This document shows positions 1-50,822 of a stretch of DNA of 50,822 bases, piece after piece. The stretch covers positions 1 to 50,822 of IMG/VR virus record IMGVR_UViG_3300026302_000105. One strand, 5' to 3'. Origin of the DNA: a virus. Its lineage: Duplodnaviria; Caudoviricetes. The notes below the pieces were generated by a model, which had not been told where the DNA came from, did not search any database, and worked only from the letters and a program-made list of their open reading frames with translations. How positions within the stretch are numbered: position 1 is the stretch's first letter; every line of letters begins with the position of its first letter. The translations under genes were made by a program, and so were the position numbers.

Positions 1-621
1 TCACCTCAGATCGTCAATCAGCTCCAGCGCCCCATCCGGCAGCGGCCGCTGAAGCTCGGCCGCGGGGGCGCCCTGTAGCCAGACTTGCCAGTCGTCGGGC
101 TCGATCAGGATGACAGGCATCGCCTTGGGATGGATCGGCCGGACCTCGGCATTGGGCTCGCAGGTGAGAAAGGCGAACAGGTCGTCGGTCGTCTCACCGT
201 CCTTCAGCTTGCGCATCGACCGCCACTCGGGCACCCATAGCCCCGCAAAGAAAGCCTGATGCTCGCTGATCACCCGGAACCAGGCGTTGCCCGCTCCCTT
301 GCCGCGCGGCTCCGCAAATCGGTCGAAAGGCACGAGACAGCGGTGGTCAGGCCCCAGCCATCGGCGCCAATGAGGCGAGCCGACATTTCGGACGTTGGTG
401 ACGCCCCGGTCGATCCCCGAGGGGCTGTGATATTGCGGCGGCGAGGGGAGGCCCCAGCGCGCCACCCGCAGCACCGCCCCATCCTCCCCCTGCGTCAGGA
501 TCGGTGCCAGCCTGTCGGGGTAGATGTCGCCGGGCTCCATGTTGCCCGCGCGGTTGCTGATTCCGGGAAACAGCCTGCGCATCGCCTCGACGGCGGTGGT
601 CTGGTTGTAGAGGTTGCACAT
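1..621 (-). CDS. SOS response-associated peptidase (SRAP, HMCES/YedK family abasic-site protein)
   Basis: Start placed at MCNLY (catalytic Cys2, ATG at 621). Motifs RCLVPFDRFAE, FAGLW, FAFLT, IHPKAMPVIL. Confidence 0.92.
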   Translation of the reverse strand: MCNLYNQTTAVEAMRRLFPGISNRAGNMEPGDIYPDRLAPILTQGEDGAVLRVARWGLPSPPQYHSPSGIDRGVTNVRNVGSPHWRRWLGPDHRCLVPFDRFAEPRGKGAGNAWFRVISEHQAFFAGLWVPEWRSMRKLKDGETTDDLFAFLTCEPNAEVRPIHPKAMPVILIEPDDWQVWLQGAPAAELQRPLPDGALELIDDLR

Positions 622-684
622 GGATCCGTTCATCCCTCGCAATCTGAGGGTGACCATGCGAGCCGGCCAGCGACCGGTCAATCC

Positions 685-891
685 CTATCTCAATGGCGGC
701 CGCTCACGCAGCACCCTGGCGCCATGCTGGAGCGTCAGCCGGTCCTGCGGCCTCTCGCTCTGCAGGGCGTCCCAGGCCGCTTTCATGGCCGTGAAACTCC
801 CGGCCGCAACCGTCTCGTGCAAATGCGGGCCTTTTGCCCAGATGATGTAGAGGGCGGCGTTTTCGTCGAATTTGGGTTCGTGGATTTGCAT
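685..891 (-). CDS. Hypothetical 68-aa protein, first gene of putative SOS-controlled operon
   Basis: ATG lies just downstream of a LexA-boxed promoter; co-oriented with SRAP. Confidence 0.7.
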   Translation of the reverse strand: MQIHEPKFDENAALYIIWAKGPHLHETVAAGSFTAMKAAWDALQSERPQDRLTLQHGARVLRERPPLR

Positions 892-900
892 GTTAGGTTA

Positions 901-930
901 GAACATAGAGCGAACATATTCTTTGGGCAA
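901..930 (-). promoter_or_regulatory. Sigma70-like promoter overlapped by alphaproteobacterial LexA box
   Basis: Minus strand TTGCCC-N17-TATGTT (930-902). GTTC-GCTCTAT-GTTC (915-901) matches GTTC-N7-GTTC exactly. Confidence 0.8.
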
Positions 931-980
931 TCCCCCTCGCACCCCTCGACGCCCGCCGCCCTCACGCCTACATCCGGCAC

Positions 981-1166
981 ATGTACCCATCCGGCGAAAT
1001 CACTCTCCGCGTCGACTGCGCCTGCGGCCATACCGCCGAGCTACGGGCGGAGGATGTCGGCTGCGACCCTCTCTATTTCAAAGGCTGGGATCGCCTGCGG
1101 TGCAGCCGGTGCGGGCGGAAAGGGCGCCCCGCGGCCATCATGCGCAGCTGGTCACCTGCGAAATAG
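981..1166 (+). CDS. Small putative zinc-ribbon protein
   Basis: CACGH and CSRCG motifs in 61 aa; divergent from the LexA box; weak RBS. Confidence 0.55.
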   Translation: MYPSGEITLRVDCACGHTAELRAEDVGCDPLYFKGWDRLRCSRCGRKGRPAAIMRSWSPAK

Positions 1167-1177
1167 GCCCGCAAAAG

Positions 1178-1229
1178 TTACGCCTAGCGTGATTTTGCCC
1201 TTGCAATGCGATTACGCATAGCGTATCTG
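1178..1229 (+). promoter_or_regulatory. Promoter with two palindromic operators TACGC-N3-GCGTR
   Basis: TACGCCTAGCGTG (1179-1191) and TACGCATAGCGTA (1213-1225) flank/overlap TTGCAA-N17-TATCTG (1201-1229). Confidence 0.65.
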
Positions 1230-1273
1230 TAGAGCATGGAAACGGGCGATGCCCACTGATTGGAGAGACCGTG

Positions 1274-1489
1274 ATGAACAGCTTCGCCATTTTCGCCAAC
1301 GGCGCTTACTGGGGCACTTGGGCCAGCATTGACGCCGAGTCTGCGATGCAGGCTGCTGCCGACGAAGTCGGGACGGAAGGCAATACCGATGGCCTGGTCG
1401 CGCATGAGGTCACGGCCGATCAGGTGACGGCGCTCGACGAATGGTCTGCAAATGGCTCGCCCGCCAGCGAATGCCCGATCAAGGCTTGA
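1274..1489 (+). CDS. Small acidic hypothetical protein (candidate anti-defence protein)
   Basis: GGAGAG RBS; 71 aa with 11 D/E, 1 K and no R. Confidence 0.75.
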   Translation: MNSFAIFANGAYWGTWASIDAESAMQAAADEVGTEGNTDGLVAHEVTADQVTALDEWSANGSPASECPIKA

Positions 1490-1492
1490 TCC

Positions 1493-1723
1493 ATGACCCC
1501 CGAAGAGATCCGCACCGCCCGCGAGACGCTGGGCCTCATGCAGGCCCAGCTTGCCGCCGTCATGGGATTGCGGGGCGCGGCGGCCGTGAGCGAATGGGAG
1601 AAGGGAAAGCGCACACCGGATGGCCGCAGCATCCGCCTCCTGCGCGCTTATCTCGATGGATACAGGCCCTCGGACTGGCCGCTGCAGCCTCAGCCCCCCA
1701 CCGCCCCCACCAGCCCGTCATAG
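1493..1723 (+). CDS. XRE-family HTH regulator (Aca/HigA-like)
   Basis: MTPEEIRTARETLGLMQAQLA...VSEWEKGKRTP, a typical XRE HTH. Confidence 0.85.
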   Translation: MTPEEIRTARETLGLMQAQLAAVMGLRGAAAVSEWEKGKRTPDGRSIRLLRAYLDGYRPSDWPLQPQPPTAPTSPS

Positions 1724-1953
1724 CCCTGCACCGCCAGCCCGCGCCGCCCCTCGCAGGTGATCAGCGCATCACCCATCCGGCCGACGATCAGGCGCCAGTC
1801 CCCGCCGCCCAGTAGATCGGCCGGGGCGGCGCAGGGCAGCCGCGCCTCAGTCGGCAGGGGTGCCGTCTGCACCCCACCGGGCGCGGAGCCCAGACAGGTC
1901 GTCAGGCTGAGGGACAAGGCAAGCGCGGGGATCGGCGAGGATGGCATGGTCAT
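1690..1953 (-). CDS. Putative o-spanin (Rz1-like lipoprotein)
   Basis: Hydrophobic leader ending LSLTTC, Pro-rich, additional Cys; overlaps the 3' end of the i-spanin gene in another frame. Confidence 0.6.
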   Translation of the reverse strand: MTMPSSPIPALALSLSLTTCLGSAPGGVQTAPLPTEARLPCAAPADLLGGGDWRLIVGRMGDALITCEGRRGLAVQGYDGLVGAVGG

Positions 1954-2200
1954 GCTCCTGGGATCGGGCGCGCTGCGCGTCCTCGCGCTGGCGCAGGTCG
2001 TATTCGGTGCGGGACAGCGCCTCGGCCGCGTCGAAGATCCGGCGCTGCACGCGGCTGCGGTCCTCGGCCTGCTGCGCGGCCTCCCGGTCGCCGCGCCAGG
2101 ACCAGGCGGCGCCGAAGGCTGCGACGTGAGAGGCCACCAGCGCCGCGCCCACCAGCGGCCAGATCCAGGCGCCGAGGCGGTCGAGCAGCAGGCGGATCAC
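1847..2200 (-). CDS. Putative i-spanin (Rz-like)
   Basis: N-terminal TM, coiled periplasmic part, C-terminal Cys; downstream of endolysin. Confidence 0.65.
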   Translation of the reverse strand: MIRLLLDRLGAWIWPLVGAALVASHVAAFGAAWSWRGDREAAQQAEDRSRVQRRIFDAAEALSRTEYDLRQREDAQRARSQEHDHAILADPRACLVPQPDDLSGLRARWGADGTPAD

Positions 2201-2439
2201 GGCAGCGCCTGCGTAATCGACCCGGGCGGATCGCCGCAGGTGACATAGGGCTCAGGCCACACCGGGTCAGGGTGATGGCGCGGCAAGATGCCCGGGCCAA
2301 TCTTGGACCAGTCAATGGGCGTGGCCTCCTGCACCGTCGCCAGCTTCGCGCGCATCGCTTCGGCCTGTTCCGCGGTCATCGCGCCGCCGGTCGCGGCGAG
2401 AAAGCCATCCAGCCATGCGCGGTATTCGCTTAGGGTCAT
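2197..2439 (-). CDS. Hypothetical protein inserted in lysis cassette
   Basis: MTLSEYRAWLDGF... with GGAGAG RBS; stop overlaps the spanin GTG. Confidence 0.65.
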   Translation of the reverse strand: MTLSEYRAWLDGFLAATGGAMTAEQAEAMRAKLATVQEATPIDWSKIGPGILPRHHPDPVWPEPYVTCGDPPGSITQALP

Positions 2440-2450
2440 GTTGCTCTCCA

Positions 2451-3002
2451 TCACGGCAAACCCCGAATGCAGATCGCATGCTCGCGCTGGCGGCGCGGGA
2501 AGAGGATCCGCGCGCGCACCCCGGCGCGGGTCCACCAGGTCAGCGCCTCGCAGGCCCCGCGCACGTCGCCTGCATTGAGGCGGCGCACCGCGGTCGATCC
2601 CGAGACGGCGCCGATCCCGATGTTGTAGGTCAGCGACGAGAACGCGACATCGACCCAGACGGTGAGCGACAGATAGCCGGTCTCGGTCAAGCTGTTGCGG
2701 AAGCCCTGCCAGTAGCGCTGCGCCTCGCGCCGCAGGTCAGCGCGGCACTCGGCCCTGGTCCGCACGTCGCCCATGCGCACCCCCACGGTGATGCCCGAGC
2801 AGATCGTCGGCACCGGCGGGCTGGCGATGCGGTCAAGATAGGCCTCGCAGCGGTCACCGTTGCAGGGCAGGCCCTCTTCCTGCTCCAGGAGCGGCACCAG
2901 GTGGGTCGCGGTCTCGGGCCAGGTCGGCGCCCCGTTCTGGGGCGGGACGGGCGCGGCGGCGGTGCAGATCGCGAAGACCGCGCAGAGGATGGACTGGATC
3001 AT
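2451..3002 (-). CDS. Endolysin, GH24 lysozyme with N-terminal hydrophobic signal/SAR segment
   Basis: EEG...AYLD...PTICSG, SLTYNIG, STAVRRLNAG, ACEALTWW, RRQRE motifs; ATGA coupling with the holin. Confidence 0.92.
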   Translation of the reverse strand: MIQSILCAVFAICTAAAPVPPQNGAPTWPETATHLVPLLEQEEGLPCNGDRCEAYLDRIASPPVPTICSGITVGVRMGDVRTRAECRADLRREAQRYWQGFRNSLTETGYLSLTVWVDVAFSSLTYNIGIGAVSGSTAVRRLNAGDVRGACEALTWWTRAGVRARILFPRRQREHAICIRGLP

Positions 3003-3214
3003 CCCGACACCTTGGGCTGCTTGACCAGCCGACCAAGGGGGCCGTAGACGAAGAGGATGTTCGCCAGCGCGAAGAAGACCCACGGCGCCACGGGGTCATA
3101 GCCCAGCAAGCGATACAGCAGCTCGGGCGCCCATAGGGCGATCATGCCCAGGTAGAAAGCCCGCATCGAGTGCGAGCGAAGCGCCACCTGGCGCCAGTTG
3201 TCGACCAGTTTCAT
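2999..3214 (-). CDS. Putative holin
   Basis: 71 aa, two TM segments, MKLVDNWR...RLVKQ pattern; directly upstream of lysozyme. Confidence 0.75.
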   Translation of the reverse strand: MKLVDNWRQVALRSHSMRAFYLGMIALWAPELLYRLLGYDPVAPWVFFALANILFVYGPLGRLVKQPKVSG

Positions 3215-3504
3215 CGTCCGTTCTCCCTCAGGTATCGGGTCAGATCCGCTACGCCCGCCTCGATGCGGACCAGGCTTGTCTCGATCGAGCGCAGCCGCTC
3301 GTTGGTGCGGGCCTCGGCGGCCTGACCGGCGGCCAGTTGCTCGCCATGCCGAGAGATCTGGGCAGCGTTGGCGCGGCTGCGCTCATCGACCTGCTCGACC
3401 CGGGCGCTCATCGCGAACCAAGCGCCGGTCAGGCTGACCAGCAGCACGCCGATGGTCAGCAGGTTGCCCAGCGAAATGGTCATCGGGATCTTGGGGGCGG
3501 TCAT
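3211..3504 (-). CDS. Membrane protein with coiled coil (lysis-cassette associated)
   Basis: ISLGNLLTIGVLLV TM followed by heptad repeats. Confidence 0.7.
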   Translation of the reverse strand: MTAPKIPMTISLGNLLTIGVLLVSLTGAWFAMSARVEQVDERSRANAAQISRHGEQLAAGQAAEARTNERLRSIETSLVRIEAGVADLTRYLRENGR

Positions 3505-4331
3505 CAGGTGAATGCCCCGCGGGCGATCACGCGCGTGAAGTCGTCATCGAGGACGGTCAGGGGCGCGCGCTCTGAGACGGCCAGATCCTCGATCCAGCCC
3601 CGGTAAAGGCGCGTGTTGGGCGCGGCGCCGAAGCCCGGGGGCACGCCCCATTTGGGCTTCATGGCCGAGAAATCGCCCACGTTGTCGTCACCAACAACCG
3701 TGGCCAGCAGGACCGTGCCCAGGGCCGAGCGCATCCGCATGCCGACGCCCCCGGCGTTGCGCCAGTAGGCGATCTGGGTGACCTGACCGAAGATGTTGGC
3801 GTTGGGATCGGTGTTGCCCCCCTGGAACGTCGAGCCGTTGGTCTGGCGGCGGTAGTCGATCCGGGGAATACTGCTCTGCGACCACGTGACCAGCTCGGGT
3901 CCGGCCGAATAGCTGGTGGCCGCACACTGGAACATGGGCGCAATGGAGCCGCCCGTCGCATACCATGCCTCAGAGGTCGGCATCTTGTACCAGCCGACCA
4001 CCATGAAATACTGCGGGCCACCATGGATCGAGGCCAGGCATCCCGCCGGGCCCTCGACATAGGCGCGGTTGGTGATCGGCGCGGCGAAGTCAAAGCCGCC
4101 GCCCGCAAAGATGGTGCCGTCGCCGGTCTCGACAAAGGCGCCGTCGCCCACATCGGCCGCGTCTTTGACCACATCGGCCCCGATCGGATTGCCGCCCGCC
4201 CAGCAATAGCGAAACGCGAGGTCGAACATGAAGGTCACGCCCCCGTTGTCGCCCGTCAGGATGGGATCGCGGCGCAGGGTCACGAGGTCGGGCGCGGTGG
4301 AGGTGGAGAGGGATTTGATGACGACAGGCAT
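3504..4331 (-). CDS. Tail-spike-associated beta-rich (LamG/lectin-like) protein
   Basis: Start at MPVVIKS with AAGGAG RBS; follows the SGNH spike gene; fold is inferred. Confidence 0.6.
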   Translation of the reverse strand: MPVVIKSLSTSTAPDLVTLRRDPILTGDNGGVTFMFDLAFRYCWAGGNPIGADVVKDAADVGDGAFVETGDGTIFAGGGFDFAAPITNRAYVEGPAGCLASIHGGPQYFMVVGWYKMPTSEAWYATGGSIAPMFQCAATSYSAGPELVTWSQSSIPRIDYRRQTNGSTFQGGNTDPNANIFGQVTQIAYWRNAGGVGMRMRSALGTVLLATVVGDDNVGDFSAMKPKWGVPPGFGAAPNTRLYRGWIEDLAVSERAPLTVLDDDFTRVIARGAFT

Positions 4332-4341
4332 TTCAAGCTCC

Positions 4342-7300
4342 TTAGGCTTCGAGCATTTCGAGGAAACCAAATTGCAGGACGCGGCCTCCGTTGGGAGGTT
4401 CGGGGTGGATGCCATCCGCATTGAAAAGGGGGCGATCTGAGGTGCTGGCGTAGTCAGCCGGGACGAGCCCGAAATCCCGCTGGAAATCCCGGAAGGCGAT
4501 CCCTTCCGCCGCCGCGATCTCTCGCGCCTGCGCTGCATAGAGCGCCATGGGGTAGGTGTTTTCGCGCATGTTTTCGGGCGGCATCGCCAGCAGAATATCC
4601 GGCACCGCCGCAGCGGCGCGCAGGCGCTCGATCAGCGTCTCGGCGTGCCCGGCCCAGGTCTCGGGTGACATGACCACTTGGCTGTTAGTACCATCGAGGA
4701 CGGTGAAGGTATCGACCTCCAGCACCTCCCAACCCGCGCGCTGCTGTGCTTCGTCACGGGCGGTCCACTGGCTGATGTTCGACCCGCTACCGCCCAGCTT
4801 GTGAAACCGCACGCCCGAGGCGTCCGACAGCGCGTTGTCGCCGCACAGCTTGACCGTGCCGCTGACCACCTCGATCTCGATCACATGCGCCCCAGCGGTC
4901 AGGGCAATGTCGAAGGTCTGGACCGCATCCACCGTGCCCTGCACGTTTTGGCTGGTCCAGGAGCCGCCATCGACCCGGTGGCGCACGACGCCATCGGCCG
5001 TGCCGATGTAGACGACGCGCAGGGCGGTGTGATCGGGCGAGGCCGGGACCGCGCGCCGGACATAGGCCCCGGCGGTCGAGCTGGAGACGTGCGACAGATC
5101 GGGGCCGTCACTGCCGTTGTAGACCGTCGCCCAGGCGCCGTGGAAATGCAGGGTATAGGAGGACGGGCGCACGTTGCCGTTGATGCCGCTGGGCTGCGTC
5201 CCGGGATAGACCCATGGCCCGCCCGCGCCACCATACCAACCATAGCCCGTCCAGCCGCCGCCCGCGTCACCGTATTGAGCCATGAGCAACTGCGCAGCGG
5301 GTCCGGTCCAGCGGACGGCGGCCTGGGTATAGCTGTCGCCGATAGCCGCGATGTTGATCTGGGTCGCCTCGCCGAGCCTGCATTTGATCATCTTGTAGTG
5401 GCAGTTGCGCAGGGTCTCGCGGCCAAATTGCGGGGCCAACGTTACGCCGCTGGGGGACAGGCTGGCGTCCAGGCGCGTGCCGAGGTCCGGCGCTGACCCG
5501 CGCGCCGCCACAACCTCGGCCGAGGCGTCGTCCCCGGGTGCGGGCGCGGCCCACAGGACTTTCAGATCGGCGTCGGTCGCGATGATCGGCGGAGCCAAAG
5601 GATCGTTGATCTCGTAATACACCAGCTCGAAATCGGCGGTGCCGAGCTTGGCCAGGGCGATGTGCCAAAGGGCGCCTTTGTCCACCCGTCCGAAGATCTT
5701 GTTCATAGCCTCTGCGAAGACCATCAGATCGTCATCGCCCTGAAAGCTCAGCAGATCGAAGACCGCGCGGAAATCGTGCAAGAACCCCAAGCCGTCATCG
5801 ACCCAGTCCGAGCCGTCGAAATGCCAGAAATGCCCCGTGCTGCTGATCCAGGCCGTCTCGCCGGTGGTCGGGGTAAGATCGTCCAGATCGGCGGTCAGAG
5901 CGAGGCTGTAATCCACGGCCACCAGTTCCGACGCGGCGTCCAGCGCGGCCTCGGCGCCCAGCCGCGCCTCCTGTGCGGCAGTGGCGTTGCCCTCGCTGTC
6001 GGCAAGATTCGCGGCCTCTTCGGCGCGGTCGGCGTCTACGCCCGCGGATTCGGCGGCGGTCTCGGCCCGCCAGCGATCGGTCACGTCCTCAAGCCACACC
6101 TCAGCGAAGCGCCAGACGCCATCCGTATCGGCGTCCTCAGTCGCGATTTTCGCCCGGGCGAGCCGGCCGTCGGCGTCAAGGACATGATCCACACCCTCGA
6201 CATCTTGAGAGAGCGTGGCGGCGATCTGAACACGCCCGTCCGCAACCGAGATCGCCGCTGCTGCACGCACGGCGATGGTCTCGACGTTGGTGGTGCCGTC
6301 TTCCTCCCAGGTCTCCACCAGATAGGCGACGGTCGAGATGCCCGAGCTGTTCGCGGCGCAGATCCCGTCGAATCTGGCCTCATAGACGCGCCCATTGGTC
6401 AGGGGGACCCATTCGCGATGGGCGATGATATGCGAGCCGCCACCAGCGATCTCCACCGATGGACCGAGCAGAGCGTCAAGCGCCATGTCGTCGGAGGTAT
6501 AGCCGGACAGATCCTCGGGCCGCCCCTCGTCGGCGGCTACGAACAGCCACGGGCGCCCGGTTCGACCGCGAGCAGCGGCGACCCCAGCCGAATCGAGCGC
6601 CCGGGCTTCCGCCTCATCGACAAGATCGGAAGTCTCTCCGACAAGCTCCTCAACCTCCGCCAGGCTGGTTCCAGTGCTGGTGACCCCTTCCGCCCAGACC
6701 GGCTCGTCCGGCAGCGCCTCCGCAAAGGTGATGGTGGCCTCATCGAGCGTCCAAGCATGCCCGAAGCGCTGAGCCACACCCCCGATGAACACGCGGATCC
6801 TGTCCGACCCGAGCGAAGCCTGGGCGGCGGTGAGCGTCAGTTCCGTCTCGCCGGGGTTGAGGCCGAAATCGACACGCCAAGCGACGAGCTTGTTGGCAGC
6901 GGCTACCGCAATATCACGCGCGGCTTCAACGACCCCTCGATCAATCGAAACCTGCTCGGCATCTTCCGCCACCTGGTCAGCATCCTCGCTGATCTGGTCG
7001 GCGATTTCCTGCATGATCGCGAGGGTTGCAAACCTGATGCGAAGCCAGTTCCCGGAATAGGTGGGCCCGGCATCATCGACCAGAGCGACCAGCACCTCAT
7101 CCCTGGCGAACGACACATCATCTACGGCGCCACCGAGAGTAACCACCCATGCGTCGCGGGCCCGGATGTCGGTTTGGTCCGGTCGCTCATCCGGGAATGC
7201 GCCGCTGGCAGCGCTCCAGGTGCCGACGAACCTGAGGCCGCTCCCGAGCGCGACGTTGATGGGTTCCACCAGGTCGTTGAGCTGCGCATCGAAGGCAGCG

Positions 7301-7377
7301 CGGAATGCCTCATCACCCGCGTCGTACTGCTCGACGAACGTCCACGGCCGCGAATATGTGAGATCGGTCAGCGGCAT
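4342..7377 (-). CDS. Tail fibre/spike with C-terminal SGNH/GDSL hydrolase domain
   Basis: 1011 aa; IGDSYT, LGGSG, DGTNS and DGIHP blocks of the SGNH family; acidic coiled N-terminal half. Confidence 0.85.
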   Translation of the reverse strand: MPLTDLTYSRPWTFVEQYDAGDEAFRAAFDAQLNDLVEPINVALGSGLRFVGTWSAASGAFPDERPDQTDIRARDAWVVTLGGAVDDVSFARDEVLVALVDDAGPTYSGNWLRIRFATLAIMQEIADQISEDADQVAEDAEQVSIDRGVVEAARDIAVAAANKLVAWRVDFGLNPGETELTLTAAQASLGSDRIRVFIGGVAQRFGHAWTLDEATITFAEALPDEPVWAEGVTSTGTSLAEVEELVGETSDLVDEAEARALDSAGVAAARGRTGRPWLFVAADEGRPEDLSGYTSDDMALDALLGPSVEIAGGGSHIIAHREWVPLTNGRVYEARFDGICAANSSGISTVAYLVETWEEDGTTNVETIAVRAAAAISVADGRVQIAATLSQDVEGVDHVLDADGRLARAKIATEDADTDGVWRFAEVWLEDVTDRWRAETAAESAGVDADRAEEAANLADSEGNATAAQEARLGAEAALDAASELVAVDYSLALTADLDDLTPTTGETAWISSTGHFWHFDGSDWVDDGLGFLHDFRAVFDLLSFQGDDDLMVFAEAMNKIFGRVDKGALWHIALAKLGTADFELVYYEINDPLAPPIIATDADLKVLWAAPAPGDDASAEVVAARGSAPDLGTRLDASLSPSGVTLAPQFGRETLRNCHYKMIKCRLGEATQINIAAIGDSYTQAAVRWTGPAAQLLMAQYGDAGGGWTGYGWYGGAGGPWVYPGTQPSGINGNVRPSSYTLHFHGAWATVYNGSDGPDLSHVSSSTAGAYVRRAVPASPDHTALRVVYIGTADGVVRHRVDGGSWTSQNVQGTVDAVQTFDIALTAGAHVIEIEVVSGTVKLCGDNALSDASGVRFHKLGGSGSNISQWTARDEAQQRAGWEVLEVDTFTVLDGTNSQVVMSPETWAGHAETLIERLRAAAAVPDILLAMPPENMRENTYPMALYAAQAREIAAAEGIAFRDFQRDFGLVPADYASTSDRPLFNADGIHPEPPNGGRVLQFGFLEMLEA

Positions 7378-7411
7378 CTACGCAGTCCTCAGGGTCGGGT
7401 CAACTGAGGCC

Positions 7412-7446
7412 ATCATGCGGAGAGCGCACCGCGCCGTGCGGCGAAA
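7412..7446 (-). promoter_or_regulatory. Putative late promoter A
   Basis: TTTCGCCGCACG-N17-CATGAT, intergenic, 58 bp upstream of the spike start. Confidence 0.7.
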
Positions 7447-7448
7447 GG

Positions 7449-7670
7449 CTACTCGCTCGGCGCTACCGCGACGGGGCCGCTCGCGCTCCACCGCCAGAGG
7501 TGGCGGCCTTCACGATCATCGGGCAGATCGTCGTCTTCGATCGGTCGCCAGTTCGCACCGGGCGGCACGGTCTTCAGGGCTAGCTCCTCGAGCGTTGCGC
7601 CCCAGGACGGCGCGGGGATTACGACGGCAACACCGCCGCCCGGGGTTTCGTAAAGGATCTTGCCGGCCAT
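7449..7670 (-). CDS. Tail-fibre-associated small protein (assembly chaperone-like)
   Basis: GGVAVVIPA...VPPG...DLPDDREGRHLW pattern; directly after a fibre gene. Confidence 0.65.
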   Translation of the reverse strand: MAGKILYETPGGGVAVVIPAPSWGATLEELALKTVPPGANWRPIEDDDLPDDREGRHLWRWSASGPVAVAPSE

Positions 7671-7674
7671 TGGA

Positions 7675-8367
7675 TTACCTGTGGATGGAGATCGACACGT
7701 CGGGGGAGTCGAAGAGGTTGGTGGCGCTGGCGCCCTTCATCGTGGCGACATCGAGCTGGGATGCTGTCTTGGTCTGGCCCCCGATCTGCGAAACCGTGGT
7801 TCTGGTGTTGGTTGCCGTATCGTCGCTGAGGCAGTTCCCATTCCAGGCATAGTTGGCGTCTTCCATCGCGGTCTCGAAGGTGATCTGGTAGAGGCCTGTG
7901 CCAAGGTCGGTCAGGGCGGCCACGTTGCCAGACGCCTTGATCGCGGCCGTTCCCGTTCCGTCGAAGACCACCCACGCCCGGCAGGCGTAGAGTGGGGCGG
8001 ACCCGACGACATTGAGCTTGTCGTCGAGCTTCGCCTCCAGCTTCGAAGGAGAAATCGTTGCTTCGTCCGTGCCGGTTCCGGCGTCCCAGTCCTCTTGATC
8101 GAGTGCCAGGGCGGCGATCACGGCATCAGCATCGACGGAGGTACGTGCGAGCTTGACGCCCCCGGCGGTCTCTTCGTCTGGATCAACGGCATCGGCCGCG
8201 ACCACCTTGTACCCGATGCCCTCGGCCAAGACGAAGACCACATCGTCAACCGCGACCTGGCGCGCTGCGTCTGCGGCGTAGCCCAGCCCTTCATCCGCCT
8301 CCAGAAGCGCCTGCGTGTCGAAGAAGAGGCCGAGCATCGCGCTCGTGACCTTGGTGAGACCTGCCAT
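7675..8367 (-). CDS. Short tail fibre protein
   Basis: C-terminal CRAWVVFDGTG...SGNV..LTDLGTGLYQITF...DANY, a fibre-tip-type motif. Confidence 0.7.
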   Translation of the reverse strand: MAGLTKVTSAMLGLFFDTQALLEADEGLGYAADAARQVAVDDVVFVLAEGIGYKVVAADAVDPDEETAGGVKLARTSVDADAVIAALALDQEDWDAGTGTDEATISPSKLEAKLDDKLNVVGSAPLYACRAWVVFDGTGTAAIKASGNVAALTDLGTGLYQITFETAMEDANYAWNGNCLSDDTATNTRTTVSQIGGQTKTASQLDVATMKGASATNLFDSPDVSISIHR

Positions 8368-8388
8368 TGCTTTCCCCTTGGCTTAGGC

Positions 8389-8416
8389 GCCGCGCAGCCA
8401 ATTCCGGCAGCGCGGC
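8389..8416 (-). terminator. GC-rich hairpin after 8431..9333
   Basis: GCCGCGCAGCC-N6-GGCAGCGCGGC (1 mismatch); poor U-tract. Confidence 0.45.
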
Positions 8417-8430
8417 TGGGCTTGCTCGCG

Positions 8431-9333
8431 TCAGCCGGCGAACTGAGCGACACCGCGGAACGACCGCGACGGCAGCAGGCACATCAGCTTGATCGGCGTG
8501 GAGCCGTTGGGGTTCGCGTTCGGCGCATAGGTTCCGCGCACATCCCCGGTCGTCGCCGTTGCCACCGCCGTTGCGCCCGCCACGAAGGTGCCGTTCGTCA
8601 CGACAGCGCCGTTGACCACCTCCTTGATGATAGCGCCAGCCGGAGCATAGGCGGGAAGGCCGAAGACCTTGGAGTTGCCCACGGTAAGCCCGGTGACATC
8701 GGCCGAGACCGAGATCCCGGTGATAGTCTTGAACGCCTTGGCGCCGGTCATCGAGGTTCCCGAGCCCGAGCTTTCGACCATGGTCTCGCCGAACTCATCG
8801 GTTCCCGTCACGGTCAGCACCGCGGTCCCGGTCCAGGCGGCGACCACGTTGCGGGGTACATCGAAGGTCGCCACCCCATCCTCGGCGAGGGCCCCGTTGA
8901 TGCCGGTCTCGAGGCCGCCAGCAGCCGTGGCGGCCTGCGAGGCGACAGCGCCATCCGAATCCGAGGTCACCGGCGACCCCAGATCGATCATGACCGGGAA
9001 CAGGTCCGACATCGCGGCGTCGTTGGCGAGGTTGTCGGCGTCGAGCATGGCGCCGCTGCGATCGAGCTCGATCCAGATGATCGCGCCAGCGGGGAAAGAA
9101 GTCTGCGAGTTGTTCGTGATCGAGACGGTCGAGGCGAGATCCTTGACGGTGATCTCGTTGCGTTCCGCCTCCAGCGCGCGCGCCTCGCGGGACGTGATCC
9201 GATGCTTGGTGCCGCCGCCATAGCTGCCGGGCCCGCGGCCCGACGGATAGGCGATGGCAAGCGTACCACCTGCCGCCCAGGCCGAAACCAGGGTGTGCTG
9301 GATCGAGTCGATGGTGTCGTTGACCTTGGTCAT
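8431..9333 (-). CDS. Virion structural protein (decoration/head-fibre-like)
   Basis: Start MTKVND with AGGAG RBS; Thr/Gly/Ala-rich beta protein; has its own promoter motif and downstream hairpin. Confidence 0.65.
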   Translation of the reverse strand: MTKVNDTIDSIQHTLVSAWAAGGTLAIAYPSGRGPGSYGGGTKHRITSREARALEAERNEITVKDLASTVSITNNSQTSFPAGAIIWIELDRSGAMLDADNLANDAAMSDLFPVMIDLGSPVTSDSDGAVASQAATAAGGLETGINGALAEDGVATFDVPRNVVAAWTGTAVLTVTGTDEFGETMVESSGSGTSMTGAKAFKTITGISVSADVTGLTVGNSKVFGLPAYAPAGAIIKEVVNGAVVTNGTFVAGATAVATATTGDVRGTYAPNANPNGSTPIKLMCLLPSRSFRGVAQFAG

Positions 9334-9379
9334 ACCTGTCTCCTGAGAAAGGGCAGGCACAGCGCCCGCATCCAGTGGC

Positions 9380-9414
9380 AGAATGCGGCGCCCGCGGTTC
9401 ATCGTGCGGCGAAA
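9380..9414 (-). promoter_or_regulatory. Putative late promoter B
   Basis: TTTCGCCGCACG-N17-CATTCT, intergenic. Confidence 0.7.
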
Positions 9415-9525
9415 CTAGGGAACTGGCGGGTGCATGGCGGCAGAATCATTGACTCTACCCGGGCTCAGCCCGTTGATCAGGGCCAGGTACCGTTCACTGC
9501 TCTCTTTGAGGTAAGGACCCCAGTC

Positions 9526-10251
9526 TTGTCACTATTCATGACGCTCGATTGTCCGCATTGCTTCGCTCGCACTGCGTCCTTTTCAATAAGAAGTGTCCAC
9601 CTTCTTTCATCAAAGAATATACAAAACATCTACTCAAATGAAATCGAAGTCCATGGAGTTTGCCGCTCCTGCAACCATTCAGTCGTGGCGGGATTTTCCT
9701 ACGTAACGGGATACCAGTTCAGGGCTGACCACCTTCGAGGCGATATCACAAAAGGCTTTAGCGGGAGCGCTATTGGAGGACTTGATCTAAGAGCCAAGAA
9801 GATCTGGCAAGCACCTGAGATCCCAAAATCAGAATTGCCTGACCATCTTCCCGAGAACGTGGTCCGGCCATTAATCGAAGCTGAAACAGCGTTTTCTCAC
9901 GGGCTTTGGGGCGCCGCTGCAGCAAGCTACCGGAAAACGGTCGAGCGCGCCGTCACGCCGCTGATCGACGGCGACACAAATCGAAAAGAGCTGGGCAAAA
10001 AGCTGGGAATGCTAGAGAAGCAGGGGACTCTTCCCGAAGCCATGCTCGAGTGGATTCGCGTCGTCAAAGACCAGGGGAATTTCGCGCTTCACGACAATGA
10101 CTATGACTTTGATGCGAAGGATCAGATCGAGCCTGCTCGGGAGTTCACTATCACCCTGCTCACCTATCTCTTTACCCTTCCAGAGAAGGTGCGCCTCGCG
10201 CGCGCGCTGCCGGAGCCGGAGCAAGACGCTACGGCACCGGAGGGTGCATAG
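9526..10251 (+). CDS. DUF4145 (HEPN-like) protein with N-terminal Zn ribbon; moron
   Basis: CPHC/CRSC motifs; LPENV..PLIEAE...AAASYRKTVE...GNFALH. Visibly lower GC, antisense to late genes. Start is TTG 9526 (AAGGA RBS) or ATG 9538. Confidence 0.85.
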   Translation: MSLFMTLDCPHCFARTASFSIRSVHLLSSKNIQNIYSNEIEVHGVCRSCNHSVVAGFSYVTGYQFRADHLRGDITKGFSGSAIGGLDLRAKKIWQAPEIPKSELPDHLPENVVRPLIEAETAFSHGLWGAAAASYRKTVERAVTPLIDGDTNRKELGKKLGMLEKQGTLPEAMLEWIRVVKDQGNFALHDNDYDFDAKDQIEPAREFTITLLTYLFTLPEKVRLARALPEPEQDATAPEGA

Positions 10252-13200
10252 TCGCAATATTCGCGGCGCGTTGCTGGACCGAGGCGGCGCGCGCCCGGCG
10301 CTGAACCGCTTCAATCTGGAGGCGGATCTCATTGGCTCGTTGCACCCGCTCCGCGCGCGGCAGGTCACCGTTGACCACGGCTGTCAGCTCAGCGCGCAGG
10401 TCGCTCAGCGCTCCATCAGCCAGATCGAGCGGCCGAATGATGCTCTGGCGCCAATCCAGCTGACCGTTGCGCCGGACACCGACATTCATCTCGCCGCTGA
10501 TCTCGTCCCACACCTCCCGAGCCGCTGCATTTTCAGGGTCGGCCTGCAAATCGCTCCACGCCTGGCGCGCCCTGTTCTTCATCTCGGTCAGCTCCTCGCG
10601 CAGATCATAATAGAGGGTCTGCTCCGGGAAGCTGCTGGTCTCCGAGGTGAACGCGCGCGCGATCGGGATGTTGCGCCTTTCCGTCGGCGTGCCGGTGGCC
10701 ATGTCGAGCACTGCACCACCGACCTGCTGCGCGAAGATACCGGTCCCGCCGGTGACGAAGCGATAGAGGTAATCGAGGTGCCCGGGATAAAGGTCGATCC
10801 GGCCAGGGGTATAGGCGTCACCACCAGAGACACGGTTCAGGAACTGCGCAATCTCGACCGCACCGCGAGTGTTGCTGCGCTCAAAGAACTGCGAGGAGCG
10901 CGGCAGGCCCTCGGCGGCGCCGTACCTGTCATCCGGGACGATAGGGGTGTCCATGAAGTTGCGGTTCAGGCGCATGTCGACCAGCGGATCAAGGATCGTC
11001 GGCGTGACCATGTTCTCCCATTGGCCGTCCGCCAGGGGGTTCCACGACATCATGCCGGCGCTGCCGACGTTGCGGATCACCTCCTCGGGCGTGCGACGCC
11101 CCATTGCGGCCAGCATGAGCTCCGAGCCAAGGGCGAGGAACGGGCGCAGAGGGTAGGCCATCCGCCAGTTGACGGTGGTGAGGCGCTGGCGCGTTTGAGG
11201 GCGACCGTCCGGCATAATTACGGTCTCCGTCACGGTCCCGGTCGGAATGATGATGTTGCGGTGCCGGTCGTATTGCGACAGCCGCTCATAGAGCAGGATG
11301 CCCTCGGGATCATCATCGTCCCCCGCCAGCGCGCCCAACAGCGTCTGAAGCGCGCCCAGCACGATGACCGCGGGGAAGGCGACCGCCCAGTTGCGCGGGC
11401 GCTTCGCGAACCGGCCCAGCTTCTCGAGCGACTGGATCGCGGGGTTGATGAAGGCATAGGCCGCCCGTAGCGTCGGCGTGGCGGCTCCGCGACGATAGTA
11501 GTTGGTGGTGGCATCCTGAGCGAGCGCAGCCGCCTTCTCGCGGCTCAGGCCTTGCTCGCGCGCCGCCACATACATCGCCAGTCGCGACGCGCTCTCGATC
11601 GGCTGGTTCAGCTTCGAGATCGCGGTGATCATCGCCTCGCCGGCCGCGGCCATCGCATCACCGGCGGCCGAGGCCTTGGCTTTCAGGCCTGGTGTCGAGC
11701 GACCCGCGCGGCGCGTCATGCGGTCAATGTCGCGCGCAACATCATCCATGTCGCGGAGCGCGACGAAGTTGATCTTGCCCCCGTCGAGCTTCCATTCCTC
11801 GATATACTGCTGCATCCGGCGCTGCTGGGCTGGGCTGACATTCTGGCGCCGCATGATGCGCTGCCGCATCCAGTCAACCGCATCGCCGAACTCGTCGCGG
11901 AAGGCCTCGGTCAGCGCGGGCATGTAGGCCTTGGCATAGGCGGCGGCCATGCCTTTCTTGTCCACGTTGTGCGCGGTCCAGAGCCCTTCGATCAGGTCGG
12001 ACTGCAGGTTCGGCACCGTGAAGTTCGGGTTGAGAGCGGTGGACGTGGCCGCGACCATGCGGGTGACCGCGCCGACGGACACCTGAAAGGATCGCGCGAT
12101 GCGCTCCATGAGCTTGCGCGGATCGTCACCGCCAAGACGGTTCAGGGCGTCCAGAAGATAGGCGTCCTCAATCCGCAGATACACCTTGTCGCCGCCGACC
12201 TTGACCGCCATCGCGTGCCGCGGATCGACATAGCCGAAGTCGACGACATCGCTGACCATCCCGGTCTTGGGGTCCAGCACCTTGCGCGTCGGCAGCTTGC
12301 CGACCACCTCCCAGAGACCGGGTGCCGGATAGGCCTGCACCAGGTTCATCAGCGTCTTTGCCACCCGGTTCTTCTCGGCGCGAACGATGCCTTCCTGCCG
12401 CATGGTGATGATCTGGCTGATTGGATCATCGGCAATTGAAGTCCGCCCCAAGGCGCTTCGCACCTCTTTGCCGCGCATGTCGAAGCCGTTGCCGAGGCGG
12501 CCGATCTGCTCGCCATCATCGCGTTCGGCGAAGCCGCGGAGGGGAACATAGTTCTGATACATGCCGCGCCAGCTCTGGTACTGCTGATCGCTGATCAGAC
12601 CGGCGTTGCGGCGCAGAAGCAGGTCATCGTCCAGCATCTTGCGCAGGCGCTTGGCCAGCGCCTCAAGGGCCGGGACCTTGCCTTGTGCCTGAAGGTCGGC
12701 CAGCAGCGCCTGGGCGGCGCTGTCATGGATGCCGGAGCCGCCACCGGCGGCAAATCGCTGCGGATCGCGCTTCTGCATGACCGCGTTGCGCTCGGGGGCG
12801 TGCTTGGCAACCATGTAGACCCACAGGTCCTCGCGGCTGATGCCGGCCTGCTTCGATGCGCGCTTCATCGCGTCGAAGAAATCCTTCACCTCCCCTTGAA
12901 ACAGGCGCTCCAGTCGCTCCGCAACGCGGGCCGGGAACAGGCTTTGCCGCTGCGAGGCATTCAGCCTGTCCGTCAGCGGCTGTCCGGTCGCTGCCTCGAT
13001 TTCCGCCTGGGCGGCGCGCAGGTAGAGAAACTGGTCCTGGAACGCCTCGCGCACCGCCATGCCGAGACCCCGCTTCGGCAGCGTCCACGACATCGGCAGC
13101 GGCGGCTGGTGGAAGCCTGCCGGCGGGCCGAACTGCGCGTTGGCGCGCTGGATGCGCTCGATTGCAGTCTCCGGCACGCTGGTGTGTGCCGAGGGCTGGC

Positions 13201-16200
13201 CGATTGCCGGGTTGGTCTGCTGGCGGCGGAGGATGGTTGGGATGCGGCTGAACTGCGCTGCGCCCTGACCGCCACCACGCACTTGCCCACGCGCGCCCAC
13301 CTCACCCGCGAGGATCGCGTCGAACACCGACTGAGCATCCCTGAACCCGGCGCCGCGCAGGGCATTGCCGAGGGCCTTGAGGAACCGGCTGATCTGGTTG
13401 AAGGCCCGGGCCAAAACTGGTGTGCGGGGCGCATGCTTGGCGATCCAGGCCTCGGAAAACTCGGCGGCAATGGCCTCCTCGATCTGGCTGATCGGATCGA
13501 GGTCGCGGTAGAGCTCGCGGATGTTGTGCTTGTCCATCCAGGACGCCGCCGCCTCGGCTTCGAGCGCCCGCCATTCCTTCTCGCTGAACAGGCCATATTC
13601 CCGGCCCCAGAGCGCGGGATCGCGAAGCATATGGATCGCCTCGTGGTGCATGGTCGACATGCTGCCCTCGGTCGAATCCAGAGCGACCTGAACCAGTCCC
13701 ATGAGGTAGGAGCCGTCGACCGGCACCACGTTGCCGTCGGCATCGGTGCCCAGGAGGCGATCCACGACACGAAGGCGGATCTCTTCAGGCAGGCCCAGCC
13801 GCTTCCATGCCTGTTGCAGGGCCGTGCCCATGGCGCGGCGCTTCATGTCGAGCTGATCAGCGCTGAAGCTGGAGCGGCGGTAGCGCTCTTCGGCGCGGGA
13901 GAACTTCGGCTCCGCCACCGGATGCGACGGTTCGCTCAAATCAAGCGGCGCCTGCGTCTCCCCGTCCAGCGTCAGGGTGCCGGTGAACGGCTCGACCTGC
14001 GCCAGATCGACGTCGCCAAGATCGTAGGTCAGGGTGATGTGCGGCTGATAGGACGGGAAATCCCACGACGCCCCGGCATCGCGGTATTTCTGCCAGTCCT
14101 CTTGCAGACGGCGCGCGCTGGCGCCGGTGATTGGCAGGACAATGGCTCCTTCGTCGCCCAGTCTCTTGGGTTGCCCGAAATCGGATACCGTGACCGGGCT
14201 GTCGGAGGTGGGCGCCGCGACAGGATCACGGGAAAAAGCCGTGGTGACGTGCAGATCGTCCGCTGCGAGGAGGTTGGTGAAGCCTTGGGCTTTGGCCCAT
14301 TCGACGAGCGCGCCAGGGTTGCTGACGGCGCGGGAGGCATAGAGCGGCGCCGCCTCGGCCTGCGCCTGGATCGGATCCCGGTCGGTCTCTTCGGCCGCGG
14401 CGGTGACGGGCGCGGCGACCAAGACCGGCCCCGCCCGCATGTCGCGCGCCTCGGGTTCGGTGCGGTGCGTCCGGGGCCGTTCGTTGGGCGCATCCACCCA
14501 AGCGCCATCCTTCCGCGAGACGGCCTGCACCGTCGCCGTCCACTCGCCATTCGTGCCGCGGTCGAAGCTGATGACGCGATCATGGCCTCCGCCATAGGTG
14601 CGGACGATGTTACCCGGTGCGAAGTACTCCGCCAGGCGGTCAAGCTGCGCCTCACGTTCGCGCTGCGCCTTGGTGGTGCGCTGTTTCGGCGATGGGGCAG
14701 GCCGCGCCGCCGGCGCATCGAGCAAGTCGCCCTGCGTGTCGAACAACGGCCCGGCGTCGCCCTCATTACCGCCAAGGCGCCGCATCTTGCTCTGCTGCTG
14801 GCGCGCGGCGATCTCGGCGCGCTGACGGTCGCTGACCTGCTGACGCGCCTGGGTGTCGCTGATCTCGGCACCGGGGATGACGGCCTGATCGCCCGCGGCG
14901 GTGCGGTCGGTTACACCCCGATCGGCTGGTTGGGCGCCGGAATCACCGCGCTCATCCCGCCCGCCTTCGCGTTGTCGATCATCTTCTGCAGGTTGTCCCG
15001 ATGCCGCTCGATCGTCGCCCGGCTCTCCGGCGACAGGTTCGCCGCGCTGAGCGAGCGGTTCATCTCCGAAAGGGACTTCTCCCATTTCGGGAGATTGCGG
15101 CTCATCGGCAGCGTTTTCATCGGTGACAGCCTCCTGATAGCTGCGAACAGCCTGGTCGTGCACGGCGTCGTCAATCGAGCCGCCTTCGCGGTTCAGCCGA
15201 TCCACGATAGCGCTGCGCTCGCCTTCGGTCCAGCTTCCACCGATCTCGCCCAGCTTGCGGTCAACTTCCTTCGCAATCCGGTTGATGCGGCGCTGGTTCC
15301 CGCTTGAATCAGCATCGGGCGGCATCACGCGCCGACCGTCAGCCCCCTCGTCGATGGTCTCGTTCAGACCGCGGGCCCGCCGGTCGCGCGCCTCTTGCTC
15401 CATCCGCCGCGCCTCACGCGCGCCATAGCTCACATCGAATGGCGTTCCCGCGGCCTCGCCCGCCAGTGCTTCGATGATCGCCTCACGGTTGGCATAACGC
15501 CCGGTTCCGTCGGTCCCAAGCAGCTGCGCGGCGTCAGTGCCCAGCGTGGCTGGGTCGATGTTGTCGAGATCCGTGGCGCCACCCGGCTTGAACAGGCGGG
15601 GATGCGTTTGCGGTGTGACGCCGCGCGCCGCAAGCTCGCTCGCGGCCCAGCTGGGAACGGTTGCTCCGTTCTGCTGGATCGTCGGCGCGATGCCTCCTTG
15701 GCTCGCGATCTTTGCCATGAGCGGCTGGCGATAACGCAACTCAGGGAACTGCTGCCGAGGCGCCTGCGCATTGCGAGGTGCATATTTCGGCGCCACTTTC
15801 GGCAATTCGGCGCGCCGATCGGCCTCGCGGGCCGCCTCTTCCGCCCTGGCGCGCTGGTTGACCTGAGCCAAGTGCTCACCAATCGGGACGGCCTCATACC
15901 GATCATCTCGCAGGTTTTCGATCTGCGCGCGGCTCGAGGTCTCCATGATGGCCTCGCCGGTTTCCCGGTCTCGGATTACCCAGCTGGCGGGCTCTCGTGC
16001 TGGATCGGCAAAGGAGCCGGGCGCGCTACGCTCGGGCTGCCCAGCCGCAGGCTGATCAACCCGCCCCACAACGGGCTGGGCCTGCGGCTGAACCGGGGCT
16101 GCTGCCTGCCCCACGTCACCTGCTTGCGCGGCAACGGCATCGGTGGCCGCCGGGGCGGCCTGTTCCTCGATCGGCGAAATCACGATGTCGCCGTCTTCGA

Positions 16201-18325
16201 TGTCCTGGCGCGGGAGAACGCTCTCGGTCCCGTCGGCCTCGCGGATGCGGATGCCGTCGGGGTCTTCCCCAAGCACCTCAACCGGGAACGGTTGCTGACC
16301 GCCGATGGATACCCCCATTCGTGCGCGCGCTGCTGCGGCCGGTGGCGGCGCAACCGCTGCACGGCCAGGAGGCAGCGGCGCAGTCGCGACCGCCTGAGGT
16401 TCGGCCGGGACGGGTGCCACGTCCGGCACCTGCCGAGGCACACCGGGGACATAGGGCCGGATGCCGGTGATCTCGGCGCCGCGCTGCACGTCCTCGGGGC
16501 TCGGCTCTTCGCGGGGCGCCCTGACCGGTGCCTCGACCTGCGACCCCATGGCCTGAGCAAGCGCGCCGGTGCCAGCGCCGAGGATGCCGCCGATCAGCGC
16601 CGACTCCGTGACGCCATCCGACCAGCCGCGCTCGGGGTCGTAATACCCTTGCGCGATCAGGTTGTTTAGCGCCTGCGAAGCCGCCTCCTGCGCGGCCTCC
16701 TCGCCCGCGTTTAGAGCGATCTCCCCGAACCGGCGGAACATCGTGCCCGCCACCCTGTCGCGGATGCCCGACGGCAGGAAGCGGAACGCGCGCCCGATCG
16801 GGATCACCTCGCTGGAACCGACCAGCGCGCCCCAACCGGCAGCCGAAAGCGCATCGTCCTGACTGGCGCCAGCCTGAAGCGCTTCCTCGTAGACCTGCCC
16901 GGAATTGCTGGCCGCGCCAATACCGCCGGTGGCGACGATTGCACCACCCGGGCCGCCAAGCGCGCCACCGGCCAGCGCCGCCCCGAGGAAGGCCGACATG
17001 GACCCGGCGCCCTGGGCAAGCGATGCCCAGAAGGACGGATCATCGGGCGGCGTCCCGAAGGTGTCGGCAAACCTGGCGCGCAGGCCCTCCGCAGCCCCAC
17101 GGAAATCCACAGGCTCCTGCTGGCCAGCGACGGCCTGCTGGCCGGCCGCAATGCCGGAAAGACGCTCCTGCCCCACCTGCATATCGGCGATTCGCTGAGC
17201 AAGGATTGCCCGCTCTTCATCGCGAAGGGATGGATCGGCGAGACGCTGCTGCATTTCCATGATGGTGCGCGCGCGCTCTTCCTGTAGACCGGTCGCAGCC
17301 TCACGAGTTCCGGCGCTGGCCGGCGTGTCGGCCAAGGATGCCGCTGTCTGCAACGCATCGAGGCCCATGAGCGACGACACCAGCATCTCGTTGGCGCCCA
17401 GGCCGAACTGCTGGGCCCGACGCTGCAGGAGCGCCCCAATGCCCTCCCCGGCGAAGGGATCCGCCGCCGCGGCCCGTTGCTCCTCGACGCCGCGCATGAC
17501 GCCCTCGACGTACTCGGGCTGCATGGTGCGGGCTTCCAGCGCACGGATCTCCTCGGAGACGCGCGCGATGTCGGCCTCGATCTCGGGCCGCTGCTGTTCC
17601 GAAGCAGATGCGAGCTCAGCCTCGAGGTTCCTCAGCGTGCCCCGGGCACGCTCCATCATTCCCGCATCATAGGTGATCGGCGTGCGCGGGATCGGCGCGG
17701 TGCTGCCCATGGGCGCGGCGCCCGTCTCATGCCGGTAATCGCTCGGCGCCTGGAATTCACCGGACCAGAGGCCGAGACGGGCCGCCTCTGCCGCTTGGGC
17801 CTCACGCGAATACTGCTCGCCCATGTAAGGCAGCGCAGCCCCCGCGCCGACCATGCGGCGATTGAGGTCGGTGGTGCCTGACATCAGCGTGCCCAGGAGG
17901 CGCTGATAGCGATCGGTCCCGCTGAACTCCGGCTGCGATGGGTTCGCCTCCATCAGGCGCGTGAGCATGTCGGTCGACCACTGGCCCGCGGGCCACTCGC
18001 CGTCCGCACGCTGACCGGTCTGCGAGCTTTCCGGCGCGTCGATGCCGGTCATCCGCATCGAGCCCTCGGATGTTCTCACCGTGTCGCCGTCGATTGGCGC
18101 CGGCTGCACGGCAGGCGCTGCCGGGGGCGGCGTGTAAATCGAGGCAGGGCGCGGCTGCGGGCTCGGAGCGGCCGCCGCTGGATCCAGCCCGAGCGCCCGG
18201 TAAACCTCGCCGCGCGGTCGCTCCGCATAGAAGCGCTGATGCAGGGCATCGGCGAGGTCGTTGTCCGACATCTCGCCATACTGAGGATACCGCGCCCGGA
18301 TGTCCGCGATAGTGATGGTGGACAT
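10229..18325 (-). CDS. Giant ejection-type polyvalent protein: SNase + Acb1-like 2H phosphodiesterase + HExxH peptidase + LPD38
   Basis: 2698 aa, last of three ejection-position genes. DGDT/GIDAPE/DRYQR; LHVT/PHIT; HHEAIH; C-terminal LPD38-like NRNFMDTPIVP...PGHLDYL..FVTGG. Confidence 0.85.
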   Translation of the reverse strand: MSTITIADIRARYPQYGEMSDNDLADALHQRFYAERPRGEVYRALGLDPAAAAPSPQPRPASIYTPPPAAPAVQPAPIDGDTVRTSEGSMRMTGIDAPESSQTGQRADGEWPAGQWSTDMLTRLMEANPSQPEFSGTDRYQRLLGTLMSGTTDLNRRMVGAGAALPYMGEQYSREAQAAEAARLGLWSGEFQAPSDYRHETGAAPMGSTAPIPRTPITYDAGMMERARGTLRNLEAELASASEQQRPEIEADIARVSEEIRALEARTMQPEYVEGVMRGVEEQRAAAADPFAGEGIGALLQRRAQQFGLGANEMLVSSLMGLDALQTAASLADTPASAGTREAATGLQEERARTIMEMQQRLADPSLRDEERAILAQRIADMQVGQERLSGIAAGQQAVAGQQEPVDFRGAAEGLRARFADTFGTPPDDPSFWASLAQGAGSMSAFLGAALAGGALGGPGGAIVATGGIGAASNSGQVYEEALQAGASQDDALSAAGWGALVGSSEVIPIGRAFRFLPSGIRDRVAGTMFRRFGEIALNAGEEAAQEAASQALNNLIAQGYYDPERGWSDGVTESALIGGILGAGTGALAQAMGSQVEAPVRAPREEPSPEDVQRGAEITGIRPYVPGVPRQVPDVAPVPAEPQAVATAPLPPGRAAVAPPPAAAARARMGVSIGGQQPFPVEVLGEDPDGIRIREADGTESVLPRQDIEDGDIVISPIEEQAAPAATDAVAAQAGDVGQAAAPVQPQAQPVVGRVDQPAAGQPERSAPGSFADPAREPASWVIRDRETGEAIMETSSRAQIENLRDDRYEAVPIGEHLAQVNQRARAEEAAREADRRAELPKVAPKYAPRNAQAPRQQFPELRYRQPLMAKIASQGGIAPTIQQNGATVPSWAASELAARGVTPQTHPRLFKPGGATDLDNIDPATLGTDAAQLLGTDGTGRYANREAIIEALAGEAAGTPFDVSYGAREARRMEQEARDRRARGLNETIDEGADGRRVMPPDADSSGNQRRINRIAKEVDRKLGEIGGSWTEGERSAIVDRLNREGGSIDDAVHDQAVRSYQEAVTDENAADEPQSPEMGEVPFGDEPLAQRGEPVAGEPGDDRAASGQPAEDDRQREGGRDERGDSGAQPADRGVTDRTAAGDQAVIPGAEISDTQARQQVSDRQRAEIAARQQQSKMRRLGGNEGDAGPLFDTQGDLLDAPAARPAPSPKQRTTKAQREREAQLDRLAEYFAPGNIVRTYGGGHDRVISFDRGTNGEWTATVQAVSRKDGAWVDAPNERPRTHRTEPEARDMRAGPVLVAAPVTAAAEETDRDPIQAQAEAAPLYASRAVSNPGALVEWAKAQGFTNLLAADDLHVTTAFSRDPVAAPTSDSPVTVSDFGQPKRLGDEGAIVLPITGASARRLQEDWQKYRDAGASWDFPSYQPHITLTYDLGDVDLAQVEPFTGTLTLDGETQAPLDLSEPSHPVAEPKFSRAEERYRRSSFSADQLDMKRRAMGTALQQAWKRLGLPEEIRLRVVDRLLGTDADGNVVPVDGSYLMGLVQVALDSTEGSMSTMHHEAIHMLRDPALWGREYGLFSEKEWRALEAEAAASWMDKHNIRELYRDLDPISQIEEAIAAEFSEAWIAKHAPRTPVLARAFNQISRFLKALGNALRGAGFRDAQSVFDAILAGEVGARGQVRGGGQGAAQFSRIPTILRRQQTNPAIGQPSAHTSVPETAIERIQRANAQFGPPAGFHQPPLPMSWTLPKRGLGMAVREAFQDQFLYLRAAQAEIEAATGQPLTDRLNASQRQSLFPARVAERLERLFQGEVKDFFDAMKRASKQAGISREDLWVYMVAKHAPERNAVMQKRDPQRFAAGGGSGIHDSAAQALLADLQAQGKVPALEALAKRLRKMLDDDLLLRRNAGLISDQQYQSWRGMYQNYVPLRGFAERDDGEQIGRLGNGFDMRGKEVRSALGRTSIADDPISQIITMRQEGIVRAEKNRVAKTLMNLVQAYPAPGLWEVVGKLPTRKVLDPKTGMVSDVVDFGYVDPRHAMAVKVGGDKVYLRIEDAYLLDALNRLGGDDPRKLMERIARSFQVSVGAVTRMVAATSTALNPNFTVPNLQSDLIEGLWTAHNVDKKGMAAAYAKAYMPALTEAFRDEFGDAVDWMRQRIMRRQNVSPAQQRRMQQYIEEWKLDGGKINFVALRDMDDVARDIDRMTRRAGRSTPGLKAKASAAGDAMAAAGEAMITAISKLNQPIESASRLAMYVAAREQGLSREKAAALAQDATTNYYRRGAATPTLRAAYAFINPAIQSLEKLGRFAKRPRNWAVAFPAVIVLGALQTLLGALAGDDDDPEGILLYERLSQYDRHRNIIIPTGTVTETVIMPDGRPQTRQRLTTVNWRMAYPLRPFLALGSELMLAAMGRRTPEEVIRNVGSAGMMSWNPLADGQWENMVTPTILDPLVDMRLNRNFMDTPIVPDDRYGAAEGLPRSSQFFERSNTRGAVEIAQFLNRVSGGDAYTPGRIDLYPGHLDYLYRFVTGGTGIFAQQVGGAVLDMATGTPTERRNIPIARAFTSETSSFPEQTLYYDLREELTEMKNRARQAWSDLQADPENAAAREVWDEISGEMNVGVRRNGQLDWRQSIIRPLDLADGALSDLRAELTAVVNGDLPRAERVQRANEIRLQIEAVQRRARAASVQQRAANIATMHPPVP

Positions 18326-18337
18326 GGTGGGTCTCCC

Positions 18338-18985
18338 TCAGGCGGGTGGCAGGCTGAACAGTCCGAGCGGGTCGTTGGGGTCGATGGCTGGCGCGGCCTG
18401 CGCTGCGGAAGGAAGAGGGACAGTGGCAGGCGCAGTTGCCGCGCTGCCTCGCCTCTGAGGCGCCGGCACAGGGTTTCCCTCTCCATCGAGGAAAGGCATC
18501 ATCTCGCCGCTGGCGGTGCGGCCGAACATGAAGCCGTCAATCTCATACTGGCCGTAAAGCCTCGGGCGCGATCCTCCTGCCGCACTGGACGCGCCACCCG
18601 CGCGCGGCGCCGACGATCTGCTGGCGCCACGGCCGGTGCCGGAAGCGCCAGGAAGCCGCAGTTCCTGCCGCAGCATGGTCGATGCGATGGACTCCAGAGG
18701 TCCGGGCAGGTCGCCCGATGACAAGACCGAAAGGAGATCCCGCGCGCGCTGTGTTGCGGCGCCCCCGGCCAGTTGGTTCAGCGCTTGCTGGCCGCTGACG
18801 TAGTTGCGCTTCTCGTCCATCTGCTGCGCGCGCCCTCCGATCATGGCCGAGGCCAGCGGTGCGAGAGCTGCGAGAAGAGGTGAACCAGACTGCTGCGCGC
18901 TGGAATTGGCGCCGCTGAGGGCCGACATGATCATGGGTAGCGCCTGCGCATTGCCCGCCATCCCACCGCCGAAAGCCTTGGCCAT
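18338..18985 (-). CDS. Putative internal virion/ejection protein
   Basis: Ala/Gly/Gln-rich; ends DPNDPLGLF; lies between pilot gene and giant gene. Confidence 0.65.
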   Translation of the reverse strand: MAKAFGGGMAGNAQALPMIMSALSGANSSAQQSGSPLLAALAPLASAMIGGRAQQMDEKRNYVSGQQALNQLAGGAATQRARDLLSVLSSGDLPGPLESIASTMLRQELRLPGASGTGRGASRSSAPRAGGASSAAGGSRPRLYGQYEIDGFMFGRTASGEMMPFLDGEGNPVPAPQRRGSAATAPATVPLPSAAQAAPAIDPNDPLGLFSLPPA

Positions 18986-20052
18986 CAGTGTACCCCCTCG
19001 CCGCGCATCTCACGCTCCATCACCTCGATCCGTCGCAGTGCCGATTGCAGGGCGCCGGCGAGAAGCCCGAGGTAGTCGATCACGTTGATGGTGCGGCCGT
19101 CGCCCAGCCCGGTGATGTCGCGGAAATGCTCGGCCATCGGGCCGATGTGTTGCTCGCCATGATCGCCGGCCGGCCGGTTGCTGTCGCGATAGCGCCACAC
19201 CGCCAGCGGCATCCTGCTCAGGGCTTCGGCTGCCCATGCGTCGCGCAGAGGGCCATCGATTTCCTTCGCCTCCATCGTGCATTTCAGAAGCATGCTTGCG
19301 CCGAGGCCACCCAGAGTGCTGGCGGTGTTCATTCTCTGCGCCTGCTGCGCCTGATACTGGGCCATTTCGTTCTGGTACTGCTGGCCGACCAGCCCCGAAT
19401 AATTCACGCTGGCCATGCTGCCCGACGGCATTGCATTCGGGGGGTTGTAGCCGCCGCCCATCGCCGCGGCGATCTCGGACATGGCGTTCTGGCGCAGGGC
19501 CGCGTCCAGCCCGAATTGCCGCGATTGCTCCTGGCCGGACGCGATGTCGGCATCCATGGCCAGCCGCGAGATCGTGTCCTGGGTTTGCTTGAGCTGCTCA
19601 CCATAGGCGTCATTGAAGCCCTCGGCCCCGACCGGGATACCGCGGGCCTGCAGGTTCGTCAGCAGGCGCTCGTTTGCCTTGTCGATCCCGGGAGACATCA
19701 TGGAGAACGCCCGGTCGAAGATCGACTGCGCGACATCACCCCGGTCTTGGACCTGCAAGCCCTGCGACAGAGTGCCCATGGACTGATCCAGCACGGTCCG
19801 CCCGAGGTCAATCGATGCGGGCTCGAACATCTGGCGCAGCGCCTGCTCGAACGGGCTCTCCACGTATTTCTGTGCGGCCTGCGCGCCCTGCGGAGCGACG
19901 CCCTGCACGAACTGCCCGGTAATGGGGTCCGTATAGCCGTTCAGGATCGACGAGCCGCCGGCGGAATAGATGTCCGGCCGGTTGAATTGCGCCTCGGCTG
20001 AGGCGGTTTCATACGGGTCCGGCGCTTCCGGTGCGTTGCTGCCCTTGCCCAT
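18985..20052 (-). CDS. Ejection/pilot protein with C-terminal peptidase S74-like chaperone domain
   Basis: MGKGS.APEAPDPYETA N-terminus, Gln-rich body, then WRY...HIGPMAEHF...IDYLG. Confidence 0.75.
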   Translation of the reverse strand: MGKGSNAPEAPDPYETASAEAQFNRPDIYSAGGSSILNGYTDPITGQFVQGVAPQGAQAAQKYVESPFEQALRQMFEPASIDLGRTVLDQSMGTLSQGLQVQDRGDVAQSIFDRAFSMMSPGIDKANERLLTNLQARGIPVGAEGFNDAYGEQLKQTQDTISRLAMDADIASGQEQSRQFGLDAALRQNAMSEIAAAMGGGYNPPNAMPSGSMASVNYSGLVGQQYQNEMAQYQAQQAQRMNTASTLGGLGASMLLKCTMEAKEIDGPLRDAWAAEALSRMPLAVWRYRDSNRPAGDHGEQHIGPMAEHFRDITGLGDGRTINVIDYLGLLAGALQSALRRIEVMEREMRGEGVH

Positions 20053-20473
20053 CGCTGATCCACCTGCATTCGTCTCTGAACATCTTCAGGACTAGCAGCG
20101 GGCCGCCGTCATGTGCGGCGAATGCCACGATCGCCTCCCCCTTGAACCCCAGCTTGGTCGCGAGATTGAGGGACGGAAGGTTGCTGCCAGGCACGGTCAC
20201 CGAAATCGCGTGACAGCCCAGCTGGATGAACGGAAAGGCGAAGAGCTTGAAAAGAGCGCTCCTGCTGGCCCATCCGCTGCCCGGCTCGGCAGCGATCGAC
20301 ACCTCGCAATGGACGCCGTTGAAGCGCTCATACATCACCCCGGCGACCAGTCCCGTCCCGCGGACGACACCAAGCGCCTTGGCGCCATCGCTGATCGACA
20401 TGCCGGGTATTCTCTTGGCGACCCACCTGCTGACCAGATGGTCGGCGCCATAGAGTACGTCGTCGACCAGCAT
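20009..20473 (-). CDS. GNAT-family N-acetyltransferase-like protein
   Basis: LVAGVMY...FPFIQLGC...N.PSLNLATKLGFKGE; TGATG coupling to the upstream gene. Confidence 0.8.
   Translation of the reverse strand: MLVDDVLYGADHLVSRWVAKRIPGMSISDGAKALGVVRGTGLVAGVMYERFNGVHCEVSIAAEPGSGWASRSALFKLFAFPFIQLGCHAISVTVPGSNLPSLNLATKLGFKGEAIVAFAAHDGGPLLVLKMFRDECRWISDGQGQQRTGSAGPV
20089..20123 (-). promoter_or_regulatory. Possible late promoter D (degenerate)
   Basis: ATTCGCCGCACA-N17-TAGTCC, 60 bp upstream of the pilot gene, inside the GNAT CDS. Confidence 0.4.
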
Positions 20474-21921
20474 CAAAGCACCCCGGCGCGCAGGCTGGTC
20501 AGCTCGCACCATTCCGCTGAAAGCTCGATGATCAGCTTGAAGGTCTCGCCCACCGCATCGACGGGAATCAGGTCATCCAGCGCGAAGAGTTGCCCGCGAC
20601 CGCGATGCGTCTCCAGAACCACCGTCTGTTTCGCCTCTCGAATATCGCGCGGGGTTTCCTGGTGATCGCTCAGCACGGTGATGCTGACGGTGACCTCGGA
20701 CGCCGCCGTCATCCCAATCTTTAGGAAGGTGATCCCGGTGGCGCGCGGCATCCTGAACCAGCCTGTCACCAAGCGGGCCGCGATCAGGTCGCCCTCCTTC
20801 GCCTGAACCACCCGGCAAAGTCGGCCATCATCGGCGGTGAACTCGGTGGCCGTCCCGAGGTTGTGCCAGGCAACGGCCGGGAAGTCAGCCTTCGCCCATG
20901 AGCCATCCTTGGGCCGGAATATGAACTGCTCGATCGTCTCCGCGATCCTGTTCACCACCACCATTGATCCGTCGTCGGCAGTGTGCATCTGCCAGCGCGC
21001 AGGCGTGGCGGCCATCTCCGTCACCTCCTCGGAGATCGCGGCCGAGACTGCGCCGACCAGCGCCAGCACGCTCTGCCGGATGGAATCGGAGAGCGAGATC
21101 ACCCCGGAGGCCGTGAACATCCAGAGATCGGCGCCCACCTGGGTGAAGGCCTCGCCGCCGAGAGGAGCGGCTGCGTTCACGCGGGTCAGAAGGCGCCAGT
21201 CGTTCGGATCGCCAGGATCCAGTCCCTCATAGGCCACTATCACGCCGGTGGTGGTGATAACCGCCAGCGTGTCGTTCATGCCGTGCCCGGCGTCGATCGT
21301 CATGCTGCGCAGGGCCGACAGCGAGCCGGTGATGTTGCCCAGCCGGCCCAGTGGAAACCTGATCCAGTTGCCGGATACTGCGCCCACCGTCTCGGGGTAG
21401 TAGAAATCGAGCGTCCCGCCCCGCACCCAGAACAGGAGCCGGTCCTGGTGCGCGATCACGCCGCTGAAGGTTGCCGGATTGACGCCCGCGATCTCGATCG
21501 ACATCTGCGTGAAGGCCGTCCCATCGAAGCGCACGGGCAAGCCTAGGCCATCAGCGATGATGGCGTTCCCGCTGATATAGGCGACATCGCAGGTGGCGGA
21601 ACTGGCGCGGGTGATGCTGGCCTCGCCGCACACCAGCCGGTCGGCGTGGACCTCGATGTAGCGCGTCTCGGAACCGAACTCGAACGGAATGCGCCGCAAG
21701 ACGGTCGAGGGCGCGGAAAGGGCCTGCACCTGGCGGCGCAACCGAAGCGATGAACCTGTGCTTTCCCAATTCAGGAACTCCCCTGCATAGATGCCGCTCA
21801 CCTCTGAGGTCTTGGCCTCGGTGTAGAGCCCCTTCAGCGGCAGCGGGATCGGGATCTCGCGCGCGAGCGCCCCGCCCGAGGCCCTTGTTGCCGCTCTCGC
21901 TCTCGCCCACTTCATGTTCAC
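20473..21921 (-). CDS. Tail hub/nozzle (P22 gp10-like head-closure) protein
   Basis: ~480 aa, beta-propeller-like composition; between adaptor and ejection genes. Confidence 0.65.
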   Translation of the reverse strand: MNMKWARARAATRASGGALAREIPIPLPLKGLYTEAKTSEVSGIYAGEFLNWESTGSSLRLRRQVQALSAPSTVLRRIPFEFGSETRYIEVHADRLVCGEASITRASSATCDVAYISGNAIIADGLGLPVRFDGTAFTQMSIEIAGVNPATFSGVIAHQDRLLFWVRGGTLDFYYPETVGAVSGNWIRFPLGRLGNITGSLSALRSMTIDAGHGMNDTLAVITTTGVIVAYEGLDPGDPNDWRLLTRVNAAAPLGGEAFTQVGADLWMFTASGVISLSDSIRQSVLALVGAVSAAISEEVTEMAATPARWQMHTADDGSMVVVNRIAETIEQFIFRPKDGSWAKADFPAVAWHNLGTATEFTADDGRLCRVVQAKEGDLIAARLVTGWFRMPRATGITFLKIGMTAASEVTVSITVLSDHQETPRDIREAKQTVVLETHRGRGQLFALDDLIPVDAVGETFKLIIELSAEWCELTSLRAGVL

Positions 21922-22544
21922 ACCTTGATCAGCCAGTTGACGCCAATGACGGGCGGCAGGATGTCGATGCTGGCCCCGCCTCCCGTCTCCTCGATCGAGA
22001 TCCCGGTCACAGCCTGTTCCACCGTGCCGTCGGCCGAGGTGTCGCCTGTGGTGCCGGCCTCGGCCGCTCCGACATCCGTGCCCTCAGCGGCGGCAGCATC
22101 GACGACGGCGGCAGCGGAATGGCTGTGGGGGGTTGGGTTAAAGCTGTGGCCGTGGCCAGGGTCCGTAACGGCGTGCCCGTGGGCAGGAAGCTGGCTGACC
22201 GAGAGCGTGATCAGACGGTTGCCCGCAAGCGCGCCCAGGGCGACATCGCCACCGGCGCCGAACATGGCGCGTCCCTGAAGGTTTGGCAGGTTGAAGTTGG
22301 CCTCGGTCGCCCCATAGGCATCCCCGATGATCGCATAGAGGTCGGCGAACGCGGCCTTGGAGAGCGCCTGCCCGTTCAGCAGCTTCCATGAGGCATTGGG
22401 CTCCTCCGAGGCCATCGTCGGAACGATGGATCCCGTGGGAATCAGCAGCGTCTCGATCGCAGCGATGATCTCTTCAAGGTTGTCGTCGGGAATGTCATAG
22501 GTTCTGGTGCGCCGGCGGTTTCTCGTGACCGCTGGGATCGCCAT
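21918..22544 (-). CDS. Tail collar domain protein
   Basis: PTGSI...WKLLNGQ...LYAIIG..YG...FNLPNLQGR...QLPAHGH. Confidence 0.85.
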   Translation of the reverse strand: MAIPAVTRNRRRTRTYDIPDDNLEEIIAAIETLLIPTGSIVPTMASEEPNASWKLLNGQALSKAAFADLYAIIGDAYGATEANFNLPNLQGRAMFGAGGDVALGALAGNRLITLSVSQLPAHGHAVTDPGHGHSFNPTPHSHSAAAVVDAAAAEGTDVGAAEAGTTGDTSADGTVEQAVTGISIEETGGGASIDILPPVIGVNWLIKV

Positions 22545-23491
22545 CAGGACACCAGCCAGCGCCCGCCGCCCAGCGGGAGCGCGTCATATTCGGTCGCGCA
22601 TGCGCCGATGCGGAAAGGGCGGGCGCCACCTGCATCGGTGGCGGCAGCCACAGCCATCTCCGCCTCATAATCGGCGGCATGCTCCGCATAGGGCAGCCCG
22701 AGGGCGCGGCGGAGGCGATACGTCATGCCCAACGAAAGGACGTGATCGTCGGAGAAGACGGGGCGATCATCATCGGCCGTAAACTCGGGGCGCCGCACCT
22801 CGGGGATCGGTTGGCTCAGGGCTTGCGGGTTCACGCGCTTCAGGATCTCGCTGGGCTCGACCGGCCAGACCCCCTCGTCCCAGCCCGGGGGCGTCTCGTC
22901 GAAGGTGATGTTGCCGCTGCCATCCGGGGATTCCAGCACCGTCGACGGGGCCAGCCAGCCATCGCGGGGCACCACCGGCTCGATGGTGACAGGCAGGTTG
23001 CTGGCCGCATAATCGCCAGACTTCACCGGCGAAACCACCGGGTAGCGCGAGATATACTCGATCACCACCAGTTCGGTCGCCTGCGGGACTGGCTCGATGT
23101 TCAGCGTGTTGTTCTTGATCCGCCAGCCCATCGGTGAGGCGACGGCGGCGCCACCATAGAGCCAAGCGGCCCAAGCTTGGGGCGTGGCTGGGCCGATCAG
23201 GCCCATGGGATAGGCGCCGCGCGTTTCGGTGCCGGGGATCATGCGCAGAAAGTCGGGTGGCAGCTGGTAGGAAAAGCGTCCCGGCAGCAGGGAAAAGACC
23301 CATTGCGAATGGAAGTCGGAGAGCCCCACGAATTCGGTGCCGCGCAGGTATTCCCGCATCGTGTCCACGGCGGCAATACGAAGCGCCCGGGCGATGCGGG
23401 TGTTCTCGGTGAAAAGCGAACGAGGCGGCGGGGCGGTATTGTCCCGCTCCGCCGCCTCCCGCGCGATTTCAAGGATGGTTCGCGTCCCCAT
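22544..23491 (-). CDS. Head-tail adaptor (tail tubular A/gp4-like)
   Basis: TILEIA..., Y.LPPDF, WRIKNNTLNIEP motifs; position after capsid. Confidence 0.7.
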   Translation of the reverse strand: MGTRTILEIAREAAERDNTAPPPRSLFTENTRIARALRIAAVDTMREYLRGTEFVGLSDFHSQWVFSLLPGRFSYQLPPDFLRMIPGTETRGAYPMGLIGPATPQAWAAWLYGGAAVASPMGWRIKNNTLNIEPVPQATELVVIEYISRYPVVSPVKSGDYAASNLPVTIEPVVPRDGWLAPSTVLESPDGSGNITFDETPPGWDEGVWPVEPSEILKRVNPQALSQPIPEVRRPEFTADDDRPVFSDDHVLSLGMTYRLRRALGLPYAEHAADYEAEMAVAAATDAGGARPFRIGACATEYDALPLGGGRWLVS

Positions 23492-23503
23492 GTCCGCCCC
23501 CGA

Positions 23504-24247
23504 TTATGCGAGCGGATCGCTCAGCAGGTCGTTGTTGCCTTGTACCGAGGAGAAATCGGACTCTTCACCGATGCCAGGCATGGTGGACGGATCCGGCAGA
23601 TCCTCGCCCTCCGCTTCGGCGGCGGCCGGCGCCGCAGGAGCTGCCCGGCCACCCATGCTGGACAAAGCGTCGTTCTTCGCCGCCAGCGCGGCGTTCTGCG
23701 CCTCAAGCCGGGCGATGGTGGCGCGCAGCTCGCGCGCTTCCTGGTCGCGCCTGGCCTCACGCTCGGCCTCGCTGATCTTGTCCGAAGCGGCATCGCGGCG
23801 CCCGGCCCATCCGGTTGCGAGCTTGTGGGCCACGGCGATCTCGCGCCCGATGTTCTGCGCCTGATCGGCTGAGAGGCTGCAGAGATCTTCGACGCTGCGG
23901 ATGCCGGAAATGAGGAGCTGACCGACCTGCGACATGGTGATGCCTGGGAGTTCCGTCAGCGGCGTGCCGGTCGACGGCAGGTCAGCGCTGCGGGTGAAGG
24001 CGTCATACTGCGCGGGGAAGCGCTCGCGGGCCTCCTTCTCGTCGATGTACTTGGTGGAGATCGTGTAGCGGTCGCCAATGGGCGTCATGGCCACGCAAAG
24101 CTGGGTGCGGAAGGCCGACTTGCCGCGGGACTGGGGGACGCGCTGGTAGAAGAAATGGGCGCTCACACCACCTTCGCCTCGTGAGGCGACGAAGCCCAGG
24201 TGCGAGCTGAGATCCTTGGCGGTGGCGTCCGAGACATAGGCGTTCAT
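23504..24247 (-). CDS. Hypothetical protein with HhH-like segment and coiled coil
   Basis: GTPLTELPGI...GIRSVEDL; GGAG RBS. Confidence 0.75.
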   Translation of the reverse strand: MNAYVSDATAKDLSSHLGFVASRGEGGVSAHFFYQRVPQSRGKSAFRTQLCVAMTPIGDRYTISTKYIDEKEARERFPAQYDAFTRSADLPSTGTPLTELPGITMSQVGQLLISGIRSVEDLCSLSADQAQNIGREIAVAHKLATGWAGRRDAASDKISEAEREARRDQEARELRATIARLEAQNAALAAKNDALSSMGGRAAPAAPAAAEAEGEDLPDPSTMPGIGEESDFSSVQGNNDLLSDPLA

Positions 24248-24277
24248 GCTTTACTCCGTGGGGCGAGAAGCGGGGAA

Positions 24278-24300
24278 GCGCGGGCGAAGGCCGCCCGCGC
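24278..24300 (-). terminator. Hairpin downstream of major capsid gene
   Basis: Perfect 9-bp stem GCGCGGGCG/CGCCCGCGC, 5-nt loop, pyrimidine-rich tail. Confidence 0.6.
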
Positions 24301-24307
24301 CACTCGA

Positions 24308-25264
24308 TTACTGCGAGAGAACGCCGTTCAGCATCCGGTTGTTGCAGATGAAGTTGCCCATGCCGGCAAGGATCGAGGTCTCGGAGTCCTCGGTCAGGGG
24401 GCGTTTGGGGCCACCCAGAACGACGTTGTTCCGGTTCTTGTGCATGATCATCTCGATCGTGCCCAGGTTCAGGAAGCGCATCGCCGCCGGAGCATAGCCG
24501 CCCATGCCCCCGTCGAAGACGACCGGCGTGGTGTGGAACATGAGGTTGTCGAAACCGGCGGCCGCCAGTTTCTTGTCCATGAACCGCTGCTGCTGCTGGA
24601 TGCCGGTCGCATAGGCCGTGTACCAGGTGTTGTCCGAGTAGATCAGGTTCGGCTTGTCGGTCCCGCGCTGCAGCTTCATGTAGAGCGCCAGCATGTCCTC
24701 GTAGGCGGTATCCTTGTCGGGCGCCGAGCCGGTCGCGACCCGCTGGTTGTCCCACCAGGTATAGGTGCCGGAGTTGATGCCGCCATAGGTCGAGCCGGCC
24801 GCCGACGAGATCATCAGCTGCATGCCGCCCATTTCCTTGCCGCCGGAGCCGGTGCCGTCGCCATGCGCGGACTTGTGCAGCTGGTTCTGGATGGTCTTCT
24901 CGGCGTGCTGCATCCGGGCGCGCATCTGGTTGATGATCTGCTCGGAGCCGCTGTTCTGCAGCATTTCGAGGCCCGACATCGAGACGGCGACGGCATATTG
25001 CTTCCACGGCACCTCGGCGTCGGTCAGGACTTCCTGCCCGGCGACGTTCAGGGCATCACGCCCGGTGTACCATTGGAAGTTGGCGTTCTCGTCCCCGACC
25101 ATGATCGGCGTGAGGATGGTATAGCCGCCGCCGATGGTGCGGATGCGGCCGCGCCGGCGCAGCTCGTACAGCAGGATGTTGTTCTTCGAGATGGCATCCG
25201 CGATTGCCTTGCGACGATGCGCAAGGGTCGACGCAAGCACCTCACCCCAGGTCGGATTCGCCAT
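24308..25264 (-). CDS. Major capsid protein
   Basis: 318 aa after scaffold; strong AAAGGAGA RBS; highly biased codons; GGY.I..PI, WKQYAV.V, GF.NL motifs. Confidence 0.88.
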   Translation of the reverse strand: MANPTWGEVLASTLAHRRKAIADAISKNNILLYELRRRGRIRTIGGGYTILTPIMVGDENANFQWYTGRDALNVAGQEVLTDAEVPWKQYAVAVSMSGLEMLQNSGSEQIINQMRARMQHAEKTIQNQLHKSAHGDGTGSGGKEMGGMQLMISSAAGSTYGGINSGTYTWWDNQRVATGSAPDKDTAYEDMLALYMKLQRGTDKPNLIYSDNTWYTAYATGIQQQQRFMDKKLAAAGFDNLMFHTTPVVFDGGMGGYAPAAMRFLNLGTIEMIMHKNRNNVVLGGPKRPLTEDSETSILAGMGNFICNNRMLNGVLSQ

Positions 25265-25293
25265 TGTGTTCTCCTTTCGGCGAATCCCGCGCT

Positions 25294-26490
25294 TCAGCCG
25301 CTGAAATGCGAGCCGACGAAGTGCCTCAGCGTCTCATCCAGAGACGCATCCGCTCTCAACGCGGGTTGACGGGTGGCGCCCTGGCCGGTGCCGTCGATTG
25401 ATTTGCTGGCACGCTGCGCCTTCTGGGCAGCGGCCGCCTTGTCTTTCACCTGTTCTGCCACCGTCTTCTGTGGCTGTGCGGCGGGAGTGGGCGCTGGAGC
25501 GGCCTGATAGCCGGTCGCGGCCCGAAGCTCGGCCTCAGCGGTGGTGTAGAAGCGGCCCAGATCCTCCTCGGTCACCGGCCGCCCGGTGGCGCGCAGGTGC
25601 TCCTGCGCCAGCCCAGCAATACGTCCTTCGAGGTGCTTGAACAGCGGGCGAAGAGGCTGGCCATCGGGGCCGGTGGCATTGACGAAGCTGGTGAGCCGGT
25701 CGCGAGCGTCTTCGGCGGCGCGACGCAGGGGCGCGTCGGGGCCGAACTGCGCGGCCTGTTGCTGCCGGGCTTTAAGCTGGCGGTTCTCCTCGTAGACGGC
25801 GCGGGTCCGCTCGTCCATGAATTCGAGGTCATCGTCGTCGGACTGATCCTTGACCAGCTTGTAACCGAGGTGCTTGGCGGCATTCTCCAGCACCTGCGCG
25901 GGATTGTCGCCGCCGGTCTGCTGGGCGACCCAAGCGAGGTATTCGTCCGGCTTTTGCTGGGCGAAGGCGTTCAGGTCGAGCATGCGCTTCATTGCGGTGG
26001 CAGCATCGACGCCGTGGAGCTTCATCTCGGCTTCGCGCCCCTTGAAGATGCCCAGCACGCTGTCGGCCTGACCGATGCGGCGGGTAATCTCTCCGCGGCG
26101 GGCGTCGTCGAGGCCGGACAGCAGGTCCGAGGTGCTGGCGCTGGTCAGATCAGCCGGAAGGTCGTCCTTGGCGGCGGCCTGGGTGTCCTCGCCATCCGCC
26201 GCCGGAGCGGTATCATCGCCACCGACGCCCGGCTGGGCATCCTCGGCCTTGGCCTGAACATCTTCCTTGGGTGCGCCCTTGACCTTGGCGTCGTCGATCA
26301 GGCCGAGGCCATCCTCTTCGGAGATCGTCTCGACAACCACCTGGTCTTCGATCGGGGCGTCCAGTCCGAGGCCGTCGTTCTCTTCCTCGTTCTGCGCCTT
26401 GAGCAGAGGCTCGATCGCGGCGCGCAGCTGCGCGTCCAGCTCGTCGTCCTCGTGACCGTTTTCGTCGATGTCGTCGTTGAAGTCAGGCAT
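25294..26490 (-). CDS. Capsid scaffolding protein
   Basis: Acidic N-terminus, helical body, directly upstream of capsid. Confidence 0.75.
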   Translation of the reverse strand: MPDFNDDIDENGHEDDELDAQLRAAIEPLLKAQNEEENDGLGLDAPIEDQVVVETISEEDGLGLIDDAKVKGAPKEDVQAKAEDAQPGVGGDDTAPAADGEDTQAAAKDDLPADLTSASTSDLLSGLDDARRGEITRRIGQADSVLGIFKGREAEMKLHGVDAATAMKRMLDLNAFAQQKPDEYLAWVAQQTGGDNPAQVLENAAKHLGYKLVKDQSDDDDLEFMDERTRAVYEENRQLKARQQQAAQFGPDAPLRRAAEDARDRLTSFVNATGPDGQPLRPLFKHLEGRIAGLAQEHLRATGRPVTEEDLGRFYTTAEAELRAATGYQAAPAPTPAAQPQKTVAEQVKDKAAAAQKAQRASKSIDGTGQGATRQPALRADASLDETLRHFVGSHFSG

Positions 26491-26523
26491 GTCGCTCTCC
26501 GTGGGGTGAAATCGCGTGTGATC

Positions 26524-26558
26524 ACGATGTCAGCCCGGGGGCGCGACGTGCGGCGAAA
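26524..26558 (-). promoter_or_regulatory. Putative late promoter C
   Basis: TTTCGCCGCACG-N17-CATCGT, intergenic before scaffold-capsid. Confidence 0.7.
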
Positions 26559-26560
26559 CG

Positions 26561-26794
26561 TCAGCGGATGCGGTCAGCTTCGGCCAGTGCCATGGCTTGC
26601 ATTGCAGCCTGACCGGCTTCGACCAGCTTCTGTCGCGCGACGTGCCGGAGACGCGCGGCCTCGCCAGGCGCTTGGCGCAGGGGCAACGCTGCATCGACCG
26701 AGGCAAGAAAAGCGTCGGCGTGCCGATTCAGCGCTTCGCGCAGGCGGTCGGCGTCGTGGCTCTGGCTCGGCGGGGGAACGATCTGCGGTTTCAC
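26561..26794 (-). CDS. Small helical-hairpin protein, Acb2/Tad1-like
   Basis: GTGA-coupled; two helices, second one ARLRHVARQKLVEAGQAAMQAMA. Confidence 0.5.
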   Translation of the reverse strand: MKPQIVPPPSQSHDADRLREALNRHADAFLASVDAALPLRQAPGEAARLRHVARQKLVEAGQAAMQAMALAEADRIR

Positions 26795-27285
26795 TCGATG
26801 GCCTCCACGGCGTCAACGTCAATCTCGGTGCCCTCGGCAAGGCTGCCTTCCTCGAGCGGCGCCGCGAACATATCCGGGGTGTAATAATCGGTGTCGGTGT
26901 TTTTCATCTGGATGATGGTCGCGGTGATCTCGTCCAGCTGCTTGCGGTCTTCGACCCAGGTATTCCGGTGGCCAACACCTTCGTCATATTCGACGAAATC
27001 GTGGCGCTCCATGTATTCGCGCTTCGCCTTGCGATCGCCGATGATCTCGGGCTCGCCAACGGCACCGGCCACGAACTCGTCGAAACGAGGGGCCAGTTGC
27101 GGCGCGGCGAGATGTGAGCGCGGCGGGGCCGGTGCCCGGCAGTTGTGCGGAACGCGACCGGCTGGATGCCACCCGCCGCAGGTCTTGCAGAGACGGGACC
27201 GGCCGGGCGCGCTATCCAGCGGATCGCGCGGGCCGAAGATGCGGGCGTATTCTCCGCCCAGATCGGACATGGCGGCGCGGGTCAT
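26791..27285 (-). CDS. Hypothetical protein with CxxC..H..C motif
   Basis: CKTCGGWH...PHNC; ATGA-coupled start at 27285. Confidence 0.7.
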   Translation of the reverse strand: MTRAAMSDLGGEYARIFGPRDPLDSAPGRSRLCKTCGGWHPAGRVPHNCRAPAPPRSHLAAPQLAPRFDEFVAGAVGEPEIIGDRKAKREYMERHDFVEYDEGVGHRNTWVEDRKQLDEITATIIQMKNTDTDYYTPDMFAAPLEEGSLAEGTEIDVDAVEAIE

Positions 27286-27374
27286 GCTTGGCTCCGCAGA
27301 ATTGCGCGCTCGATCGCGTCGATGATTTCGCGTTGGCGCAGAAGCGCAGCGCGCATCTGTTCTGCCCAGGACAT
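27282..27374 (-). CDS. 30-aa micro-ORF (MSWAEQMRAALLRQREIIDAIERAILRSQA)
   Basis: Not in the ORF track. GAGGAGG RBS, TGATG overlap upstream, ATGA overlap downstream. Confidence 0.6.
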   Translation of the reverse strand: MSWAEQMRAALLRQREIIDAIERAILRSQA

Positions 27375-27643
27375 CACACCGCCTCCTCGAACTGCGCCCG
27401 GAACTCGGCATCCCCTATGACAGCGAAGCCGTCAGCGCTCTTCACAATCCACTCTCCCGGGCGCGCGATGGTCTGACCGCTGTCGTTGGGAAGGTCCAGC
27501 AGGTGGCCCATGGCGTCGGAAGCGATGGCCGCGCAACACCAGACCGCGATGGTCGACCACATCGCGGCCTCCTCCGGCCCGCGGCGGGGATCGGGCAGCC
27601 GGTAAGCATCGACGATAACGGGGCGGGGACGGTACTTGGGCAT
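27374..27643 (-). CDS. Small phage protein of KKPV..EA/GDWII/F..TYE-like family
   Basis: KYRPRPVIVDA...ARPGEWIVK...EFRAQFE; AGGAG RBS. Confidence 0.75.
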   Translation of the reverse strand: MPKYRPRPVIVDAYRLPDPRRGPEEAAMWSTIAVWCCAAIASDAMGHLLDLPNDSGQTIARPGEWIVKSADGFAVIGDAEFRAQFEEAV

Positions 27644-27660
27644 CGTGGGAATGCTCCTGT

Positions 27661-29850
27661 TCAGGGTTTCTCGGGCGACTGCGGCGGCTGACCGGCGGTG
27701 TGCGCGGCATCGGCCATCAGATCGACGCCTTTCATGCGCATCTCGTGTTGGCGGTCCTTCTCGGAGTCGACGGCCTCTGCCTGGACCTTCATCTTGTCGA
27801 CCTCCGCCCGGATCTGAGCGACCTGCACCTGCACTGGCGGCCCCTGGTTCGGGGCTTCGGCATCATCCGGCAGCTGCATGATCATCGACTCGAGCGTCCG
27901 GGCCTTCGGGAAGCCACGGATGCCGAACAATAGCAGCTCCTTGACCAGCTTCATTTCGAACATGCCGGTCGAGACCAGTGGAGCCAGGCGCTCGACGAAC
28001 ATGCTGAACGCCTGAATGAACTCCACCCGAAGCTGCTTGTCCTCCATCTCGTCGGCCAGAACCGTCGAATCCGTCTCGATGGAAACCGTGATCTTGCGCC
28101 CGACATCCGAGCGCAGGCGAGCATGCACCAGTTCCCAGGACGTGCCAGGAACCTCCGGCACCTCAGGGGGTTCGGGTGGCGGTGGCAGTTGCAGGCCCGC
28201 CCGCTGGGCCGTCTGATAGTCCTGCGCAACCATCTTGATCTGTTGCTGCACCATGGCAGCCTGCGCTGCGATCATAGCCCGATCCGCCTCGGTCATCGGC
28301 AGATCGAGCCCGGTGATGGATGCCAGTGTTTCGGTGTCGAAGTGCTCGACCCCGATCTCGATCATCAGGCGCAGCATGTCCCTGGCGTAGACGGCGATCT
28401 TGCGCTGCCTGTCCTTGAGCCGCAGCCCAGCGTATCGGCCCTTAAGATTCTGGGCTGTCGCAGTCTCCGTCGGATCGCCCTGGGCCCGCATGATGTCGCT
28501 GACGCCGGACGCCTCGAACATCGCGTTCTTGGCCTGCTCGCGAAGAAGGGCGAGTGCTTGCAGCGCCGCAACCATCTCCTGCAGCGGAAGCCATTGGATC
28601 GCATCCTTGATGCCGCCTTTCTGCATTAGCGACAGCCAGTTGGATACGGGCACCATCTGGCTCTTCCCGCTGAGCAACTGCTTGATCTGATCGGTTATCT
28701 CTCCGGGAAAGAGCCCGGAGACGCTAATGACGTTCAGGATTTCGCGCATCTTCTCGGTGGCGAGGTCGATCTCCTTGGCGCGCTGCTCGTAGTATTTGAC
28801 ATCCGGCCGGGGCGTCATCTGCTCGCCCTTGGTCGTCGCCAGCAGGGGCTTCGGCATCGGGTAGAAGCCCTCAAGCCCCAGCGGATCCGGCTCCTTGTCG
28901 AGGATGTCGTCTTTGAAGTTGGGACTCCACCAGATCACGGTGCCGCTCTCGCGGTTCCAGATCTCCCAGACCACAGCGGTGTCGAACGGGCTGGCACTGA
29001 CCTCGCCGGTTTCGTCCTCCGACCGGTCGAAGGATGTCACGTCGCGGTCATCGTCGCTGATGCCTTTGGCGGTGTCCTGCATGCCCAGCCGGGTGAAGGC
29101 CATGCGAGCGCAGACCTCGCGCCCGAACCGCTTCTCCACCCGACTGCGCGTCATCGGAATCTCAAAGGCCAGCCATGGCAGTTCATCCCACGAATGCCCA
29201 CCGGCCAGCAGCAGCCGCCGCCATTCGGTGCCGCGCGCATAGACCCGCTCACTGGCCTTGGCTGCGACCTTCATGGTCACGCCAGCCTCGTCCTGAATCT
29301 CGACCTCGATGATGTCGGCGGCGTAATAGACCCGTCCGGCCCCGCGCCCGGTGATCAGCCAGTCGTCGCGAACGCGCTCCATCATGTCGTCGAAGCGCTC
29401 GGTATCGAGGATGTAAGCGGCGAGCCGTTGAGCGGCTTCGGCCGCCTGGAGGTCGGTCTCGTCGCTCTTGCCGTCGCCTCGCCAGCGGCGGCGAACCACC
29501 GGCTGCGGTGTTTCCGAATAGAGCATGGGCTTGAGGGTGTCGATGTTGGCGTGGATCAACGCGGTCTTGTCGGTGATCCTGTCCTCGGGCTTCCCATTCG
29601 CACCCGGGTCCGTGTCCTCGCCGAAATAGAGGGTGTCGGCCTCCAGCGCCTCGACGCGCCAGCGTCGCTCATGGGCCAGCGCCGCAGTGATCTGCTTGTG
29701 CCAGAAGATCCAGTTCTCGTCCGGCCCGCGCTCCGATGCCTCCGTGTCGCTTTCCGGCAGGTAATCGCTCTCCGGCCCGCGCACGGGCTCATGCGGTTCC
29801 GCGTCGGACCCGTCTTGCCCTATCGTGGTGGCCGGCACGATCTCGCGCAT
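27661..29850 (-). CDS. Portal protein
   Basis: 729 aa directly after TerL; VWEIW, DPLGLEGFYP.P, G.SDIMR...ETATAQ motifs. Confidence 0.88.
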   Translation of the reverse strand: MREIVPATTIGQDGSDAEPHEPVRGPESDYLPESDTEASERGPDENWIFWHKQITAALAHERRWRVEALEADTLYFGEDTDPGANGKPEDRITDKTALIHANIDTLKPMLYSETPQPVVRRRWRGDGKSDETDLQAAEAAQRLAAYILDTERFDDMMERVRDDWLITGRGAGRVYYAADIIEVEIQDEAGVTMKVAAKASERVYARGTEWRRLLLAGGHSWDELPWLAFEIPMTRSRVEKRFGREVCARMAFTRLGMQDTAKGISDDDRDVTSFDRSEDETGEVSASPFDTAVVWEIWNRESGTVIWWSPNFKDDILDKEPDPLGLEGFYPMPKPLLATTKGEQMTPRPDVKYYEQRAKEIDLATEKMREILNVISVSGLFPGEITDQIKQLLSGKSQMVPVSNWLSLMQKGGIKDAIQWLPLQEMVAALQALALLREQAKNAMFEASGVSDIMRAQGDPTETATAQNLKGRYAGLRLKDRQRKIAVYARDMLRLMIEIGVEHFDTETLASITGLDLPMTEADRAMIAAQAAMVQQQIKMVAQDYQTAQRAGLQLPPPPEPPEVPEVPGTSWELVHARLRSDVGRKITVSIETDSTVLADEMEDKQLRVEFIQAFSMFVERLAPLVSTGMFEMKLVKELLLFGIRGFPKARTLESMIMQLPDDAEAPNQGPPVQVQVAQIRAEVDKMKVQAEAVDSEKDRQHEMRMKGVDLMADAAHTAGQPPQSPEKP

Positions 29851-31403
29851 CAGTCGCGCCTCCTGCTCATCTGAAGCTCATGGGCAGACCATAGGTCGTC
29901 GAGGGTCTGCTCGTGCGGCGTTTTCGGGGGCGGGGCCGTGCCCTGAATGATCCGGTCGATACCGCGGGCAAAGAGCGAGGCGGTGTCCACAGTGTCGTCG
30001 TGCTTGCCACCCGGGAATTGCAGCAACTCCGTCACGAAGGCATCGAGCGCCGCCACCTGGTCCGCATTCAACGTCTCGCGGCGCGGCAGGAACATCTTGC
30101 CCATGGCGGCCATGCCGAGAAGCACCTGCGCCTTGGCCTCCTTCTTGGGCGAGGAGGTGATCTGCACGCGGTCGATGTAGAGCCGTTCGCGCTGCAAGGT
30201 TTGATTCAGGAAAGGGCCCACGGACTTGATGATCTGGCCGCTCTCCTCGAACCACCTGGTCGGCTTCCATTTCCGCATCAGCCGCACGAGCTCGGACGCC
30301 CACCGTTCCGCCGTGAACCGCCCGCGCCAGATGTCCATGAGGTAGAAATTCCAGTCGTCGTCGACGGCCCAGACCATGTGCACGGTGAAGTCGGGATCGC
30401 GCGCACCGGCCTCGGCCGTGACCGCGTAATCGCTCGACCCGTAGAAGGCGAGGCGCGTGAGATCGAGAGACGGGCCCCAGGTCTGCTCGACATGCGCGGC
30501 GGAGAACATCAGGCCTGTTTCTGGCGTCGGGCGCTGCTGGTAGAGGGCCGACCAGTTGAAGCCGCCGCGGATGCGCTCCGGTCCCAGCTGCTCCTCTCCG
30601 AATTCCTCCGGCCAGAGCCATTCGCCGATCTTGCGGCCCAGCGGGTCGTCCTCGCGGTTCGCCATTGCTGGGAGGCAGAGCACATACCAAGGCTCGCCAG
30701 TCTCCCGGTCCCGGATCCACCCGCTCTCCCCGTCCCAATTCTCCGGCAGGATGCGGCCCGCAGGATCATCCATATGCCAGCGGGTAAAGGTCATCAGCTG
30801 CTTGCGGCGGCCCTGAAGGCGGGTGCGCATGTCGGTGATGTAGTTGTTCCAGACCTTGTTGCGCTGCTCCGGCGACATCGCCATCTCGCGGCCCTTCACG
30901 ATGTCATCCATGAACAGCCAGTCGGCCGGGCGGCCGTGGGTGTTGCCTGCCATCGAGCCGAAGCCGTTCAGCTCGCCGCCGGCCGTGGTCTTCCAGCGCC
31001 CCTTGGCCTGGGAATCCGGGGCCAGCTCGACGCTATCGAATGGCCATTCCGGCATCCGCAGGTAATTCCTGATGGCGCCGCCGATCTCCTCGGAATACTC
31101 GCCGGTGTGCGTCACGATCATCTCGTAGGCCTTGGGGTGGCGGCCGAGGATCCAGGCGGGGAAGAGCTTTGAGACGGTCAGCGTTTTCGCGTGCCGCGGG
31201 GGCTCGAACAGCATCGCCCGATCGATCTTGTCCTCCTCCATCGCCTGACACAGAGCGGCGACCTTGCGGATATGCCGCGGCGGCAGAAACCCGGTCATGC
31301 GCATGTAGAAGGCCAGGAAACTCTCCCTGGCCCGGCGCCTGTCGATCTCGTCCTCGATCCGCAGCAGTTCCAGCTGCTCGTCTCTGGTCAGGGGTTTCGT
31401 CAT
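29850..31403 (-). CDS. terL: Terminase large subunit
   Basis: PPRHAKT Walker A, LFMDD Walker B, TRWHMDD, ALYQQRP, FPGGKHDDTVD; start MTKPLT. Confidence 0.95.
   Translation of the reverse strand: MTKPLTRDEQLELLRIEDEIDRRRARESFLAFYMRMTGFLPPRHIRKVAALCQAMEEDKIDRAMLFEPPRHAKTLTVSKLFPAWILGRHPKAYEMIVTHTGEYSEEIGGAIRNYLRMPEWPFDSVELAPDSQAKGRWKTTAGGELNGFGSMAGNTHGRPADWLFMDDIVKGREMAMSPEQRNKVWNNYITDMRTRLQGRRKQLMTFTRWHMDDPAGRILPENWDGESGWIRDRETGEPWYVLCLPAMANREDDPLGRKIGEWLWPEEFGEEQLGPERIRGGFNWSALYQQRPTPETGLMFSAAHVEQTWGPSLDLTRLAFYGSSDYAVTAEAGARDPDFTVHMVWAVDDDWNFYLMDIWRGRFTAERWASELVRLMRKWKPTRWFEESGQIIKSVGPFLNQTLQRERLYIDRVQITSSPKKEAKAQVLLGMAAMGKMFLPRRETLNADQVAALDAFVTELLQFPGGKHDDTVDTASLFARGIDRIIQGTAPPPKTPHEQTLDDLWSAHELQMSRRRD
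29888..29923 (-). promoter_or_regulatory. Possible late promoter E (degenerate)
   Basis: AAACGCCGCACG-N18-TATGGT, 62 bp upstream of the portal start. Confidence 0.45.
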
Positions 31404-31417
31404 CGCCGCGCCCTCGG

Positions 31418-31639
31418 TCAGCTGTGGGGCCGCCTCCCCTCTTCCGCCCATATCGCCCGGCGCTTCCATGCCGCCAGGTTCTTGATCTGGATGGCCATGA
31501 CACCCATGACCGGACAACCCGCCATCTCGGCGACCTCGGCCGCATGGACCCGCACCGCTTCGTTGACCTCAGCCACGCTGCGAGCTCCGCGCAGCGCATC
31601 CTTGATGGCTTCGACCCTGGCGACTTGCTCCGCGGTCAT
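31418..31639 (-). CDS. Hypothetical protein
   Basis: ATGA-coupled 73-aa ORF between terS and terL. Confidence 0.65.
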   Translation of the reverse strand: MTAEQVARVEAIKDALRGARSVAEVNEAVRVHAAEVAEMAGCPVMGVMAIQIKNLAAWKRRAIWAEEGRRPHS

Positions 31640-31869
31640 GGCCGATCACCGAGCGGCCCACTGCCATGCAGCACGCCGTCGATGGTCAGGCCGGGCAGGC
31701 GCGCGAGGTTGTCGTTGACCACCTGCTCAGGATCGGACCCATGCAGCGTGATGCAGTAGCGCCCGCCGTCCGGGCCGGTGTAGCTGCAAGCCCAGGGCGT
31801 CAGGGGGCCGATGGCGAGCGGGCTGCGGTCCTCGGCAGCGATGCGGCGCAGGGCGGCGAAGTCGTTCAT
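31636..31869 (-). CDS. Hypothetical protein
   Basis: Start MNDFAAL, ATGA-coupled. Confidence 0.6.
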   Translation of the reverse strand: MNDFAALRRIAAEDRSPLAIGPLTPWACSYTGPDGGRYCITLHGSDPEQVVNDNLARLPGLTIDGVLHGSGPLGDRP

Positions 31870-32150
31870 GGGCTCACCGCATCGACGTAACGCCAGTTGC
31901 CCGGCAACTCGCAGCGCAGCACCGCCGATCCGCGAAAACCACACGGGCGTCGCCCCATGATCACCTGGGTGTCGCCTTGGCGCGACGTGAAGAGAATCGC
32001 ACCGCCGATGAAACGATCAGCCTCCACTAATTCGCAGAAGGTCGCGAAATCCGGCATCTCCGTTTCAATGATCTGGAACCGCGGTGCGCGCGCATGCCCA
32101 TCCTCGCTTTCCCTTTCGAACCACACCTTCACGATAGTCCCTGCCATCAT
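31866..32150 (-). CDS. Hypothetical protein
   Basis: Coupled to terS stop; GAGGAAGG RBS. Confidence 0.7.
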   Translation of the reverse strand: MMAGTIVKVWFERESEDGHARAPRFQIIETEMPDFATFCELVEADRFIGGAILFTSRQGDTQVIMGRRPCGFRGSAVLRCELPGNWRYVDAVSP

Positions 32151-32704
32151 CCTTCCTCTGCCTTGCGACGCGCCACCAGCGCAGCACGACGCTCCGCCAG
32201 CTCATCGTCCGTGAGATCCGTGAATGTCTGCACCCCGATGGGCCCGCCGTCCTTCCCGGTCAGTTCACGCTTGTCGACCAGCCCGAGCTTCCGTGCCACG
32301 ATGGCGGGATTGAGGAGCCCGGCGGCCGCACCTTCCAGCTGCTGCGAGGCAATGATCTCTTCGACCGCCTCGATTGTCTCGGCGAGGTCCGCCCGCTCGC
32401 TCCGCCAGTCCCTCCACGCCCGGCTGGTGACGCCGATGAAGATCGACAGCGCCTCGATGCTCATCACTCGCATCTTGCTGACCTCCGTGTGAACCGGCTT
32501 CCCCTCGTACTGAAATGCCTTGGCCTCTTTCAGCGGGTTGCCCTCGCACCATTCGAAGTACTCGAAGCAGGCATCCCAGAGATCCTGGGCGGTCTCGAAC
32601 TTGCGCGGCGGGCCGGTGAAGGCCTTGCGCCTGCGCCACAGCTGGTTGCCGGTCGGAAAGCGCGTTTCATGCGACGGGTTCCAGTCGTCGGTGGCGTCGA
32701 TCAT
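32147..32704 (-). CDS. terS: Terminase small subunit (P22 gp3-like)
   Basis: GNQLW...KFET..DLWDAC.EYFEW...NPL...MRVMSI...GAAAGLLNPAIVARKLGL. Confidence 0.9.
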   Translation of the reverse strand: MIDATDDWNPSHETRFPTGNQLWRRRKAFTGPPRKFETAQDLWDACFEYFEWCEGNPLKEAKAFQYEGKPVHTEVSKMRVMSIEALSIFIGVTSRAWRDWRSERADLAETIEAVEEIIASQQLEGAAAGLLNPAIVARKLGLVDKRELTGKDGGPIGVQTFTDLTDDELAERRAALVARRKAEEG

Positions 32705-33564
32705 CCCAGAACCTCCTCTCCACGCGGGGACAGGCCCCAGCCCTTGATCTCCTGCGGGGCGACCAGGCCCTTGCTTTTCAGCGATGCCAGGATCGTTCCG
32801 GCCACTGCATCGGAATTTCCGAGCGACGAGCTGACGGCGTTGCGGATCGCGCGGGTGATGCTTGTGTCGTGGTCGCGGTCTCGGATGGCGATCAGCGCCC
32901 GCCATTCCGAGGGCGTCACGATGCCCCGGATGATGCCCATGGGCCCTGCCGGCGCCTCGGTCCTGGTGGCGATGTATGTCCAGCCCGTCGCGGCCGCGGT
33001 GCGGAACCGATGCGATGTCGGGATCACGCAGCGCGCCTCCTGCAGGATCGTCACCACCTCAGCCACGTCGTTGAGATCCGGGCTCTCCGTCCGATCTGAG
33101 GCCAGCGTGCCGATGTGGTAGATGCAGGCATCCCGAGGCGATGCGTCCTGCACCCAGCGCCCCAGGCTCTCGATGTCCCAGACGGTCTTGCGAACTGGGG
33201 GCCCGCCAGTCACATCGGCCCTGCGAAGATTTCTTCGCGGCGTATCGTCGCCGCGTCGGATCAGCGCCATGGCCTCGGAATTCCTTACAGAAATTGTCGT
33301 CAGGCCCGTATCGACCCGGCGCGCAATAAGCCCGCGCCCCTCGATCAGCGCCAGGAACCGCTGCACACGCGCCGCGGTCCACCCGAACTCGGAGGCCATG
33401 GATCGCACGGAGGCGGTGAATTCGCCCGGCGCGTGCATCCGACCGTGGATAACCGTCCCACCGTGGCTGCACCGATGGATGATCCAGAGCCACGCCTCGC
33501 GCTGGCTCATAGGCTCGGGCCGAAAGATGGGGGTATCCCAGATGTTGCGCATGGTGGCTGTCAT
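32701..33564 (-). CDS. Winged-HTH protein (initiator-like N-terminus); candidate late regulator
   Basis: EAWLW...SVRSMASEFGW...VQRFL..I N-terminal wHTH, C-terminal wHTH-like end; immediately upstream of terS. Confidence 0.6.
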   Translation of the reverse strand: MTATMRNIWDTPIFRPEPMSQREAWLWIIHRCSHGGTVIHGRMHAPGEFTASVRSMASEFGWTAARVQRFLALIEGRGLIARRVDTGLTTISVRNSEAMALIRRGDDTPRRNLRRADVTGGPPVRKTVWDIESLGRWVQDASPRDACIYHIGTLASDRTESPDLNDVAEVVTILQEARCVIPTSHRFRTAAATGWTYIATRTEAPAGPMGIIRGIVTPSEWRALIAIRDRDHDTSITRAIRNAVSSSLGNSDAVAGTILASLKSKGLVAPQEIKGWGLSPRGEEVLG

Positions 33565-33800
33565 CCCCGGTCATGCCTCTTACTGGCCTGCCGCAGCACA
33601 GGGTCCTCGCGCCATTGCCGGGCGCAGCGGATGGCGCCGACACGCGGGGCGGTGGCCTGCCGGTCGTCGCGGGGCAGATCGCCCAGCCTCGGCGGCGGGG
33701 CAGCGGCCGATACCGGGCGGGCCGGGTTGGCGTCCCCGCAGCCGCTGACGCTGATCTGGGGGACGGTGATCGTGGTCTTGTTGATCGATGGTCGGGTCAT
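33561..33800 (-). CDS. Hypothetical protein
   Basis: ATGA-coupled on both sides. Confidence 0.5.
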   Translation of the reverse strand: MTRPSINKTTITVPQISVSGCGDANPARPVSAAAPPPRLGDLPRDDRQATAPRVGAIRCARQWREDPVLRQASKRHDRG

Positions 33801-34066
33801 GGCGCTATCCCCTTCCTGATGTACTCGGCCAGCTCGTCAGCGAAAGCCGGCCCGCAGCGTTCCACGGCCCAGGCTCTGGCGGCCTTCGCGATGGCTTCGC
33901 GGTCCGAGGCTCGGATGTCGTCGAGCTGGTCGCGATTGAACAGCGGGCCGATCTGGGTTGGTTCCGGGCGCGGCTGGCCGATCTGTAGCGTGGACCGCTG
34001 GCTCCTGGTCGGGTCGGGGCCGAGACCGCCGACAGGGATGATGCGGCCAACAGTGTAATCGCTCAT
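33797..34066 (-). CDS. Hypothetical protein
   Basis: Start MSDYTVG, ATGA-coupled. Confidence 0.55.
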   Translation of the reverse strand: MSDYTVGRIIPVGGLGPDPTRSQRSTLQIGQPRPEPTQIGPLFNRDQLDDIRASDREAIAKAARAWAVERCGPAFADELAEYIRKGIAP

Positions 34067-34449
34067 GCCAGCGTCCCCCGGTAGGCATGGAGGATGGCGA
34101 GGAGCCATGCTCGGGCCTCAATCTCTGTGTCGCCCACGCCGACAATCGGGCCAGAGGGCGACCAGATCGAAACCCTGATGCCGCATTCTGGCGCGGTTGC
34201 ATCAACGTCGCGGGTGTATCCCGGCAGCAGCGCACCATGAAGCGCCTTGGCTGCGTCGAGGGAGCCGTGGTAGGCGGCGATGATCGTGTGGAGGGTCATC
34301 GCTTCTCCGTCGAAAATCTCGACCGGAAAGGCTCTGGAATTGACTCCGAGGTCTTGAAGCACCAGCCTCCCGGCTTCGATTAGCCCGACGAGGTTTTCCA
34401 GCGCCTCGGCCTGCCTCGGGCCTCCGTGGATGCGGATCACGCCGCTCAT
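34063..34449 (-). CDS. Hypothetical protein (SLDAA...ARAWLLAIL, ABA-sandwich-like)
   Basis: Start MSGVIRI, TGATG-coupled with GGAGG RBS. Confidence 0.65.
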   Translation of the reverse strand: MSGVIRIHGGPRQAEALENLVGLIEAGRLVLQDLGVNSRAFPVEIFDGEAMTLHTIIAAYHGSLDAAKALHGALLPGYTRDVDATAPECGIRVSIWSPSGPIVGVGDTEIEARAWLLAILHAYRGTLA

Positions 34450-34772
34450 CACATCACCTCCAGCGGCCCGGCAGGCTCTACGCGCTTCGGCGCCACCACG
34501 GGCAGGCTTTCCGCCCGGTCGATCATCTCGCGCAGGGCCTTGGGGCGGCGGATGCGGTAGCGAATGATACGGGTCGCATATTTGTTGAAGCCTGGGACAA
34601 GCTTCACGGACCATTGCCAGTCCCATGAGAAGCCTCCTCCAAGTCCTGCTGTCACGACAAATATCTCGCGACTCCCATCCGAGTGGACATCCTCGACCAT
34701 GACTACGGTTCCGACTGGCACCGGCAGCCCCTTGCCGTCATGCTTGACCCACGGCCCCCACTCGTCGCTCAT
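34449..34772 (-). CDS. Hypothetical phage protein (WGPW.HDG..P...IIRYRIR)
   Basis: Coupled ORF with a recurrent phage motif. Confidence 0.75.
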   Translation of the reverse strand: MSDEWGPWVKHDGKGLPVPVGTVVMVEDVHSDGSREIFVVTAGLGGGFSWDWQWSVKLVPGFNKYATRIIRYRIRRPKALREMIDRAESLPVVAPKRVEPAGPLEVM

Positions 34773-35233
34773 GCTTCACCCCCGAAACGCTTCGGTTCCG
34801 CGGTGACGAAGCCGCGCTCGGCGCGATCCTCGCCGTAGACCTCGCGGATGATTTCCTGCGCACGGCCGGGCGCCACGGGGGCGCGTGCCGGTTCCTGCGC
34901 CCGCCTCATCGGCACGATGCTGGGCCGCGGGCGCCGATCCATGGCGATGCGGTAGAGCGCCCCGGCATCAGGCTTGATGAGCAACCCGCGCTCGCTGCGC
35001 GGCCCGGTGCGCTGGTACTCGACCCAGGCGGCAAGGAGCTCGTCGTGGCTCAGCGGCGCCAGGGTCTCGACCCATGCCTCACGCTCCATCGCCTCTACGG
35101 CGTCCGGCACGTCCTCGCGCCAGAACTGGTTCAGGATCGCCCGGACACGGACGGCGATCTTGCCGCGATGGGCCTGCTTCTGCTCGCTGGTCAGGGCATA
35201 GTACCCCGCCGGCCTGTCGATCTCGTTCATCAC
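34769..35233 (-). CDS. Replication accessory protein (P/helicase-loader-inhibitor position)
   Basis: Directly after the initiator; W.ETL...AAW.EY helical pattern. Confidence 0.6.
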   Translation of the reverse strand: MMNEIDRPAGYYALTSEQKQAHRGKIAVRVRAILNQFWREDVPDAVEAMEREAWVETLAPLSHDELLAAWVEYQRTGPRSERGLLIKPDAGALYRIAMDRRPRPSIVPMRRAQEPARAPVAPGRAQEIIREVYGEDRAERGFVTAEPKRFGGEA

Positions 35234-36180
35234 CCAAATCCCTTCGCTGTCCCGTGCACTGCGGCATCGACGATGCGCCGCTCTCGCTCCTCAGCCTCGA
35301 TCCTGCGCTGGTCCCGCTGATCGTAGGCTGGCCGCCCCGTTTGCTGCGGCGAACCGCCGTTTTGAGGCCGGACTGGAACGACTGCGGGTGCCGAGAGCGC
35401 GCCGCTGAGCTCCTGCATGGCCCTGGTGAAATACCGGAACGTGCTGGGCGGCGACCTGCCCGCGCTGATCCGCTTGACCTCGGCGACGATCACCTCCTCG
35501 GTCATGCCGGGCAGATCGAGCCATCGGCTTGCCTCGGCCATGTCAGCTTGCGTCCCGACCACCCGGCACGATGGCCCGGTGATGCCGGTGACCGGATTGC
35601 CGCCCATGGCCTCGATGATGCGCTCTCGGAAGGTCAGCGCCCCCGGCGGCTCGCGCTCGGACGCGCGCGTATCAGCATCACCATCTAATGTTGGGTTGTT
35701 GGGTTGTTGGGAAGGATAGTACCGCGGATCATCCGTTGGATTATCCGCGGATTGATGTGGTTTGTTATTTTTCAACTGCTTATCGGATTTTTCGCCGTTT
35801 TCGTCGGATCGCTCGTTGCTTCCCTGAGGTTTTGCATAAGCACCTCTTTTTCTGTCAGACTGCTTTTGCACCTCAGTCTCGACGTACTCGGCCTCCTGTC
35901 TCAGACGCTTCGACACGAGGACATCACCCTCCGCCTTGAGGAAGTCGCGAAGCACGGGGCCAACCCTGGATTTCCATAGGCGCAGCGAGACACGGCACAC
36001 CCGAGCTAGGCGCGTGTCGTCGTTCGGGAAGTCGCAGGACTCGCGCGTCCACATCGCCATGAGCAGCAGCATGTACGCACCGATCTCATCCGCTTCGAGG
36101 TGTTGCGTGTCGCGCTGGAACGCATCGACCCACAAGGGGCACGGTCTCTTGGCGCGTGAGGCTTTGGCATTGAAGGCCAT
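35230..36180 (-). CDS. Replication initiator, DUF1376/YdaU family
   Basis: DAFQRDTQHLEADEIGAYMLLLMAMW...DDTRLAR...SKRLRQE. Confidence 0.88.
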   Translation of the reverse strand: MAFNAKASRAKRPCPLWVDAFQRDTQHLEADEIGAYMLLLMAMWTRESCDFPNDDTRLARVCRVSLRLWKSRVGPVLRDFLKAEGDVLVSKRLRQEAEYVETEVQKQSDRKRGAYAKPQGSNERSDENGEKSDKQLKNNKPHQSADNPTDDPRYYPSQQPNNPTLDGDADTRASEREPPGALTFRERIIEAMGGNPVTGITGPSCRVVGTQADMAEASRWLDLPGMTEEVIVAEVKRISAGRSPPSTFRYFTRAMQELSGALSAPAVVPVRPQNGGSPQQTGRPAYDQRDQRRIEAEERERRIVDAAVHGTAKGFG

Positions 36181-36722
36181 CAGAAATCACCCCGCTCGTG
36201 CTTCCGCCAGCATACGCCGCAGAAATACTTGAACCGCTGGGGGTCGCTGTAAGGGATCTTGCTCCACGCGATGCTGACGGCATCGAGACAGGCTTCTTTC
36301 CCGATCTCCCGGACAAACCTTCGAGCGCTCTGGATGCGCGTGATCGACGTGCCTTTGGATGATCCCGGGATCAGGGCATCAAGAACCTGCCAGGCGTCGT
36401 CCTCTATTCGATCCCGAATCGCCTGCATGATTGCCGCGTACCCTTGCAGCTGCGCTTCACGCTCAGCCGCTTCGACCGCACGGTCTTCGAGGCTCTTGGG
36501 CGCTGAGGAAAGCAGGCGCGCGCCTTTTCCGAGATTGCAATGCTCACAGGCGGTTACGAGGTTGTCCTCGTCATTCGTGCCGCCCTTCGCGACGGGATGG
36601 ATGTGGTCGACATGAAGGATTACCGCGGGCGGATGAGCGCCGCAGTATTGGCAGGTGAACTTGTCCCGCTTGAACACCTCGAACCTGGTGGTCTTCGATA
36701 TTCCGATCCTGCGTCCCGACAC
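36180..36722 (-). CDS. HNH endonuclease
   Basis: RFEVFKRDKFTCQYCG...VDHIHP...GG.N...NLVTACEHCNLGK; GTG start inferred. Confidence 0.92.
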   Translation of the reverse strand: MSGRRIGISKTTRFEVFKRDKFTCQYCGAHPPAVILHVDHIHPVAKGGTNDEDNLVTACEHCNLGKGARLLSSAPKSLEDRAVEAAEREAQLQGYAAIMQAIRDRIEDDAWQVLDALIPGSSKGTSITRIQSARRFVREIGKEACLDAVSIAWSKIPYSDPQRFKYFCGVCWRKHERGDF

Positions 36723-36723
36723 C

Positions 36724-37446
36724 TCACACCCCCAAGGCCGCGCGGAGATCGCGCAACTGCTGGACATTGGCCACCGGCGCGGCACGGCGCAGGAGAGCGC
36801 AGGCCTGCCCTTCATCCACCCCTGCCTCGGCCAGGATCTGCTGGGCCACGCGGAGGTGTTCGGCCCGAAACCAGAACAGCGGCTCGTCAGGACGCGGCAT
36901 GACGCCGGCAGCGGTCAGGAGCGAGCCCACGAGGTTCTGCGGATGATCGCGGTGCGGCGGCGTGACGGGAGAGGCGGATGATGTCGCCATCTGCGTCGGC
37001 GCAGGGCGCTCGGTGGGTACTGCAACAGGCTCAGCGACAGGGTTGACGCTGGCGATCACCGGCAGCGCATCGCCCGCCTTGACACGAGGCTCCGGGAAGG
37101 TCTCAGCGTAAACCCGCTCGCGGGCCACATGGTCAACCACGGCCTTGAAAACCTCGGTGCCGGGGCGCTCGTCTGCTGCCACCTCAAACGGGCGGAGAAG
37201 CTGGTAGACGCTGGGGGCGGTTCCGCTGCCTTTTTCGACGACAGCAACAAGGTCGACTTCGATCAGGCTGGCGATCGCTCCAGCGGCCGCCTGGGCGCTG
37301 ACGCCGCACATGTCGCCAAGATCGCGCAGGCTGATTCCGACGCGGCCGCGGTGGTCGGCGTGAAGCGCGAGGACCAGACGAGCGAGGCGCTGCGCGCCCC
37401 GAGGCTGCGGGTCGGTGAGGGCGAGGTGGGTGTCGAGAGCGCTCAT
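36724..37446 (-). CDS. N-terminal winged-HTH protein
   Basis: ISLRDLGDMCGVS......IASL...GSG..PSVYQL. Confidence 0.7.
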   Translation of the reverse strand: MSALDTHLALTDPQPRGAQRLARLVLALHADHRGRVGISLRDLGDMCGVSAQAAAGAIASLIEVDLVAVVEKGSGTAPSVYQLLRPFEVAADERPGTEVFKAVVDHVARERVYAETFPEPRVKAGDALPVIASVNPVAEPVAVPTERPAPTQMATSSASPVTPPHRDHPQNLVGSLLTAAGVMPRPDEPLFWFRAEHLRVAQQILAEAGVDEGQACALLRRAAPVANVQQLRDLRAALGV

Positions 37447-38159
37447 GCGATCCCCAATTCAGGTTGCCGCCAGTCGACGCGATCGAGCCAGCGAAAGTCG
37501 GGATGGTTGGACTTGGTGTCTCGGGGGTCGTCACGATCCCAGACGAACCAGGCGTTGCGCTGGGGCGCCTGCCCCTCGCCGGTGAAGTCGAGCTTCCAGC
37601 GAAGGAGGTAGCAGTAGGAGAAAGGCGACGTGTCCAGAAGCTCTCCCAGGCCATTGATACGCCCTGCCGCCCATTCCCAGCCCAGGAGGAGCGCGAGATA
37701 GCGCCATCCCGGCATCGCGAGGGTGTGCCGCAACCAGACTCCATGCCCGTCGCGCGCGGTTATCAGGCCATATGGCGGGTTGGTGATGATCACCGGGGCG
37801 CGGGATCGCAGGCACGAGAAATAGTCCGCGGTCCAGCTGTCAGGACAACCGCGGTCGACCAGATCGGAGGCGGTGCATGGAAGCCCGGCGGCGCGGATCT
37901 CGCGCACCAGCGCGCCGTCGCCGCAGGCGGGCTCCCACACAGCGCCCAGCTGGCGGATGCGGTCGCCATCCGCCGCCAGCAGCGCGCGGATCGCCTCGGG
38001 CTGGCCTGTCGGGTAGAAATCGTCGGCGCGGCGCTGATCCTGCGGCACCTTCTGGTCGGGCAGGTCGCCGAACATGCCGGGCCCGCGCACCACCTTGCGG
38101 CGCGTTGCCTTGAAGAGCGCCTTGGAGGATGCGGCCGTCATGCTGCGCTCCTCATCCAT
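37443..38159 (-). CDS. Orphan amino (N6A/N4C) DNA methyltransferase
   Basis: DDFYPT, WEPACGDG (motif I), IITNPPY (motif IV), AWFVW. Confidence 0.88.
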   Translation of the reverse strand: MDEERSMTAASSKALFKATRRKVVRGPGMFGDLPDQKVPQDQRRADDFYPTGQPEAIRALLAADGDRIRQLGAVWEPACGDGALVREIRAAGLPCTASDLVDRGCPDSWTADYFSCLRSRAPVIITNPPYGLITARDGHGVWLRHTLAMPGWRYLALLLGWEWAAGRINGLGELLDTSPFSYCYLLRWKLDFTGEGQAPQRNAWFVWDRDDPRDTKSNHPDFRWLDRVDWRQPELGIA

Positions 38160-38596
38160 GCGGCTTCACGCTTGGCGCGCTTCGCTGCCTTGGCGCGCTC
38201 CGTCTCGGCCTGGACGCGCATGGCTTTGGCCATGCGACCCTCCCAAAACGCCTTTATGCTGATCGCTGGGAACTTCCCGCAGCGGCCGCGAGACTGAAGC
38301 CCGAAGCGGTCTCGATAGTGCCGGACGCTGAAATAGGAGACGGCAAAGTGGTCCGCGATGTCTTGGTTTCCGACGCCGGCTGCCCACATCGCCGCAAACA
38401 GATCGCGGTCGACCGGCTTCGACATGCGCTTCCTCGGGTAGCCCCGAGGCGGAAAGCCGCGCTTCTTGGCGCGCAAGTTCACGGCCTGCTCGGTGATGCC
38501 GAGCATCGCGCCGATCTCGGTCTGGGTGATCGACATGTCGTCCCAAAGGCGCCTGAACTCGGCAATTGTGATCTGCTTCCCGCGCTTCCCGCTCAC
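38138..38596 (-). CDS. Tandem HTH protein (GcrA-N-like repeats)
   Basis: RRLW...TQTEIGAMLGITEQAV..RAKKRG and AMWAAG..QDIADHF...RFGL. Confidence 0.65.
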   Translation of the reverse strand: MSGKRGKQITIAEFRRLWDDMSITQTEIGAMLGITEQAVNLRAKKRGFPPRGYPRKRMSKPVDRDLFAAMWAAGVGNQDIADHFAVSYFSVRHYRDRFGLQSRGRCGKFPAISIKAFWEGRMAKAMRVQAETERAKAAKRAKREAAWMRSAA

Positions 38597-39024
38597 CTCA
38601 GCAACTCCCTCAGCCCCTTCGCTACCTTCCCGACGATCTCGGCCGCGAGCGGCGCGCGCGGGGCAACCCGGATCTCAGCCACGGCGCCGGCCATTCCTGG
38701 CACCCAGTACACGGAGATTCCGCGCACCCATTTGCGGCTGTCGTCGGGGATGACCTTTGCCTTCACCAAGGCGTCGAGGTAGGCCTTGGCGGTGTTGTCA
38801 CTGTCCATCTGGCCGACCCCCTTCTCGCCGACGAACAGCGATATGGTGACCGGCAGGGTGAAGCGCGGCGCCTGATTGGCGTGGATGGCGTCGCGCGCAG
38901 TTTTCTTCCAGGACGCGTACTCGGCAGAAACCACCCGCCCCTTGCCCGGCTCGTTGCGGAACAGGTTGTTCGTGCTGATCGGCCCCGGCAGGGCGAGCGA
39001 GACGGGTGGTTCCAGATCGAGCAT
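38593..39024 (-). CDS. rusA: RusA-like Holliday junction resolvase
   Basis: PISTNNLF...DSDNTAKAYLDALVKAKVIPDDS. Confidence 0.88.
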   Translation of the reverse strand: MLDLEPPVSLALPGPISTNNLFRNEPGKGRVVSAEYASWKKTARDAIHANQAPRFTLPVTISLFVGEKGVGQMDSDNTAKAYLDALVKAKVIPDDSRKWVRGISVYWVPGMAGAVAEIRVAPRAPLAAEIVGKVAKGLRELLR

Positions 39025-39026
39025 GG

Positions 39027-39614
39027 TCAGGCCGCCTCGATCGCGCCGAGCGACTCTGGCTCTTCGTCGGCAGGCTCCTCGCCCTCGTCGCCATCATCCG
39101 CGCGCTCGGGAAAGTCGCCCGCGATCTCGAGCTCGCCCTGGTCCTTGTCGATCTGGGCCGGGCCCCGCTCGGCGAGGAAGCTCTCGCTGTCGATCATGAC
39201 CAGCGTCACCATGTCGCCGACATGCTCGCCGAGGATCGAGCGGTTGTGCTCGATGTTGGGACAGGTGATCTTGGCCTCGATCCCCTTCTCGCCCTTGATC
39301 TTGACCTCGCCCAGCGTGATCACGACATGCGCGAAGTCGGTCTTGGTCACTTCGCGCACCGCCTTGCGCACCAGGTCGCGCGCCGCAAGATCGAGGCCGT
39401 TGGCCACCTCGGTCTGCTCCTGCTGCGACAGTTCGCTGAACGGCCGCTTCAGCAGGCGAAACCGCGTCAGCATCGCGTCGCGCAGATCGCCGGACAGCGT
39501 GTTGGCGTTGATGTCGCTGTCGACCTCGGGCAGCAGCTCGGGGCCATCGTCTTCCGGCGCCGCGGCGCCTTCGACCTCGGCCTCAACCTCGGGCGTGTCT
39601 TCCTTCTTCTTCAT
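39027..39614 (-). CDS. Hypothetical acidic phage protein
   Basis: AGGAG RBS, good codon usage, 195 aa. Confidence 0.8.
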   Translation of the reverse strand: MKKKEDTPEVEAEVEGAAAPEDDGPELLPEVDSDINANTLSGDLRDAMLTRFRLLKRPFSELSQQEQTEVANGLDLAARDLVRKAVREVTKTDFAHVVITLGEVKIKGEKGIEAKITCPNIEHNRSILGEHVGDMVTLVMIDSESFLAERGPAQIDKDQGELEIAGDFPERADDGDEGEEPADEEPESLGAIEAA

Positions 39615-39673
39615 GGTGGTCTCCTATGGGAGCCGCTGGGCGGCTGTGGGGCCCGCACCCTCGGCGCGGGATT

Positions 39674-39820
39674 TCATGGCGGCCATGAGGCGCAGGTGCG
39701 CGTCAGGACGATCCCGCCGATGGTGGCGTCACGGTCCCGGTCGGCGTGGGCGATGCCGGTGCCTACCGCGAGCAGGAGAGCCCAGACCCAGAGGATGGTG
39801 GCGATGATGTGCAGGATCAT
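39674..39820 (-). CDS. 48-aa membrane micro-protein
   Basis: MILHIIATILWVWALLLAVG...; ATGA-coupled; below the track cut-off. Confidence 0.5.
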   Translation of the reverse strand: MILHIIATILWVWALLLAVGTGIAHADRDRDATIGGIVLTRTCASWPP

Positions 39821-40077
39821 GCGGGCGTCTCCACGCAGGCCGCGAGCGTGGCGCGGTGATGCTCTTCGGCGGCGTCCATCGCGCCCTGCAAGCTGCGCTC
39901 GATCAGCGAGCCCGGCCCGGTGCTGTAGCCGTTGCGATACCAGCGCCAGTTGTCTTTGCCGTCAGCCCCGGCGACGGTGTACTCGGCAATGGGCGTGATG
40001 GCACGAAAGCGCTGGGGATAGGTGTTCGGGCCGGTTTCCCGCTCCCAGACGAGCGGCTTGGAGGACAGCGCGGTCAT
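39817..40077 (-). CDS. Hypothetical protein
   Basis: 86 aa, KPLVWE motif. Confidence 0.65.
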   Translation of the reverse strand: MTALSSKPLVWERETGPNTYPQRFRAITPIAEYTVAGADGKDNWRWYRNGYSTGPGSLIERSLQGAMDAAEEHHRATLAACVETPA

Positions 40078-40107
40078 GCGGCGTCACCGGACTGGGCGGC
40101 GGGTTTC

Positions 40108-40248
40108 TCAGCTTTCATTGCGGGCGAACTCCCTGAGAAGAGAAGAAAACTTCTCCGCCTTTTGGTTGCAGATCGCCCAGACACGCATCGCGCGAAGGGC
40201 GCGGGCCTCGTAGAACCGGGCGGCGAGATAGAGGGCGAGGCGTCTCAT
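40108..40248 (-). CDS. 46-aa basic hypothetical protein
   Basis: MRRLALYL... ATGA-coupled, GGAGG RBS. Confidence 0.5.
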   Translation of the reverse strand: MRRLALYLAARFYEARALRAMRVWAICNQKAEKFSSLLREFARNES

Positions 40249-40565
40249 TCCTCCCGCCCCTCGATGATCTCGAAGATGTTCTCGGCCCCGGCCAGCGCGA
40301 GAACGCACAGCACGGTGCCCAGCTTGGCGTCATGCTCCATCTTCATCAGGTTCTCGACCTGCCGCGGGCTCAGGTCCAGGACCGGCCCGGCGATCTGCGC
40401 CTTTTCCCGCATGGAAGCGCCCGGGAAGGTCCGCCAGAGCAGGTCTGCAAACCAGCGGCGCCGATCCTCCTGAGACACGCGGTTGAATGCGAAGGAAGAT
40501 GCGAGATGAGGGCGCAACAGTCGCCGCCGGGAAAAGCGCAGGAGCGGGATGGATGGAAGGATCAT
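40245..40565 (-). CDS. CII-position HTH-like protein
   Basis: Follows cro; AGPVLDLSPRQVENLM HTH-like segment. Confidence 0.55.
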   Translation of the reverse strand: MILPSIPLLRFSRRRLLRPHLASSFAFNRVSQEDRRRWFADLLWRTFPGASMREKAQIAGPVLDLSPRQVENLMKMEHDAKLGTVLCVLALAGAENIFEIIEGREE

Positions 40566-40789
40566 GCGGCGTCCTGGGGTGCGGTATTGCGGTCTTCGGT
40601 CGCGGTAAGCTCGTTGAAGGCCGTGGTGGCAGCGCGCCAGAGGCGCATAGTCGGCTCGAACTCCTGACGCTTCCAGCGGCCCCAGGTCGTCTCTGCGATC
40701 TCAGCCCTGCGGCACATCTCGGCGACAGTTTTCCCAGCCTCGCTGAGCTGGCGCTCCATTTCAGGGATGTCGGACGGCATCCAGGTCAT
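40562..40789 (-). CDS. cro: Cro-like repressor
   Basis: TVAEMCRRAEIAETTWGRWK HTH; divergent from cI; GAGGAG RBS before ATG 40789. Confidence 0.82.
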   Translation of the reverse strand: MTWMPSDIPEMERQLSEAGKTVAEMCRRAEIAETTWGRWKRQEFEPTMRLWRAATTAFNELTATEDRNTAPQDAA

Positions 40790-40809
40790 CGATGCTGGCT
40801 CCTCGGGAA

Positions 40810-40896
40810 TGCATTTAAGCATGAGAATGCATTAATGCACCGCTGCGGTCAAGTGCATCTTTGCAGCGTGCCGTGCAGGACTGCAGCGAGTACCGT
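40810..40896. promoter_or_regulatory. OR-like operator array with PR and PRM-like promoters
   Basis: TGCA-N4-TGCA at 40828, 40854, 40874 (imperfect copy at 40810). Leftward TTGACC-N17-CATTCT (40852-40824). Confidence 0.8.
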
Positions 40897-40902
40897 GCTT
40901 AA

Positions 40903-41568
40903 ATGACCGACGTTCGAGCAATCTCCTACATCCGCCACGTCCTCGAAGAGCGTGACATGTCGCCATCAGCCCTGGCCGAGGCGGCCGGGGTCTCGTCGAC
41001 AACGCTGACGCGCCCCTTGAACAACCCGCATCACAAATTTGAGGTGTCGCTTAGAACGCTCAAGCTGATCGAGAGGGCGACCGGTGTACCAATGGGGCCG
41101 TTCTTCGGCGAAAGCGGTCAGACTGGGGCGGTTGGCCGACCTGTGGCGGCAAACGGTGACGCTCTCGTGCCGATATTCGATGTCGAGGCCAGCGCCGGGT
41201 CTGGCGCGGTAATCGACCATGAGTCCATCGTCGACACCTTGGCGTTCCCGCGCGGCTATCTCCAGCAGATCACCAGCACGCCTCCCTCCAAGCTGGCCAT
41301 CATTTCAGTGCGCGGCGACAGCATGGAGCCGACTCTGGGCGACAAAGACGTGGTGATGATCGACCTGACCAAGAAGAACCTGGGCTTCGACGGCTTGTTC
41401 GTTATCCGGGTCGATTCTGTGCTTCATGTGAAGCGTATCCTGCGCGGCGCGCGTGCGGGCTATGTTCAGATCGTTTCCGACAAGAGGTCGGAGTATCCGG
41501 CCTATGAGCGCTCCATTTCGGAGATCGAGGTCATCGGCAAGGTTGTCTGGTATGGGAGGAAGGTATGA
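40903..41568 (+). CDS. cI: CI-like repressor (HTH + S24 autopeptidase)
   Basis: N-terminal HTH, ASAG cleavage site, GDSMEP Ser, VKR Lys. Confidence 0.93.
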   Translation: MTDVRAISYIRHVLEERDMSPSALAEAAGVSSTTLTRPLNNPHHKFEVSLRTLKLIERATGVPMGPFFGESGQTGAVGRPVAANGDALVPIFDVEASAGSGAVIDHESIVDTLAFPRGYLQQITSTPPSKLAIISVRGDSMEPTLGDKDVVMIDLTKKNLGFDGLFVIRVDSVLHVKRILRGARAGYVQIVSDKRSEYPAYERSISEIEVIGKVVWYGRKV

Positions 41569-41894
41569 AGAAGCTCACCGCCGTGATGGTTTTGTTGGCC
41601 GGCTGCGCGCCGACCTATGGCTCAATCTCATCGACCCCGATGCAGCTGGGAGACGGAAGCCTGGCCTATCGGTATCAAGGGCGGGCCAATTTCGGGCATC
41701 AGCTCGCCGAGGCAGACAGGCAGATGGCTGAGCATTGTGCTGCGGTGAATGGCGGAAGGCCGGTGATGGTCAGACAAGACACGCGGCAGATTGGCGGCGG
41801 CGGATTCGTCCAGGCTCAGCCGACGGGCTTCGCTTCCTTCAGCGCGATGAGCAACCAGAACCAGGAGATCCTATTCCGCTGTGTGCCAGACTGA
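41565..41894 (+). CDS. Lipoprotein in cI operon
   Basis: MKKLTAVMVLLAGC lipobox; two more Cys; ATGA-coupled to cI. Confidence 0.8.
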   Translation: MKKLTAVMVLLAGCAPTYGSISSTPMQLGDGSLAYRYQGRANFGHQLAEADRQMAEHCAAVNGGRPVMVRQDTRQIGGGGFVQAQPTGFASFSAMSNQNQEILFRCVPD

Positions 41895-41916
41895 TTGAGA
41901 CTCCGCGGCGCTGGAG

Positions 41917-42270
41917 GTGGCGATGTCGATAAACGGATGGGCCGCGGTCGTCGGCGCGGCAGTGGCGCTCTGGATTGCCGGTGGCATCACCTATCAGATA
42001 GGCCAGCGAACCGGTGAGCGGAACGCAATCGACCGGGAAGCCCGAGAGCGGCGTAGCCACGAAATTCTGGTTCTTCAGCAACAGGCCCTGAACTCGCGCC
42101 CCACCGAGGAGATTTGCCAAGAGGTGCTGCGCGAAAGCGCGGAGGATATGGTCAGGGAAATGATCCATAGCGGCGAGGCAGCAGAGGTATGTGAGGCCGT
42201 GCTGTATGACCCCCGGCAAGATGGCGACTCCTTGGATTGGAGCGAATACTACGCGCGACGAGGAGGCTGA
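41917..42270 (+). CDS. Membrane-anchored protein in cI operon
   Basis: N-terminal TM, GGAGG RBS, two Cys. Confidence 0.65.
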   Translation: MAMSINGWAAVVGAAVALWIAGGITYQIGQRTGERNAIDREARERRSHEILVLQQQALNSRPTEEICQEVLRESAEDMVREMIHSGEAAEVCEAVLYDPRQDGDSLDWSEYYARRGG

Positions 42271-42303
42271 GCCCCGCCCAGCTCGCAAAAGACCTGCCTC
42301 TGC

Positions 42304-42328
42304 GCCCCGCCCCTCGCGGGGCTTTTCT
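42304..42328 (+). terminator. Rho-independent terminator of cI operon
   Basis: GCCCCGC-ccctc-GCGGGGC-TTTTCT. Confidence 0.8.
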
Positions 42329-42352
42329 ATGCCCGAAGAGAATCAGGCATCA

Positions 42353-42411
42353 TGCATCAGTGCACGATGATGCATTTATGCATTGACTTATATCGTGCAT
42401 TAATGCACCTT
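42353..42411 (+). promoter_or_regulatory. OL-like operator array and PL promoter
   Basis: TGCA-N4-TGCA at 42353, 42371, 42396; TTGACT-N17-CACCTT (42383-42411). Confidence 0.8.
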
Positions 42412-42466
42412 CTCCGTACCAGCCGAAGACGCCCGCCGGGCAGATCGCTGACCAGAGGAGAACACA

Positions 42467-42754
42467 ATGACCGCGCCCTATCCCGATACCACCTATGTCG
42501 CGCACCGGCTTTTCACCGGGCGCCCGTTCCCCGATGGCGGCGTCTGGGGCGACATCCTCGACGGCCCGGTGCCTGACGCCGAGGGCGCGCTGGAAGCCAT
42601 CATCGAGAACTTCAAGGACGAGATTGCCATCGGCGACCACCCGTCGCGGCAGACCCTGCGTGTCTGGCACATCGAGGCGGGCCGGGCCGAGGACTGCACG
42701 GGCTGGGCCATCGAAGCGATCATCGACCTGCTGACCGAGAGGGACGCGGCATGA
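42467..42754 (+). CDS. Acidic hypothetical early protein
   Basis: GAGGAG RBS; first gene after PL. Confidence 0.75.
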   Translation: MTAPYPDTTYVAHRLFTGRPFPDGGVWGDILDGPVPDAEGALEAIIENFKDEIAIGDHPSRQTLRVWHIEAGRAEDCTGWAIEAIIDLLTERDAA

Positions 42755-42942
42755 CCTCGGAGGAGATCAAGAGCGCGGCCAATCTGCTGCGCCGCATCAC
42801 CGCCCTCGCCCTGGACGAGTTCGCTCACGGGGAGAGGGACGGCAGCATGAAGAACATGGCCGAGGGGCTGCGCTACCTCGAGGATGCCGTCGTGAAATGC
42901 CGCCGCGCCTTGCAGAAGGCGCAGCCGGAGGCGGCGCAATGA
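42751..42942 (+). CDS. Hypothetical protein
   Basis: ATGA-coupled 63 aa. Confidence 0.7.
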   Translation: MTSEEIKSAANLLRRITALALDEFAHGERDGSMKNMAEGLRYLEDAVVKCRRALQKAQPEAAQ

Positions 42943-43166
42943 TCCGCCAGCGCGACATTCTCGCCATCGTGGCCATCGACGAGGCGGGCCCGGTGATCGC
43001 CGCGCCTGAGCCGGTGTTTCGCAGCTGCCGTTCAGCGCTGCCCGGACCCTCGGTCAGCGCCGCGCGCGAGGGCCGCGCCATCGCCGCGCGCTTTGACTAC
43101 GACGTTTCCCGCGTTCGCACCTATGTCGCGGTCGTCGGGGCCGTCGCGGAGAGGGCCTGCAGGTGA
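42939..43166 (+). CDS. Hypothetical protein
   Basis: MIRQRDIL..., ATGA-coupled. Confidence 0.55.
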   Translation: MIRQRDILAIVAIDEAGPVIAAPEPVFRSCRSALPGPSVSAAREGRAIAARFDYDVSRVRTYVAVVGAVAERACR

Positions 43167-43282
43167 CCCGCGTCATTCTCCTCGCCGCAACCATCGCCGC
43201 CACGCTTGCCGTGGCCATCGTCGCCAGCTCCGCGATTTCCCGCGCCGCCTTCGACGTCACCAACCCCATGATGGAGTTCTGA
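43163..43282 (+). CDS. 39-aa membrane micro-protein
   Basis: GTGA-coupled; hydrophobic RVILLAATIAATLAVAIVA. Confidence 0.5.
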   Translation: MTRVILLAATIAATLAVAIVASSAISRAAFDVTNPMMEF

Positions 43283-43285
43283 GCC

Positions 43286-44419
43286 ATGAACGCCGCCACC
43301 GAAATCGAGCAGGGCACCGCCCTTGCTCTCCCTGCCGCCACCGACCTTGCCGCCCTGTTCAAGCGCGAGGACGGGATCGCGGGCATCGTCGCCCAGCTGG
43401 AGATAGCCGCGCGCGATGAGGCCAAGGGCTACGACGCCAGCACGAAGAAGGGGCGCGAAGCCCTGAAATCGCTCGCGGCCAAGGTCAGCACCTCGAAGGC
43501 CGAGCTCGACCGCCAGGGCAAAGCCCTGACCGAGCAGCAGCGCAAGGAAATCGACGCGGTGAATGCTGGCCGCCGCGTTGCCGATCAGCGCCTCGCCGCC
43601 CTGCGCGACGAGATCCGCAAGCCGGTCACCGACTGGGAGAAGGCCGAGGAGGATCGCATCGAAGCGCTCAAGGCCCGGCTCGCCCGCATGGAAGGGGCCC
43701 AGCCCTCCGAAGACACCAGCGAAGCGATCCGGGCGCTGATCCAGCGCGTCGAGGCCGTCGAACTGGATGACAGCTGGGCCGAGTACAAGGCGCATGCCGC
43801 CGTGGCGAAGGACGCCAAGCTGACCGATTTGCGCAGGCGACTGGCCGCCACCGAGAAGCGCGAGGCGGAGCAGGCTGAGCTGGCCAGGCTGCGCGCGGAG
43901 CAGGCGAAGCGTGACGAAGAGGATCGGCTGCGCCGCGAGGCCGAGGAGGCTGAAGCGCGCCGCATTGAAGCCGAGAAGGCCGAAGCCGAGCGCCTTGCTC
44001 AGATCGAGCGTGACAAGGCCGAGGCCGCCGAGCGGGCCCGCAGGGAAGCCGAGGAGAAAGCGAAGGCCGAGGCCGACCGCGCTTCTCGTGAAGCCGCCAC
44101 CCGCGAGGCGCAGTTGCTTCGGGAGCGCGAGGCCGCGAAGCGGGTGGCCGAGGAAGCCGAAGCCCGCCGGGTTCGCGAACTGGCCGAGGCCGAGGAGCGC
44201 ACGAAGGCGGCGGCGCAGGCCGAGCGGGACCGGATCGCCGCCGAGCGCGCGGCCGAGGAAGAGGCCCGCCGGAAGCGCGAGGCCGATCATGAGCACCGCG
44301 CGCAGATCCGGGCCGAGATCATCGAAGCCCTGTCCGCTATGCGCGGCGCGGCCAGCCCGCAACAGATCGCCGATGCCCTGATGGCCGGCAAGATCCCGCA
44401 CTGCGAGGTGAAGCTGTGA
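43286..44419 (+). CDS. Long coiled-coil early phage protein
   Basis: DASTKKGREALKSLAAKV.SK..LD..GK N-terminus, E/A/R-rich coil, GKIPH C-terminus. Confidence 0.85.
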   Translation: MNAATEIEQGTALALPAATDLAALFKREDGIAGIVAQLEIAARDEAKGYDASTKKGREALKSLAAKVSTSKAELDRQGKALTEQQRKEIDAVNAGRRVADQRLAALRDEIRKPVTDWEKAEEDRIEALKARLARMEGAQPSEDTSEAIRALIQRVEAVELDDSWAEYKAHAAVAKDAKLTDLRRRLAATEKREAEQAELARLRAEQAKRDEEDRLRREAEEAEARRIEAEKAEAERLAQIERDKAEAAERARREAEEKAKAEADRASREAATREAQLLREREAAKRVAEEAEARRVRELAEAEERTKAAAQAERDRIAAERAAEEEARRKREADHEHRAQIRAEIIEALSAMRGAASPQQIADALMAGKIPHCEVKL

Positions 44420-44646
44420 GCGGCGTGCACCCCTGCGACTATGCGTTCCCCGTGGCGCCCGGCGATGTTCCGTACTGGCAGCCCGGCATGTCGATCCTCG
44501 AATGGTACGCCGGTCAGGCGCTGCCGCAGATCATCAACACATGCGCACGCGACACGACCAAGCCGGGCGAAACCCGGGAACAGCTTTTCGCTCGCAAGGC
44601 CTTCGAGGTTGCGCGGGCGATGATGTCGGAGGCCCGGAAGCAATGA
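44416..44646 (+). CDS. Hypothetical phage protein (AFP...GMS..EWYAGQAL family)
   Basis: Recurrent phage motif; GTGA-coupled. Confidence 0.75.
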   Translation: MSGVHPCDYAFPVAPGDVPYWQPGMSILEWYAGQALPQIINTCARDTTKPGETREQLFARKAFEVARAMMSEARKQ

Positions 44647-45845
44647 CCCAGCACGCCATCGACCGCCTTGCCGAGCGCTTCCCGCGCTGCGAGCCGACCC
44701 GGGCCTTTCAGCAGATCCGGGATGCCGTCATCGCGAATGTCGGGCGCGTCGCCACCCCTGTCAGCGGCGGCGCGATCTACGAGGTCATGCTCCACAGCTA
44801 CGAGGTCGCGTTTCCCGTGGTCTCCGCGGACGGCGAAATCGTGACCGTGCTGGCCGAGGGCATGGAGGCGAACACCACCACCGGCCGCCTGACGATGGCG
44901 CGCGAGGGCTTGCCCAGCGGCGTCCACCAGATTGACGCCGAGGCCTACCACGCCGACCCCTGCCGCTTCCCTTCGCTGTCCTCGACCCTGGCGAAGAAGA
45001 TGCTGGGCCAGAGCCCCCTCCACGCATGGACGGACTGCGCGCGCCTCAATCCGACCTGGCAGCCGACGGAGAAAAAGACCTTCGACATTGGCCGTGCGGC
45101 GCACCGTGCGATCCTCGGCCGTGGCGCCGATTTCGTCGCGATCCCCGAGGACATGCTGTCCAGCAACGGCGCGGCCAGCACGAAGGCGGCGAAGGAGTTC
45201 ATCGAGGACTGCCGGTCCCGCGGCATCACGCCGCTCAAGGCCGCCGAGGTGGCGGAGATCGACGTGATGGCCGAGAAGATGGCCGTGCGCCTGAAGATGC
45301 TCGGCATCGACTTTGATCCGGCGCATTCCGAGGTCGCCGCCGTCGCCCAGATCGACGGGACCTGGTGCCGGATGATGGCCGACAACGCCCCTGTCGCCGA
45401 TCCGCGCTTCCTCTACGACCTGAAGACCTGCGAGAGCGCGGCGCCCGAGGCCTGCCAGCGCGCCGTGATGAACTACGGCTATGACGTGCAGGCCGCGCAT
45501 TACCTCGAAACCTGGCGCGCGGCGACGGGCGAAAGCCGAAAGTTCCGGTTCGTGTTCCAGGAGAAGACCGCCCCGCACGAGATCTGCATCGTGGAGCTGG
45601 GCGAGGACACGCTGAGCATGGCCTCGCGGAAGGTCGCCCGGGCCCGCGAGATGTGGGCGCACTGCCTCAAGGTCGGAAACTGGCCCGGCTATCCCCTCGG
45701 CGTTCAGAAGATCGAACTCCCCGAGTGGTTCCACGAACGCTGGGCGGAGCGCGAGAGCGTCGAGCAGGACTTCAAGGCCCGGACTGGCCGCGACGTGCTC
45801 GACGCGGCGCGCGCGTGGCAGGCGCCAGCCTCGGCCGCTGAATAA
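44643..45845 (+). CDS. RecE/exonuclease VIII-like PD-(D/E)xK nuclease (DUF3799) with N-terminal extra domain
   Basis: YHADP...LSST, GRAAH, E..., D..., YDLKT, YDVQAAHY, FRFVFQEK. Confidence 0.88.
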   Translation: MTQHAIDRLAERFPRCEPTRAFQQIRDAVIANVGRVATPVSGGAIYEVMLHSYEVAFPVVSADGEIVTVLAEGMEANTTTGRLTMAREGLPSGVHQIDAEAYHADPCRFPSLSSTLAKKMLGQSPLHAWTDCARLNPTWQPTEKKTFDIGRAAHRAILGRGADFVAIPEDMLSSNGAASTKAAKEFIEDCRSRGITPLKAAEVAEIDVMAEKMAVRLKMLGIDFDPAHSEVAAVAQIDGTWCRMMADNAPVADPRFLYDLKTCESAAPEACQRAVMNYGYDVQAAHYLETWRAATGESRKFRFVFQEKTAPHEICIVELGEDTLSMASRKVARAREMWAHCLKVGNWPGYPLGVQKIELPEWFHERWAERESVEQDFKARTGRDVLDAARAWQAPASAAE

Positions 45846-45865
45846 CACCCCCACAGGAGAAACCC

Positions 45866-46984
45866 ATGACCGCCCATATCCGCTTTATCCCCGTTGCCGA
45901 GATCAACGATCCGCTCACGCTGTCCATCGGGATCAGCGGCGGTTCCGGCACCGGCAAGACCTATTCCGCCCTCCTGATGGCCCGCGGCATCGCCGAGGGC
46001 ATGACCGGCCGGAAAGGCGCTCCCATTGGCTACGTCGATACCGAGAACCGCCGGGCGCTGCACTACAAGAGCGCGTTCCCCGAGATGATGCACTTCGATT
46101 TCAAGGCCACCGACGCAAAGGGTGATCTGGTTGGCTTCGGGCCGGAGCGCTGGATCGAGGTCATCGACGCGGGCGAGGCCGCTGGTCTGCCGGTGATGAT
46201 CCTGGACTCGTTTTCTCACGCCTGGGAAGGCGTCGGCGGGGTCTTGGACCTGCACGCCAAAACGCTGGACCGCCTGACCGGCGGTAACGACGCGCTGGCC
46301 GACAAGCGGTCGCAGCTCGCTTGGGCCGAGGTGAAGCCGCGCTATCGCCGGCTCATCGACCGGATCGTGCGCGCGAAGTGCCAGCTCATCATCTGCACCC
46401 GCGCCAAGCCCGTGATGCAAACCGGCTTCGGCCAGAACGCCAAGAATGCGCGAAAGACCAAGACCCGCCGCGAGGACGTTCCGTGGGATCCGGCGTCGGA
46501 CGGCGATCTGATGTTCGAGATGACGACGATGGTGATCCTCGACCCCTCGGCGCCGGGTTGCCCGGTCCACCAGATCAAGGTGGCGGACCAGTTCAAGGGG
46601 CTGCTGGACGCGCGCCGTCCGCTGGGCGTGGACACCGGGCTCAAGATGGCGGAGTGGGCGCGGGGCCAGGGTGATGCTCAGCGCCAGAAGGAAATCCTCG
46701 ACAACGCGCGCGCCGTCGCCCGCCGTGGCAAAGCCGCATTCCTGGAATGGTGGGGCAGCGAGGAGGGCAAGGCCCTGCGCACCACCGTTCGCCCGATCAT
46801 CGCCCAGCTGCAGCAGATCGCCGAGGAGGCTGATCAGGCCATGGCCGATGAAGAGGGCGATGATCCGTTCTTCAGCGCGCGGGCCGACGAGGACGACGCT
46901 GGCCCCACCGCGGAGCAGATCGCGGCGGCAGAGCGCGAGGCCATGGCCGAGATCGAGCAGCGGAACCGGGAGGCGGTGGAGTGA
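45866..46984 (+). CDS. Sak4-like AAA ATPase/recombinase
   Basis: GGSGTGKT Walker A, VDTEN, ILDSFSHAWEG.GG. Confidence 0.85.
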   Translation: MTAHIRFIPVAEINDPLTLSIGISGGSGTGKTYSALLMARGIAEGMTGRKGAPIGYVDTENRRALHYKSAFPEMMHFDFKATDAKGDLVGFGPERWIEVIDAGEAAGLPVMILDSFSHAWEGVGGVLDLHAKTLDRLTGGNDALADKRSQLAWAEVKPRYRRLIDRIVRAKCQLIICTRAKPVMQTGFGQNAKNARKTKTRREDVPWDPASDGDLMFEMTTMVILDPSAPGCPVHQIKVADQFKGLLDARRPLGVDTGLKMAEWARGQGDAQRQKEILDNARAVARRGKAAFLEWWGSEEGKALRTTVRPIIAQLQQIAEEADQAMADEEGDDPFFSARADEDDAGPTAEQIAAAEREAMAEIEQRNREAVE

Positions 46985-47292
46985 TGATGGCCGCGACCGA
47001 TGCCGAAGATGCAAACGAACCACTGGGCACCTGCGAAGGCTGCGCCAAGGCGATCCCCGAGGGCGCAGCCTATCACTACACCGCAGACGCCTGCTGGCTA
47101 TGCGCCGATTGCGCCCCGATGCTGAGCGATCTGGTCAGGCAGTGGGAGGAGATTGTTGCGGCCGAGCCGTTCAATCCCGGCGAAATCGACTGCGACAGCC
47201 CCGAGGAAATGCGGGCGTGGATCCGGGAGTACACGGCGGAAATCGAGAGGAACGGCGACCGCAAGGTCATGACCGGGGGTGCAGCATGGTGA
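46981..47292 (+). CDS. Zn-finger hypothetical protein
   Basis: CEGC...CADC. Confidence 0.7.
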   Translation: MMMAATDAEDANEPLGTCEGCAKAIPEGAAYHYTADACWLCADCAPMLSDLVRQWEEIVAAEPFNPGEIDCDSPEEMRAWIREYTAEIERNGDRKVMTGGAAW

Positions 47293-47930
47293 ACAAGCTG
47301 ACCCCGGAGCACATCGCCGAGCTGCACGCCGACCTCGGCCGGATCGCCGAGATGGACCGGACGATTGCCGTCCTGAATAGGATCCGCAGCACCCCTGCCA
47401 GCGCCGAGAATTTCGGCGGCGCCATCAACAAGGCGCTGGCAGGGATGGGCGAGCCCGATGCGCTCCCGGCAATTGAGCTCGGCCTCGCCGCCTTGGATGG
47501 CATCGAGACTTCGAACGGCTTTACCGAAAACGGGAATGTCTGGCGGTTCTGGGCGCAGGAAGCAAAGAAATACGCCGCCATTGCGAAGGCCAGACAGGTC
47601 GAGTGCGATGCTAAGGCGCAGGTCATCGCCGGGCTTGCGCGAGAGCGGGACGAGGCGAACGCGGATGCGGAGCGGCTGGCGGACGCGGTTTCGCTGACGG
47701 TCCGCACTGACAAACTGCGGGAAGCGTACCACGCACTACCAAACGAACACAGCCGGATCGGCAGCAAGCGCTCAAAGAAAAGCCACGCCAGAGACGCTTG
47801 GCTGCGCGCATTCAGGAAAGCCGCCAAGGCTTCAACCGAAGCCCTCACCGCCCACCGCGCCCGGAAGGAGGGGGAAAGGGATGACCGGAGCGGCACAAAT
47901 GAGGAAGGAGCGCATCGAGCGTCTTCTTGA
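47286..47930 (+). CDS. Hypothetical protein
   Basis: Start MVNKLT; mosaic composition. Confidence 0.65.
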   Translation: MVNKLTPEHIAELHADLGRIAEMDRTIAVLNRIRSTPASAENFGGAINKALAGMGEPDALPAIELGLAALDGIETSNGFTENGNVWRFWAQEAKKYAAIAKARQVECDAKAQVIAGLARERDEANADAERLADAVSLTVRTDKLREAYHALPNEHSRIGSKRSKKSHARDAWLRAFRKAAKASTEALTAHRARKEGERDDRSGTNEEGAHRASS

Positions 47931-48162
47931 AGAACTTGCCTATGAAGTCACACGAGGCGTTATGGAGCGCGAGATCGAACCGGACATTCATTTCCATAAA
48001 CTTTTCCCTTGCGTTGGTCGTGGAGACGACATGGCGCAACTGGAATTCCACGTCTGGCCCGCCTCGAAATCTACTGCTCCTGCCCGCTGGGATGGAAAGG
48101 CGAAACTTAGACTGATCGAAAGCGACAAAACCGCTCGGAAGGAGACTCCCCATGACCGCTGA
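47881..48162 (+). CDS. Hypothetical protein
   Basis: Purine-rich RBS; lower GC. Confidence 0.55.
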   Translation: MTGAAQMRKERIERLLEELAYEVTRGVMEREIEPDIHFHKLFPCVGRGDDMAQLEFHVWPASKSTAPARWDGKAKLRLIESDKTARKETPHDR

Positions 48163-48607
48163 CCTGTCGAACGAGGCGCTGGACGTACTTACAAAACGTC
48201 TTGGAGCCAAAGCCGATCTAGAAATGAAATATGGAGGCGACGACAGTCTCTACCGAGAAGCAAAGGACACCATCACCGCTCTGTGCGCCGAGAACGGGGT
48301 CTTGATAGACAAGCTGGAACTTGAGCGAGCTTTGACAGACGGGGCGCACCGCCGCGCCCTCACCGTCGAAGCCGCCAAAGCCGCAGCCCAAGCCGACTAC
48401 GAGCACCGCATCCTCGCCTCCCTAGAACCCAACCCCGCCGCGCACGCTGACGATGCCCTCGCAGCCGTGCGCCGGGAAGCGCGGGCCGAGGGGATGCGGA
48501 AGGCGGCTGATATTGCAGCGGCGAAGTGGGGATCTCTTGGCGGGGCGTGCGATGCCATCGCAGGGGCCATCCTCGCCGCCGCCGAGAAGGAAGCAAGCCA
48601 TGGCTGA
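48152..48607 (+). CDS. Hypothetical protein
   Basis: AAGGAG RBS; AAQADYEHRILASL motif. Confidence 0.7.
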   Translation: MTADLSNEALDVLTKRLGAKADLEMKYGGDDSLYREAKDTITALCAENGVLIDKLELERALTDGAHRRALTVEAAKAAAQADYEHRILASLEPNPAAHADDALAAVRREARAEGMRKAADIAAAKWGSLGGACDAIAGAILAAAEKEASHG

Positions 48608-49604
48608 CCGCACCCCCATCGAATGGGCCGATGCCACCTGGAACCCGATCATCGGCTGCAGCCGCGTGTCCGAGGGGTGCCGGAACTGCTATGCCGAGGT
48701 CATGGCCGCGCGGTTCAGCAAGCCGGGCCAGTGGGGCGAGGGGCTGGCGCAGATCGTGCGCAAGCCGGACGGCAGCGCGGATCACCGCTGGACCGGGAAG
48801 GTGCGATTCAATGAGCGCGCGCTGGACCAGCCCCTGCGCTGGCGCAAGCCGAGGCGGATCTTCGTCTGCTCGACCTCGGACCTGTTCCACGAGGGCGTGC
48901 CGGACGAGTGGCTGGACCGGGTGTTCGCGGTCATGGCGCTGGCGCCTTGGCACACCTTCATGGTGCTGACCAAGCGGCCCGAGCGGGCACGGGAATACCT
49001 GAACAGGCGCGACGAACGCGGGCGCTGGCCCGCCATGGATTACGCCGCGTTGATGGCCGCGACCGGCAGCTGGTCCACTCCCGCGCTGGATCTGCGCGAG
49101 GGCTGGCCCCTGCCCAACGTCTGGCTCGGCACCAGCATCGAGGACCAGGCGACCGCCGACGCCCGCATCCCGCACCTTCTGGCCACCGCGGCGGCGGTAC
49201 GGTTCGTCTCGGCCGAGCCGCTGCTGGGGCCGGTAGATCTCGGCGGCTACCTTCCCGACCTCGACTGTGGCGACGGCCTCGACCTCGTGATAGTCGGCGG
49301 GGAAAGCGGCCCGGGCGCGCGGCCGATGCACCCCGACTGGCCCCGCGCGCTGCGAGACCAGTGCGTCGCGGCTGGGACCGCGTTCTTCTTCAAGCAATGG
49401 GGGGAGTGGGCGCCAGCGGCTGGATGGTACGAAGACCATCAGGTTTCGCTGCCGTTGCGCGTTTGGGGGCCGAATGGATGGACCGACGATGGGCGCGTTG
49501 ACGGCGAATGGCTCGCCCGAGCCGGCAAGAAAGCAGCCGGTCGCCTGCTGGACGGGAAGGTCTGGGACCAGATGCCGGGGGGTGGGGATGGGCTCGATCG
49601 CTAA
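48600..49604 (+). CDS. Gp37/Gp68 (DUF5131) radical-SAM-like phage protein
   Basis: IEWADATWNP..GCSRVSEGCRNCYA, SDLFH, LTKRP, RFVSAEPLLG, GGESG, FFFKQWG. Confidence 0.92.
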   Translation: MADRTPIEWADATWNPIIGCSRVSEGCRNCYAEVMAARFSKPGQWGEGLAQIVRKPDGSADHRWTGKVRFNERALDQPLRWRKPRRIFVCSTSDLFHEGVPDEWLDRVFAVMALAPWHTFMVLTKRPERAREYLNRRDERGRWPAMDYAALMAATGSWSTPALDLREGWPLPNVWLGTSIEDQATADARIPHLLATAAAVRFVSAEPLLGPVDLGGYLPDLDCGDGLDLVIVGGESGPGARPMHPDWPRALRDQCVAAGTAFFFKQWGEWAPAAGWYEDHQVSLPLRVWGPNGWTDDGRVDGEWLARAGKKAAGRLLDGKVWDQMPGGGDGLDR

Positions 49605-49794
49605 GCTCGCCGTCAAGGACACCACGGCCGCCCAGATGCTGGACATGAGCCCGAAGGACTTTCGCGCGCTGGTCGAGGCCGGGGCGCTTCCCCCTGCCCT
49701 GCCGATCGGCGAGCATCAGCGCTGGCTTGTGGCCGATCTGGAGGCCATCATCACCGGCAAGAAGATCCGACCGGATACGGGGTTTGACCTGTGA
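49588..49794 (+). CDS. xis: Excisionase-like HTH protein
   Basis: AAQMLDMS..F..LV..G.LP......RW; coupled to the integrase. Confidence 0.75.
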   Translation: MGSIAKLAVKDTTAAQMLDMSPKDFRALVEAGALPPALPIGEHQRWLVADLEAIITGKKIRPDTGFDL

Positions 49795-50822
49795 AAAAGA
49801 CCGAACGCCCGCACCTGGTATGGCGAATGAGCGGCGGCCAGCGGCGCCCGTTTTTCAGGCTCCGCTGGCAGGAAAATGGCAAGATGCGCGCGCGAGAGGT
49901 GCTGATCCAGGCTGAGCCGGACACACCTGAATTCGACGCCGAATACTGGGCCTTGCGAGCGGGCCGGTCGCCGCGCCTGCAGGAGAAGGCATCGCAGACC
50001 ACCTGGGCAGTTCTGGCCCGGGAATATCGCAGCTCCGCCCGGTACCGGAAGCTGGCCGCTGGGACGCGGCGATCCTATGACCGGCACATCGAGGCGATCC
50101 TGGCGGCCAATGGCGAGCGCGAGGTTGCGTCTCTCACCCGCGCTCAGGTCCGCGCGGTGCATGCCAAGTATGCCGCGACACCTCGCAAGGCCGATTGGTA
50201 TGTCCAGATCATCAGCCTGCTGCTGAACTTCGCGAAGAACACGCTCGACTGGAAGGTGGAGAACGTGGCCGAGGGCATCGAGCTTTACGGCAAGCAGCGC
50301 GAGTTCGAGCCCTGGCCGGCATGGATGGTGGAAAAGCTGGACGAGGCGCCCGAGGTCGTGCGCACCGCGGCCGAGCTGATCCTCGGCACCGGCCAGCGCC
50401 CCAATGCGGCCATCACCATGGAGCGCGGGCAGTTCAGGGGCGAGTGGGTCGAGGTGCTTGACGAGAAGGGTGGCGAGCGATTCGAAATCTATTGCCACCC
50501 GAAGCTGCGCGCCTACGTCGAGGCCCTGCCGAAGCGCGGCCAGCACGTGCTGGCAAAGACGCTTCGCCAGCCCCTCGGCTACGACGCCATCGAGAAGGCG
50601 TTCCGCGCTTGGCGCACGGGGCTGGGCGCGAAGGCGAAGCCCTACTCGCTGCACGGCCTTCGCAAGGTCGCGATCATCCGGCTGGCCGAGGCCGGATGCA
50701 CTGACGCCCAGATCCAGGCCGTCACGAACCAGAGCGCCGAAATGGTGCGCTTCTACCGACAAAAGGCCTCGCGCAAGCGCCTGAGTCGCGCGGCGATCAC
50801 CAGGGGAACGGACGGTGAATGA
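49791..50822 (+). CDS. int: Tyrosine recombinase/integrase
   Basis: GTGQR, K, HGLRK, MVRFY catalytic motifs. Confidence 0.93.
   Translation: MKKTERPHLVWRMSGGQRRPFFRLRWQENGKMRAREVLIQAEPDTPEFDAEYWALRAGRSPRLQEKASQTTWAVLAREYRSSARYRKLAAGTRRSYDRHIEAILAANGEREVASLTRAQVRAVHAKYAATPRKADWYVQIISLLLNFAKNTLDWKVENVAEGIELYGKQREFEPWPAWMVEKLDEAPEVVRTAAELILGTGQRPNAAITMERGQFRGEWVEVLDEKGGERFEIYCHPKLRAYVEALPKRGQHVLAKTLRQPLGYDAIEKAFRAWRTGLGAKAKPYSLHGLRKVAIIRLAEAGCTDAQIQAVTNQSAEMVRFYRQKASRKRLSRAAITRGTDGE

What the first reader, a model, noticed from the sequence alone, without database searches (positions are those of the whole stretch)
1178..1723. acr-aca-like operon: palindrome-controlled promoter, small acidic ORF, HTH gene
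Seen: two TACGC-N3-GCGTR palindromes 34 bp apart around TTGCAA-N17-TATCTG. They are followed by a 71-aa ORF (11 acidic residues, 1 Lys, no Arg) and a 76-aa XRE HTH, oriented against the late operon at the prophage end. Known: anti-CRISPR loci use exactly this layout, with Aca binding promoter inverted repeats, and many Acrs are small acidic DNA mimics. Inference: 1274..1489 is a candidate new Acr or other anti-defence protein. A toxin-antitoxin pair is the alternative.
Basis: partly seen in the sequence, partly recalled or inferred. Interest (0 to 1): 0.78.

Follow-up and report, generated by a model that had tools for sequence, protein, structure and literature searches.

The report
Anti-CRISPR-style operon at prophage end
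A prophage carries a small, apparently self-repressed two-gene unit built like known anti-CRISPR operons; its regulator is kin to the regulator of a proven anti-CRISPR, and its tiny acidic partner is a new, untested candidate inhibitor of bacterial immunity.

Summary
They precede a 71-aa acidic ORF (1274-1489) and a 76-aa XRE HTH (1493-1723), 1.3 kb inside attL of a 51-kb prophage.

The HTH belongs to phrog_14076, as does gp32 of Rhodobacter phage RcapNL, the HTH that follows the validated anti-CRISPR AcrIC9. The two promoters share one design: distal and proximal inverted repeats, an invariant CATGGAAACG, a 5'-UTR hairpin and an ATGA(C/A)CAGCTT start.

In 32 loci with this HTH, the upstream gene falls into 24 unrelated clusters. 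Operator sequence changes with HTH subtype.

The acidic protein belongs to a rare phage family: 64 representatives in 1.84 billion proteins, all examined members with pI about 4.1. It matches no known family or fold and is not homologous to AcrIC9. It stands without an HTH in 5 of 9 loci, which argues against a toxin.

The host has a type I-C CRISPR-Cas system with 110 spacers. Two match this prophage imperfectly, one beside a TTC PAM.

Verdict: an acr-aca-type operon with a new cargo family. Anti-defence activity is inferred, not shown.

The parts
1179..1191 (+). Distal operator candidate, TACGC-CTA-GCGTG (one arm mismatch), ending 10 bp before the -35
   Evidence: An equivalent distal palindrome lies 34 bp upstream of the proximal one in L014, L015 and L024, 33 bp in L013 and 35 bp in the RcapNL acrIC9 promoter (the last two are my counts).
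1201..1206 (+). -35-like hexamer TTGCAA
   Evidence: A TTGC(A/G)N hexamer starts exactly 21 bp after the distal operator core in all four loci examined. It was not called by the strict scan.
1213..1225 (+). Proximal operator candidate, perfect palindrome TACGC-ATA-GCGTA. It fills the -35/-10 spacer and overlaps the first two bases of the -10.
   Evidence: With up to 2 mismatches, this and the distal site are the only two copies of TTACGCNTAGCGTR in the 50.8-kb window.
1224..1229 (+). -10-like hexamer TATCTG (weak; last base G)
   Evidence: L006 and L024 have TATCTA, L015 has TATATA and L013 has TATAGA at the same place. The strict scan finds no promoter.
1235..1254 (+). Conserved leader: CATGGAAACG (1235-1244) running into a short GC hairpin GGGC-gat-GCCC (1244-1254), probably at the 5' end of the mRNA
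   Evidence: CATGGAAACG is invariant in the window, L006, L007 and the RcapNL acrIC9 leader and is also in the L013 promoter. My script found a GC stem-loop in the 48 nt before the start codon in 21 of 24 loci, ending 13-34 nt before it. In the window the stem has only 4 bp.
1262..1267 (+). Shine-Dalgarno GGAGAG, 6 nt before ATG 1274
   Evidence: read directly.
1274..1489 (+). Cargo gene: 71-aa acidic protein (pI 4.05) of a rare phage family; candidate anti-defence protein
   Evidence: AF2 model with pLDDT 82.8 and beta-beta-alpha-beta-alpha order. No Pfam, PHROG, NCBIfam or PADLOC hit.
1493..1723 (+). Aca-like XRE HTH gene (76 aa). The conserved core is residues 1-63, ending in LRAYLDGYRPSDWP. 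The Pro-rich tail overlaps the convergent spanin-like ORF.
   Evidence: phrog_14076 E 1.9e-20. Family alignment. hhalign to RcapNL gp32: probability 97.3%, E 1.8e-11. AF2 pLDDT 84.5 with four helices.
49521..49555 (-). Imperfect protospacer: 29 of 35 matches to spacer 4 of 110 of the host type I-C array, with TTC directly 5'
4869..4903 (-). Imperfect protospacer in the tail-fibre gene: 31 of 35 matches to spacer 89 of 110; the 5' flank is TGC, not TTC

Best explanation
This is an acr-aca-type accessory operon in the attL-proximal arm of a tRNA-Leu-integrated prophage.

A sigma-70-type promoter drives two translationally close genes. The second gene product, a 63-residue-core XRE HTH, most likely binds as a dimer to the two 13-bp palindromes. 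One palindrome sits in the -35/-10 spacer and the other 34 bp upstream. Binding would shut off the HTH's own promoter after an initial burst, as Aca proteins do.

The first gene product is a small, strongly acidic, non-enzymatic binding protein. Its most likely job is to neutralise a host defence. The host's own type I-C CRISPR-Cas is the prime candidate target, by analogy with AcrIC9, which sits in the homologous operon of phage RcapNL.

Shown here: the anatomy, the family kinship of the HTH, the shared promoter design, cargo hypervariability, operator-HTH covariation, and the presence of a type I-C system with prophage-related spacers.

Inferred: DNA binding and repression by the HTH, any role of the 5'-UTR hairpin, and the anti-defence activity and target of the acidic protein.
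For: 1. Kinship to a validated operon.
- RcapNL gp33 is AcrIC9 (PDB 8hjj, E 3.7e-49; activity against type I-C per Gussow 2020, PMC7391736, passages read).
- Its downstream HTH gp32 hits phrog_14076 at E 1.5e-22 over its full length. The window HTH (1.9e-20), DSS3-P1 gp22 (3e-28) and Pkon1 p71 (1.7e-16) hit the same PHROG. For all four the next PHROG is at least 7 orders of magnitude weaker.
- The HTH family profile aligns to gp32 over 66 columns at 97.3% probability.
- gp32 aligns by tblastn to the HTH in 39 rows of fetched loci, nearly full-length (residues 1-63 or more) in most, at 29-47% identity.

2. Shared regulatory design with RcapNL. Both have a distal and a proximal inverted repeat flanking the -35, an invariant CATGGAAACG, a hairpin, a Shine-Dalgarno site and an ATGA(C/A)CAGCTT start. 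Both operons lie after the late genes, on the opposite strand, in the accessory arm at a prophage end; in RcapNL the integrase follows directly, here attL is 1.3 kb away and the integrase is at the other end.

3. The guilt-by-association pattern. I analysed 32 loci (30 of the 42 viral loci, plus the window and Pkon1). The ORF directly upstream of the HTH falls into 24 blastp clusters, none with more than 3 members.

4. Operators track the HTH.
- RCGC-N3-GCGY pairs exactly 34 bp apart accompany the 'GL-RGA..VSEWE' subtype (window, L014, L015, L024).
- TAGGGGC-N4-GCCCCTA or TAGCGCC-N3-GGCGCTA accompany the 'LDTD..RRxE' subtype.
- The window and L006 are identical at 76 of 77 nt from the first base of the distal operator to the end of the hairpin. 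Their upstream flanks are unrelated and their coding regions diverge.
- The motif occurs nowhere else in the prophage, so the HTH looks like an autoregulator rather than a global regulator.

5. The cargo looks like a binder.
- pI is 4.05-4.24 in all 8 members examined.
- The invariant residues are the start Met plus Ala, Gly and Thr only.
- The AF2 model is confident and compact.
- The family is phage-borne and rare.
- One member is fused to a second cargo family of the same HTH (56% identity, E 8e-31).

6. A plausible target is present. The host has cas3, cas5c, cas8c, cas7, cas1 and cas2 of type I-C and a 110-spacer array. Spacer 4, near the leader, matches the prophage at 29 of 35 positions beside a TTC. 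Spacer 89 matches at 31 of 35.

7. Published Aca operons (Aca1, 2, 10, 12) have the same layout: a DNA motif in the promoter and an RNA hairpin right after the transcription start (Feussner 2026, PMC13551039, sections 18 and 21 read).
Against: - No activity is shown.
- The acidic protein has no detectable homology to AcrIC9 (hhalign probability 0.6%; BLASTP E 0.79) or to any solved protein.
- Fold matches are in the noise: best Z 5.1 to PaaB, AcrIE2 3.9, AcrIC9 2.7. Foldseek finds nothing at E <= 1e-3 in PDB or BFVD.
- None of the 24 cargo clusters hit a known Acr or anti-defence family in Pfam or PHROGs. Three further acidic cargos had no relevant PDB sequence hit. The link between this HTH family and anti-CRISPR therefore rests on one validated case, plus published computational predictions for DSS3-P1.
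- The HTH homology is not unique to Acas. The HTH of the ZF40 cI repressor scores 95.9%, E 5e-9 against the same profile.
- There is no perfect self-targeting spacer. Both matches carry 4-6 mismatches, so the prophage may be tolerated without an Acr.
- The window's -10 (TATCTG) is weak and fails the formal scan.
- The acidic gene lacks an adjacent HTH in 5 of 9 loci.
- The A family was found in 0 of 400 other genomes of the order, so no co-occurrence test with type I-C was possible.
Confidence: 0.6

Rival explanations
1. An autoregulated accessory ('moron') operon whose cargo is not anti-defence. The acidic protein would be an early host-takeover or lysogenic-conversion factor, for example an inhibitor of a host polymerase, nuclease or regulator. 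The HTH family would be a general cassette regulator for assorted phage accessory genes.
For: - Cargo families are very diverse. They include membrane-anchored peptides inserted in lysis cassettes (Pkon1, L035, L060) and one member with a ribosome-modulation-factor Pfam hit (E 7.1e-5).
- Homologues of the acidic protein sit among small early genes in contigs without the HTH.
- Weak fold resemblance to T7 Gp2 (Z 3.3) and to small uncharacterised phage proteins.
- Feussner 2026 (section 23 read) notes that Aca-regulated genes are not only acr genes.
Against: - The only functionally tested operon of this HTH family carries an anti-CRISPR.
- The host has a matching CRISPR type with spacers against this phage lineage.
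- A small, very acidic protein with no catalytic residues is the typical profile of DNA-mimic inhibitors, although that profile is not specific.
Confidence: 0.25
2. A type II toxin-antitoxin pair with the toxin gene first (as in HigBA or MqsRA). The acidic protein is the toxin, and the HTH is an antitoxin that also represses the promoter.
For: - The gene order and the autoregulatory palindromes fit.
- The HTH resembles the C-terminal domains of MqsA and HigA2 (Pfam MqsA_antitoxin E 3.6e-5, below its cut-off; TIGR03830 E 1.4e-8, below its cut-off; Foldseek E 2.8e-3 to 4.1e-3).
Against: - The acidic gene occurs without any adjacent HTH in 5 of 9 loci (L003, L004, L005, L009, L010).
- It has no hit to any toxin family.
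- Its invariant residues beyond the start Met are only Ala, Gly and Thr, and its pI is 4.05.
- The HTH keeps an invariant C-terminal motif while its upstream partner changes across 24 unrelated clusters. A partner-specific antitoxin should not behave this way.
- The HTH core has only 63 residues, with no extra toxin-binding domain.
Confidence: 0.07
3. A decaying or silent remnant. The promoter is crippled (-10 TATCTG) and the operon has no current function in this lysogen.
For: - The strict promoter scan finds nothing.
- The single difference from L006 within the 77-nt regulatory block is the last base of the -10, G instead of A.
- No RNA data could be obtained.
Against: - Both ORFs are intact, with high third-position GC (0.74 and 0.83) and good ribosome-binding sites.
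- The regulatory block is otherwise identical to L006.
- Alphaproteobacterial promoters tolerate divergent -10 boxes (recalled, not tested).
Confidence: 0.06

Closest known systems
acrIC9-aca operon of Rhodobacter phage RcapNL (gp33-gp32-gp31)
   Same: - The HTH is in the same PHROG (phrog_14076) and aligns full-length.
- The promoter design is the same: two inverted repeats 33-35 bp apart around the -35, CATGGAAACG, a hairpin, and the same first codons.
- The placement is the same: after the late genes, on the opposite strand, in the accessory arm near the prophage end (in RcapNL directly beside the integrase, here 1.3 kb from attL).
- The cargo is small and acidic, and the host has type I-C CRISPR.
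   Different: - The cargo proteins are not detectably homologous.
- The operator sequence differs: GTGCG-N5-CGCAC versus TACGC-N3-GCGTA.
- RcapNL has a third gene.
- The HTHs share only about 31-33% identity.
- The window's cargo is untested.
acrIF8-aca2 (Pectobacterium phage ZF40) and other Aca1/2/10/12 operons as described by Feussner et al. 2026 (PMC13551039)
   Same: - Logic: an inverted repeat in the promoter, autorepression by a downstream HTH, and a structured 5'-UTR hairpin just after the transcription start (sections 18 and 21 read).
- The HTH fold superposes on Aca2 and Aca10 at rmsd about 1.0-1.1 Å.
   Different: - No sequence membership. There is no DUF1870 hit.
- PDB phmmer finds only Aca3 at E 0.024 and 7xi5 (Aca10, so named) at E 0.18.
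- RNA binding is not known for this family.
HTH directon of Ruegeria phage DSS3-P1 (gp25-gp21)
   Same: - It holds two tandem phrog_14076 HTHs behind three small ORFs.
- Its promoter holds a TAGGGTCC-N4-GGACCTA repeat.
- Gussow 2020 reports that four of five predicted Acrs of this phage lie in one HTH-containing directon (passage read). That this is the directon meant is my inference.
   Different: The Acrs there are predictions only, and the cargo is unrelated to the acidic family.
Controller (C) proteins of restriction-modification systems
   Same: A small XRE HTH with two palindromic operators at its own promoter that could give timed expression. PADLOC Control_protein E 1.9e-4. C.Kpn2I is a top fold hit.
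   Different: No restriction or methylase gene is in the operon, and the operators are 34 bp apart rather than adjacent.
MqsRA / HigBA toxin-antitoxin modules
   Same: Upstream small gene, downstream HTH, autoregulatory palindromes, and HTH fold similarity.
   Different: The upstream gene is acidic, has no catalytic-type conserved residues, is often solitary, and is interchangeable across 24 families.

Membership tests
acr-aca-type (Aca-regulated anti-defence) operon | Small cargo gene directly followed by an HTH gene in one short directon on a mobile element | tested here: met
   The stop at 1487-1489 and the start at 1493 are on the same strand. The operon lies inside a prophage bounded by 58-bp repeats.
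acr-aca-type (Aca-regulated anti-defence) operon | Inverted repeats overlapping the operon promoter | tested here: met
   The geometry is conserved in related loci.
acr-aca-type (Aca-regulated anti-defence) operon | HTH conserved while the upstream gene varies between elements | tested here: met
   24 blastp clusters among 32 loci. 12 of the 42 viral loci were dropped as duplicates, truncated or unclear.
acr-aca-type (Aca-regulated anti-defence) operon | HTH homologous to the Aca of an experimentally validated Acr | tested here: met
   Same PHROG as RcapNL gp32. hhalign 97.3%. gp33 is AcrIC9. Caveat: the ZF40 cI HTH scores 95.9%.
acr-aca-type (Aca-regulated anti-defence) operon | The HTH binds the repeats and represses the promoter | not testable with these tools
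   Only indirect support: operator class covaries with HTH subtype.
acr-aca-type (Aca-regulated anti-defence) operon | The cargo inhibits CRISPR-Cas or another defence | not testable with these tools
acr-aca-type (Aca-regulated anti-defence) operon | Host genome carries a CRISPR-Cas system that self-targets the element | tested here: inconclusive
   A type I-C system is present. Two spacers match at 29 of 35 (TTC flank) and 31 of 35; none is perfect.
AcrIC9 | Sequence homology to AcrIC9 (PDB 8hjj / 8g9t) | tested here: not met
   hhalign probability 0.6%. BLASTP E 0.79. The profile search of PDB at E <= 10 does not list it.
AcrIC9 | Shared fold | tested here: inconclusive
   VIA-align Z 2.7, rmsd 4.1 Å over 53 residues. 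Both are small acidic beta/alpha proteins.
Aca2 (DUF1870 HTH) | Match to the DUF1870 / Aca2 sequence family | tested here: not met
   Pfam at E <= 1 lists only HTH_3, HTH_31 and MqsA_antitoxin. Aca2 chains are not in the phmmer list at E <= 1. Fold similarity is generic.
Aca3 / Aca10 | Significant sequence match | tested here: inconclusive
   Aca3 (9vt3) E 0.024. 7xi5 (Aca10) E 0.18 by phmmer and Foldseek E 3.5e-2. Gussow 2020 calls the RcapNL HTH a distant Aca3 homologue (passage).
Type II toxin-antitoxin, toxin-first (HigBA/MqsRA-like) | The toxin gene is always accompanied by its antitoxin | tested here: not met
   5 of 9 loci with the acidic gene have no adjacent HTH.
Type II toxin-antitoxin, toxin-first (HigBA/MqsRA-like) | The upstream protein belongs to a toxin family or has catalytic-type conserved residues | tested here: not met
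   No hits in Pfam, NCBIfam or PADLOC. The invariant residues are the start Met plus Ala, Gly and Thr.
Type II toxin-antitoxin, toxin-first (HigBA/MqsRA-like) | The upstream protein is toxic and is neutralised by the HTH through direct binding | not testable with these tools
   Needs expression tests.
RM controller (C) protein system | The HTH controls an adjacent restriction endonuclease or methylase gene | tested here: not met
   The operon holds only the 71-aa ORF and the HTH. The neighbours are spanin-like and lysis genes and a Zn-ribbon ORF.

The most novel reading that the evidence does not exclude
The 71-aa acidic protein founds a new anti-CRISPR family against type I-C Cascade, a DNA-mimic-like binder unrelated to AcrIC9. 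The 'LRAYLDGYRPxDWP' HTHs (phrog_14076) would be an unrecognised, widespread Aca family of alphaproteobacterial phages. Their 24 or more interchangeable cargo families would form a reservoir of new anti-defence proteins. The conserved CATGGAAACG-plus-hairpin leader would be a second, RNA-level control point like that of Aca2.
Probability: 0.25. Interest if true: 0.72.

Novelty: new member of a known kind. Interest (0 to 1): 0.6.

Why it matters
If the acidic protein blocks type I-C CRISPR-Cas or another defence, it adds a new inhibitor family. Type I-C is a compact system used for large genome deletions, so a new off-switch would be useful.

More broadly, the HTH family identified here is a ready guilt-by-association anchor. 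It is tied to one proven anti-CRISPR. It has recognisable operators that change with the protein. It sits behind at least two dozen unrelated small proteins in marine and soil alphaproteobacterial phages, a group poorly covered by anti-defence screens.

The conserved leader (CATGGAAACG plus hairpin) offers a test of whether RNA-level control, shown so far for Aca2 and Aca1, extends to another Aca lineage.

Tried and rejected
- **Contig look-up.** Context for the protein-database relatives P0002-P0006 could not be fetched. I used IMG/VR loci instead.
- **Genome-contig scan with the acidic family.** 423 pattern matches, none confirmed.
- **A family in relatives.** 0 of 400 other genomes of the order, so no co-occurrence test with type I-C was possible.
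- **Fold searches with the acidic protein.** Foldseek PDB and BFVD found nothing at E <= 1e-3. VIA wide gave a best Z of 5.1. The ESM Atlas gave only 'hypothetical protein' clusters, with scores <= 0.89.
- **PDB sequence searches of three other acidic cargos** (L025, L013, L016). No Acr was found. The RecA-concatemer rows for L013 have 0 passing stretches and I treat them as artefacts.
- **Homology of the acidic family to AcrIC9.** Rejected. AcrIC9 has no tblastn match at E <= 1e-2 in any fetched locus or in the host genome.
- **Complex prediction of HTH with the acidic protein**: no verdict, score 0.00, below the mark. This is no evidence either way.
- **RNA runs.** No RNA holder was listed.
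- **Formal sigma-70 and terminator scan of 600-2400.** No promoter was called. One terminator-like site at 855-868 is unrelated to the operon.
- **The search of earlier findings.** By sequence, nothing for the HTH and nothing relevant for the acidic protein.
- **PADLOC.** Only generic HTH matches.
- **hhalign specificity controls.** Two unrelated cI-like repressors scored below 1%, but the ZF40 cI scored 95.9%. I therefore do not treat the profile match alone as proof of Aca identity.
- **5'-UTR hairpin.** It was checked only by a simple script (21 of 24 loci; mean folding z -1.28; 12 of 24 below -1.5). No covariance model was built.
- **Supplements.** Supplementary tables of Gussow 2020 and Feussner 2026 were not opened. 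They may list the DSS3-P1 candidates or this HTH family.
- **First filing of the report.** It was rejected for a missing confidence field and resent with the field added.
Full report
**1. Observation.**
- TACGC-CTA-GCGTG lies at 1179-1191 and the perfect palindrome TACGC-ATA-GCGTA at 1213-1225, 34 bp apart.
- They flank and fill TTGCAA (1201-1206)-N17-TATCTG (1224-1229).
- The pattern has 3 strand-matches (2 sites) in the window against 0.08 expected, and 0 of 100 shuffles reach 3. There are only 5 sites in the whole 4.87-Mb genome.
- With up to two mismatches, the extended motif occurs nowhere else in the 50.8-kb window.
- A GGAGAG ribosome-binding site lies 6 nt before ATG 1274. The ORF runs to 1489 (71 aa, 11 acidic residues, 1 Lys, 0 Arg, pI 4.05).
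- Three bases later the 76-aa HTH ORF starts, at 1493, and runs to 1723 (Pfam HTH_3 E 8.3e-7).
- The strict sigma-70 scan calls no promoter, because the -10 ends in G. Relatives carry TATCTA, TATATA or TATAGA at that position.

**2. Setting.**
- A 58-bp exact direct repeat lies 163 bp before the window start and 68 bp after its end. The right copy overlaps tRNA-Leu(CAA). The prophage is therefore about 51.1 kb and the operon sits 1.3 kb inside attL.
- The minus strand from about 1690 carries spanin-like ORFs, an endolysin-sized ORF, tail and head genes and the terminase. A cI-like repressor is at 40903-41568 and the integrase at 49791 onwards.
- The left 1.9 kb is an accessory arm. It holds an SRAP gene (Pfam E 2.9e-18) and a 68-aa ORF behind a GAAC-N7-GAAC box (901-915), a Zn-ribbon-like ORF (981-1166), and then this operon.
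- The closest cultured phage by terminase is Ruegeria phage 45A6 (64% identity).

**3. The acidic protein.**
- It has no Pfam, PHROG, NCBIfam or PADLOC match and no PDB sequence match.
- It is real and conserved but rare. It has 5 relatives among 5.8 billion clusters. A profile search found 64 representatives at E <= 1e-3 (38 at <= 1e-10) among 1.84 billion. It occurs in 8 IMG/VR loci. It was found in 0 of 400 other genomes of the same order and had 0 confirmed hits in the genome-contig scan.
- The conserved part is the first ~45 residues. The invariant residues are the start Met plus Ala, Gly and Thr.
- The C-terminal part varies. It can be a short helix (window type), a ~65-residue domain (L006, L007, L010), nothing at all, or, in L009, a domain 56% identical to a different cargo family of the same HTH (E 8e-31).
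- All 8 members examined have pI 4.05-4.24.
- AlphaFold2 gives a confident beta-beta-alpha-beta-alpha model (pLDDT 82.8).
- No library gives a convincing fold match. Foldseek on PDB and BFVD finds nothing at E <= 1e-3. VIA wide gives a best Z of 5.1 (PaaB), 3.9 for AcrIE2 and 2.7 for AcrIC9, all within the tool's stated noise range.

**4. Neighbours of the acidic gene** (9 loci counting the window).
- L006 has the same HTH (77% identity) and the same promoter.
- L007 has a diverged member of the HTH family, and its promoter holds a different palindrome (AGGGGC-N4-GCCCCT).
- L008 has an unrelated 114-aa HTH-like protein behind an ATGTCG-N10-CGACAT repeat.
- L003, L004, L005, L009 and L010 have no adjacent HTH, and the gene lies among small early-type ORFs.
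- A gene that often stands alone is unlikely to be a toxin that needs its antitoxin.

**5. The HTH family.**
- The HTH hits phrog_14076 at E 1.9e-20, with the next PHROG at 7.7e-10.
- tblastn finds relatives in Rhizobium phage 16-3, ten Ruegeria DSS3-P1-like records, Paracoccus phage Pkon1 and the HTH of the ZF40 cI repressor.
- IMG/VR holds 42 loci. 5 of 300 other genomes of the host's family carry it.
- The family signature is MTPxExxxARxxLGL...RLxRAYLDGYRPxDWP.
- The AF2 model shows four helices plus an extended tail (pLDDT 84.5).
- The fold is generic XRE. P22 C2, HigA2, MqsA, C.Kpn2I, Aca2 and Aca10 all score E 2.6e-3 to 3.5e-2.

**6. Cargo hypervariability.**
- I took the ORF ending within -120 to +40 nt of the HTH start in 30 of the 42 viral loci, plus the window and Pkon1. 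The other 12 were dropped as duplicates, truncated at a contig end, preceded by an integrase, or unclear.
- The 32 upstream proteins fall into 24 blastp clusters (E < 1e-3), the largest with 3 members. Some ORF calls may be spurious.
- Of the 24 representatives, 3 have weak Pfam hits (RMF 7.1e-5, TPR_19 0.003, YccJ 0.0034). Three hit PHROGs of unknown function.
- Several are strongly acidic (pI 4.1-4.4). Two (Pkon1, L035) are membrane-anchored peptides; Pkon1's sits in a lysis cassette. A further copy of that module is seen in genome locus L060, also beside an amidase.

**7. Operators follow the HTH.**
- In the four loci with the 'GL-RGA..VSEWE' recognition region and their own promoter (window, L014 = L006, L015, L024), two RCGC-N3-GCGY palindromes lie exactly 34 bp apart. 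A TTGC(A/G)N hexamer starts 21 bp after the distal core.
- L013 has the same design, with 33-bp spacing by my count, in front of a two-cargo operon.
- Loci with the 'LDTD..RRxE' region carry TAGGGGC-N4-GCCCCTA (L007, L027, L028, L032) or TAGCGCC-N3-GGCGCTA (Pkon1, L035) between -35 and -10.
- By my reading, at least 14 of the 30 loci printed there have a -35-like TTG hexamer followed by such a repeat.
- The window and L006 are identical at 76 of 77 positions from the first base of the distal operator (1179) to just past the leader hairpin (1255). The sequence upstream is unrelated and the coding regions diverge.

**8. Link to a validated anti-CRISPR operon.**
- Gussow et al. 2020 (PMC7391736; passages read) validated AcrIC9 (79 aa, pI 3.96) against type I-C. 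It comes from a three-gene directon of Rhodobacter phage RcapNL whose second gene is an HTH.
- In the RcapNL record, gp33-gp32-gp31 lie on the opposite strand between the last late gene and the integrase.
- gp33 is AcrIC9 (PDB 8hjj, E 3.7e-49).
- gp32 hits phrog_14076 at E 1.5e-22 over its whole length.
- gp32 aligns with my HTH family profile at 97.3% probability, E 1.8e-11, over 66 columns.
- By tblastn, gp32 matches the HTH in 39 rows of fetched loci at 29-47% identity.
- Controls: two cI-like repressors score below 1%, but the ZF40 cI HTH scores 95.9%. The profile match alone is therefore not specific.
- The regulatory DNA adds specificity. The RcapNL acrIC9 upstream region has GTGCG-N5-CGCAC twice (35 bp apart by my count) around TTGACT. 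After these come the same CATGGAAACG found in the window, L006, L007 and L013, a hairpin, a Shine-Dalgarno site and ATGACCAGCTT.
- That 10-mer occurs 8 times in the 4.87-Mb host genome.
- The cargo proteins themselves are not homologous.
- AcrIC9 is reported as an acidic DNA-mimic-type protein of three strands and three helices that binds Cas7 (PMC10478522; passages read).

**9. A candidate target in the host.**
- Contig C9 carries cas3, cas5c, cas8c (TIGR01863, E 3.2e-142), cas7 (TIGR02589, E 1.6e-106), cas1 (PF01867, E 6.9e-99) and cas2.
- Next to them is an array of 111 repeats and 110 spacers, with the degenerate repeat at the far end.
- Spacer 4 matches the window at 49521-49555 in 29 of 35 positions, with TTC directly 5'. 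TTC is the type I-C PAM as I recall it, not from a call.
- Spacer 89 matches 4869-4903 in the tail-fibre gene in 31 of 35 positions, with a TGC flank.
- By my own rough estimate, such matches are far too good for chance, so the host has met relatives of this phage. Neither match is perfect, so self-targeting pressure on this prophage is possible but not demonstrated.

**10. Published frame.** Feussner et al. 2026 (PMC13551039; abstract and sections 18, 21 and 23 read) describe the layout seen here for Aca1, 2, 10 and 12 operons: a DNA motif in the promoter, a transcription start 10-15 nt downstream, and an RNA hairpin at the start of the 5' UTR. They also note that Aca-regulated genes include non-Acr anti-defence candidates. 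The terms Rhodobacter, Paracoccus, Ruegeria and Alphaproteobacteria do not occur in its main text. I did not find this HTH family named as an Aca, but supplements were closed.

**11. Verdict.**
- The locus is best read as an acr-aca-type operon. Its regulator belongs to the family of the AcrIC9-associated HTH, and its cargo is a new, rare family of small acidic proteins.
- Autorepression through the two palindromes is well supported by comparative evidence.
- Anti-defence function of the cargo, and type I-C as its target, are inferences from context.
- My probabilities are about 0.6 for the overall reading and about 0.25 for a type I-C anti-CRISPR specifically.
- The toxin-antitoxin reading is unlikely (about 0.07).
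- This is a new member of a known kind of system. It is of moderate-to-good interest because it yields a concrete candidate and a broad guilt-by-association anchor.

Noticed in passing
window 1-1166: The accessory arm next to attL holds three features: an SRAP gene (4-621, minus strand, Pfam E 2.9e-18, phrog_1599 E 2.8e-32), a 68-aa ORF (688-891, minus strand) behind a GAAC-N7-GAAC box at 901-915 that looks like an alphaproteobacterial LexA site (recalled consensus), and a divergent 61-aa Cys-rich Zn-ribbon-like ORF (981-1166). The last ends 12 bp before the distal operator, with no terminator between, so SOS-driven read-through into the operon is conceivable.
   Followed up: partly
just outside the window: 163-106 bp before its start and 68-125 bp after its end (contig C3): A 58-bp exact direct repeat bounds a ~51.1-kb prophage. 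The right copy overlaps a tRNA-Leu(CAA) gene.
   Followed up: yes
host contig C9, about 40.9-56.6 kb (L058 and beyond): A complete-looking type I-C CRISPR-Cas locus with 110 spacers. Besides the two prophage matches, spacer 38 matches another place on contig C3 (about 110 kb before the window) at 30 of 36 positions. That place may be another mobile element.
   Followed up: partly
window 1235-1254; L006, L007, L013, L066 (RcapNL) 22197-22206: An invariant CATGGAAACG followed by a short GC hairpin lies between the -10 and the ribosome-binding site in several phrog_14076 operons, including acrIC9. A GC stem-loop ends 13-34 nt before the start codon in 21 of 24 loci scanned. A second copy of the 10-mer in RcapNL lies at 31387-31396, beside the CI-like repressor gene.
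   Followed up: partly
L009 4001-4426: A 141-aa fusion protein. The N-terminal domain of the acidic family is joined to a domain 56% identical (E 8e-31) to the stand-alone acidic cargo of L017, L025 and L029. This links two cargo families of the same HTH.
   Followed up: yes
L012 (Paracoccus phage Pkon1) 2230-2713; L060 1316-1716; L035 2322-2707: The same HTH family follows a ~60-aa peptide with a C-terminal membrane helix. In two of the three loci (Pkon1, L060) the pair is inserted against the flow of the lysis cassette, with a TAGCGCC-N3-GGCGCTA repeat in the Pkon1 promoter. This cargo is unlikely to be a cytoplasmic inhibitor.
   Followed up: partly
alignment A3 (24 cargo representatives): One cargo representative hits Pfam RMF (ribosome modulation factor) at E 7.1e-5. 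Which member it is was not printed.
   Followed up: no
host contig C9, 36999-37583 (minus strand): Two small adjacent ORFs (91 and 99 aa) just upstream of the CRISPR-Cas locus look, by eye, like a HigB/HigA-type pair. They were not searched.
   Followed up: no
window 1690-1953 (minus) versus 1493-1723 (plus): The Pro-rich tail of the HTH ORF overlaps by 34 nt the 3' end of the convergent spanin-like ORF (phrog_32876 E 5.7e-6). Several relatives stop within a few residues of the DWP motif; others carry their own tails. The tail is probably incidental.
   Followed up: partly

What the first reader, a model, noticed from the sequence alone, without database searches (positions are those of the whole stretch)
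10229..18325. Whole architecture: modular polyvalent 'toolbox' protein with self-processing potential
Seen, in order: N-terminal YPQY..SD..LADALH cap, SNase, hydrophobic segment, small unassigned modules (SWVIRDRETGEAIMET; EYFAPGNIVRTYGGGHDRVISF), 2H domain, HHEAIH zincin (~13631-13648), LPD38-like C-terminus. Known: zincin plus LPD38 typify phage polyvalent proteins. Inference: the peptidase may release the cargo domains after injection, and the unassigned modules are candidate new anti-defence domains.
Basis: partly seen in the sequence, partly recalled or inferred. Interest (0 to 1): 0.7.

Follow-up and report, generated by a model that had tools for sequence, protein, structure and literature searches.

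The report
Giant injected phage toolbox protein
This is one 2698-residue gene in a prophage that most likely encodes a protein packed inside the virus head and shot into the cell with the DNA, carrying a nuclease, an enzyme that destroys bacterial alarm nucleotides, a protease-like domain and several small domains nobody has described.

Summary
It lies in the late operon of a podovirus-like prophage, between virion and tail genes and the tail fibres.

It is a phage-type polyvalent protein (Iyer 2017). A conserved ~980-aa C-terminal module carrying LPD38 is shared with hundreds of giant phage proteins. Three relatives of the class have mass-spectrometry evidence of virion association: phi24B gp47, JC1 gp69 and H66 gp60.

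What this work adds:
- The "2H" domain is an Acb1-family anti-CBASS phosphodiesterase (Pfam 3e-29) with both HxT motifs intact.
- The SNase catalytic residues are conserved.
- HExxH and a downstream Glu are invariant in 43 of 43 homologous modules.
- The two "unassigned modules" are real, recurrent domains rather than linkers. They also occur as stand-alone small proteins. Module 2 folds confidently into a small SH3/Tudor-like barrel.
- Another conserved stretch ends in a beta-clamp-binding-like motif. Support from the complex prediction is weak.

Self-processing is plausible but untested, and it was already proposed in 2017. I class this as a new member of a known kind, with some uncharacterised domain families.

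The parts
10229..18325 (-). Whole gene: 2698-aa polyvalent virion/ejection protein (P0001)
   Evidence: SD site GGGAGA upstream of the ATG. Stop at 10229-10231.
18200..18325 (-). N-terminal cap, residues 1-42 (..IRARYPQYGEMSDNDLADALHQRFY..)
   Evidence: phmmer finds it in 9 of the 275 other stored proteins, among them P0003, P0005, P0013, P0014 and P0276 (sequences). Function unknown.
17762..18058 (-). Staphylococcal-nuclease (SNase) domain, residues 90-188
   Evidence: Pfam PF00565, 2.2e-11. The alignment to 1snd keeps the equivalents of D21, R35, D40, E43, Y85 and R87.
16526..17728 (-). Helical region plus Gly-rich, weakly hydrophobic module, residues ~200-600
   Evidence: Shared with 15 of the 275 other stored proteins, such as P0003. 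Kyte-Doolittle peak 1.45 at 446-464. Not modelled.
16178..16312 (-). Small module A, residues ~672-716
   Evidence: phmmer hits in 7 of the 275 other stored proteins. Flanked by Pro/Ala-rich linkers.
15824..15985 (-). Module 1, residues ~781-834 (SWVIRxKxTG..ETFD..LN..KYEAVPI..HL..LN)
   Evidence: phrog_25603, 4.7e-11. Alignment A3 has invariant T, G, E, E, L. Occurs as stand-alone 64-95-aa proteins and inside giant phage proteins. No Pfam or PDB sequence match.
15125..15730 (-). Modules B and C, residues ~866-1067 (..GGIAPT..ELAARGVTPQTHPRLF..DLDNI..)
   Evidence: Module B is shared with 42, and module C with 10, of the 275 other stored proteins, including a ~740-aa protein family. No Pfam match.
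14714..14920 (-). Conserved motif region, residues 1136-1204 (TDRTAAGDQAVIPGAE .. RQQQSKMRR .. GPLFDTQGDLL), ending in a clamp-binding-like motif at 1198-1202
   Evidence: Found in 32 of the 275 other stored proteins and alone in 65-78-aa proteins. Q-x-[DSEQ]-[LMI]-[FLN] in 27 of 33 aligned sequences. Complex prediction with host DnaN gave weak support.
14414..14683 (-). Module 2, residues ~1215-1304 (YFxPGNIV..YGG..DRV .. RxHxTxP): small beta-barrel
13934..14344 (-). Acb1-family 2H phosphodiesterase, residues 1328-1464
   Evidence: Pfam PF23474, 3.3e-29. Genome search places it at the same coordinates. Alignment to Acb1 7t26 and to the C-terminal domain of the Pam3 portal 8hds keeps both HxT motifs, H1359 and H1429.
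13286..13858 (-). Zincin-like metallopeptidase (MPTase) module, residues ~1490-1680; H1561-E1562-x-x-H1565 and E1617
   Evidence: H, E, H and E1617 are invariant in 43 of 43 aligned modules. AF2 places HExxH and the EE pair in helices. The only PDB profile hits are meprins at E ~1.9, aligned on strand plus HExxH. No Pfam hit.
10232..13168 (-). Conserved C-terminal chassis, residues ~1720-2698, including a hydrophobic helix at 2312-2337 (window 11315-11392) and LPD38 at 2346-2555 (window 10661-11290)
   Evidence: phrog_10691, phrog_14770 and phrog_616. 236 homologues at E<=1e-10. 411 phage records by tblastn. AF2 pLDDT 75. 111 BFVD matches at E<=0.001 and none in the PDB. Hydrophobic helix; LPD38.

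Best explanation
The gene encodes the giant internal-virion (ejection) polyvalent protein of a temperate, podovirus-like prophage. The host is an alphaproteobacterium; the nearest named relatives of the protein come from Rhodobacterales and their phages.

Inferred mechanism:
1. The conserved ~980-aa C-terminal module (one strongly hydrophobic helix plus LPD38), and perhaps the 42-aa N-terminal cap, get the protein packed into the capsid. They then get it expelled through the tail with the DNA, possibly contributing to the trans-envelope conduit.
2. Strung between these constant ends is exchangeable cargo, separated by Pro/Ala-rich linkers.
3. The cargo acts in the first moments of infection, before any phage gene is expressed.

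The cargo:
- A catalytically intact-looking SNase nuclease.
- An Acb1-type 2H phosphodiesterase. It would cleave CBASS-type cyclic oligonucleotide signals, arriving as a pre-made anti-CBASS enzyme.
- A zincin-like metallopeptidase. It may cut the chain into separate units (about 0.35-0.4 likely) or act on host or envelope targets.
- At least five small conserved domains of unknown function.

Shown here: domain identities, conserved catalytic residues, the modular shuffling, and the late-operon context.

Taken from homologues: virion packaging.

Inferred: ejection, timing, substrates and processing.
For: Context:
- The late operon contains the terminase large subunit (29850-31517), portal (27661-29850), major head protein, tail proteins and virion proteins. 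The giant gene follows, then tail fibres (PHROGs).

Class:
- LPD38 scores 8.5e-27.
- The C-terminal half matches 236 giant proteins at E<=1e-10. Their N-terminal Pfam content varies widely: ART-PolyVal, ddrB-ParB, methylases, SNF2, InPase, RelA/SpoT, GGDEF, lysozyme.
- 411 phage records match, including Stx-converting phages at 1e-49 and Ruegeria phage 45A6 at 3e-90.
- 111 BFVD structural matches, which among the 50 rows shown are mostly pieces of large polyvalent-protein-associated or unnamed phage proteins.

Virion association of relatives:
- phi24B gp47 (LPD5/LPD1/LPD38 plus a metallopeptidase) is in the virion proteome and absent from the cryo-EM shell. Its authors propose it is an ejection protein (bioRxiv 10.64898/2026.04.10.717836, passages).
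- JC1 gp69, with LPD38, was found by virion mass spectrometry (PMC9144972, passages).
- H66 gp60 carries modules 1 and 2, and its record note says it was verified by mass spectrometry.

Cargo:
- Acb1 family at 3.3e-29, with both HxT motifs aligned to 7t26.
- SNase catalytic residues are kept.
- HExxH plus E1617 are invariant in 43 of 43 modules.

Shuffling:
- Each module recurs in different partners and in a different order.

Acb1 tied to head-internal proteins:
- 401 genomes of the host's order were sampled, and 3 have an Acb1 match over the cut-off.
- These are this protein, a portal-Acb1 fusion (624 aa), and an Acb1 ORF directly downstream of a MuF-like gene.

CBASS in the host's family:
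- SMODS cyclases are present in 5 of 100 other genomes.

Concept:
- Iyer 2017 describes 2H, MPTase and LPD38 in phage-type polyvalent proteins. The paper suggests that 2H domains could degrade signalling nucleotides (PMC5512222, sections and passages).
Against: - No direct evidence that this particular protein is packaged, ejected or cleaved.
- The lysogen itself has no SMODS cyclase (0 matches, genome 100% complete). The Acb1 target is therefore not in this host.
- The zincin has no significant match to any known peptidase family. Pfam gives none. PDB profile hits reach only E ~1.9. Its N-terminal half is modelled at pLDDT below 50.
- The C-terminal module has no solved structural relative, so its role in ejection comes from context and homologues only.
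- Iyer 2017 notes that the N4 virion RNA polymerase, which carries an MPTase, is packaged unprocessed.
- SNase and Acb1 are in 0 of the 119 other listed LPD38 homologues (only the best 120 of 236 are listed). The combination has no comparative support.
Confidence: 0.7

Rival explanations
1. The zincin is not a self-processing enzyme. It acts on the host envelope or peptidoglycan, or on host proteins, during ejection. The protein works as one uncut chain.
For: The phi24B authors propose that the metallopeptidase of gp47 helps degrade peptidoglycan. Iyer 2017 notes that N4 vRNAP, ArdC and TraC1 are transferred full length, and that MPTases may target host proteins. No conserved cleavage site was found here.
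Against: The zincin module sits at variable positions between cargo domains in different proteins (for example at 932 of 3267 and 2951 of 3973). Two copies occur in P0015. This fits a processing role as Iyer argued. The Pro/Ala-rich linkers between all domains are good protease substrates. No peptidoglycan-hydrolase-like feature was detected.
Confidence: 0.3
2. The 2H domain works on RNA rather than on CBASS signals. Possible substrates are 2',3'-cyclic phosphate ends, 2'-5' oligoadenylates, or repair or cleavage of tRNA.
For: PHROGs labels the family 'RNA ligase' (phrog_755). There is a weak LigT hit of 1e-4, below the cut-off. Iyer 2017 offered an RNase role as one option. The lysogen has no SMODS cyclase.
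Against: The Acb1 model scores 101.9 bits against 22.8 for LigT. The direct alignment to the solved Acb1 7t26 covers residues 12-138 of 144. No RNA ligase was found among the 40 window ORFs scanned with PHROGs. Acb1 enzymes are broad, so both activities could coexist (review PMC13728456, passages).
Confidence: 0.2
3. The protein is not packaged or injected. It is a cytoplasmic late protein, or a purely structural protein (tape-measure-like or scaffold), whose enzyme domains are relics.
For: No proteomics exist for this prophage. The C-terminal fold has no solved relative.
Against: Catalytic residues of SNase, Acb1 and the zincin are all intact. Three relatives of the class have mass-spectrometry evidence of virion association. 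The gene is in the virion module.
Confidence: 0.08
4. The 'unassigned modules' are unstructured linkers of no function.
For: Long Pro/Ala/Gln-rich stretches do exist at 43-82, 583-671, 717-780, 1068-1135 and 1304-1335.
Against: Modules 1 and 2 have invariant columns across 19 and 23 sequences. They occur as stand-alone ORFs. Module 2 folds at pLDDT ~95.
Confidence: 0.02

Closest known systems
Phage-type polyvalent proteins with LPD38 (Iyer, Burroughs, Anand, de Souza, Aravind 2017): phi24B gp47, Burkholderia phage JC1 gp69 / Bcep22 gp75 'DarB-like'
   Same: A giant single polypeptide in the virion module of a podovirus. It has a C-terminal LPD38-containing module (25-30% identity over ~850-1000 residues), a zincin-type HExxH module, and variable enzymatic cargo. 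Relatives are detected in virions.
   Different: The cargo differs. Those proteins carry LPD1/LPD5, methylase, helicase and lytic transglycosylase domains. This one carries SNase and Acb1, which are in 0 of the 119 other listed homologues. The name Bcep22 gp75 and its size are partly recalled; I saw them only through the JC1 paper.
Acb1 (T4 gene 57B product; structure 7t26), anti-CBASS 2H phosphodiesterase
   Same: Pfam family membership at 101.9 bits. Both HxT catalytic motifs align.
   Different: Described Acb1 enzymes are ~150-aa stand-alone proteins made after infection. Here the domain is embedded at residues 1328-1464 of a 2698-aa virion-module protein, so it would arrive pre-made. Neither the Acb1 paper (PMC9117128) nor the 2H PDE survey (10.1101/2025.08.21.671373) contains the words fused, virion or packaged in its main text. 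'Fusion' occurs only for expression tags. Supplements could not be seen.
Portal-2H and MuF-2H fusions (cyanophage Pam3 portal, PDB 8hds; noted by Iyer 2017)
   Same: An Acb1-like 2H domain attached to a head-internal virion protein. The Pam3 portal C-terminus is the best PDB sequence match, 4.6e-11. A portal-Acb1 fusion exists in a genome of the same genus.
   Different: The carrier is the LPD38 ejection-type protein, not the portal or MuF.
PLxRFG-domain giant virion proteins of F116-like Pseudomonas phages (H66 gp60, 3787 aa)
   Same: They share module 1 (56% identity) and module 2 (48%) in the same order. The record note says gp60 was verified by mass spectrometry.
   Different: They have a different C-terminal chassis. 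The window protein has VPLRGF, not PLxRFG, and NCBIfam gave only two weak sub-cut-off SNase-region hits and no other family at E<=0.1. They carry a methyltransferase instead of SNase and Acb1.
P1 DarB/DdrB and N4 virion RNA polymerase (injected phage proteins with an MPTase)
   Same: The concept is the same: large proteins packed in the head, delivered with the DNA, acting before gene expression, and carrying a zincin module (Iyer 2017).
   Different: No sequence relationship was tested or seen here beyond the shared domain class.

Membership tests
Phage-type polyvalent protein (Iyer 2017) | Several unrelated effector or enzyme domains (2 to 15) in one polypeptide | tested here: met
   SNase, Acb1, the zincin motif module and LPD38, plus at least 5 further conserved modules.
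Phage-type polyvalent protein (Iyer 2017) | [quoted passage not shown] | tested here: met
   PF18857, 94.9 bits against a cut-off of 27. It is the only copy in the genome.
Phage-type polyvalent protein (Iyer 2017) | Encoded in a phage or prophage, in the virion module | tested here: met
   PHROG annotation of neighbours: terminase, portal, head, tail and tail fibres.
Phage-type polyvalent protein (Iyer 2017) | Packaged in the virion and delivered on infection | not testable with these tools
   Only relatives have proteomic evidence.
Acb1 (PF23474) anti-CBASS phosphodiesterase | Sequence-family membership over the curated threshold | tested here: met
   101.9 bits against 27; profile positions 3-140 of 144. 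108.4 bits in the genome search.
Acb1 (PF23474) anti-CBASS phosphodiesterase | Two catalytic H-x-T/S motifs of the 2H fold | tested here: met
   LHVTT (H1359) and PHITLT (H1429) align with LHTTI and PHITLS of 7t26.
Acb1 (PF23474) anti-CBASS phosphodiesterase | Cleavage of CBASS cyclic di- and trinucleotides, and rescue of the phage from CBASS | not testable with these tools
   Needs biochemistry and infection assays.
Staphylococcal nuclease (PF00565) | Family membership and the Ca-binding and catalytic residues (D21, R35, D40, E43, R87 of S. aureus nuclease; numbering recalled) | tested here: met
   44.6 bits against 21. The alignment to 1snd shows IDGDTV, R..IDAPE and Y.R conserved.
Zincin-like metallopeptidase (MPTase of polyvalent proteins) | An HExxH helix plus a downstream Glu on a second helix | tested here: met
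   H1561, E1562, H1565 and E1617 are invariant in 43 of 43 modules. Both lie in predicted helices.
Zincin-like metallopeptidase (MPTase of polyvalent proteins) | Significant sequence or fold match to a known zincin | tested here: inconclusive
   No Pfam hit. The PDB profile search returned 4 hits, all meprins at E 1.9-2.1, aligned on the active-site strand plus HExxH. The N-terminal part of the module is modelled below pLDDT 50. It was not folded alone.
Beta-sliding-clamp-binding motif (QL[SD]LF / QADMF type; consensus recalled) | Conserved Q-x-x-[LM]-[FL] pentapeptide in a flexible region | tested here: met
   QGDLL at 1198-1202. Q-x-[DSEQ]-[LMI]-[FLN] is present in 27 of 33 aligned homologues.
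Beta-sliding-clamp-binding motif (QL[SD]LF / QADMF type; consensus recalled) | Binding to the host DnaN pocket | tested here: inconclusive
   Complex prediction with host DnaN gave weak support. The score was 0.39 and the best of 3 controls was 0.01. The mark was reached by 58 of 80 solved complexes and 2 of 110 mismatched pairs. At 0.60 or under it was reached by only 7 of those 80, and by both mismatches that passed. The three runs scored 0.39, 0.46 and 0.05. The runs agree in at least 5% of contacts. Partner pLDDT was at least 47. Many clamp-peptide complexes are solved, so the pass may reflect likeness only.
PLxRFG-domain giant phage proteins (NCBIfam name) | Match to the family model | tested here: not met
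   NCBIfam gave only two weak SNase-like PRK06518 hits, far below their cut-offs. The local motif is VPLRGF.

The most novel reading that the evidence does not exclude
The protein is a pre-loaded first-minute counter-defence package. A ready-made Acb1 enzyme enters with the DNA and disarms cyclic-oligonucleotide immunity before any phage transcription. A conserved motif region (residues 1136-1204, ending in QGDLL) tethers released cargo to the host beta sliding clamp, and so to DNA. Modules 1 and 2 are new families of small host-target-binding or anti-defence domains that phages also deploy as stand-alone proteins and as inserts in ADP-ribosyltransferase effectors.
Probability: 0.2. Interest if true: 0.7.

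Novelty: new member of a known kind. Interest (0 to 1): 0.45.

Why it matters
All described anti-CBASS enzymes are made after infection starts. A version carried inside the virion would act earlier. It would also show that anti-signalling enzymes belong to the injected toolbox predicted in 2017. In the host's order, all three clear Acb1 domains found sit on or next to head-internal proteins, which hints that this delivery route is a rule rather than an oddity.

The protein also points to several uncharacterised domain families found in phage giant proteins:
- Module 1.
- Module 2, the SH3-like barrel, which is also inserted in ART-PolyVal domains.
- Module B.
- The clamp-motif region.

These are cheap to test. 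The class itself, the zincin-processing idea and the 2H-degrades-signals idea are already in print, so the advance is incremental.

Tried and rejected
- **Pfam on ten overlapping pieces at E<=10.** No family for the cap, the hydrophobic module, modules A, 1, B, C or 2, or the zincin.
- **NCBIfam.** Only two weak SNase-like hits below their cut-offs.
- **Pfam on 28 proteins that carry the modules.** No family covers the modules. The three hits were CbtA_toxin in P0229, ddrB-ParB in P0235 and a weak GlgE hit in P0166, all outside the modules.
- **PDB sequence or profile search, module 1 (A3).** 0 hits at E<=10.
- **ESM Atlas.** Module 2 scored 0.80 at best and module 1 scored 0.77, with no named family. 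These are leads only.
- **First combined alignment (A1).** It misaligned module-2 proteins onto module 1 and was discarded.
- **N-terminal cap search among longer proteins.** 1 hit, P0276. Later phmmer over the stored proteins found 9.
- **Earlier findings of this scan.** Nothing held.
- **PADLOC on three neighbouring ORFs.** No hits.
- **Host CBASS.** No SMODS cyclase in the lysogen.
- **Literature.** 'polyvalent protein' together with 'Acb1' is in 0 papers. Supplementary files, such as Iyer 2017's full LPD list and alignments, could not be seen. Modules 1, 2 or B may be among LPDs that never reached Pfam.

Full report
**1. What is there**

Window 10229-18325 on the minus strand is one uninterrupted ORF of 2698 codons. 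It starts at an ATG six bases after a GGGAGA Shine-Dalgarno site, directly after the stop of the upstream gene. It ends at TAG 10229-10231. HHEAIH is at residues 1560-1565, window 13631-13648.

Pfam recognises three domains:
- SNase, residues 90-188 (2.2e-11).
- Acb1, PF23474, residues 1328-1464 (3.3e-29).
- LPD38, residues 2346-2555 (8.5e-27).

A LigT hit over the same 2H region is weak (1e-4, below the cut-off).

**2. Context**

PHROG scans of 40 candidate ORFs show a prophage. On the minus strand, in order of transcription, they find:
- small and large terminase, portal (27661-29850) and major head protein (24308-25264);
- tail proteins, an "amidase"-family protein and a GNAT acyltransferase;
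- a virion structural protein (18985-20052);
- the giant gene;
- tail-fibre genes (7675-8367, 4342-7377).

A CI-like repressor (40903-41568, plus strand), recombination genes and a methyltransferase lie further on. The window is part of a chromosomal contig of a 4.87-Mb genome rated 100% complete, and the genome has a single LPD38 gene.

The gene therefore sits where podoviruses keep their internal-virion (ejection) proteins. Named relatives of the protein come from Cereibacter, Mameliella and Ruegeria phage 45A6, which points to a Rhodobacterales-type host.

**3. The conserved chassis**

Residues ~1576-2673 match three PHROG families of giant proteins of unknown function.
- A search with residues 1470-2698 found 236 proteins at E<=1e-10 among 1483-4722-aa candidates. 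Of the 120 listed, nearly all carry LPD38.
- Their other Pfam domains differ widely: ART-PolyVal, ddrB-ParB, cytosine and adenine methylases, SNF2 helicases, InPase, RelA/SpoT, GGDEF and lytic transglycosylase.
- tblastn finds the module in 411 phage records, none covering 80% of the query. They include Stx-converting phages (25% identity, 1e-49), Vibrio, Pseudomonas, Ralstonia, Rhizobium and Burkholderia phages.

An AlphaFold2 model of residues 1470-2669, built on a 29-sequence alignment, has mean pLDDT 75 and pTM 0.69. It is mostly helical with two beta subdomains. It has 111 matches at E<=0.001 in the viral predicted-structure library; among the 50 rows shown these are mostly C-terminal pieces of large polyvalent-protein-associated or unnamed phage proteins. 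It has none in the PDB by Foldseek. VIA-align gave only uninformative helical-hairpin matches. That model is too long for a fair VIA test, so I do not claim the fold is new.

The only strongly hydrophobic segment of the whole protein is at 2312-2337, just before LPD38.

Experimental evidence exists for relatives of the class.
- phi24B gp47 (2811 aa; LPD5, LPD1, LPD38 and a metallopeptidase) is abundant in the virion proteome but absent from the cryo-EM shell. Its authors propose it is a capsid-packaged ejection protein (bioRxiv 10.64898/2026.04.10.717836, passages read).
- Burkholderia phage JC1 gp69, a "DarB-like" protein with LPD38 at 4195-4401, was found by virion mass spectrometry (PMC9144972, passages).

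**4. The cargo with a known family**

*Acb1.* The domain aligns with the solved Acb1 (7t26) over residues 12-138 of 144, with both catalytic HxT motifs in register (LHVTT/LHTTI and PHITLT/PHITLS). It aligns even better with the C-terminal 2H domain of the cyanophage Pam3 portal protein, 8hds.

*SNase.* The alignment to staphylococcal nuclease (1snd) keeps IDGDTV, R..IDAPE and Y.R. These are the calcium ligands and catalytic Arg/Glu/Arg; the S. aureus numbering is recalled.

*Zincin.* No library recognises it.
- The ~190-residue module around HExxH recurs in 41 other stored proteins, at very different positions along the chain and twice in P0015.
- In a 43-segment alignment, H1561, E1562, H1565 and E1617 are invariant in 43 of 43, E1616 is conserved in 42 of 43 and G1538 in 41 of 43.
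- This is the pattern Iyer et al. give for the MPTase core: an HExxH helix plus a Glu on a later helix.
- A profile search of the PDB returned only four hits, all meprin metallopeptidases, aligned on the active-site strand and HExxH. At E 1.9-2.1 they are not significant.
- I treat the zincin assignment as probable and its fold as untested.

**5. The unassigned parts**

A search of 1.84 billion representative proteins with residues 640-1330 gave 272 hits at E<=0.001. They fall on distinct sub-stretches. Together with Pro/Ala-rich linker runs, they divide the region into five parts.

*Module A (~672-716).* Found in 7 other stored proteins.

*Module 1 (~781-834).*
- It occurs as stand-alone proteins of 64-95 aa and inside giant proteins.
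- Its 19-sequence alignment has invariant T, G, E, E and L, with consensus SWVIRxKxTG..METFD..KVDALNT.KYEAVPI..HLA.LN.
- It is in 37 phage records (F116-like Pseudomonas, Ralstonia and Sinorhizobium phages) and 1 plasmid.
- One homologue is fused to a CbtA toxin domain.

*Modules B and C (~866-1067).* They are shared with a family of ~740-aa proteins, which also carry a Gly-rich hydrophobic region.

*A motif region (1136-1204).* See section 6.

*Module 2 (~1215-1304).*
- It is found in 72 other stored proteins, again also as stand-alone 86-177-aa proteins.
- Its 23-sequence alignment has invariant G, V, V, R, H, T and P (YFxPGNIV..YGG..DRV ... RxHxTxP).
- AlphaFold2 gives mean pLDDT 85, and about 95 over the core. 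The fold is one helix, five strands and a short helix.
- In seven small proteins it lies between the N-terminal and C-terminal halves of what looks like an ADP-ribosyltransferase. Six of the seven hit ART-PolyVal over profile positions ~8-55 just before the module, two of them over the cut-off.
- It is in 33 phage records, all Pseudomonas F116-like, and 1 plasmid.
- In phage H66 both modules lie in gp60, a 3787-aa PLxRFG-domain protein. The record note says it was verified by mass spectrometry.

None of these modules has a Pfam family. Nothing here assigns them an anti-defence function.

**6. A clamp-binding-like motif**

The motif region reads TERT.AGEQ.VIPGAE ... RQR.E.EARQQQSKMRR ... GPLFDTQGD[LM][FL] across 33 aligned sequences.
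- The last five residues fit Q-x-[DSEQ]-[LMI]-[FLN] in 27 of 33. Examples are QGDLL (this protein), QGDMF, QSDMF, QRDMF and QDSLF.
- From memory, this resembles the bacterial beta-clamp-binding motif (QL[SD]LF; QADMF in Pol III alpha).
- Iyer 2017 contains no occurrence of "clamp".
- I tested the idea with the one complex job available, using the host's own DnaN (372 aa, L002) against residues 1130-1215 with a 13-row alignment.
- The verdict was weak support. The score was 0.39 and the best of three controls 0.01. The runs scored 0.39, 0.46 and 0.05.
- The tool states that the mark was reached by 58 of 80 solved complexes and 2 of 110 mismatched pairs. At 0.60 or under it was reached by only 7 of those 80, and by both mismatches that passed.
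- The runs agree in at least 5% of contacts. Partner pLDDT was at least 47.
- Clamp-peptide complexes are abundant in the PDB, so the pass may show likeness only.
- Phage use of the host clamp through such motifs is known for Mu MuC (PMC12867686, search listing only).
- I keep this as a lead at about 0.3.

**7. Constant ends, variable middle**

The 42-residue cap recurs in 9 other stored proteins, including the three closest C-terminal homologues (P0005, P0013, P0014), P0003 and a 759-aa protein, P0276. The SNase and Acb1 segments hit 0 of the 275 other stored proteins. No other listed LPD38 homologue carries their Pfam families (0 of 119). The stored set is biased by how it was collected, so this shows the combination is uncommon, not that it is unique.

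**8. Acb1 rides on head-internal proteins**

In 401 sampled genomes of the host's order, 19 match PF23474 at E<=0.001, but only 3 exceed the cut-off. These three are:
- this gene;
- a 624-aa Phage_portal_3 plus Acb1 fusion in a genome of the same genus;
- a 344-aa Acb1 ORF immediately downstream of a MuF-like gene.

This fits Iyer 2017's remark that 2H domains are fused to MuF or portal domains, and their suggestion that such domains degrade defence signalling nucleotides.

SMODS-type CBASS cyclases are in 5 of 100 other genomes of the host family and not in the lysogen. The target system exists in the phage's host range but is patchy, as expected for accessory cargo.

**9. Mechanism and confidence**

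- Polyvalent virion protein of the LPD38 class: about 0.9.
- Packaged and ejected: about 0.75, by homology and context.
- Acb1 domain active on cyclic oligonucleotides: about 0.65.
- Zincin active: about 0.6.
- Zincin cuts the chain itself: about 0.35-0.4.
- Modules 1 and 2 are functional binding or effector domains: about 0.8. That they act specifically against defence is unknown.

**10. Novelty**

The class, the MPTase-processing hypothesis and the idea that 2H domains degrade signals are in print (PMC5512222). What is new:
- the specific SNase-Acb1-zincin-LPD38 architecture;
- the link of the 2H cargo to the now-characterised Acb1 family, with intact catalytic motifs;
- the description of several domain families that are not in Pfam;
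- the clamp-like motif.

I found no paper holding both "polyvalent protein" and "Acb1". The words fused, virion and packaged do not occur in the main texts of the Acb1 paper or the 2H PDE survey. Supplements were closed, so Iyer's full LPD catalogue may already include some of these modules.

Noticed in passing
window ~9544-10251 (+), inside the mechanical ORF 7660-10251 (+): A convergent plus-strand gene lies between the tail-fibre genes and the giant gene. Its 3' end overlaps the giant gene's by 23 nt. It hits phrog_1305 'DNA binding protein' (2.2e-27) and Pfam DUF4145 (3.6e-07), with no PADLOC hit. It looks like a moron inserted in the late operon. The true start was not determined.
   Followed up: partly
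L003:76-1950 (+) (genome G327, same genus): A 624-aa fusion of a phage portal protein (Phage_portal_3, residues 49-408) and Acb1 (476-618, 1.5e-44). This is the same arrangement as the solved cyanophage Pam3 portal.
   Followed up: partly
L004:1051-2085 (-) and L004:2174-3379 (-) (genome G383): A 344-aa Acb1 plus Gp49-like ORF lies directly downstream of a MuF-like ORF. The MuF-like ORF also gives a sub-threshold intein-splicing hit (28.6 bits against a cut-off of 35.8). It may be a split or intein-interrupted MuF-Acb1 arrangement.
   Followed up: no
proteins P0224, P0192, P0209, P0238, P0245, P0266 (and P0211 without a Pfam hit): Module 2 sits as an insert inside ART-PolyVal-like ADP-ribosyltransferase domains of 299-404-aa proteins. 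This suggests it is a target-recognition or adaptor domain.
   Followed up: partly
protein P0229 (135 aa): Module 1 (residues 4-58) is fused to a CbtA toxin domain of a type IV toxin-antitoxin system (1.2e-08).
   Followed up: no
proteins P0145, P0161, P0178, P0180, P0191, P0225, P0272 and others (~700-750 aa): This is a family of mid-sized proteins. They are built from a Gly-rich hydrophobic region, module B/C, an acidic linker and the clamp-like motif region. They look like a cut-down relative of the N-terminal half of the giant protein. No Pfam family was found in the two tested (P0145, P0161). Their genomic context was not examined.
   Followed up: no
window 11315-11392 (-), residues 2312-2337: The only strongly hydrophobic, transmembrane-like helix of the protein (Kyte-Doolittle 2.08) lies just before LPD38. 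It is modelled as a helix (fragment residues 841-865).
   Followed up: partly
window 8431-9402 (-), 18338-18985 (-), 25294-26490 (-), 26791-27411 (-): These ORFs in the virion module have no PHROG or Pfam match. The first two directly flank the giant gene or the tail-fibre genes.
   Followed up: no

Follow-up and report, generated by a model that had tools for sequence, protein, structure and literature searches.

Acb1, known from phage T4 (the gene 57B product) and from Erwinia phage FBB1 (PDB 7T26/7T27; PMC9117128), shares with the domain described here its Pfam family, the compact 2H fold and the HxT/HxT tetrad, as well as the Tyr and Phe stacking positions and the adenine-contacting Glu. 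In contrast to these free proteins of about 150 amino acids (aa), the domain considered here makes up aa 1328-1464 of a 2698-aa chain, and where Acb1 of T4 and FBB1 carries a lid Trp and a second stacking Trp, it has a Glu at the lid and no clear counterpart of W74. Functionally, Acb1 is defined by the hydrolysis of 3'3'-cGAMP, cUA, cAAA and cAAG; the assignment made here rests on sequence and fold.

A survey of polyvalent proteins names 2H and LPD38 among the domains confined to those of phage type and suggests that polyvalent 2H domains could degrade host-defence nucleotides (Iyer, Burroughs, Anand, de Souza and Aravind, 2017; PMC5512222). That work was purely computational and predates the discovery of Acb1 and CBASS. 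The polyvalent proteins and MuF/portal fusions described there combine a multi-effector chain, an LPD and an HExxH module and are encoded among virion genes, all of which also holds for the protein studied here. Since built-in 2H enzymes were thus predicted in print in 2017, as the preliminary description of this DNA had suspected, the protein is a good but not a new example; the locus alone adds one further member to a published class, and the point of interest is its lid-less Acb1 core.

Further relatives are found among giant LPD38 proteins. Gp47 of phi24B (2811 aa) as well as JC1 gp69 and Bcep22 gp75 (about 4500 aa) have a C-terminal LPD38 region homologous to the one found here, and among the structural genes of a podovirus they take the corresponding position, beside a similar acetyltransferase and virion protein. 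However, the N-terminal two thirds cannot be aligned, and the domains quoted for these proteins (LPD5/LPD1/LPD38/MuF-C for gp47; LT-like, methylase, helicase, LPD3 and LPD38 for gp69) include no named 2H domain, unlike here. Both gp47 and gp69 have been seen in virions by mass spectrometry.

Acb1 has also been joined to portal or prohead-protease proteins, for example in Pseudomonas phage phiPSA1, the Rhizobium RHEph phages, Roseobacter phage DSS3P8 and the portal of cyanophage Pam3 (PDB 8HDS). The Acb1 clade of these fusions is 35-44% identical to the domain here and is likewise carried on a head-interior protein, but the anchor is a portal or protease rather than an LPD38 giant, and most of the fusions sampled retain the lid Trp. 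A related phage 2H core is present in 2H PDE-9 of Burkholderia phage BCSR5 (PDB 9Q2Y/9Q2G; Doherty et al., 10.1101/2025.08.21.671373), a free enzyme with an N-terminal lid, in contrast to the embedded domain of the giant; according to that study the lid is modular and may sit at the opposite terminus. A precedent for an ejected anti-CBASS protein is the ICP3 ejectosome protein Gp15, which inhibits the CBASS effector CapV (10.1101/2025.07.23.666291); unlike the enzyme proposed here, Gp15 acts by stoichiometric effector inhibition, without signal degradation and without a 2H domain. In the main texts of the openly available papers and preprints searched, there was no paper on Acb1 together with polyvalent proteins and no activity test of any fused form of Acb1, while polyvalent proteins and CBASS co-occurred only through the reference list of a single paper.

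The window, that is the whole stretch of 50,822 nucleotides analysed, contains the 2698-aa open reading frame (ORF) of the preliminary description at 10229..18325 on the minus strand, with a high GC content of 0.80 at the third codon position. Its PHROG matches are to families of giant proteins (phrog_10691, phrog_14770 and phrog_616, the last with E 6.1e-65), and Pfam recognises SNase, Acb1 and LPD38 domains in it. The SNase domain comprises aa 90-188 (17762..18058, minus strand; PF00565, E 2.2e-11, 44.6 bits against a cut-off of 21) and also matches the endonuclease family phrog_452. A conserved C-terminal region, aa 1760-2584 (10574..13048, minus strand), is shared in tblastn with the giants of 933W-like Stx phages and of Ruegeria phage 45A6 and includes LPD38 at aa 2346-2555 (10661..11290, minus strand; PF18857, E 8.5e-27). 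Pfam searches with the slices aa 190-600, 600-830, 830-1200, 1200-1327 and 1465-1760 and with the neighbouring ORFs returned nothing above threshold. A Kyte-Doolittle scan (19-residue window, mean of at least 1.3) marked a Gly/Ala-rich hydrophobic segment at aa 445-465 (16931..16993, minus strand) and two more at aa 576-594 and aa 2312-2337, all of which might insert into a membrane. The chain thus unites several unrelated effector domains with an LPD (SNase, Acb1 and LPD38 by Pfam, and the HExxH module), and its gene sits among virion and packaging genes with flanking genes on the same strand. By its domain composition it is a phage-type polyvalent protein with an SNase, an Acb1 domain, an HExxH zincin-like module and a C-terminal LPD38 region, and it is a candidate ejection protein. 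The reading preferred here, at a probability of roughly 0.55, is that a predicted, catalytically competent Acb1-family enzyme is one cargo module of this polyvalent protein, is ejected with the DNA and hydrolyses CBASS-type signals. The analysis shows that the domain belongs to the family, has its fold and keeps the catalytic and adenine-contact residues; it also shows where the gene lies and that the architecture recurs. Packaging, the substrate of the domain and its release through the HExxH module are inferred.

The preliminary description had placed an Acb1-like 2H module with two HxT motifs at 13940-14350. The strings it quoted are present (PLYASR at aa 1327-1332, HVTT at 1359, GAIVL at 1393, HITL at 1429 and PFTGTLTLDGE at 1446-1456), and since they fall at 13958-14347, that span fits the domain as delimited here at 13934..14344 (minus strand). 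Against Pfam PF23474, whose cut-off is 27 bits, the domain reaches 101.9 bits with E 3.3e-29 over positions 3-140 of the 144 in the profile, a match far in excess of chance, and 108.4 bits in a whole-genome profile search; phrog_755 is matched at 2.8e-19, and phmmer against PDB sequences retrieves Acb1 7t26 at E 6.7e-8. T4-type Acb1 sequences are only 28-31% identical to the domain. It is bordered on both sides by Ala/Pro/Glu-rich linkers, in agreement with the low-complexity flanks noted earlier. The AlphaFold (AF2) model of the domain has a pLDDT of 91.7 and a pTM of 0.85, with confidence falling off at both ends. The comparison with Acb1 and LigT suggested beforehand came out in favour of a 2H fold, as Foldseek ranks Acb1 7t26 first (E 5.2e-10, TM 0.74/0.81). 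With VIA, the model superimposes on FBB1 Acb1 (7T26) with Z 17.5 and an rmsd of 1.7 A over 131 of 137 residues at 28% identity, and the next families are phage PDE-9 (Z 14.5) and LigT (Z ~10.8).

These comparisons bear on an alternative in which the 2H module is directed at RNA ends or other nucleotides and not at CBASS signals. It might be a 2',3'-cyclic phosphodiesterase, a 2'-5' oligoadenylate-type phosphodiesterase or a Usb1-like RNase, and might work on host nucleic acids alongside the SNase of the same chain. RNase activity or 2'-5' oligoadenylate degradation are the first options given for polyvalent 2H domains in the 2017 survey (PMC5512222), and a LigT_PEase match just below threshold (22.8 vs 23.3 bits), the absence of the lid Trp and of a W74 counterpart, and the presence of SNase in the same chain are consistent with such a role. 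However, in the structural comparison Acb1 leads LigT, Usb1 and the CPDases by ~7 Z units, the Acb1 profile beats that of LigT by 79 bits, and the window proteins scanned, a subset of the window ORFs, include no RNA ligase family. Together with the adenine-reading Glu discussed below, this makes a role on RNA ends or other nucleotides rather improbable.

The residues named for Acb1 by Hobbs 2022 (PMC9117128), Y12, H44, T46, F107, H113, T115 and E141, align in this order to Y1329, H1359, T1361, F1423, H1429, T1431 and E1456 of the giant protein. Both catalytic motifs, H1359-V-T1361 (14243..14251, minus strand) and H1429-I-T1431 (14033..14041, minus strand), thereby coincide with the first and second HxT of T4-type Acb1. 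Among 165 relatives, the first motif has its His in 164 and its Thr in 163, and the second its His in 164 and either Thr (156) or Ser (9). The pocket and catalytic columns are kept in 156-164 of the 165, apart from that of F1423, which is always aromatic or His (Y 87, F 41, W 26, H 11). At the position of the Glu that contacts adenine N6 (E141), E1456 is matched by Glu in 162/165 relatives, which argues against an enzyme for RNA ends. Sequence alignment and model together support a 2H fold of the Acb1 family for the domain, whose catalytic tetrad is intact. That the module is instead a degenerate, non-catalytic spacer or binding module kept in a structural protein would fit its position between low-complexity linkers and its missing lid Trp; the retention of the catalytic His and Thr in 156-164/165 relatives, 50 giants included, and the confidence of the model make this very improbable.

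The C-terminal edge of the domain (Glu1456 and the lid position Glu1465; 13931..13960, minus strand) sets it apart from T4-type Acb1, to which it was aligned. The base-stacking aromatics of Acb1 are Y12, W74, F107 and W147 (Hobbs 2022, PMC9117128). Of these, the domain retains Y12 and F107 as Y1329 and F1423. Around W74 the sequences vary and align poorly, and the domain has no aromatic residue where its counterpart would be expected; the lid Trp (W147) of characterised Acb1 is replaced by Glu1465, so that the aromatic lid described earlier as not obvious is in fact lacking at its usual place. Neither side of the giant-embedded domain yielded an identifiable lid element. The lid column is Trp in only 82 of the 165 relatives; the Trp is absent from 44/50 giants and present in 76/115 shorter relatives, counts that come from a sample biased by its selection for similarity to the lid-less query, with 15 of the 50 giants stemming solely from a length-restricted search. 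In a preprint, a T4 Acb1 variant that lacked the lid residues 145-152 failed to trigger Panoptes, which the authors take to mean lost catalysis. The missing lid Trp and the unclear W74 counterpart therefore count against cleavage of CBASS signals by the domain, as far as alignment can indicate, and because the lid Trp is lacking, the domain is assigned to the Acb1 family by sequence and structure, whereas functional equivalence to T4 Acb1 is not claimed. A more far-reaching and doubtful suggestion is that giant-embedded Acb1 cores form a distinct variant, in which loss of the Trp lid, which T4 Acb1 requires and which restricts its pocket to di- and trinucleotides, would leave an open or differently closed pocket with shifted substrates, for example larger type III CRISPR cyclic oligoadenylates, or one sparing decoys like 2'3'-c-di-AMP; delivered from the capsid, such a variant would disarm defences before phage expression. 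The lid-less majority of giant copies raises the concrete question of whether a lid substitute exists or specificity has changed.

Adjacent to the Acb1 domain lies the HExxH zincin-like module, aa 1489-1659 (13349..13861, minus strand), which contains HEAIH at aa 1561-1565 (13631..13645, minus strand). It occurs in nine other giants, HExxH being kept in 9/9, and in the 9-row alignment H87, E88, H91, E142 and E143 are invariant. The model core has a pLDDT of 66-92, and the top rows of a wide VIA comparison are zincins, all with Z < 8 (anthrax LF 7.8, PPEP-2 7.1, PPEP-3 6.7). The module has no Pfam match, hence no Pfam peptidase family, and Foldseek returned nothing at E <= 0.001; an Atlas search with it leads to LPD23 and LPD1 clusters only. 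Motif and model would be compatible with a self-processing peptidase, but since there is no Pfam peptidase match and the structural matches all lie below Z 8, release of the Acb1 domain by this module is speculative.

By gene content, the giant gene sits in a podovirus-like structural module of a prophage. The upstream part (18338..32905, minus strand), recognised by PHROG matches, encodes the small and large terminase, portal, major head protein and tail proteins and also a 482-aa phrog_5107 protein, an acyltransferase and a virion structural protein; downstream (4342..8367, minus strand) are tail-fibre genes at 4342-7377 and 7675-8367 (phrog_38670 and phrog_11355, tail fiber protein). Related podoviruses encode their virion-detected LPD38 giant at this place, which bears out the earlier view that the gene occupies the position of an ejection protein. 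In JC1, the order acetyltransferase, virion protein, giant is the same as here, and gp69, a 4515-aa LPD38 protein, was identified by 51 unique peptides in virions purified on CsCl; phi24B gp47 (LPD5/LPD1/LPD38) was found by virion proteomics and proposed as an ejection protein in a preprint. By tblastn, the giant matches Ruegeria phage 45A6 over aa 1543-2592 (29.2% identity, E 3e-90) and Stx phages over aa 1697/1762-2581/2592 (about 25% identity, E about 1e-49), that is, over the C-terminal 30-39% of the protein. Because relatives of its C-terminal part were detected in purified virions, virion delivery of the giant is likely, and by analogy it is probably packed in the virion, given that the proteomics concerns relatives sharing the C-terminal region alone; this confinement of the homology to proven virion proteins is, on the alignments, a point against the packaging inference.

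Under the preferred reading, that of an ejected Acb1-family cargo, the polyvalent protein would be made late, together with the structural genes, and, in a Bcep22/933W-like podovirus, would probably be packaged within the capsid and leave it along with the DNA. Using metal-independent HxT/HxT catalysis, the Acb1 module, freed or still tethered, would then cleave CBASS-type signals that are adenosine-containing cyclic di- or trinucleotides, and the loss of signal would blunt effector activation. Action before phage expression, as proposed in the preliminary description, would follow from delivery with the DNA. A point against this reading is that the few enzyme molecules brought in by a virion may have little effect if CBASS fires late in infection.

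Since late expression of the structural genes would include the giant gene, the enzyme could act in the producing cell as well, which leads to a further alternative: a real immune-nucleotide enzyme acting mainly there, for which virion fusion is a means of co-expression and delivery adds little. Its late translation would coincide with the capsid, terminase or protease products that trigger CBASS. The location of the giant gene within a late structural operon agrees with this, and so does the small number of ejection-protein copies that fit into a capsid. A preprint further ties evasion of Type I CBASS to virion assembly proteins (10.1101/2023.05.21.541620). On the other hand, according to a preprint from 2024, virions contain even the stand-alone form of Acb1, and repeated independent fusion to head-interior proteins (three portal families, prohead protease and giants) suggests selection for packaging and not for timing alone. 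Action mainly in the producing cell is considered unlikely.

The comparative data show that phages commonly fuse Acb1 to giants, portals and prohead proteases, so that the arrangement is no oddity. PF23474 is carried by 25 other giants of 1657-4381 aa, in which it is accompanied by LPD37/38/39, LPD1, LPD5, ART-PolyVal, InPase, MuF_C or NUDIX, and proteins of >1500 aa account for 35 of the best 150 representatives of the domain, out of 1765 representative matches in total. In viral contigs, the same Acb1 clade is mostly joined to portal or prohead-protease proteins: among the best 80 IMG/VR loci, 62 encode proteins of 401-800 aa and 6 encode giants, and Acb1 was joined to a head protein in 10/10 loci examined (8 portal, 1 prohead protease S78, 1 DUF2213). 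At two loci (L007 and L008), the giants adjoin head-closure, 'DNA ejection' and tail-fibre genes. In a FastTree phylogeny of 240 domain sequences, the query copy groups with 9 giants in a clade of 11 leaves (support 0.95); as the backbone is unresolved (support 0.17), a single clade of lid-less giant copies is not claimed.

If the domain is active and delivered, phages would pre-load a signal-degrading counter-defence into the particle, and the timing and evasion of CBASS-type immunity would have to be viewed differently. As for the host, a profile search of the lysogen genome gave no SMODS match and no Csm1 match, so that no local target for the enzyme was found there. Across the host's family, SMODS (CD-NTase) genes are present in 18 of 301 genomes.

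The giant open reading frame in the ORF listing of the window (2698 aa, 10229-18325, minus strand) has a third-position GC of 0.80 and the codon-position GC of the genuine genes of the window. Within its product, the preliminary description had noted an Acb1-like 2H phosphodiesterase module with two HxT motifs from strings that map to aa 1327-1456 (window 13958-14347). Pfam assigns aa 1328-1464 to the Acb1 family PF23474 (E 3.3e-29; 101.9 bits, gathering score 27), spanning 138 of 144 profile positions. The module noted earlier is real and correctly placed and, judged by this profile match, its HxT pair is not a set of chance triplets. On the same protein LigT_PEase scores narrowly below its threshold, and the PHROGs match is to phrog_755 (2.8e-19), whose label "RNA ligase" is an old name for T4 57B.

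The AlphaFold2 model of the domain is confident (pLDDT 91.7, pTM 0.85) and, used as query, retrieves phage FBB1 Acb1 (7t26) at the top of the Foldseek results (E 5.2e-10, TM 0.74/0.81, 28% identity), followed by phage PDE-9 (9q2y) and E. coli LigT. Likewise, VIA-align superposes the model on Acb1 with Z 17.5 (rmsd 1.7 Å, 131 of 137 residues), on PDE-9 with 14.5 and on LigT and other 2H enzymes with about 10.8, so that the comparison with Acb1 and LigT favours Acb1 by both methods. One alignment (A1) comprised the window's domain and 24 short relatives; for residue names a T4-type Acb1 from a phage record served as reference, its annotated numbering being one below that of the paper. Y1329, H1359, T1361, F1423, H1429, T1431 and E1456 align with Y12, H44, T46, F107, H113, T115 and E141 as named by Hobbs et al. 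(2022; PMC9117128). These columns are retained in 156-164 of 165 relatives, except for that of F1423, which holds an aromatic residue or His in all 165. Given this conservation, it is very unlikely that the module is a dead domain.

The domain departs from characterised Acb1 at two places: the lid tryptophan W147 corresponds to Glu1465, in agreement with the earlier remark that an aromatic lid was not obvious, and around W74 the sequence varies, with no aromatic residue at the inferred position. Of 50 giants (very long proteins carrying an Acb1 domain, some of them drawn from a length-restricted search), 44 lack the lid Trp; of 115 shorter relatives, 76 have it, the whole sample being skewed towards the lid-less query. 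In the domain tree, the window's copy falls in a supported clade of 11 leaves together with 9 giants, while the backbone, with a support of 0.17, is not resolved. According to a preprint (10.1101/2025.08.21.671373), T4 Acb1 lacking residues 145-152 did not trigger Panoptes, and PDE-9 has an N-terminal lid, its specificity being set by the core and not the lid. T4 Acb1 is reported to be unable to cleave cA4, since its pocket holds only two or three bases (Hobbs et al., 2022). The lid-less state of most giant-embedded Acb1 copies is the single feature meriting experiment, with regard to pocket closure and specificity.

Fusions of Acb1 recur widely. With the 151-aa domain as query, the full library gave 1765 representative proteins at E <= 1e-3, and the best 150 include 35 longer than 1500 aa. 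Apart from the window's protein, the length-restricted search returned 25 proteins of 1657-4381 aa, each of which carries PF23474; the seven scanned combine it with LPD37, LPD38, LPD39, LPD1, LPD5, InPase, ART-PolyVal, MuF_C or NUDIX. Relatives are encoded in 571 IMG/VR stretches. Among the best 80 of these loci, 62 are proteins of 401-800 aa with a mostly C-terminal domain, and the others include 6 giants, 6 proteins of 801-1500 aa, 5 of 201-400 aa and only one of 200 aa or less. In all ten IMG/VR loci scanned Acb1 is fused to a head protein, the partners being Phage_portal_3 (six times, once with an additional ADP-ribosyltransferase), Phage_portal, Portal_Mu, prohead protease S78 and DUF2213. 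On one IMG/VR contig (L081:8285-11563) a single 1093-aa protein unites portal, Acb1 and ADP-ribosyltransferase (ADPrib_exo_Tox). Among cultured phages, 41 records match at E <= 1e-9, annotated as portal, head protein, prohead protease or hypothetical and with no giant listed; T4-like 57B genes form the weaker bulk of 562 records. A PDB sequence search also found an Acb1-like C-terminal domain in the portal of cyanophage Pam3 (8hds chain A, aa 460-604, E 4.2e-9); the main text of the paper on this structure mentions neither "phosphoesterase" nor "ligase". Above-threshold matches occur in 7 of 301 genomes from the bacterial family of the host, where the open frames measure 170-2702 aa. The T4-type gene is described as adjacent to ipI (Hobbs et al., 2022), and in the T4-like Shigella phage JK45 57B is flanked by the genes for a tail-fibre chaperone and an internal virion protein.

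Iyer et al. (2017; PMC5512222) described 2H domains as parts of polyvalent proteins and as fusions to MuF or portal, reported 2H and LPD38 as confined to phage-type polyvalent proteins, and proposed that polyvalent 2H domains could break down nucleotides of nucleotide-activated defence systems. Because both 2H domains in such proteins and their proposed anti-signal role are already in print, the window's protein is a further case of a known class. In 2022 the same group again described polyvalent proteins as virion-embedded and injected (PMC9503650), a 2024 preprint reports stand-alone Acb1 in Vibrio phage particles, and a 2025 preprint describes an ejectosome protein that blocks a CBASS effector. 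The words "fused", "polyvalent" and "virion" are absent from the available text of Hobbs et al. (2022) and of the Doherty preprint (10.1101/2025.08.21.671373), and the literature searched yielded no activity test of any fused Acb1 form.

Elsewhere in the giant protein, Pfam identifies LPD38 (aa 2346-2555, minus strand), and there are three hydrophobic segments. The N-terminus carries an SNase (thermonuclease) domain (PF00565, E 2.2e-11; aa 90-188, 17762-18058, minus strand); a nuclease is uncommon at this end of an ejection-type protein. The Acb1 domain is followed by an HExxH module (13349-13861, minus strand) that matched no Pfam family. It occurs in nine other giants, all of which keep HExxH, and across a nine-row alignment neither the H, E and H nor an EE further downstream varies. 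Its model is of moderate quality (core pLDDT 66-92) and gave no significant Foldseek match; in an unfiltered structural search the top rows were almost all zincin peptidases, none reaching Z 8 (anthrax lethal factor 7.8, Pro-Pro endopeptidases 7.1 and 6.7, also PprI and ArdC). The module is thus zincin-like and may be a peptidase. The C-terminal 30-39% of the protein has homologues in very long proteins from Ruegeria phage 45A6 (E 3e-90) and from Stx phages resembling 933W (identity near 25%, E about 1e-49); none of the phage records searched covers 80% of the whole protein.

The giant gene shares its strand with, in order, genes for both terminase subunits (small and large), the portal, the major head protein, tail proteins and a phrog_5107 protein of 482 aa. 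Next come an acyl-CoA N-acyltransferase (phrog_4470, 20009-20512) and a virion structural protein (18985-20052), both close upstream of the giant gene, then the giant gene itself and the tail fibres. The roughly 800 bases downstream of the giant gene (9403-10228) contain no minus-strand ORF longer than 51 aa. Related giants on two viral contigs adjoin head-closure, "DNA ejection" and tail-fibre genes. The Bcep22-like Burkholderia phage JC1 shows the matching order of acetyltransferase, virion proteins and a 4515-aa LPD38 protein, for which 51 unique peptides from CsCl-purified virions are reported (PMC9144972). The protein gp47 of Stx phage phi24B (2811 aa, LPD5/LPD1/LPD38) is likewise reported in the virion proteome, is unseen in the cryo-EM map and was proposed to be an encapsidated ejection protein (preprint 10.64898/2026.04.10.717836). 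Given these parallels, the ejection-protein position assigned in the preliminary description is reasonable, while the packaging of the window's protein itself is suggested by homology of its C-terminal part only.

Most likely, the polyvalent protein would be made late, packed in the head and ejected alongside the DNA, whereupon the Acb1 module, possibly freed beforehand by the HExxH module, would use metal-independent acid-base catalysis to cleave cyclic oligonucleotide signals that contain A, as sequence, models and relatives suggest. Rival explanations are that the module acts chiefly in the producing cell, or that its substrate is RNA ends or another nucleotide. The lysogen genome carrying the prophage has neither a SMODS (CD-NTase) nor a Csm1 match, and its sole Acb1 domain is the window's copy. 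In the host's family, 18 of 301 genomes carry SMODS, and a selective target is therefore present among potential hosts.

Follow-up and report, generated by a model that had tools for sequence, protein, structure and literature searches.

The polyvalent proteins of phages are thought to be the first strike of the phage on its host, and their domain lists reveal the targets. Among those of the LPD38 type, gp47 of phi24B (LPD5, LPD1, LPD38 and MuF-C) was identified by proteomics of virions and has been suggested to be an ejection protein, and gp69 of Burkholderia phage JC1 is described as carrying an LT-like domain at aa 80-192. The 2017 survey of polyvalent proteins (PMC5512222) names ParB-type DNases alone among their DNases and already lists the 2H phosphoesterase as phage-type, predicted to counter nucleotide signalling. 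The terms SNase, staphylococcal nuclease and thermonuclease have 0 occurrences in its main text; its Table S1 and File S2 (131 domains) could list the domain. For T7 gp16 (internal virion protein D), the N-terminal transglycosylase is placed in the periplasm and the C-terminal part in the cytoplasm (PMC8954989), and the word 'nuclease' is absent from that podovirus review.

The window analysed here is the whole stretch of 50,822 nucleotides of virus DNA. The carrier phage is a temperate, podovirus-like prophage in a marine-type bacterium, with a CI-like repressor (HTH and S24) at 40903-41568. The features of its giant gene, with the evidence for each, are listed below.

10229..18325, minus strand: whole gene of a 2698-aa LPD38-type polyvalent protein, a presumed ejection protein (ORF list, Pfam, PHROGs)
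18152..18325, minus strand: conserved N-terminal leader, aa 1-58 (local jackhmmer)
18095..18151, minus strand: Pro/Ala-rich linker, aa 59-77 (read from the sequence; AF2 pLDDT lower at this end)
17732..18094, minus strand: SNase/thermonuclease domain, aa 78-198, 121 residues (Pfam, phmmer, AlphaFold2, Foldseek, alignment)
17471..17731, minus strand: linker and predicted helical stretch, aa 199-285 (aligns with relative P0035)
16490..17470, minus strand: all-helical module with Gly/Ala-rich hydrophobic segments, aa 286-612 (conserved in relatives, AF2)
13934..14344, minus strand: Acb1-like 2H phosphoesterase, aa 1328-1464 (Pfam PF23474)
13631..13645, minus strand: HExxH motif of a presumed zincin-like processing peptidase, aa 1561-1565 (motif scan)
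10253..13717, minus strand: conserved C-terminal body, aa 1537-2691 (identity, Kyte-Doolittle, Pfam)

The ATG of the 2698-aa frame is preceded, 9 nt to its 5' side, by the ribosome-binding site GGGAG, and LPD38 relatives align with the protein starting at residue 1. The giant gene is part of a virion or late gene block, all on the minus strand, in which it is preceded by the terminase, portal, major head, adaptor and tail genes and followed by the tail-fibre genes. No tape-measure protein was recognised among the genes of the phage. Pfam matched the protein to SNase, Acb1 and LPD38 (PF18857, 94.9 bits against a cut-off of 27), and PHROGs 10691 (E 9e-148), 14770 and 616 were matched as well. 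It is a phage-type LPD38 polyvalent protein with a C-terminal LPD38 and a conserved body, and several disparate activities (SNase, Acb1-like 2H and HExxH motif) are held on one chain. Like phi24B gp47 and JC1 gp69, it is a giant single polypeptide of the virion block with an LPD38 C-terminal body, an HExxH motif and enzymatic domains of several unrelated kinds.

The relatives of this protein numbered 146 at E<=1e-10; the counts below use the 120 listed, in which P0002 is the protein itself. The C-terminal body, with a TM-like helix at aa 2311-2338 (Kyte-Doolittle 2.08) and Pfam LPD38 at aa 2346-2555, shows 53-59% identity to P0003, P0004 and P0005 and 25-29% to Stx-phage, Ruegeria-phage and other phage proteins. 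In an alignment of 20 rows (A2), the H, E and H of the HExxH motif, together with an E farther downstream, hardly vary, and no Pfam peptidase family matched at the motif. The 2H domain claimed in the initial annotation was recovered by Pfam as Acb1 (PF23474, 101.9 bits against a cut-off of 27) with both HxT motifs, HVTT at aa 1359 and HITL at aa 1429, and a PDB sequence search returned Acb1 7t26 (E 3.4e-6).

The same annotation had claimed an intact SNase domain at the N-terminus. Its motifs IDGDT, MRMTGIDAPE, DRYQR, DLNRRMVGAGAA and ARLGLW are all present in the minus-strand translation of 17732-18094. The proposed Pfam check gave PF00565 at aa 90-188 (E 2.2e-11, 44.6 bits against a gathering score of 21), and the family scored 50.6 bits in a six-frame search of the genome. 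With phmmer, staphylococcal nuclease 1snd_A was matched in the PDB over almost the whole chain (E 2.5e-4), and 5217 matches at E<=0.001 were obtained from 1.84 billion representatives. The AlphaFold2 model of the domain (pLDDT 93.5, pTM 0.85) gave 301 Foldseek matches in the PDB at E<=0.001; the 50 listed matches, every one to staphylococcal nuclease, have a probability of 1.00 and a target-normalised TM of 0.65-0.75. The predicted structure, an OB-fold barrel plus three helices, superposes on that of staphylococcal nuclease. Residues 78-198 are a genuine SNase domain.

The claim that the metal-binding and catalytic motifs are intact also held, as all such columns are kept against the PDB and 81 homologues. 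In the alignment of these 81 nearest homologues (A1), D79, G80, R91, G94, P98, Q102 and R142 are each found in 81/81, D81, D96 and E99 each in 80/81 with all three kept in the query, and Y140 also falls on a (nearly) invariant column. Residues D79, D81, R91, D96, E99, Y140 and R142 align with D19, D21, R35, D40, E43, Y85 and R87 of staphylococcal nuclease, whose Ca2+ ligands we take to be D21, D40 and the T41 backbone, with R35, E43 and R87 as catalytic residues. T41 is replaced by Ala (A97) in the query, and Ala also occupies this position in 79/81 homologues. The domain is predicted from these columns to be catalytically competent. SNase-type enzymes are Ca2+-dependent, the canonical SNase requiring roughly millimolar Ca2+, and free Ca2+ in the cytoplasm is sub-micromolar. 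Gating by Ca2+ is not guaranteed, because at least one SNase homologue, Mycoplasma MAG_5040, is reported to be Mg2+-dependent.

The origin of the domain was traced through its nearest matches. The best 149 non-self matches of the 5217 are all proteins of 128-518 aa with 34-46% identity, and a hydrophobic N-terminus occurs in 71/81 of the nearest homologues. Four alignment columns hold Cys in 81, 81, 80 and 81 of the 81 rows. The nearest subfamily is that of the small, mostly exported, four-cysteine proteobacterial thermonucleases (PF00565; YncB-type), and the host's own 218-aa SNase enzyme is 38% identical to the phage domain. The fold, the metal ligands and the catalytic Arg/Glu/Arg are shared with these enzymes. 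Unlike them, the phage domain is internal to a 2698-aa protein, has no signal peptide or anchor, and carries G104, A113, P132 and L147 at the four Cys columns, so that it is devoid of Cys. Capture from such small exported thermonucleases, followed by building into the giant protein, would best explain these data. Among 401 genomes of the same family, matches to the SNase part were found in at least 192, and the other matches listed all lie in open frames of 161-615 aa; these counts are lower bounds, as a stricter first pass was used and 63 further matches exist beyond those listed. Among large proteins, only the protein itself matched aa 1-260. The entire 2698-aa chain has 0 Cys; in the LPD38 family 33 Cys occur in 393,509 residues, and 103/120 listed proteins have 0. 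Adaptation to a reducing cytoplasm fits the loss of the four cysteines equally well.

The surroundings of the domain were compared among the relatives. The leader is found at the N-terminus of 11/120 listed proteins by local jackhmmer, some of them without the helical module, and is 40-52% identical to that of P0003, P0005 and P0021. The helical module occurs in 20/120, its start lying always within aa 27-413. Its AF2 model is all-helical with pLDDT 68 and includes aa 270-285, the last 16 residues of the preceding linker stretch, which are helical there; no Pfam family was found for the module, and Foldseek against the PDB gave no fold match at E<=0.001. Its hydrophobic segments are aa 434-469, 492-510 and 571-595 (Kyte-Doolittle 1.1-1.45), the first of which (window positions 16919-17026, maximum 1.45) corresponds to the Gly/Ala hydrophobic segment claimed at about 16905-17000. 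In P0003 the leader (aa 1-72) is followed by the module (aa 134-426) with no domain in between, and in the giant protein the SNase occupies this gap. The SNase sits between a conserved leader and a module that close relatives join directly. The domain map also agrees with the claimed order of nuclease, hydrophobic module and 2H domain. No muralytic domain had been recognised in the protein, and the Pfam search likewise gave none. A survey of LPD38 homologues for domain swaps had been proposed, and it revealed SLT and M15 wall hydrolases in their N-terminal region. There are 5 such matches among the 120 listed relatives, all within the first 525 residues: SLT at aa 27-119, 29-127 and 449-524, and M15 at aa 402-464 and 327-399. 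Relative to the first hydrophobic segment, the wall hydrolase comes later in P0045, P0104 and P0115 and earlier in P0100 and P0117.

Other SNase-LPD38 fusions were also searched. The precomputed Pfam lists give PF00565 in 1/120 listed relatives, which is this protein, and a local SNase profile was positive in 2/120, P0002 and P0035; a further search yielded two more such proteins, P0271 and P0272. On this sequence comparison the fusion is rare but recurrent, with four proteins in two sequence-distinct groups. As in the giant protein, the SNase of P0035, P0271 and P0272 lies upstream of the conserved module region, directly so in P0035 and P0271, and its catalytic motifs are kept; in P0272 the module was not detected with the query used. 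In contrast to the giant protein, their SNase is shorter and lacks the first Cys loop, about 230 Pro/Ala-rich residues precede it in place of the leader, and the cargo differs: P0035 has ART and helicase-type domains, and P0272 has ART domains. All their cysteines (4 in P0035, 4 in P0271 and 2 in P0272) are inside the SNase domain. The SNase of P0035 is 29% identical to that of the giant protein over 83 residues and scores higher against 76 small nucleases than against the latter, which hints at two separate captures. With no more than four fusions of this kind from these searches, the arrangement may matter only marginally.

The new elements are the position of the SNase between leader and module, the loss of the four family cysteines, the rare but recurrent fusion and the wall-cutters in the same region of the sister proteins. 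Going by the 2017 survey, the SNase would represent a second DNase type in polyvalent proteins. By exchanging four Cys and retaining its catalytic residues, the domain offers a natural experiment on how a secreted enzyme with disulfide bonds can be re-engineered; a compact, cysteine-free, Ca2+-switchable nuclease may be obtained from it, though practical consequences are modest for now. The location in the wall-cutter region raises the possibility of a nuclease that works in the envelope and not in the cytoplasm.

Going by its homology to phi24B gp47, the giant protein probably travels in the capsid and is ejected through the tail together with the DNA. With the Stx-phage proteins it shares about 25% similarity, confined to aa 1697-2592. 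The likeness to T7 gp16 in the podovirus ejectosome model, with an N-terminal enzyme, hydrophobic or membrane segments and a large cytoplasm-bound part, is an analogy of architecture only; gp16 carries a transglycosylase and this protein a nuclease, and no gp16 homology was found: searched against PDB sequences, the full-length protein matched a portal protein and Acb1 only. The two enzymes may lie on opposite sides of the inner membrane, as had been suggested, but the hydrophobic segments are weak and the module model is of low confidence. A position upstream of the hydrophobic segment is also no fixed rule for the periplasm, because the wall hydrolases of the sisters are found on either side. 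The remark that a packaged nuclease would need control is a fair point, although precedent exists: DdrB-like ParB domains (phage P1 DdrB) are predicted DNases inside head-packaged giant proteins. They differ from the SNase in their unrelated fold and in their position after the hydrophobic module in relatives (about aa 620-1200), and are absent from the giant protein.

Taken together, these observations may be read as a captured SNase on an ejected LPD38 protein, predicted to be a delivered, Ca2+-gated nuclease acting in the envelope; we regard this joint reading as having an even chance of being right. The protein would be packed in the capsid and leave through the tail alongside the DNA. The SNase would then lie in the N-terminal, envelope-proximal region, where the sisters, and by analogy T7 gp16, hold peptidoglycan hydrolases, and the cytoplasm-type enzymes (Acb1-like phosphoesterase and HExxH peptidase) would follow downstream of the helical hydrophobic module. 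It would be silent in the low-Ca2+ cytoplasm of the producer cell and also in the head, where it would be stowed and probably not fully folded, and would be switched on upon refolding in the Ca2+-rich periplasm of the newly infected cell. The most plausible substrate may be foreign DNA caught in the periplasm, whether from superinfecting phages, gene-transfer agents or DNA uptake. This is the least certain step, and it is speculative because the periplasm normally holds little nucleic acid. We infer the packaging and ejection, the compartment, the Ca2+ gating and the substrate alike; should the HExxH peptidase cut the protein up, the freed SNase could go anywhere. An extended and rather unlikely form of the idea takes the N-terminal slot as a swappable 'envelope tool' position, from which, in a few phages, a Ca2+-switched nuclease in place of a wall hydrolase, planted in the periplasm by the first infecting phage, would destroy later-arriving DNA as a superinfection-exclusion weapon, its journey possible only after disulfide loss. 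Such loss before tail passage would fit a near-absolute no-cysteine rule, seen in the family counts, for proteins that have to thread through the tail. If true, this would be a virion-delivered superinfection exclusion against phages, gene-transfer-agent DNA and taken-up DNA.

An attack in the cytoplasm was also considered, in which the ejected SNase, perhaps freed by the HExxH peptidase, would cut the DNA or RNA of the host, or nucleic acids used in defence (guide RNAs, retron DNA), and replace the ddrB-ParB DNase. Iyer et al. 2017 (PMC5512222) regard those enzymes of polyvalent proteins that work on nucleic acids as effectors injected against host or parasite nucleic acids. The anti-signalling Acb1-like domain on the same chain is a cytoplasm-directed effector, and the cysteines of the exported relatives are lost, as expected when folding occurs in a reducing compartment. 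The ddrB-ParB domain is present in the three closest relatives P0003, P0004 and P0005 and in neither P0002 nor P0035; its absence from SNase bearers is uninformative, however, because it occurs in only 17/120 listed relatives. The SNase moreover lies in the wall-hydrolase region and not where relatives have ddrB-ParB (about aa 790-1200). The Ca2+ that the canonical enzyme needs is missing in the cytoplasm. A freely active cytoplasmic nuclease also fits badly with lysogeny because the phage is temperate, and a loose non-specific one would endanger the incoming genome as well, which leaves this explanation possible but doubtful.

A role after lysis, in which the giant protein freed at the burst would meet external Ca2+, digest viscous host DNA and free the virions with the fusion being incidental, is improbable. 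Gating by Ca2+, a property of the family, would hold the enzyme off until lysis, and the closest homologues are of the exported or extracellular type. A free small nuclease gene would nevertheless do the same job, and the insertion point is shared by the second SNase group and the cysteines are purged in a nearly Cys-free family; this recurrence and purge suggest a function tied to the carrier. A non-catalytic or relic domain, with an OB-fold that merely binds nucleic acid (such as the leading DNA end) or is a functionless passenger, is the least probable explanation and highly unlikely. Inactive SNase-like domains of the Tudor-SN type exist elsewhere, and purifying selection cannot be measured as no close relative is available. 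Against this, the metal-binding and catalytic columns are all retained although four near-invariant Cys are replaced, the pattern left by a domain that stayed functional during its adaptation, and the model is very confident (pLDDT 93.5). The SNase segment has a GC of 68.3 and a GC3 of 83.5, compared to 67.6 and 79.9 for the whole gene, so that its base composition is fully ameliorated and the SNase is not a recent passenger.

The identity of the SNase domain in the giant LPD38-type polyvalent protein (P0002, 2698 aa, ORF 10229-18325, minus strand) was analysed. The initial annotation had read staphylococcal-nuclease motifs at 17732-18094, and the minus-strand translation of this stretch was found to be stop-free and to give the 121 residues claimed, which form aa 78-198 of the 2698-aa ORF. 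The Pfam search agreed with this reading, PF00565 matching aa 90-188 with an E value of 2.2e-11 and a score of 44.6 bits (cut-off 21). Staphylococcal nuclease 1snd_A was matched by the SNase segment in a phmmer search of the PDB (E 2.5e-4). In this alignment D79, D81, R91, D96, A97, E99, Y140 and R142 fall on D19, D21, R35, D40, T41, E43, Y85 and R87, which are the Ca2+ ligands and catalytic residues of staphylococcal nuclease. The AlphaFold2 model of the domain, made from 82 rows, had a pLDDT of 93.5 and a pTM of 0.85; its Foldseek comparison with the PDB gave 301 matches at E<=0.001, and all 50 of those listed were staphylococcal nuclease. The SNase domain is real and looks competent for catalysis.

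The start of the giant gene is considered sound because GGGAG lies 9 nt upstream of it and because relatives align to the protein from their own residue 1. The protein corresponds to the 'phage-type polyvalent protein with LPD38' class of Iyer et al. 2017 (PMC5512222). The features along it are as follows.

18152-18325, minus strand: 58-aa leader
17732-18094, minus strand: SNase domain
13934-14344, minus strand: Acb1 domain, PF23474 (aa 1328-1464; Pfam, 101.9 bits)
13631-13645, minus strand: HExxH motif (aa 1561-1565; motif search)
11312-11395, minus strand: TM-like helix, KD 2.08 (aa 2311-2338; hydropathy), directly before LPD38
aa 2346-2555, minus strand: LPD38, PF18857 (Pfam)

The origin of the domain was investigated using aa 60-215 as query against 1.84 billion representatives. 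The phmmer search gave 5217 matches at E<=0.001, and the best 150 of these comprised the giant protein itself and 149 proteins of 128-518 aa with 34-46% identity. When 81 of the best-scoring small nucleases were aligned with the giant protein, the catalytic columns were invariant or nearly so and the giant protein agreed with them. Four further columns hold Cys in nearly every one of the 81 homologues (81, 81, 80 and 81 rows), and the giant protein has G104, A113, P132 and L147 at these places. A hydrophobic N-terminal stretch, like that of exported proteins, was present in 71 of the 81 homologues. The host genome also encodes an SNase-type nuclease of 218 aa (contig C1, locus L001, 1390-2046, plus strand) with a signal-peptide-like start and the same four Cys; this exported protein was ruled out as the donor because it is just 38% identical to the phage domain. 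A recent horizontal insertion was likewise unsupported, since the SNase segment, with a GC of 68.3 and a GC3 of 83.5, agrees with the whole gene (67.6 and 79.9), which argues that the insertion is old. Close relatives of the N-terminal 260 aa were sought among large proteins of 1483-4722 aa, and the giant protein alone was recovered. When 50,697 phage records were searched by tblastn with the SNase segment, two unannotated gut-metagenome contigs with 29-31% identity came up, neither of them informative.

The occurrence of the fusion among 120 listed LPD38 relatives was evaluated. In the precomputed Pfam lists PF00565 is assigned to one of the 120, which is the giant protein itself. The profile built from the small nucleases detected SNase in two of the 120, namely the giant protein and the relative P0035, where it occupies aa 235-314 directly upstream of the helical Gly/Ala-rich module; the single-sequence phmmer search of the SNase segment against the same proteins had overlooked P0035. 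Two more relatives were added by a search seeded with P0035 and confirmed by the profile: P0271, with an identical sequence in the region, and P0272, at 60% identity. The SNase-LPD38 fusion is rare, four proteins having been found. In a scan of 401 genomes from the same family, whose counts are lower bounds owing to a stricter first look, at least 192 had a match. Among the matches listed, those to the SNase part other than the giant protein's own were all in open frames of 161-615 aa, and the module was seen in at least one other of the 401 genomes, within a 2952-aa frame that lacks SNase.

For the SNase of P0035, 76 small nucleases scored better than the SNase of the giant protein, which stood at rank 77 of 153. 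This hints that the domain was captured twice and at the same place, the choice between one capture and two being drawn from this BLAST ranking only. In a tree of 70 small SNases and the two fused ones, the fused domains stood on long branches (2.13 and 6.87); strong support was seen on 2 of 69 inner branches, and the fused domains were not sisters, but without support.

The place of insertion was characterised by local profile searches of the leader and the module. The 58-aa leader was found in 11 of the 120 relatives, the sequences after it differing, and it may act as a signal for packaging or docking. The module (aa 286-612 of the giant protein) was found in 20 of the 120, its start always within residues 27-413. 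The relative P0003 has the leader at aa 1-72, a short Pro/Ala stretch and then the module at aa 134-426; in the giant protein the SNase and its linker occupy the place of this gap. Of the 19 other proteins with the module, 17 have a pre-module segment that, judged by eye, resembles a Pro/Ala-rich linker, and P0035 has an SNase there. In the relative P0010 this segment is only 27 residues long. The AlphaFold2 model of the module had a pLDDT of 68 and no Foldseek match in the PDB at E<=0.001, and its segments are only mildly hydrophobic (KD 1.1-1.45). The helix at aa 2311-2338 is the sole strongly hydrophobic TM-like helix of the giant protein, and a comparable peak precedes LPD38 in all eight relatives checked.

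The Cys content gave further insight into the fused domain. The giant protein has no Cys in its 2698 aa, while the other 16 structural ORFs counted have 33 in 6103 aa (chance of zero P ~4e-7). The 120 relatives together hold 33 Cys in 393,509 residues; 103 of them lack Cys altogether and 118 have at most two. The four Cys of P0035 and the two of P0272 are all inside the respective SNase domains. All eight Cys of the relative P0021 lie within aa 1819-2097, around a homing-endonuclease/LAGLIDADG match (aa 1972-2036), and this region is most likely a self-excising intein. CxC pairs occur in the relatives P0023, P0036, P0040 and P0073. The exceptions are thus grouped in add-on parts, that is the SNase, the presumed P0021 intein and the CxC pairs. 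As the SNase of the giant protein lacks Cys in a Cys-poor family and has kept its active site, it was not simply pasted in but adapted to a strong family-wide constraint. This constraint may reflect non-native passage through the tail, exposure to the oxidising envelope, or both.

The compartment in which the domain would act was considered from the position of other enzymes in the relatives. Five of the 120 have a wall-hydrolase Pfam match, which in no case extends beyond residue 525 (SLT at aa 27-119, 29-127 and 449-524; M15 at aa 402-464 and 327-399). An LT-like domain occupies aa 80-192 of Burkholderia phage JC1 gp69, and in T7 gp16 the N-terminal transglycosylase stays periplasmic and the C-terminal part gets to the cytoplasm (PMC8954989). 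The N-terminal region therefore seems to be the site of envelope-acting tools, and it is this region that the SNase of the giant protein occupies. A fixed order with the wall hydrolase before the hydrophobic segment was ruled out, since the hydrolase precedes the first hydrophobic segment in some relatives and follows it in others. The homologue phi24B gp47 has been detected in virions by proteomics, and the authors of that work suggest packing in the capsid followed by ejection.

Ca2+-gated action of the SNase on the envelope side is the preferred reading, because of the N-terminal position, the exported ancestry and the Ca2+ that the SNase family needs, and we would give it about an even chance. 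This reading is weakened by the mild hydrophobicity of the module segments, by the low confidence of the module model, by the variable place of the wall hydrolases and by the use of Mg2+ in some SNase homologues, as reported for Mycoplasma MAG_5040. The low Ca2+ of the cytoplasm would hold the enzyme off during synthesis and assembly. P1 DdrB, whose ParB-type domain is a predicted DNase, offers a precedent for packing a nuclease-type domain along with the genome. The SNase might instead be a cytoplasmic attack enzyme that replaces the ddrB-ParB DNase of relatives, which is present in P0003, P0004 and P0005 and absent from the giant protein; this is rather unlikely. A role in clearing DNA after lysis is improbable, and the least probable is that the SNase is a binding-only domain or a relic; the fused domain is well preserved and mechanistically suggestive, and its activity is a prediction from sequence.

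The Acb1-like region was noted separately as a 2H phosphoesterase of the anti-CBASS type inside a presumed injected protein. The 2H fold has kept its two HxT motifs, and Acb1 itself (7t26) is among the PDB matches of the giant protein. A further PDB match of the region is the solved Pam3 portal protein, in its C-terminal part (8hds_A aa 445-604, E 1e-9), so there is more than one case of this domain attached to a virion protein. Among the 120 relatives, the precomputed Pfam lists show PF23474 in the giant protein only. The HExxH motif and a downstream Glu are nearly invariant across 20 aligned relatives, and no Pfam peptidase model matches this region of the giant protein. The tblastn search with the giant protein against phage genomes gave 411 records, matched only at aa ~1543-2592 with 25-29% identity, and these include Stx-converting phages, Ruegeria phage 45A6 and phages of Vibrio, Pseudomonas, Ralstonia and Burkholderia. 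Named relatives came from Pseudooceanicola and Mameliella, which are marine Rhodobacteraceae.

The LPD38 polyvalent class and the 2H domain within it are already known (Iyer et al. 2017, PMC5512222); an SNase in the class was not found described. SNase is never named in the main text of that paper, and the word 'nuclease' does not occur in the podovirus ejection-protein review (PMC8954989). Among the papers listed in the literature search, none connects SNase or thermonuclease with polyvalent or ejection proteins, or a Cys-free state with ejection proteins.

The window corresponds to positions 360843-411664 of contig C3 in a 26-contig, 4.87-Mb genome. The genes around the giant gene are as follows.

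Upstream of the giant gene, minus strand, in order: small terminase, large terminase, portal, major head protein; then SU10-type adaptor, tail-collar protein, 482-aa PHROG 'amidase' member, GNAT-like protein; then virion structural protein, 215-aa protein
20009-21921, minus strand: the 482-aa PHROG 'amidase' (E 2e-65) and a 167-aa PHROG acyl-CoA N-acyltransferase (E 2e-39)
Downstream of the giant gene: tail-fibre genes
2451-3083, minus strand: phage lysozyme
37443-38159, minus strand: DNA methyltransferase
40903-41568, plus strand: CI-type repressor, HTH and peptidase S24
~9877-10114, in ORF 7660-10251, plus strand: DUF4145, PF13643 (Pfam, 29.4 bits vs 23.1)

No tape-measure protein was recognised among the virion genes, and the particle is therefore taken to be podovirus-like. 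The CI-type repressor and the lysozyme show that the element is a temperate prophage which brings its own enzyme for lysis. Neither the 482-aa 'amidase' protein nor the 167-aa acyltransferase has a Pfam match; the former may provide the wall-cutting activity that is absent from the giant protein. The search of the phage DNA for tRNA genes found none. The 826-bp gap (9403-10228) that separates the giant gene from its next neighbour on the minus strand has no minus-strand ORF longer than 51 aa, and the plus-strand DUF4145 frame is probably an opposite-strand accessory gene within the tail module.
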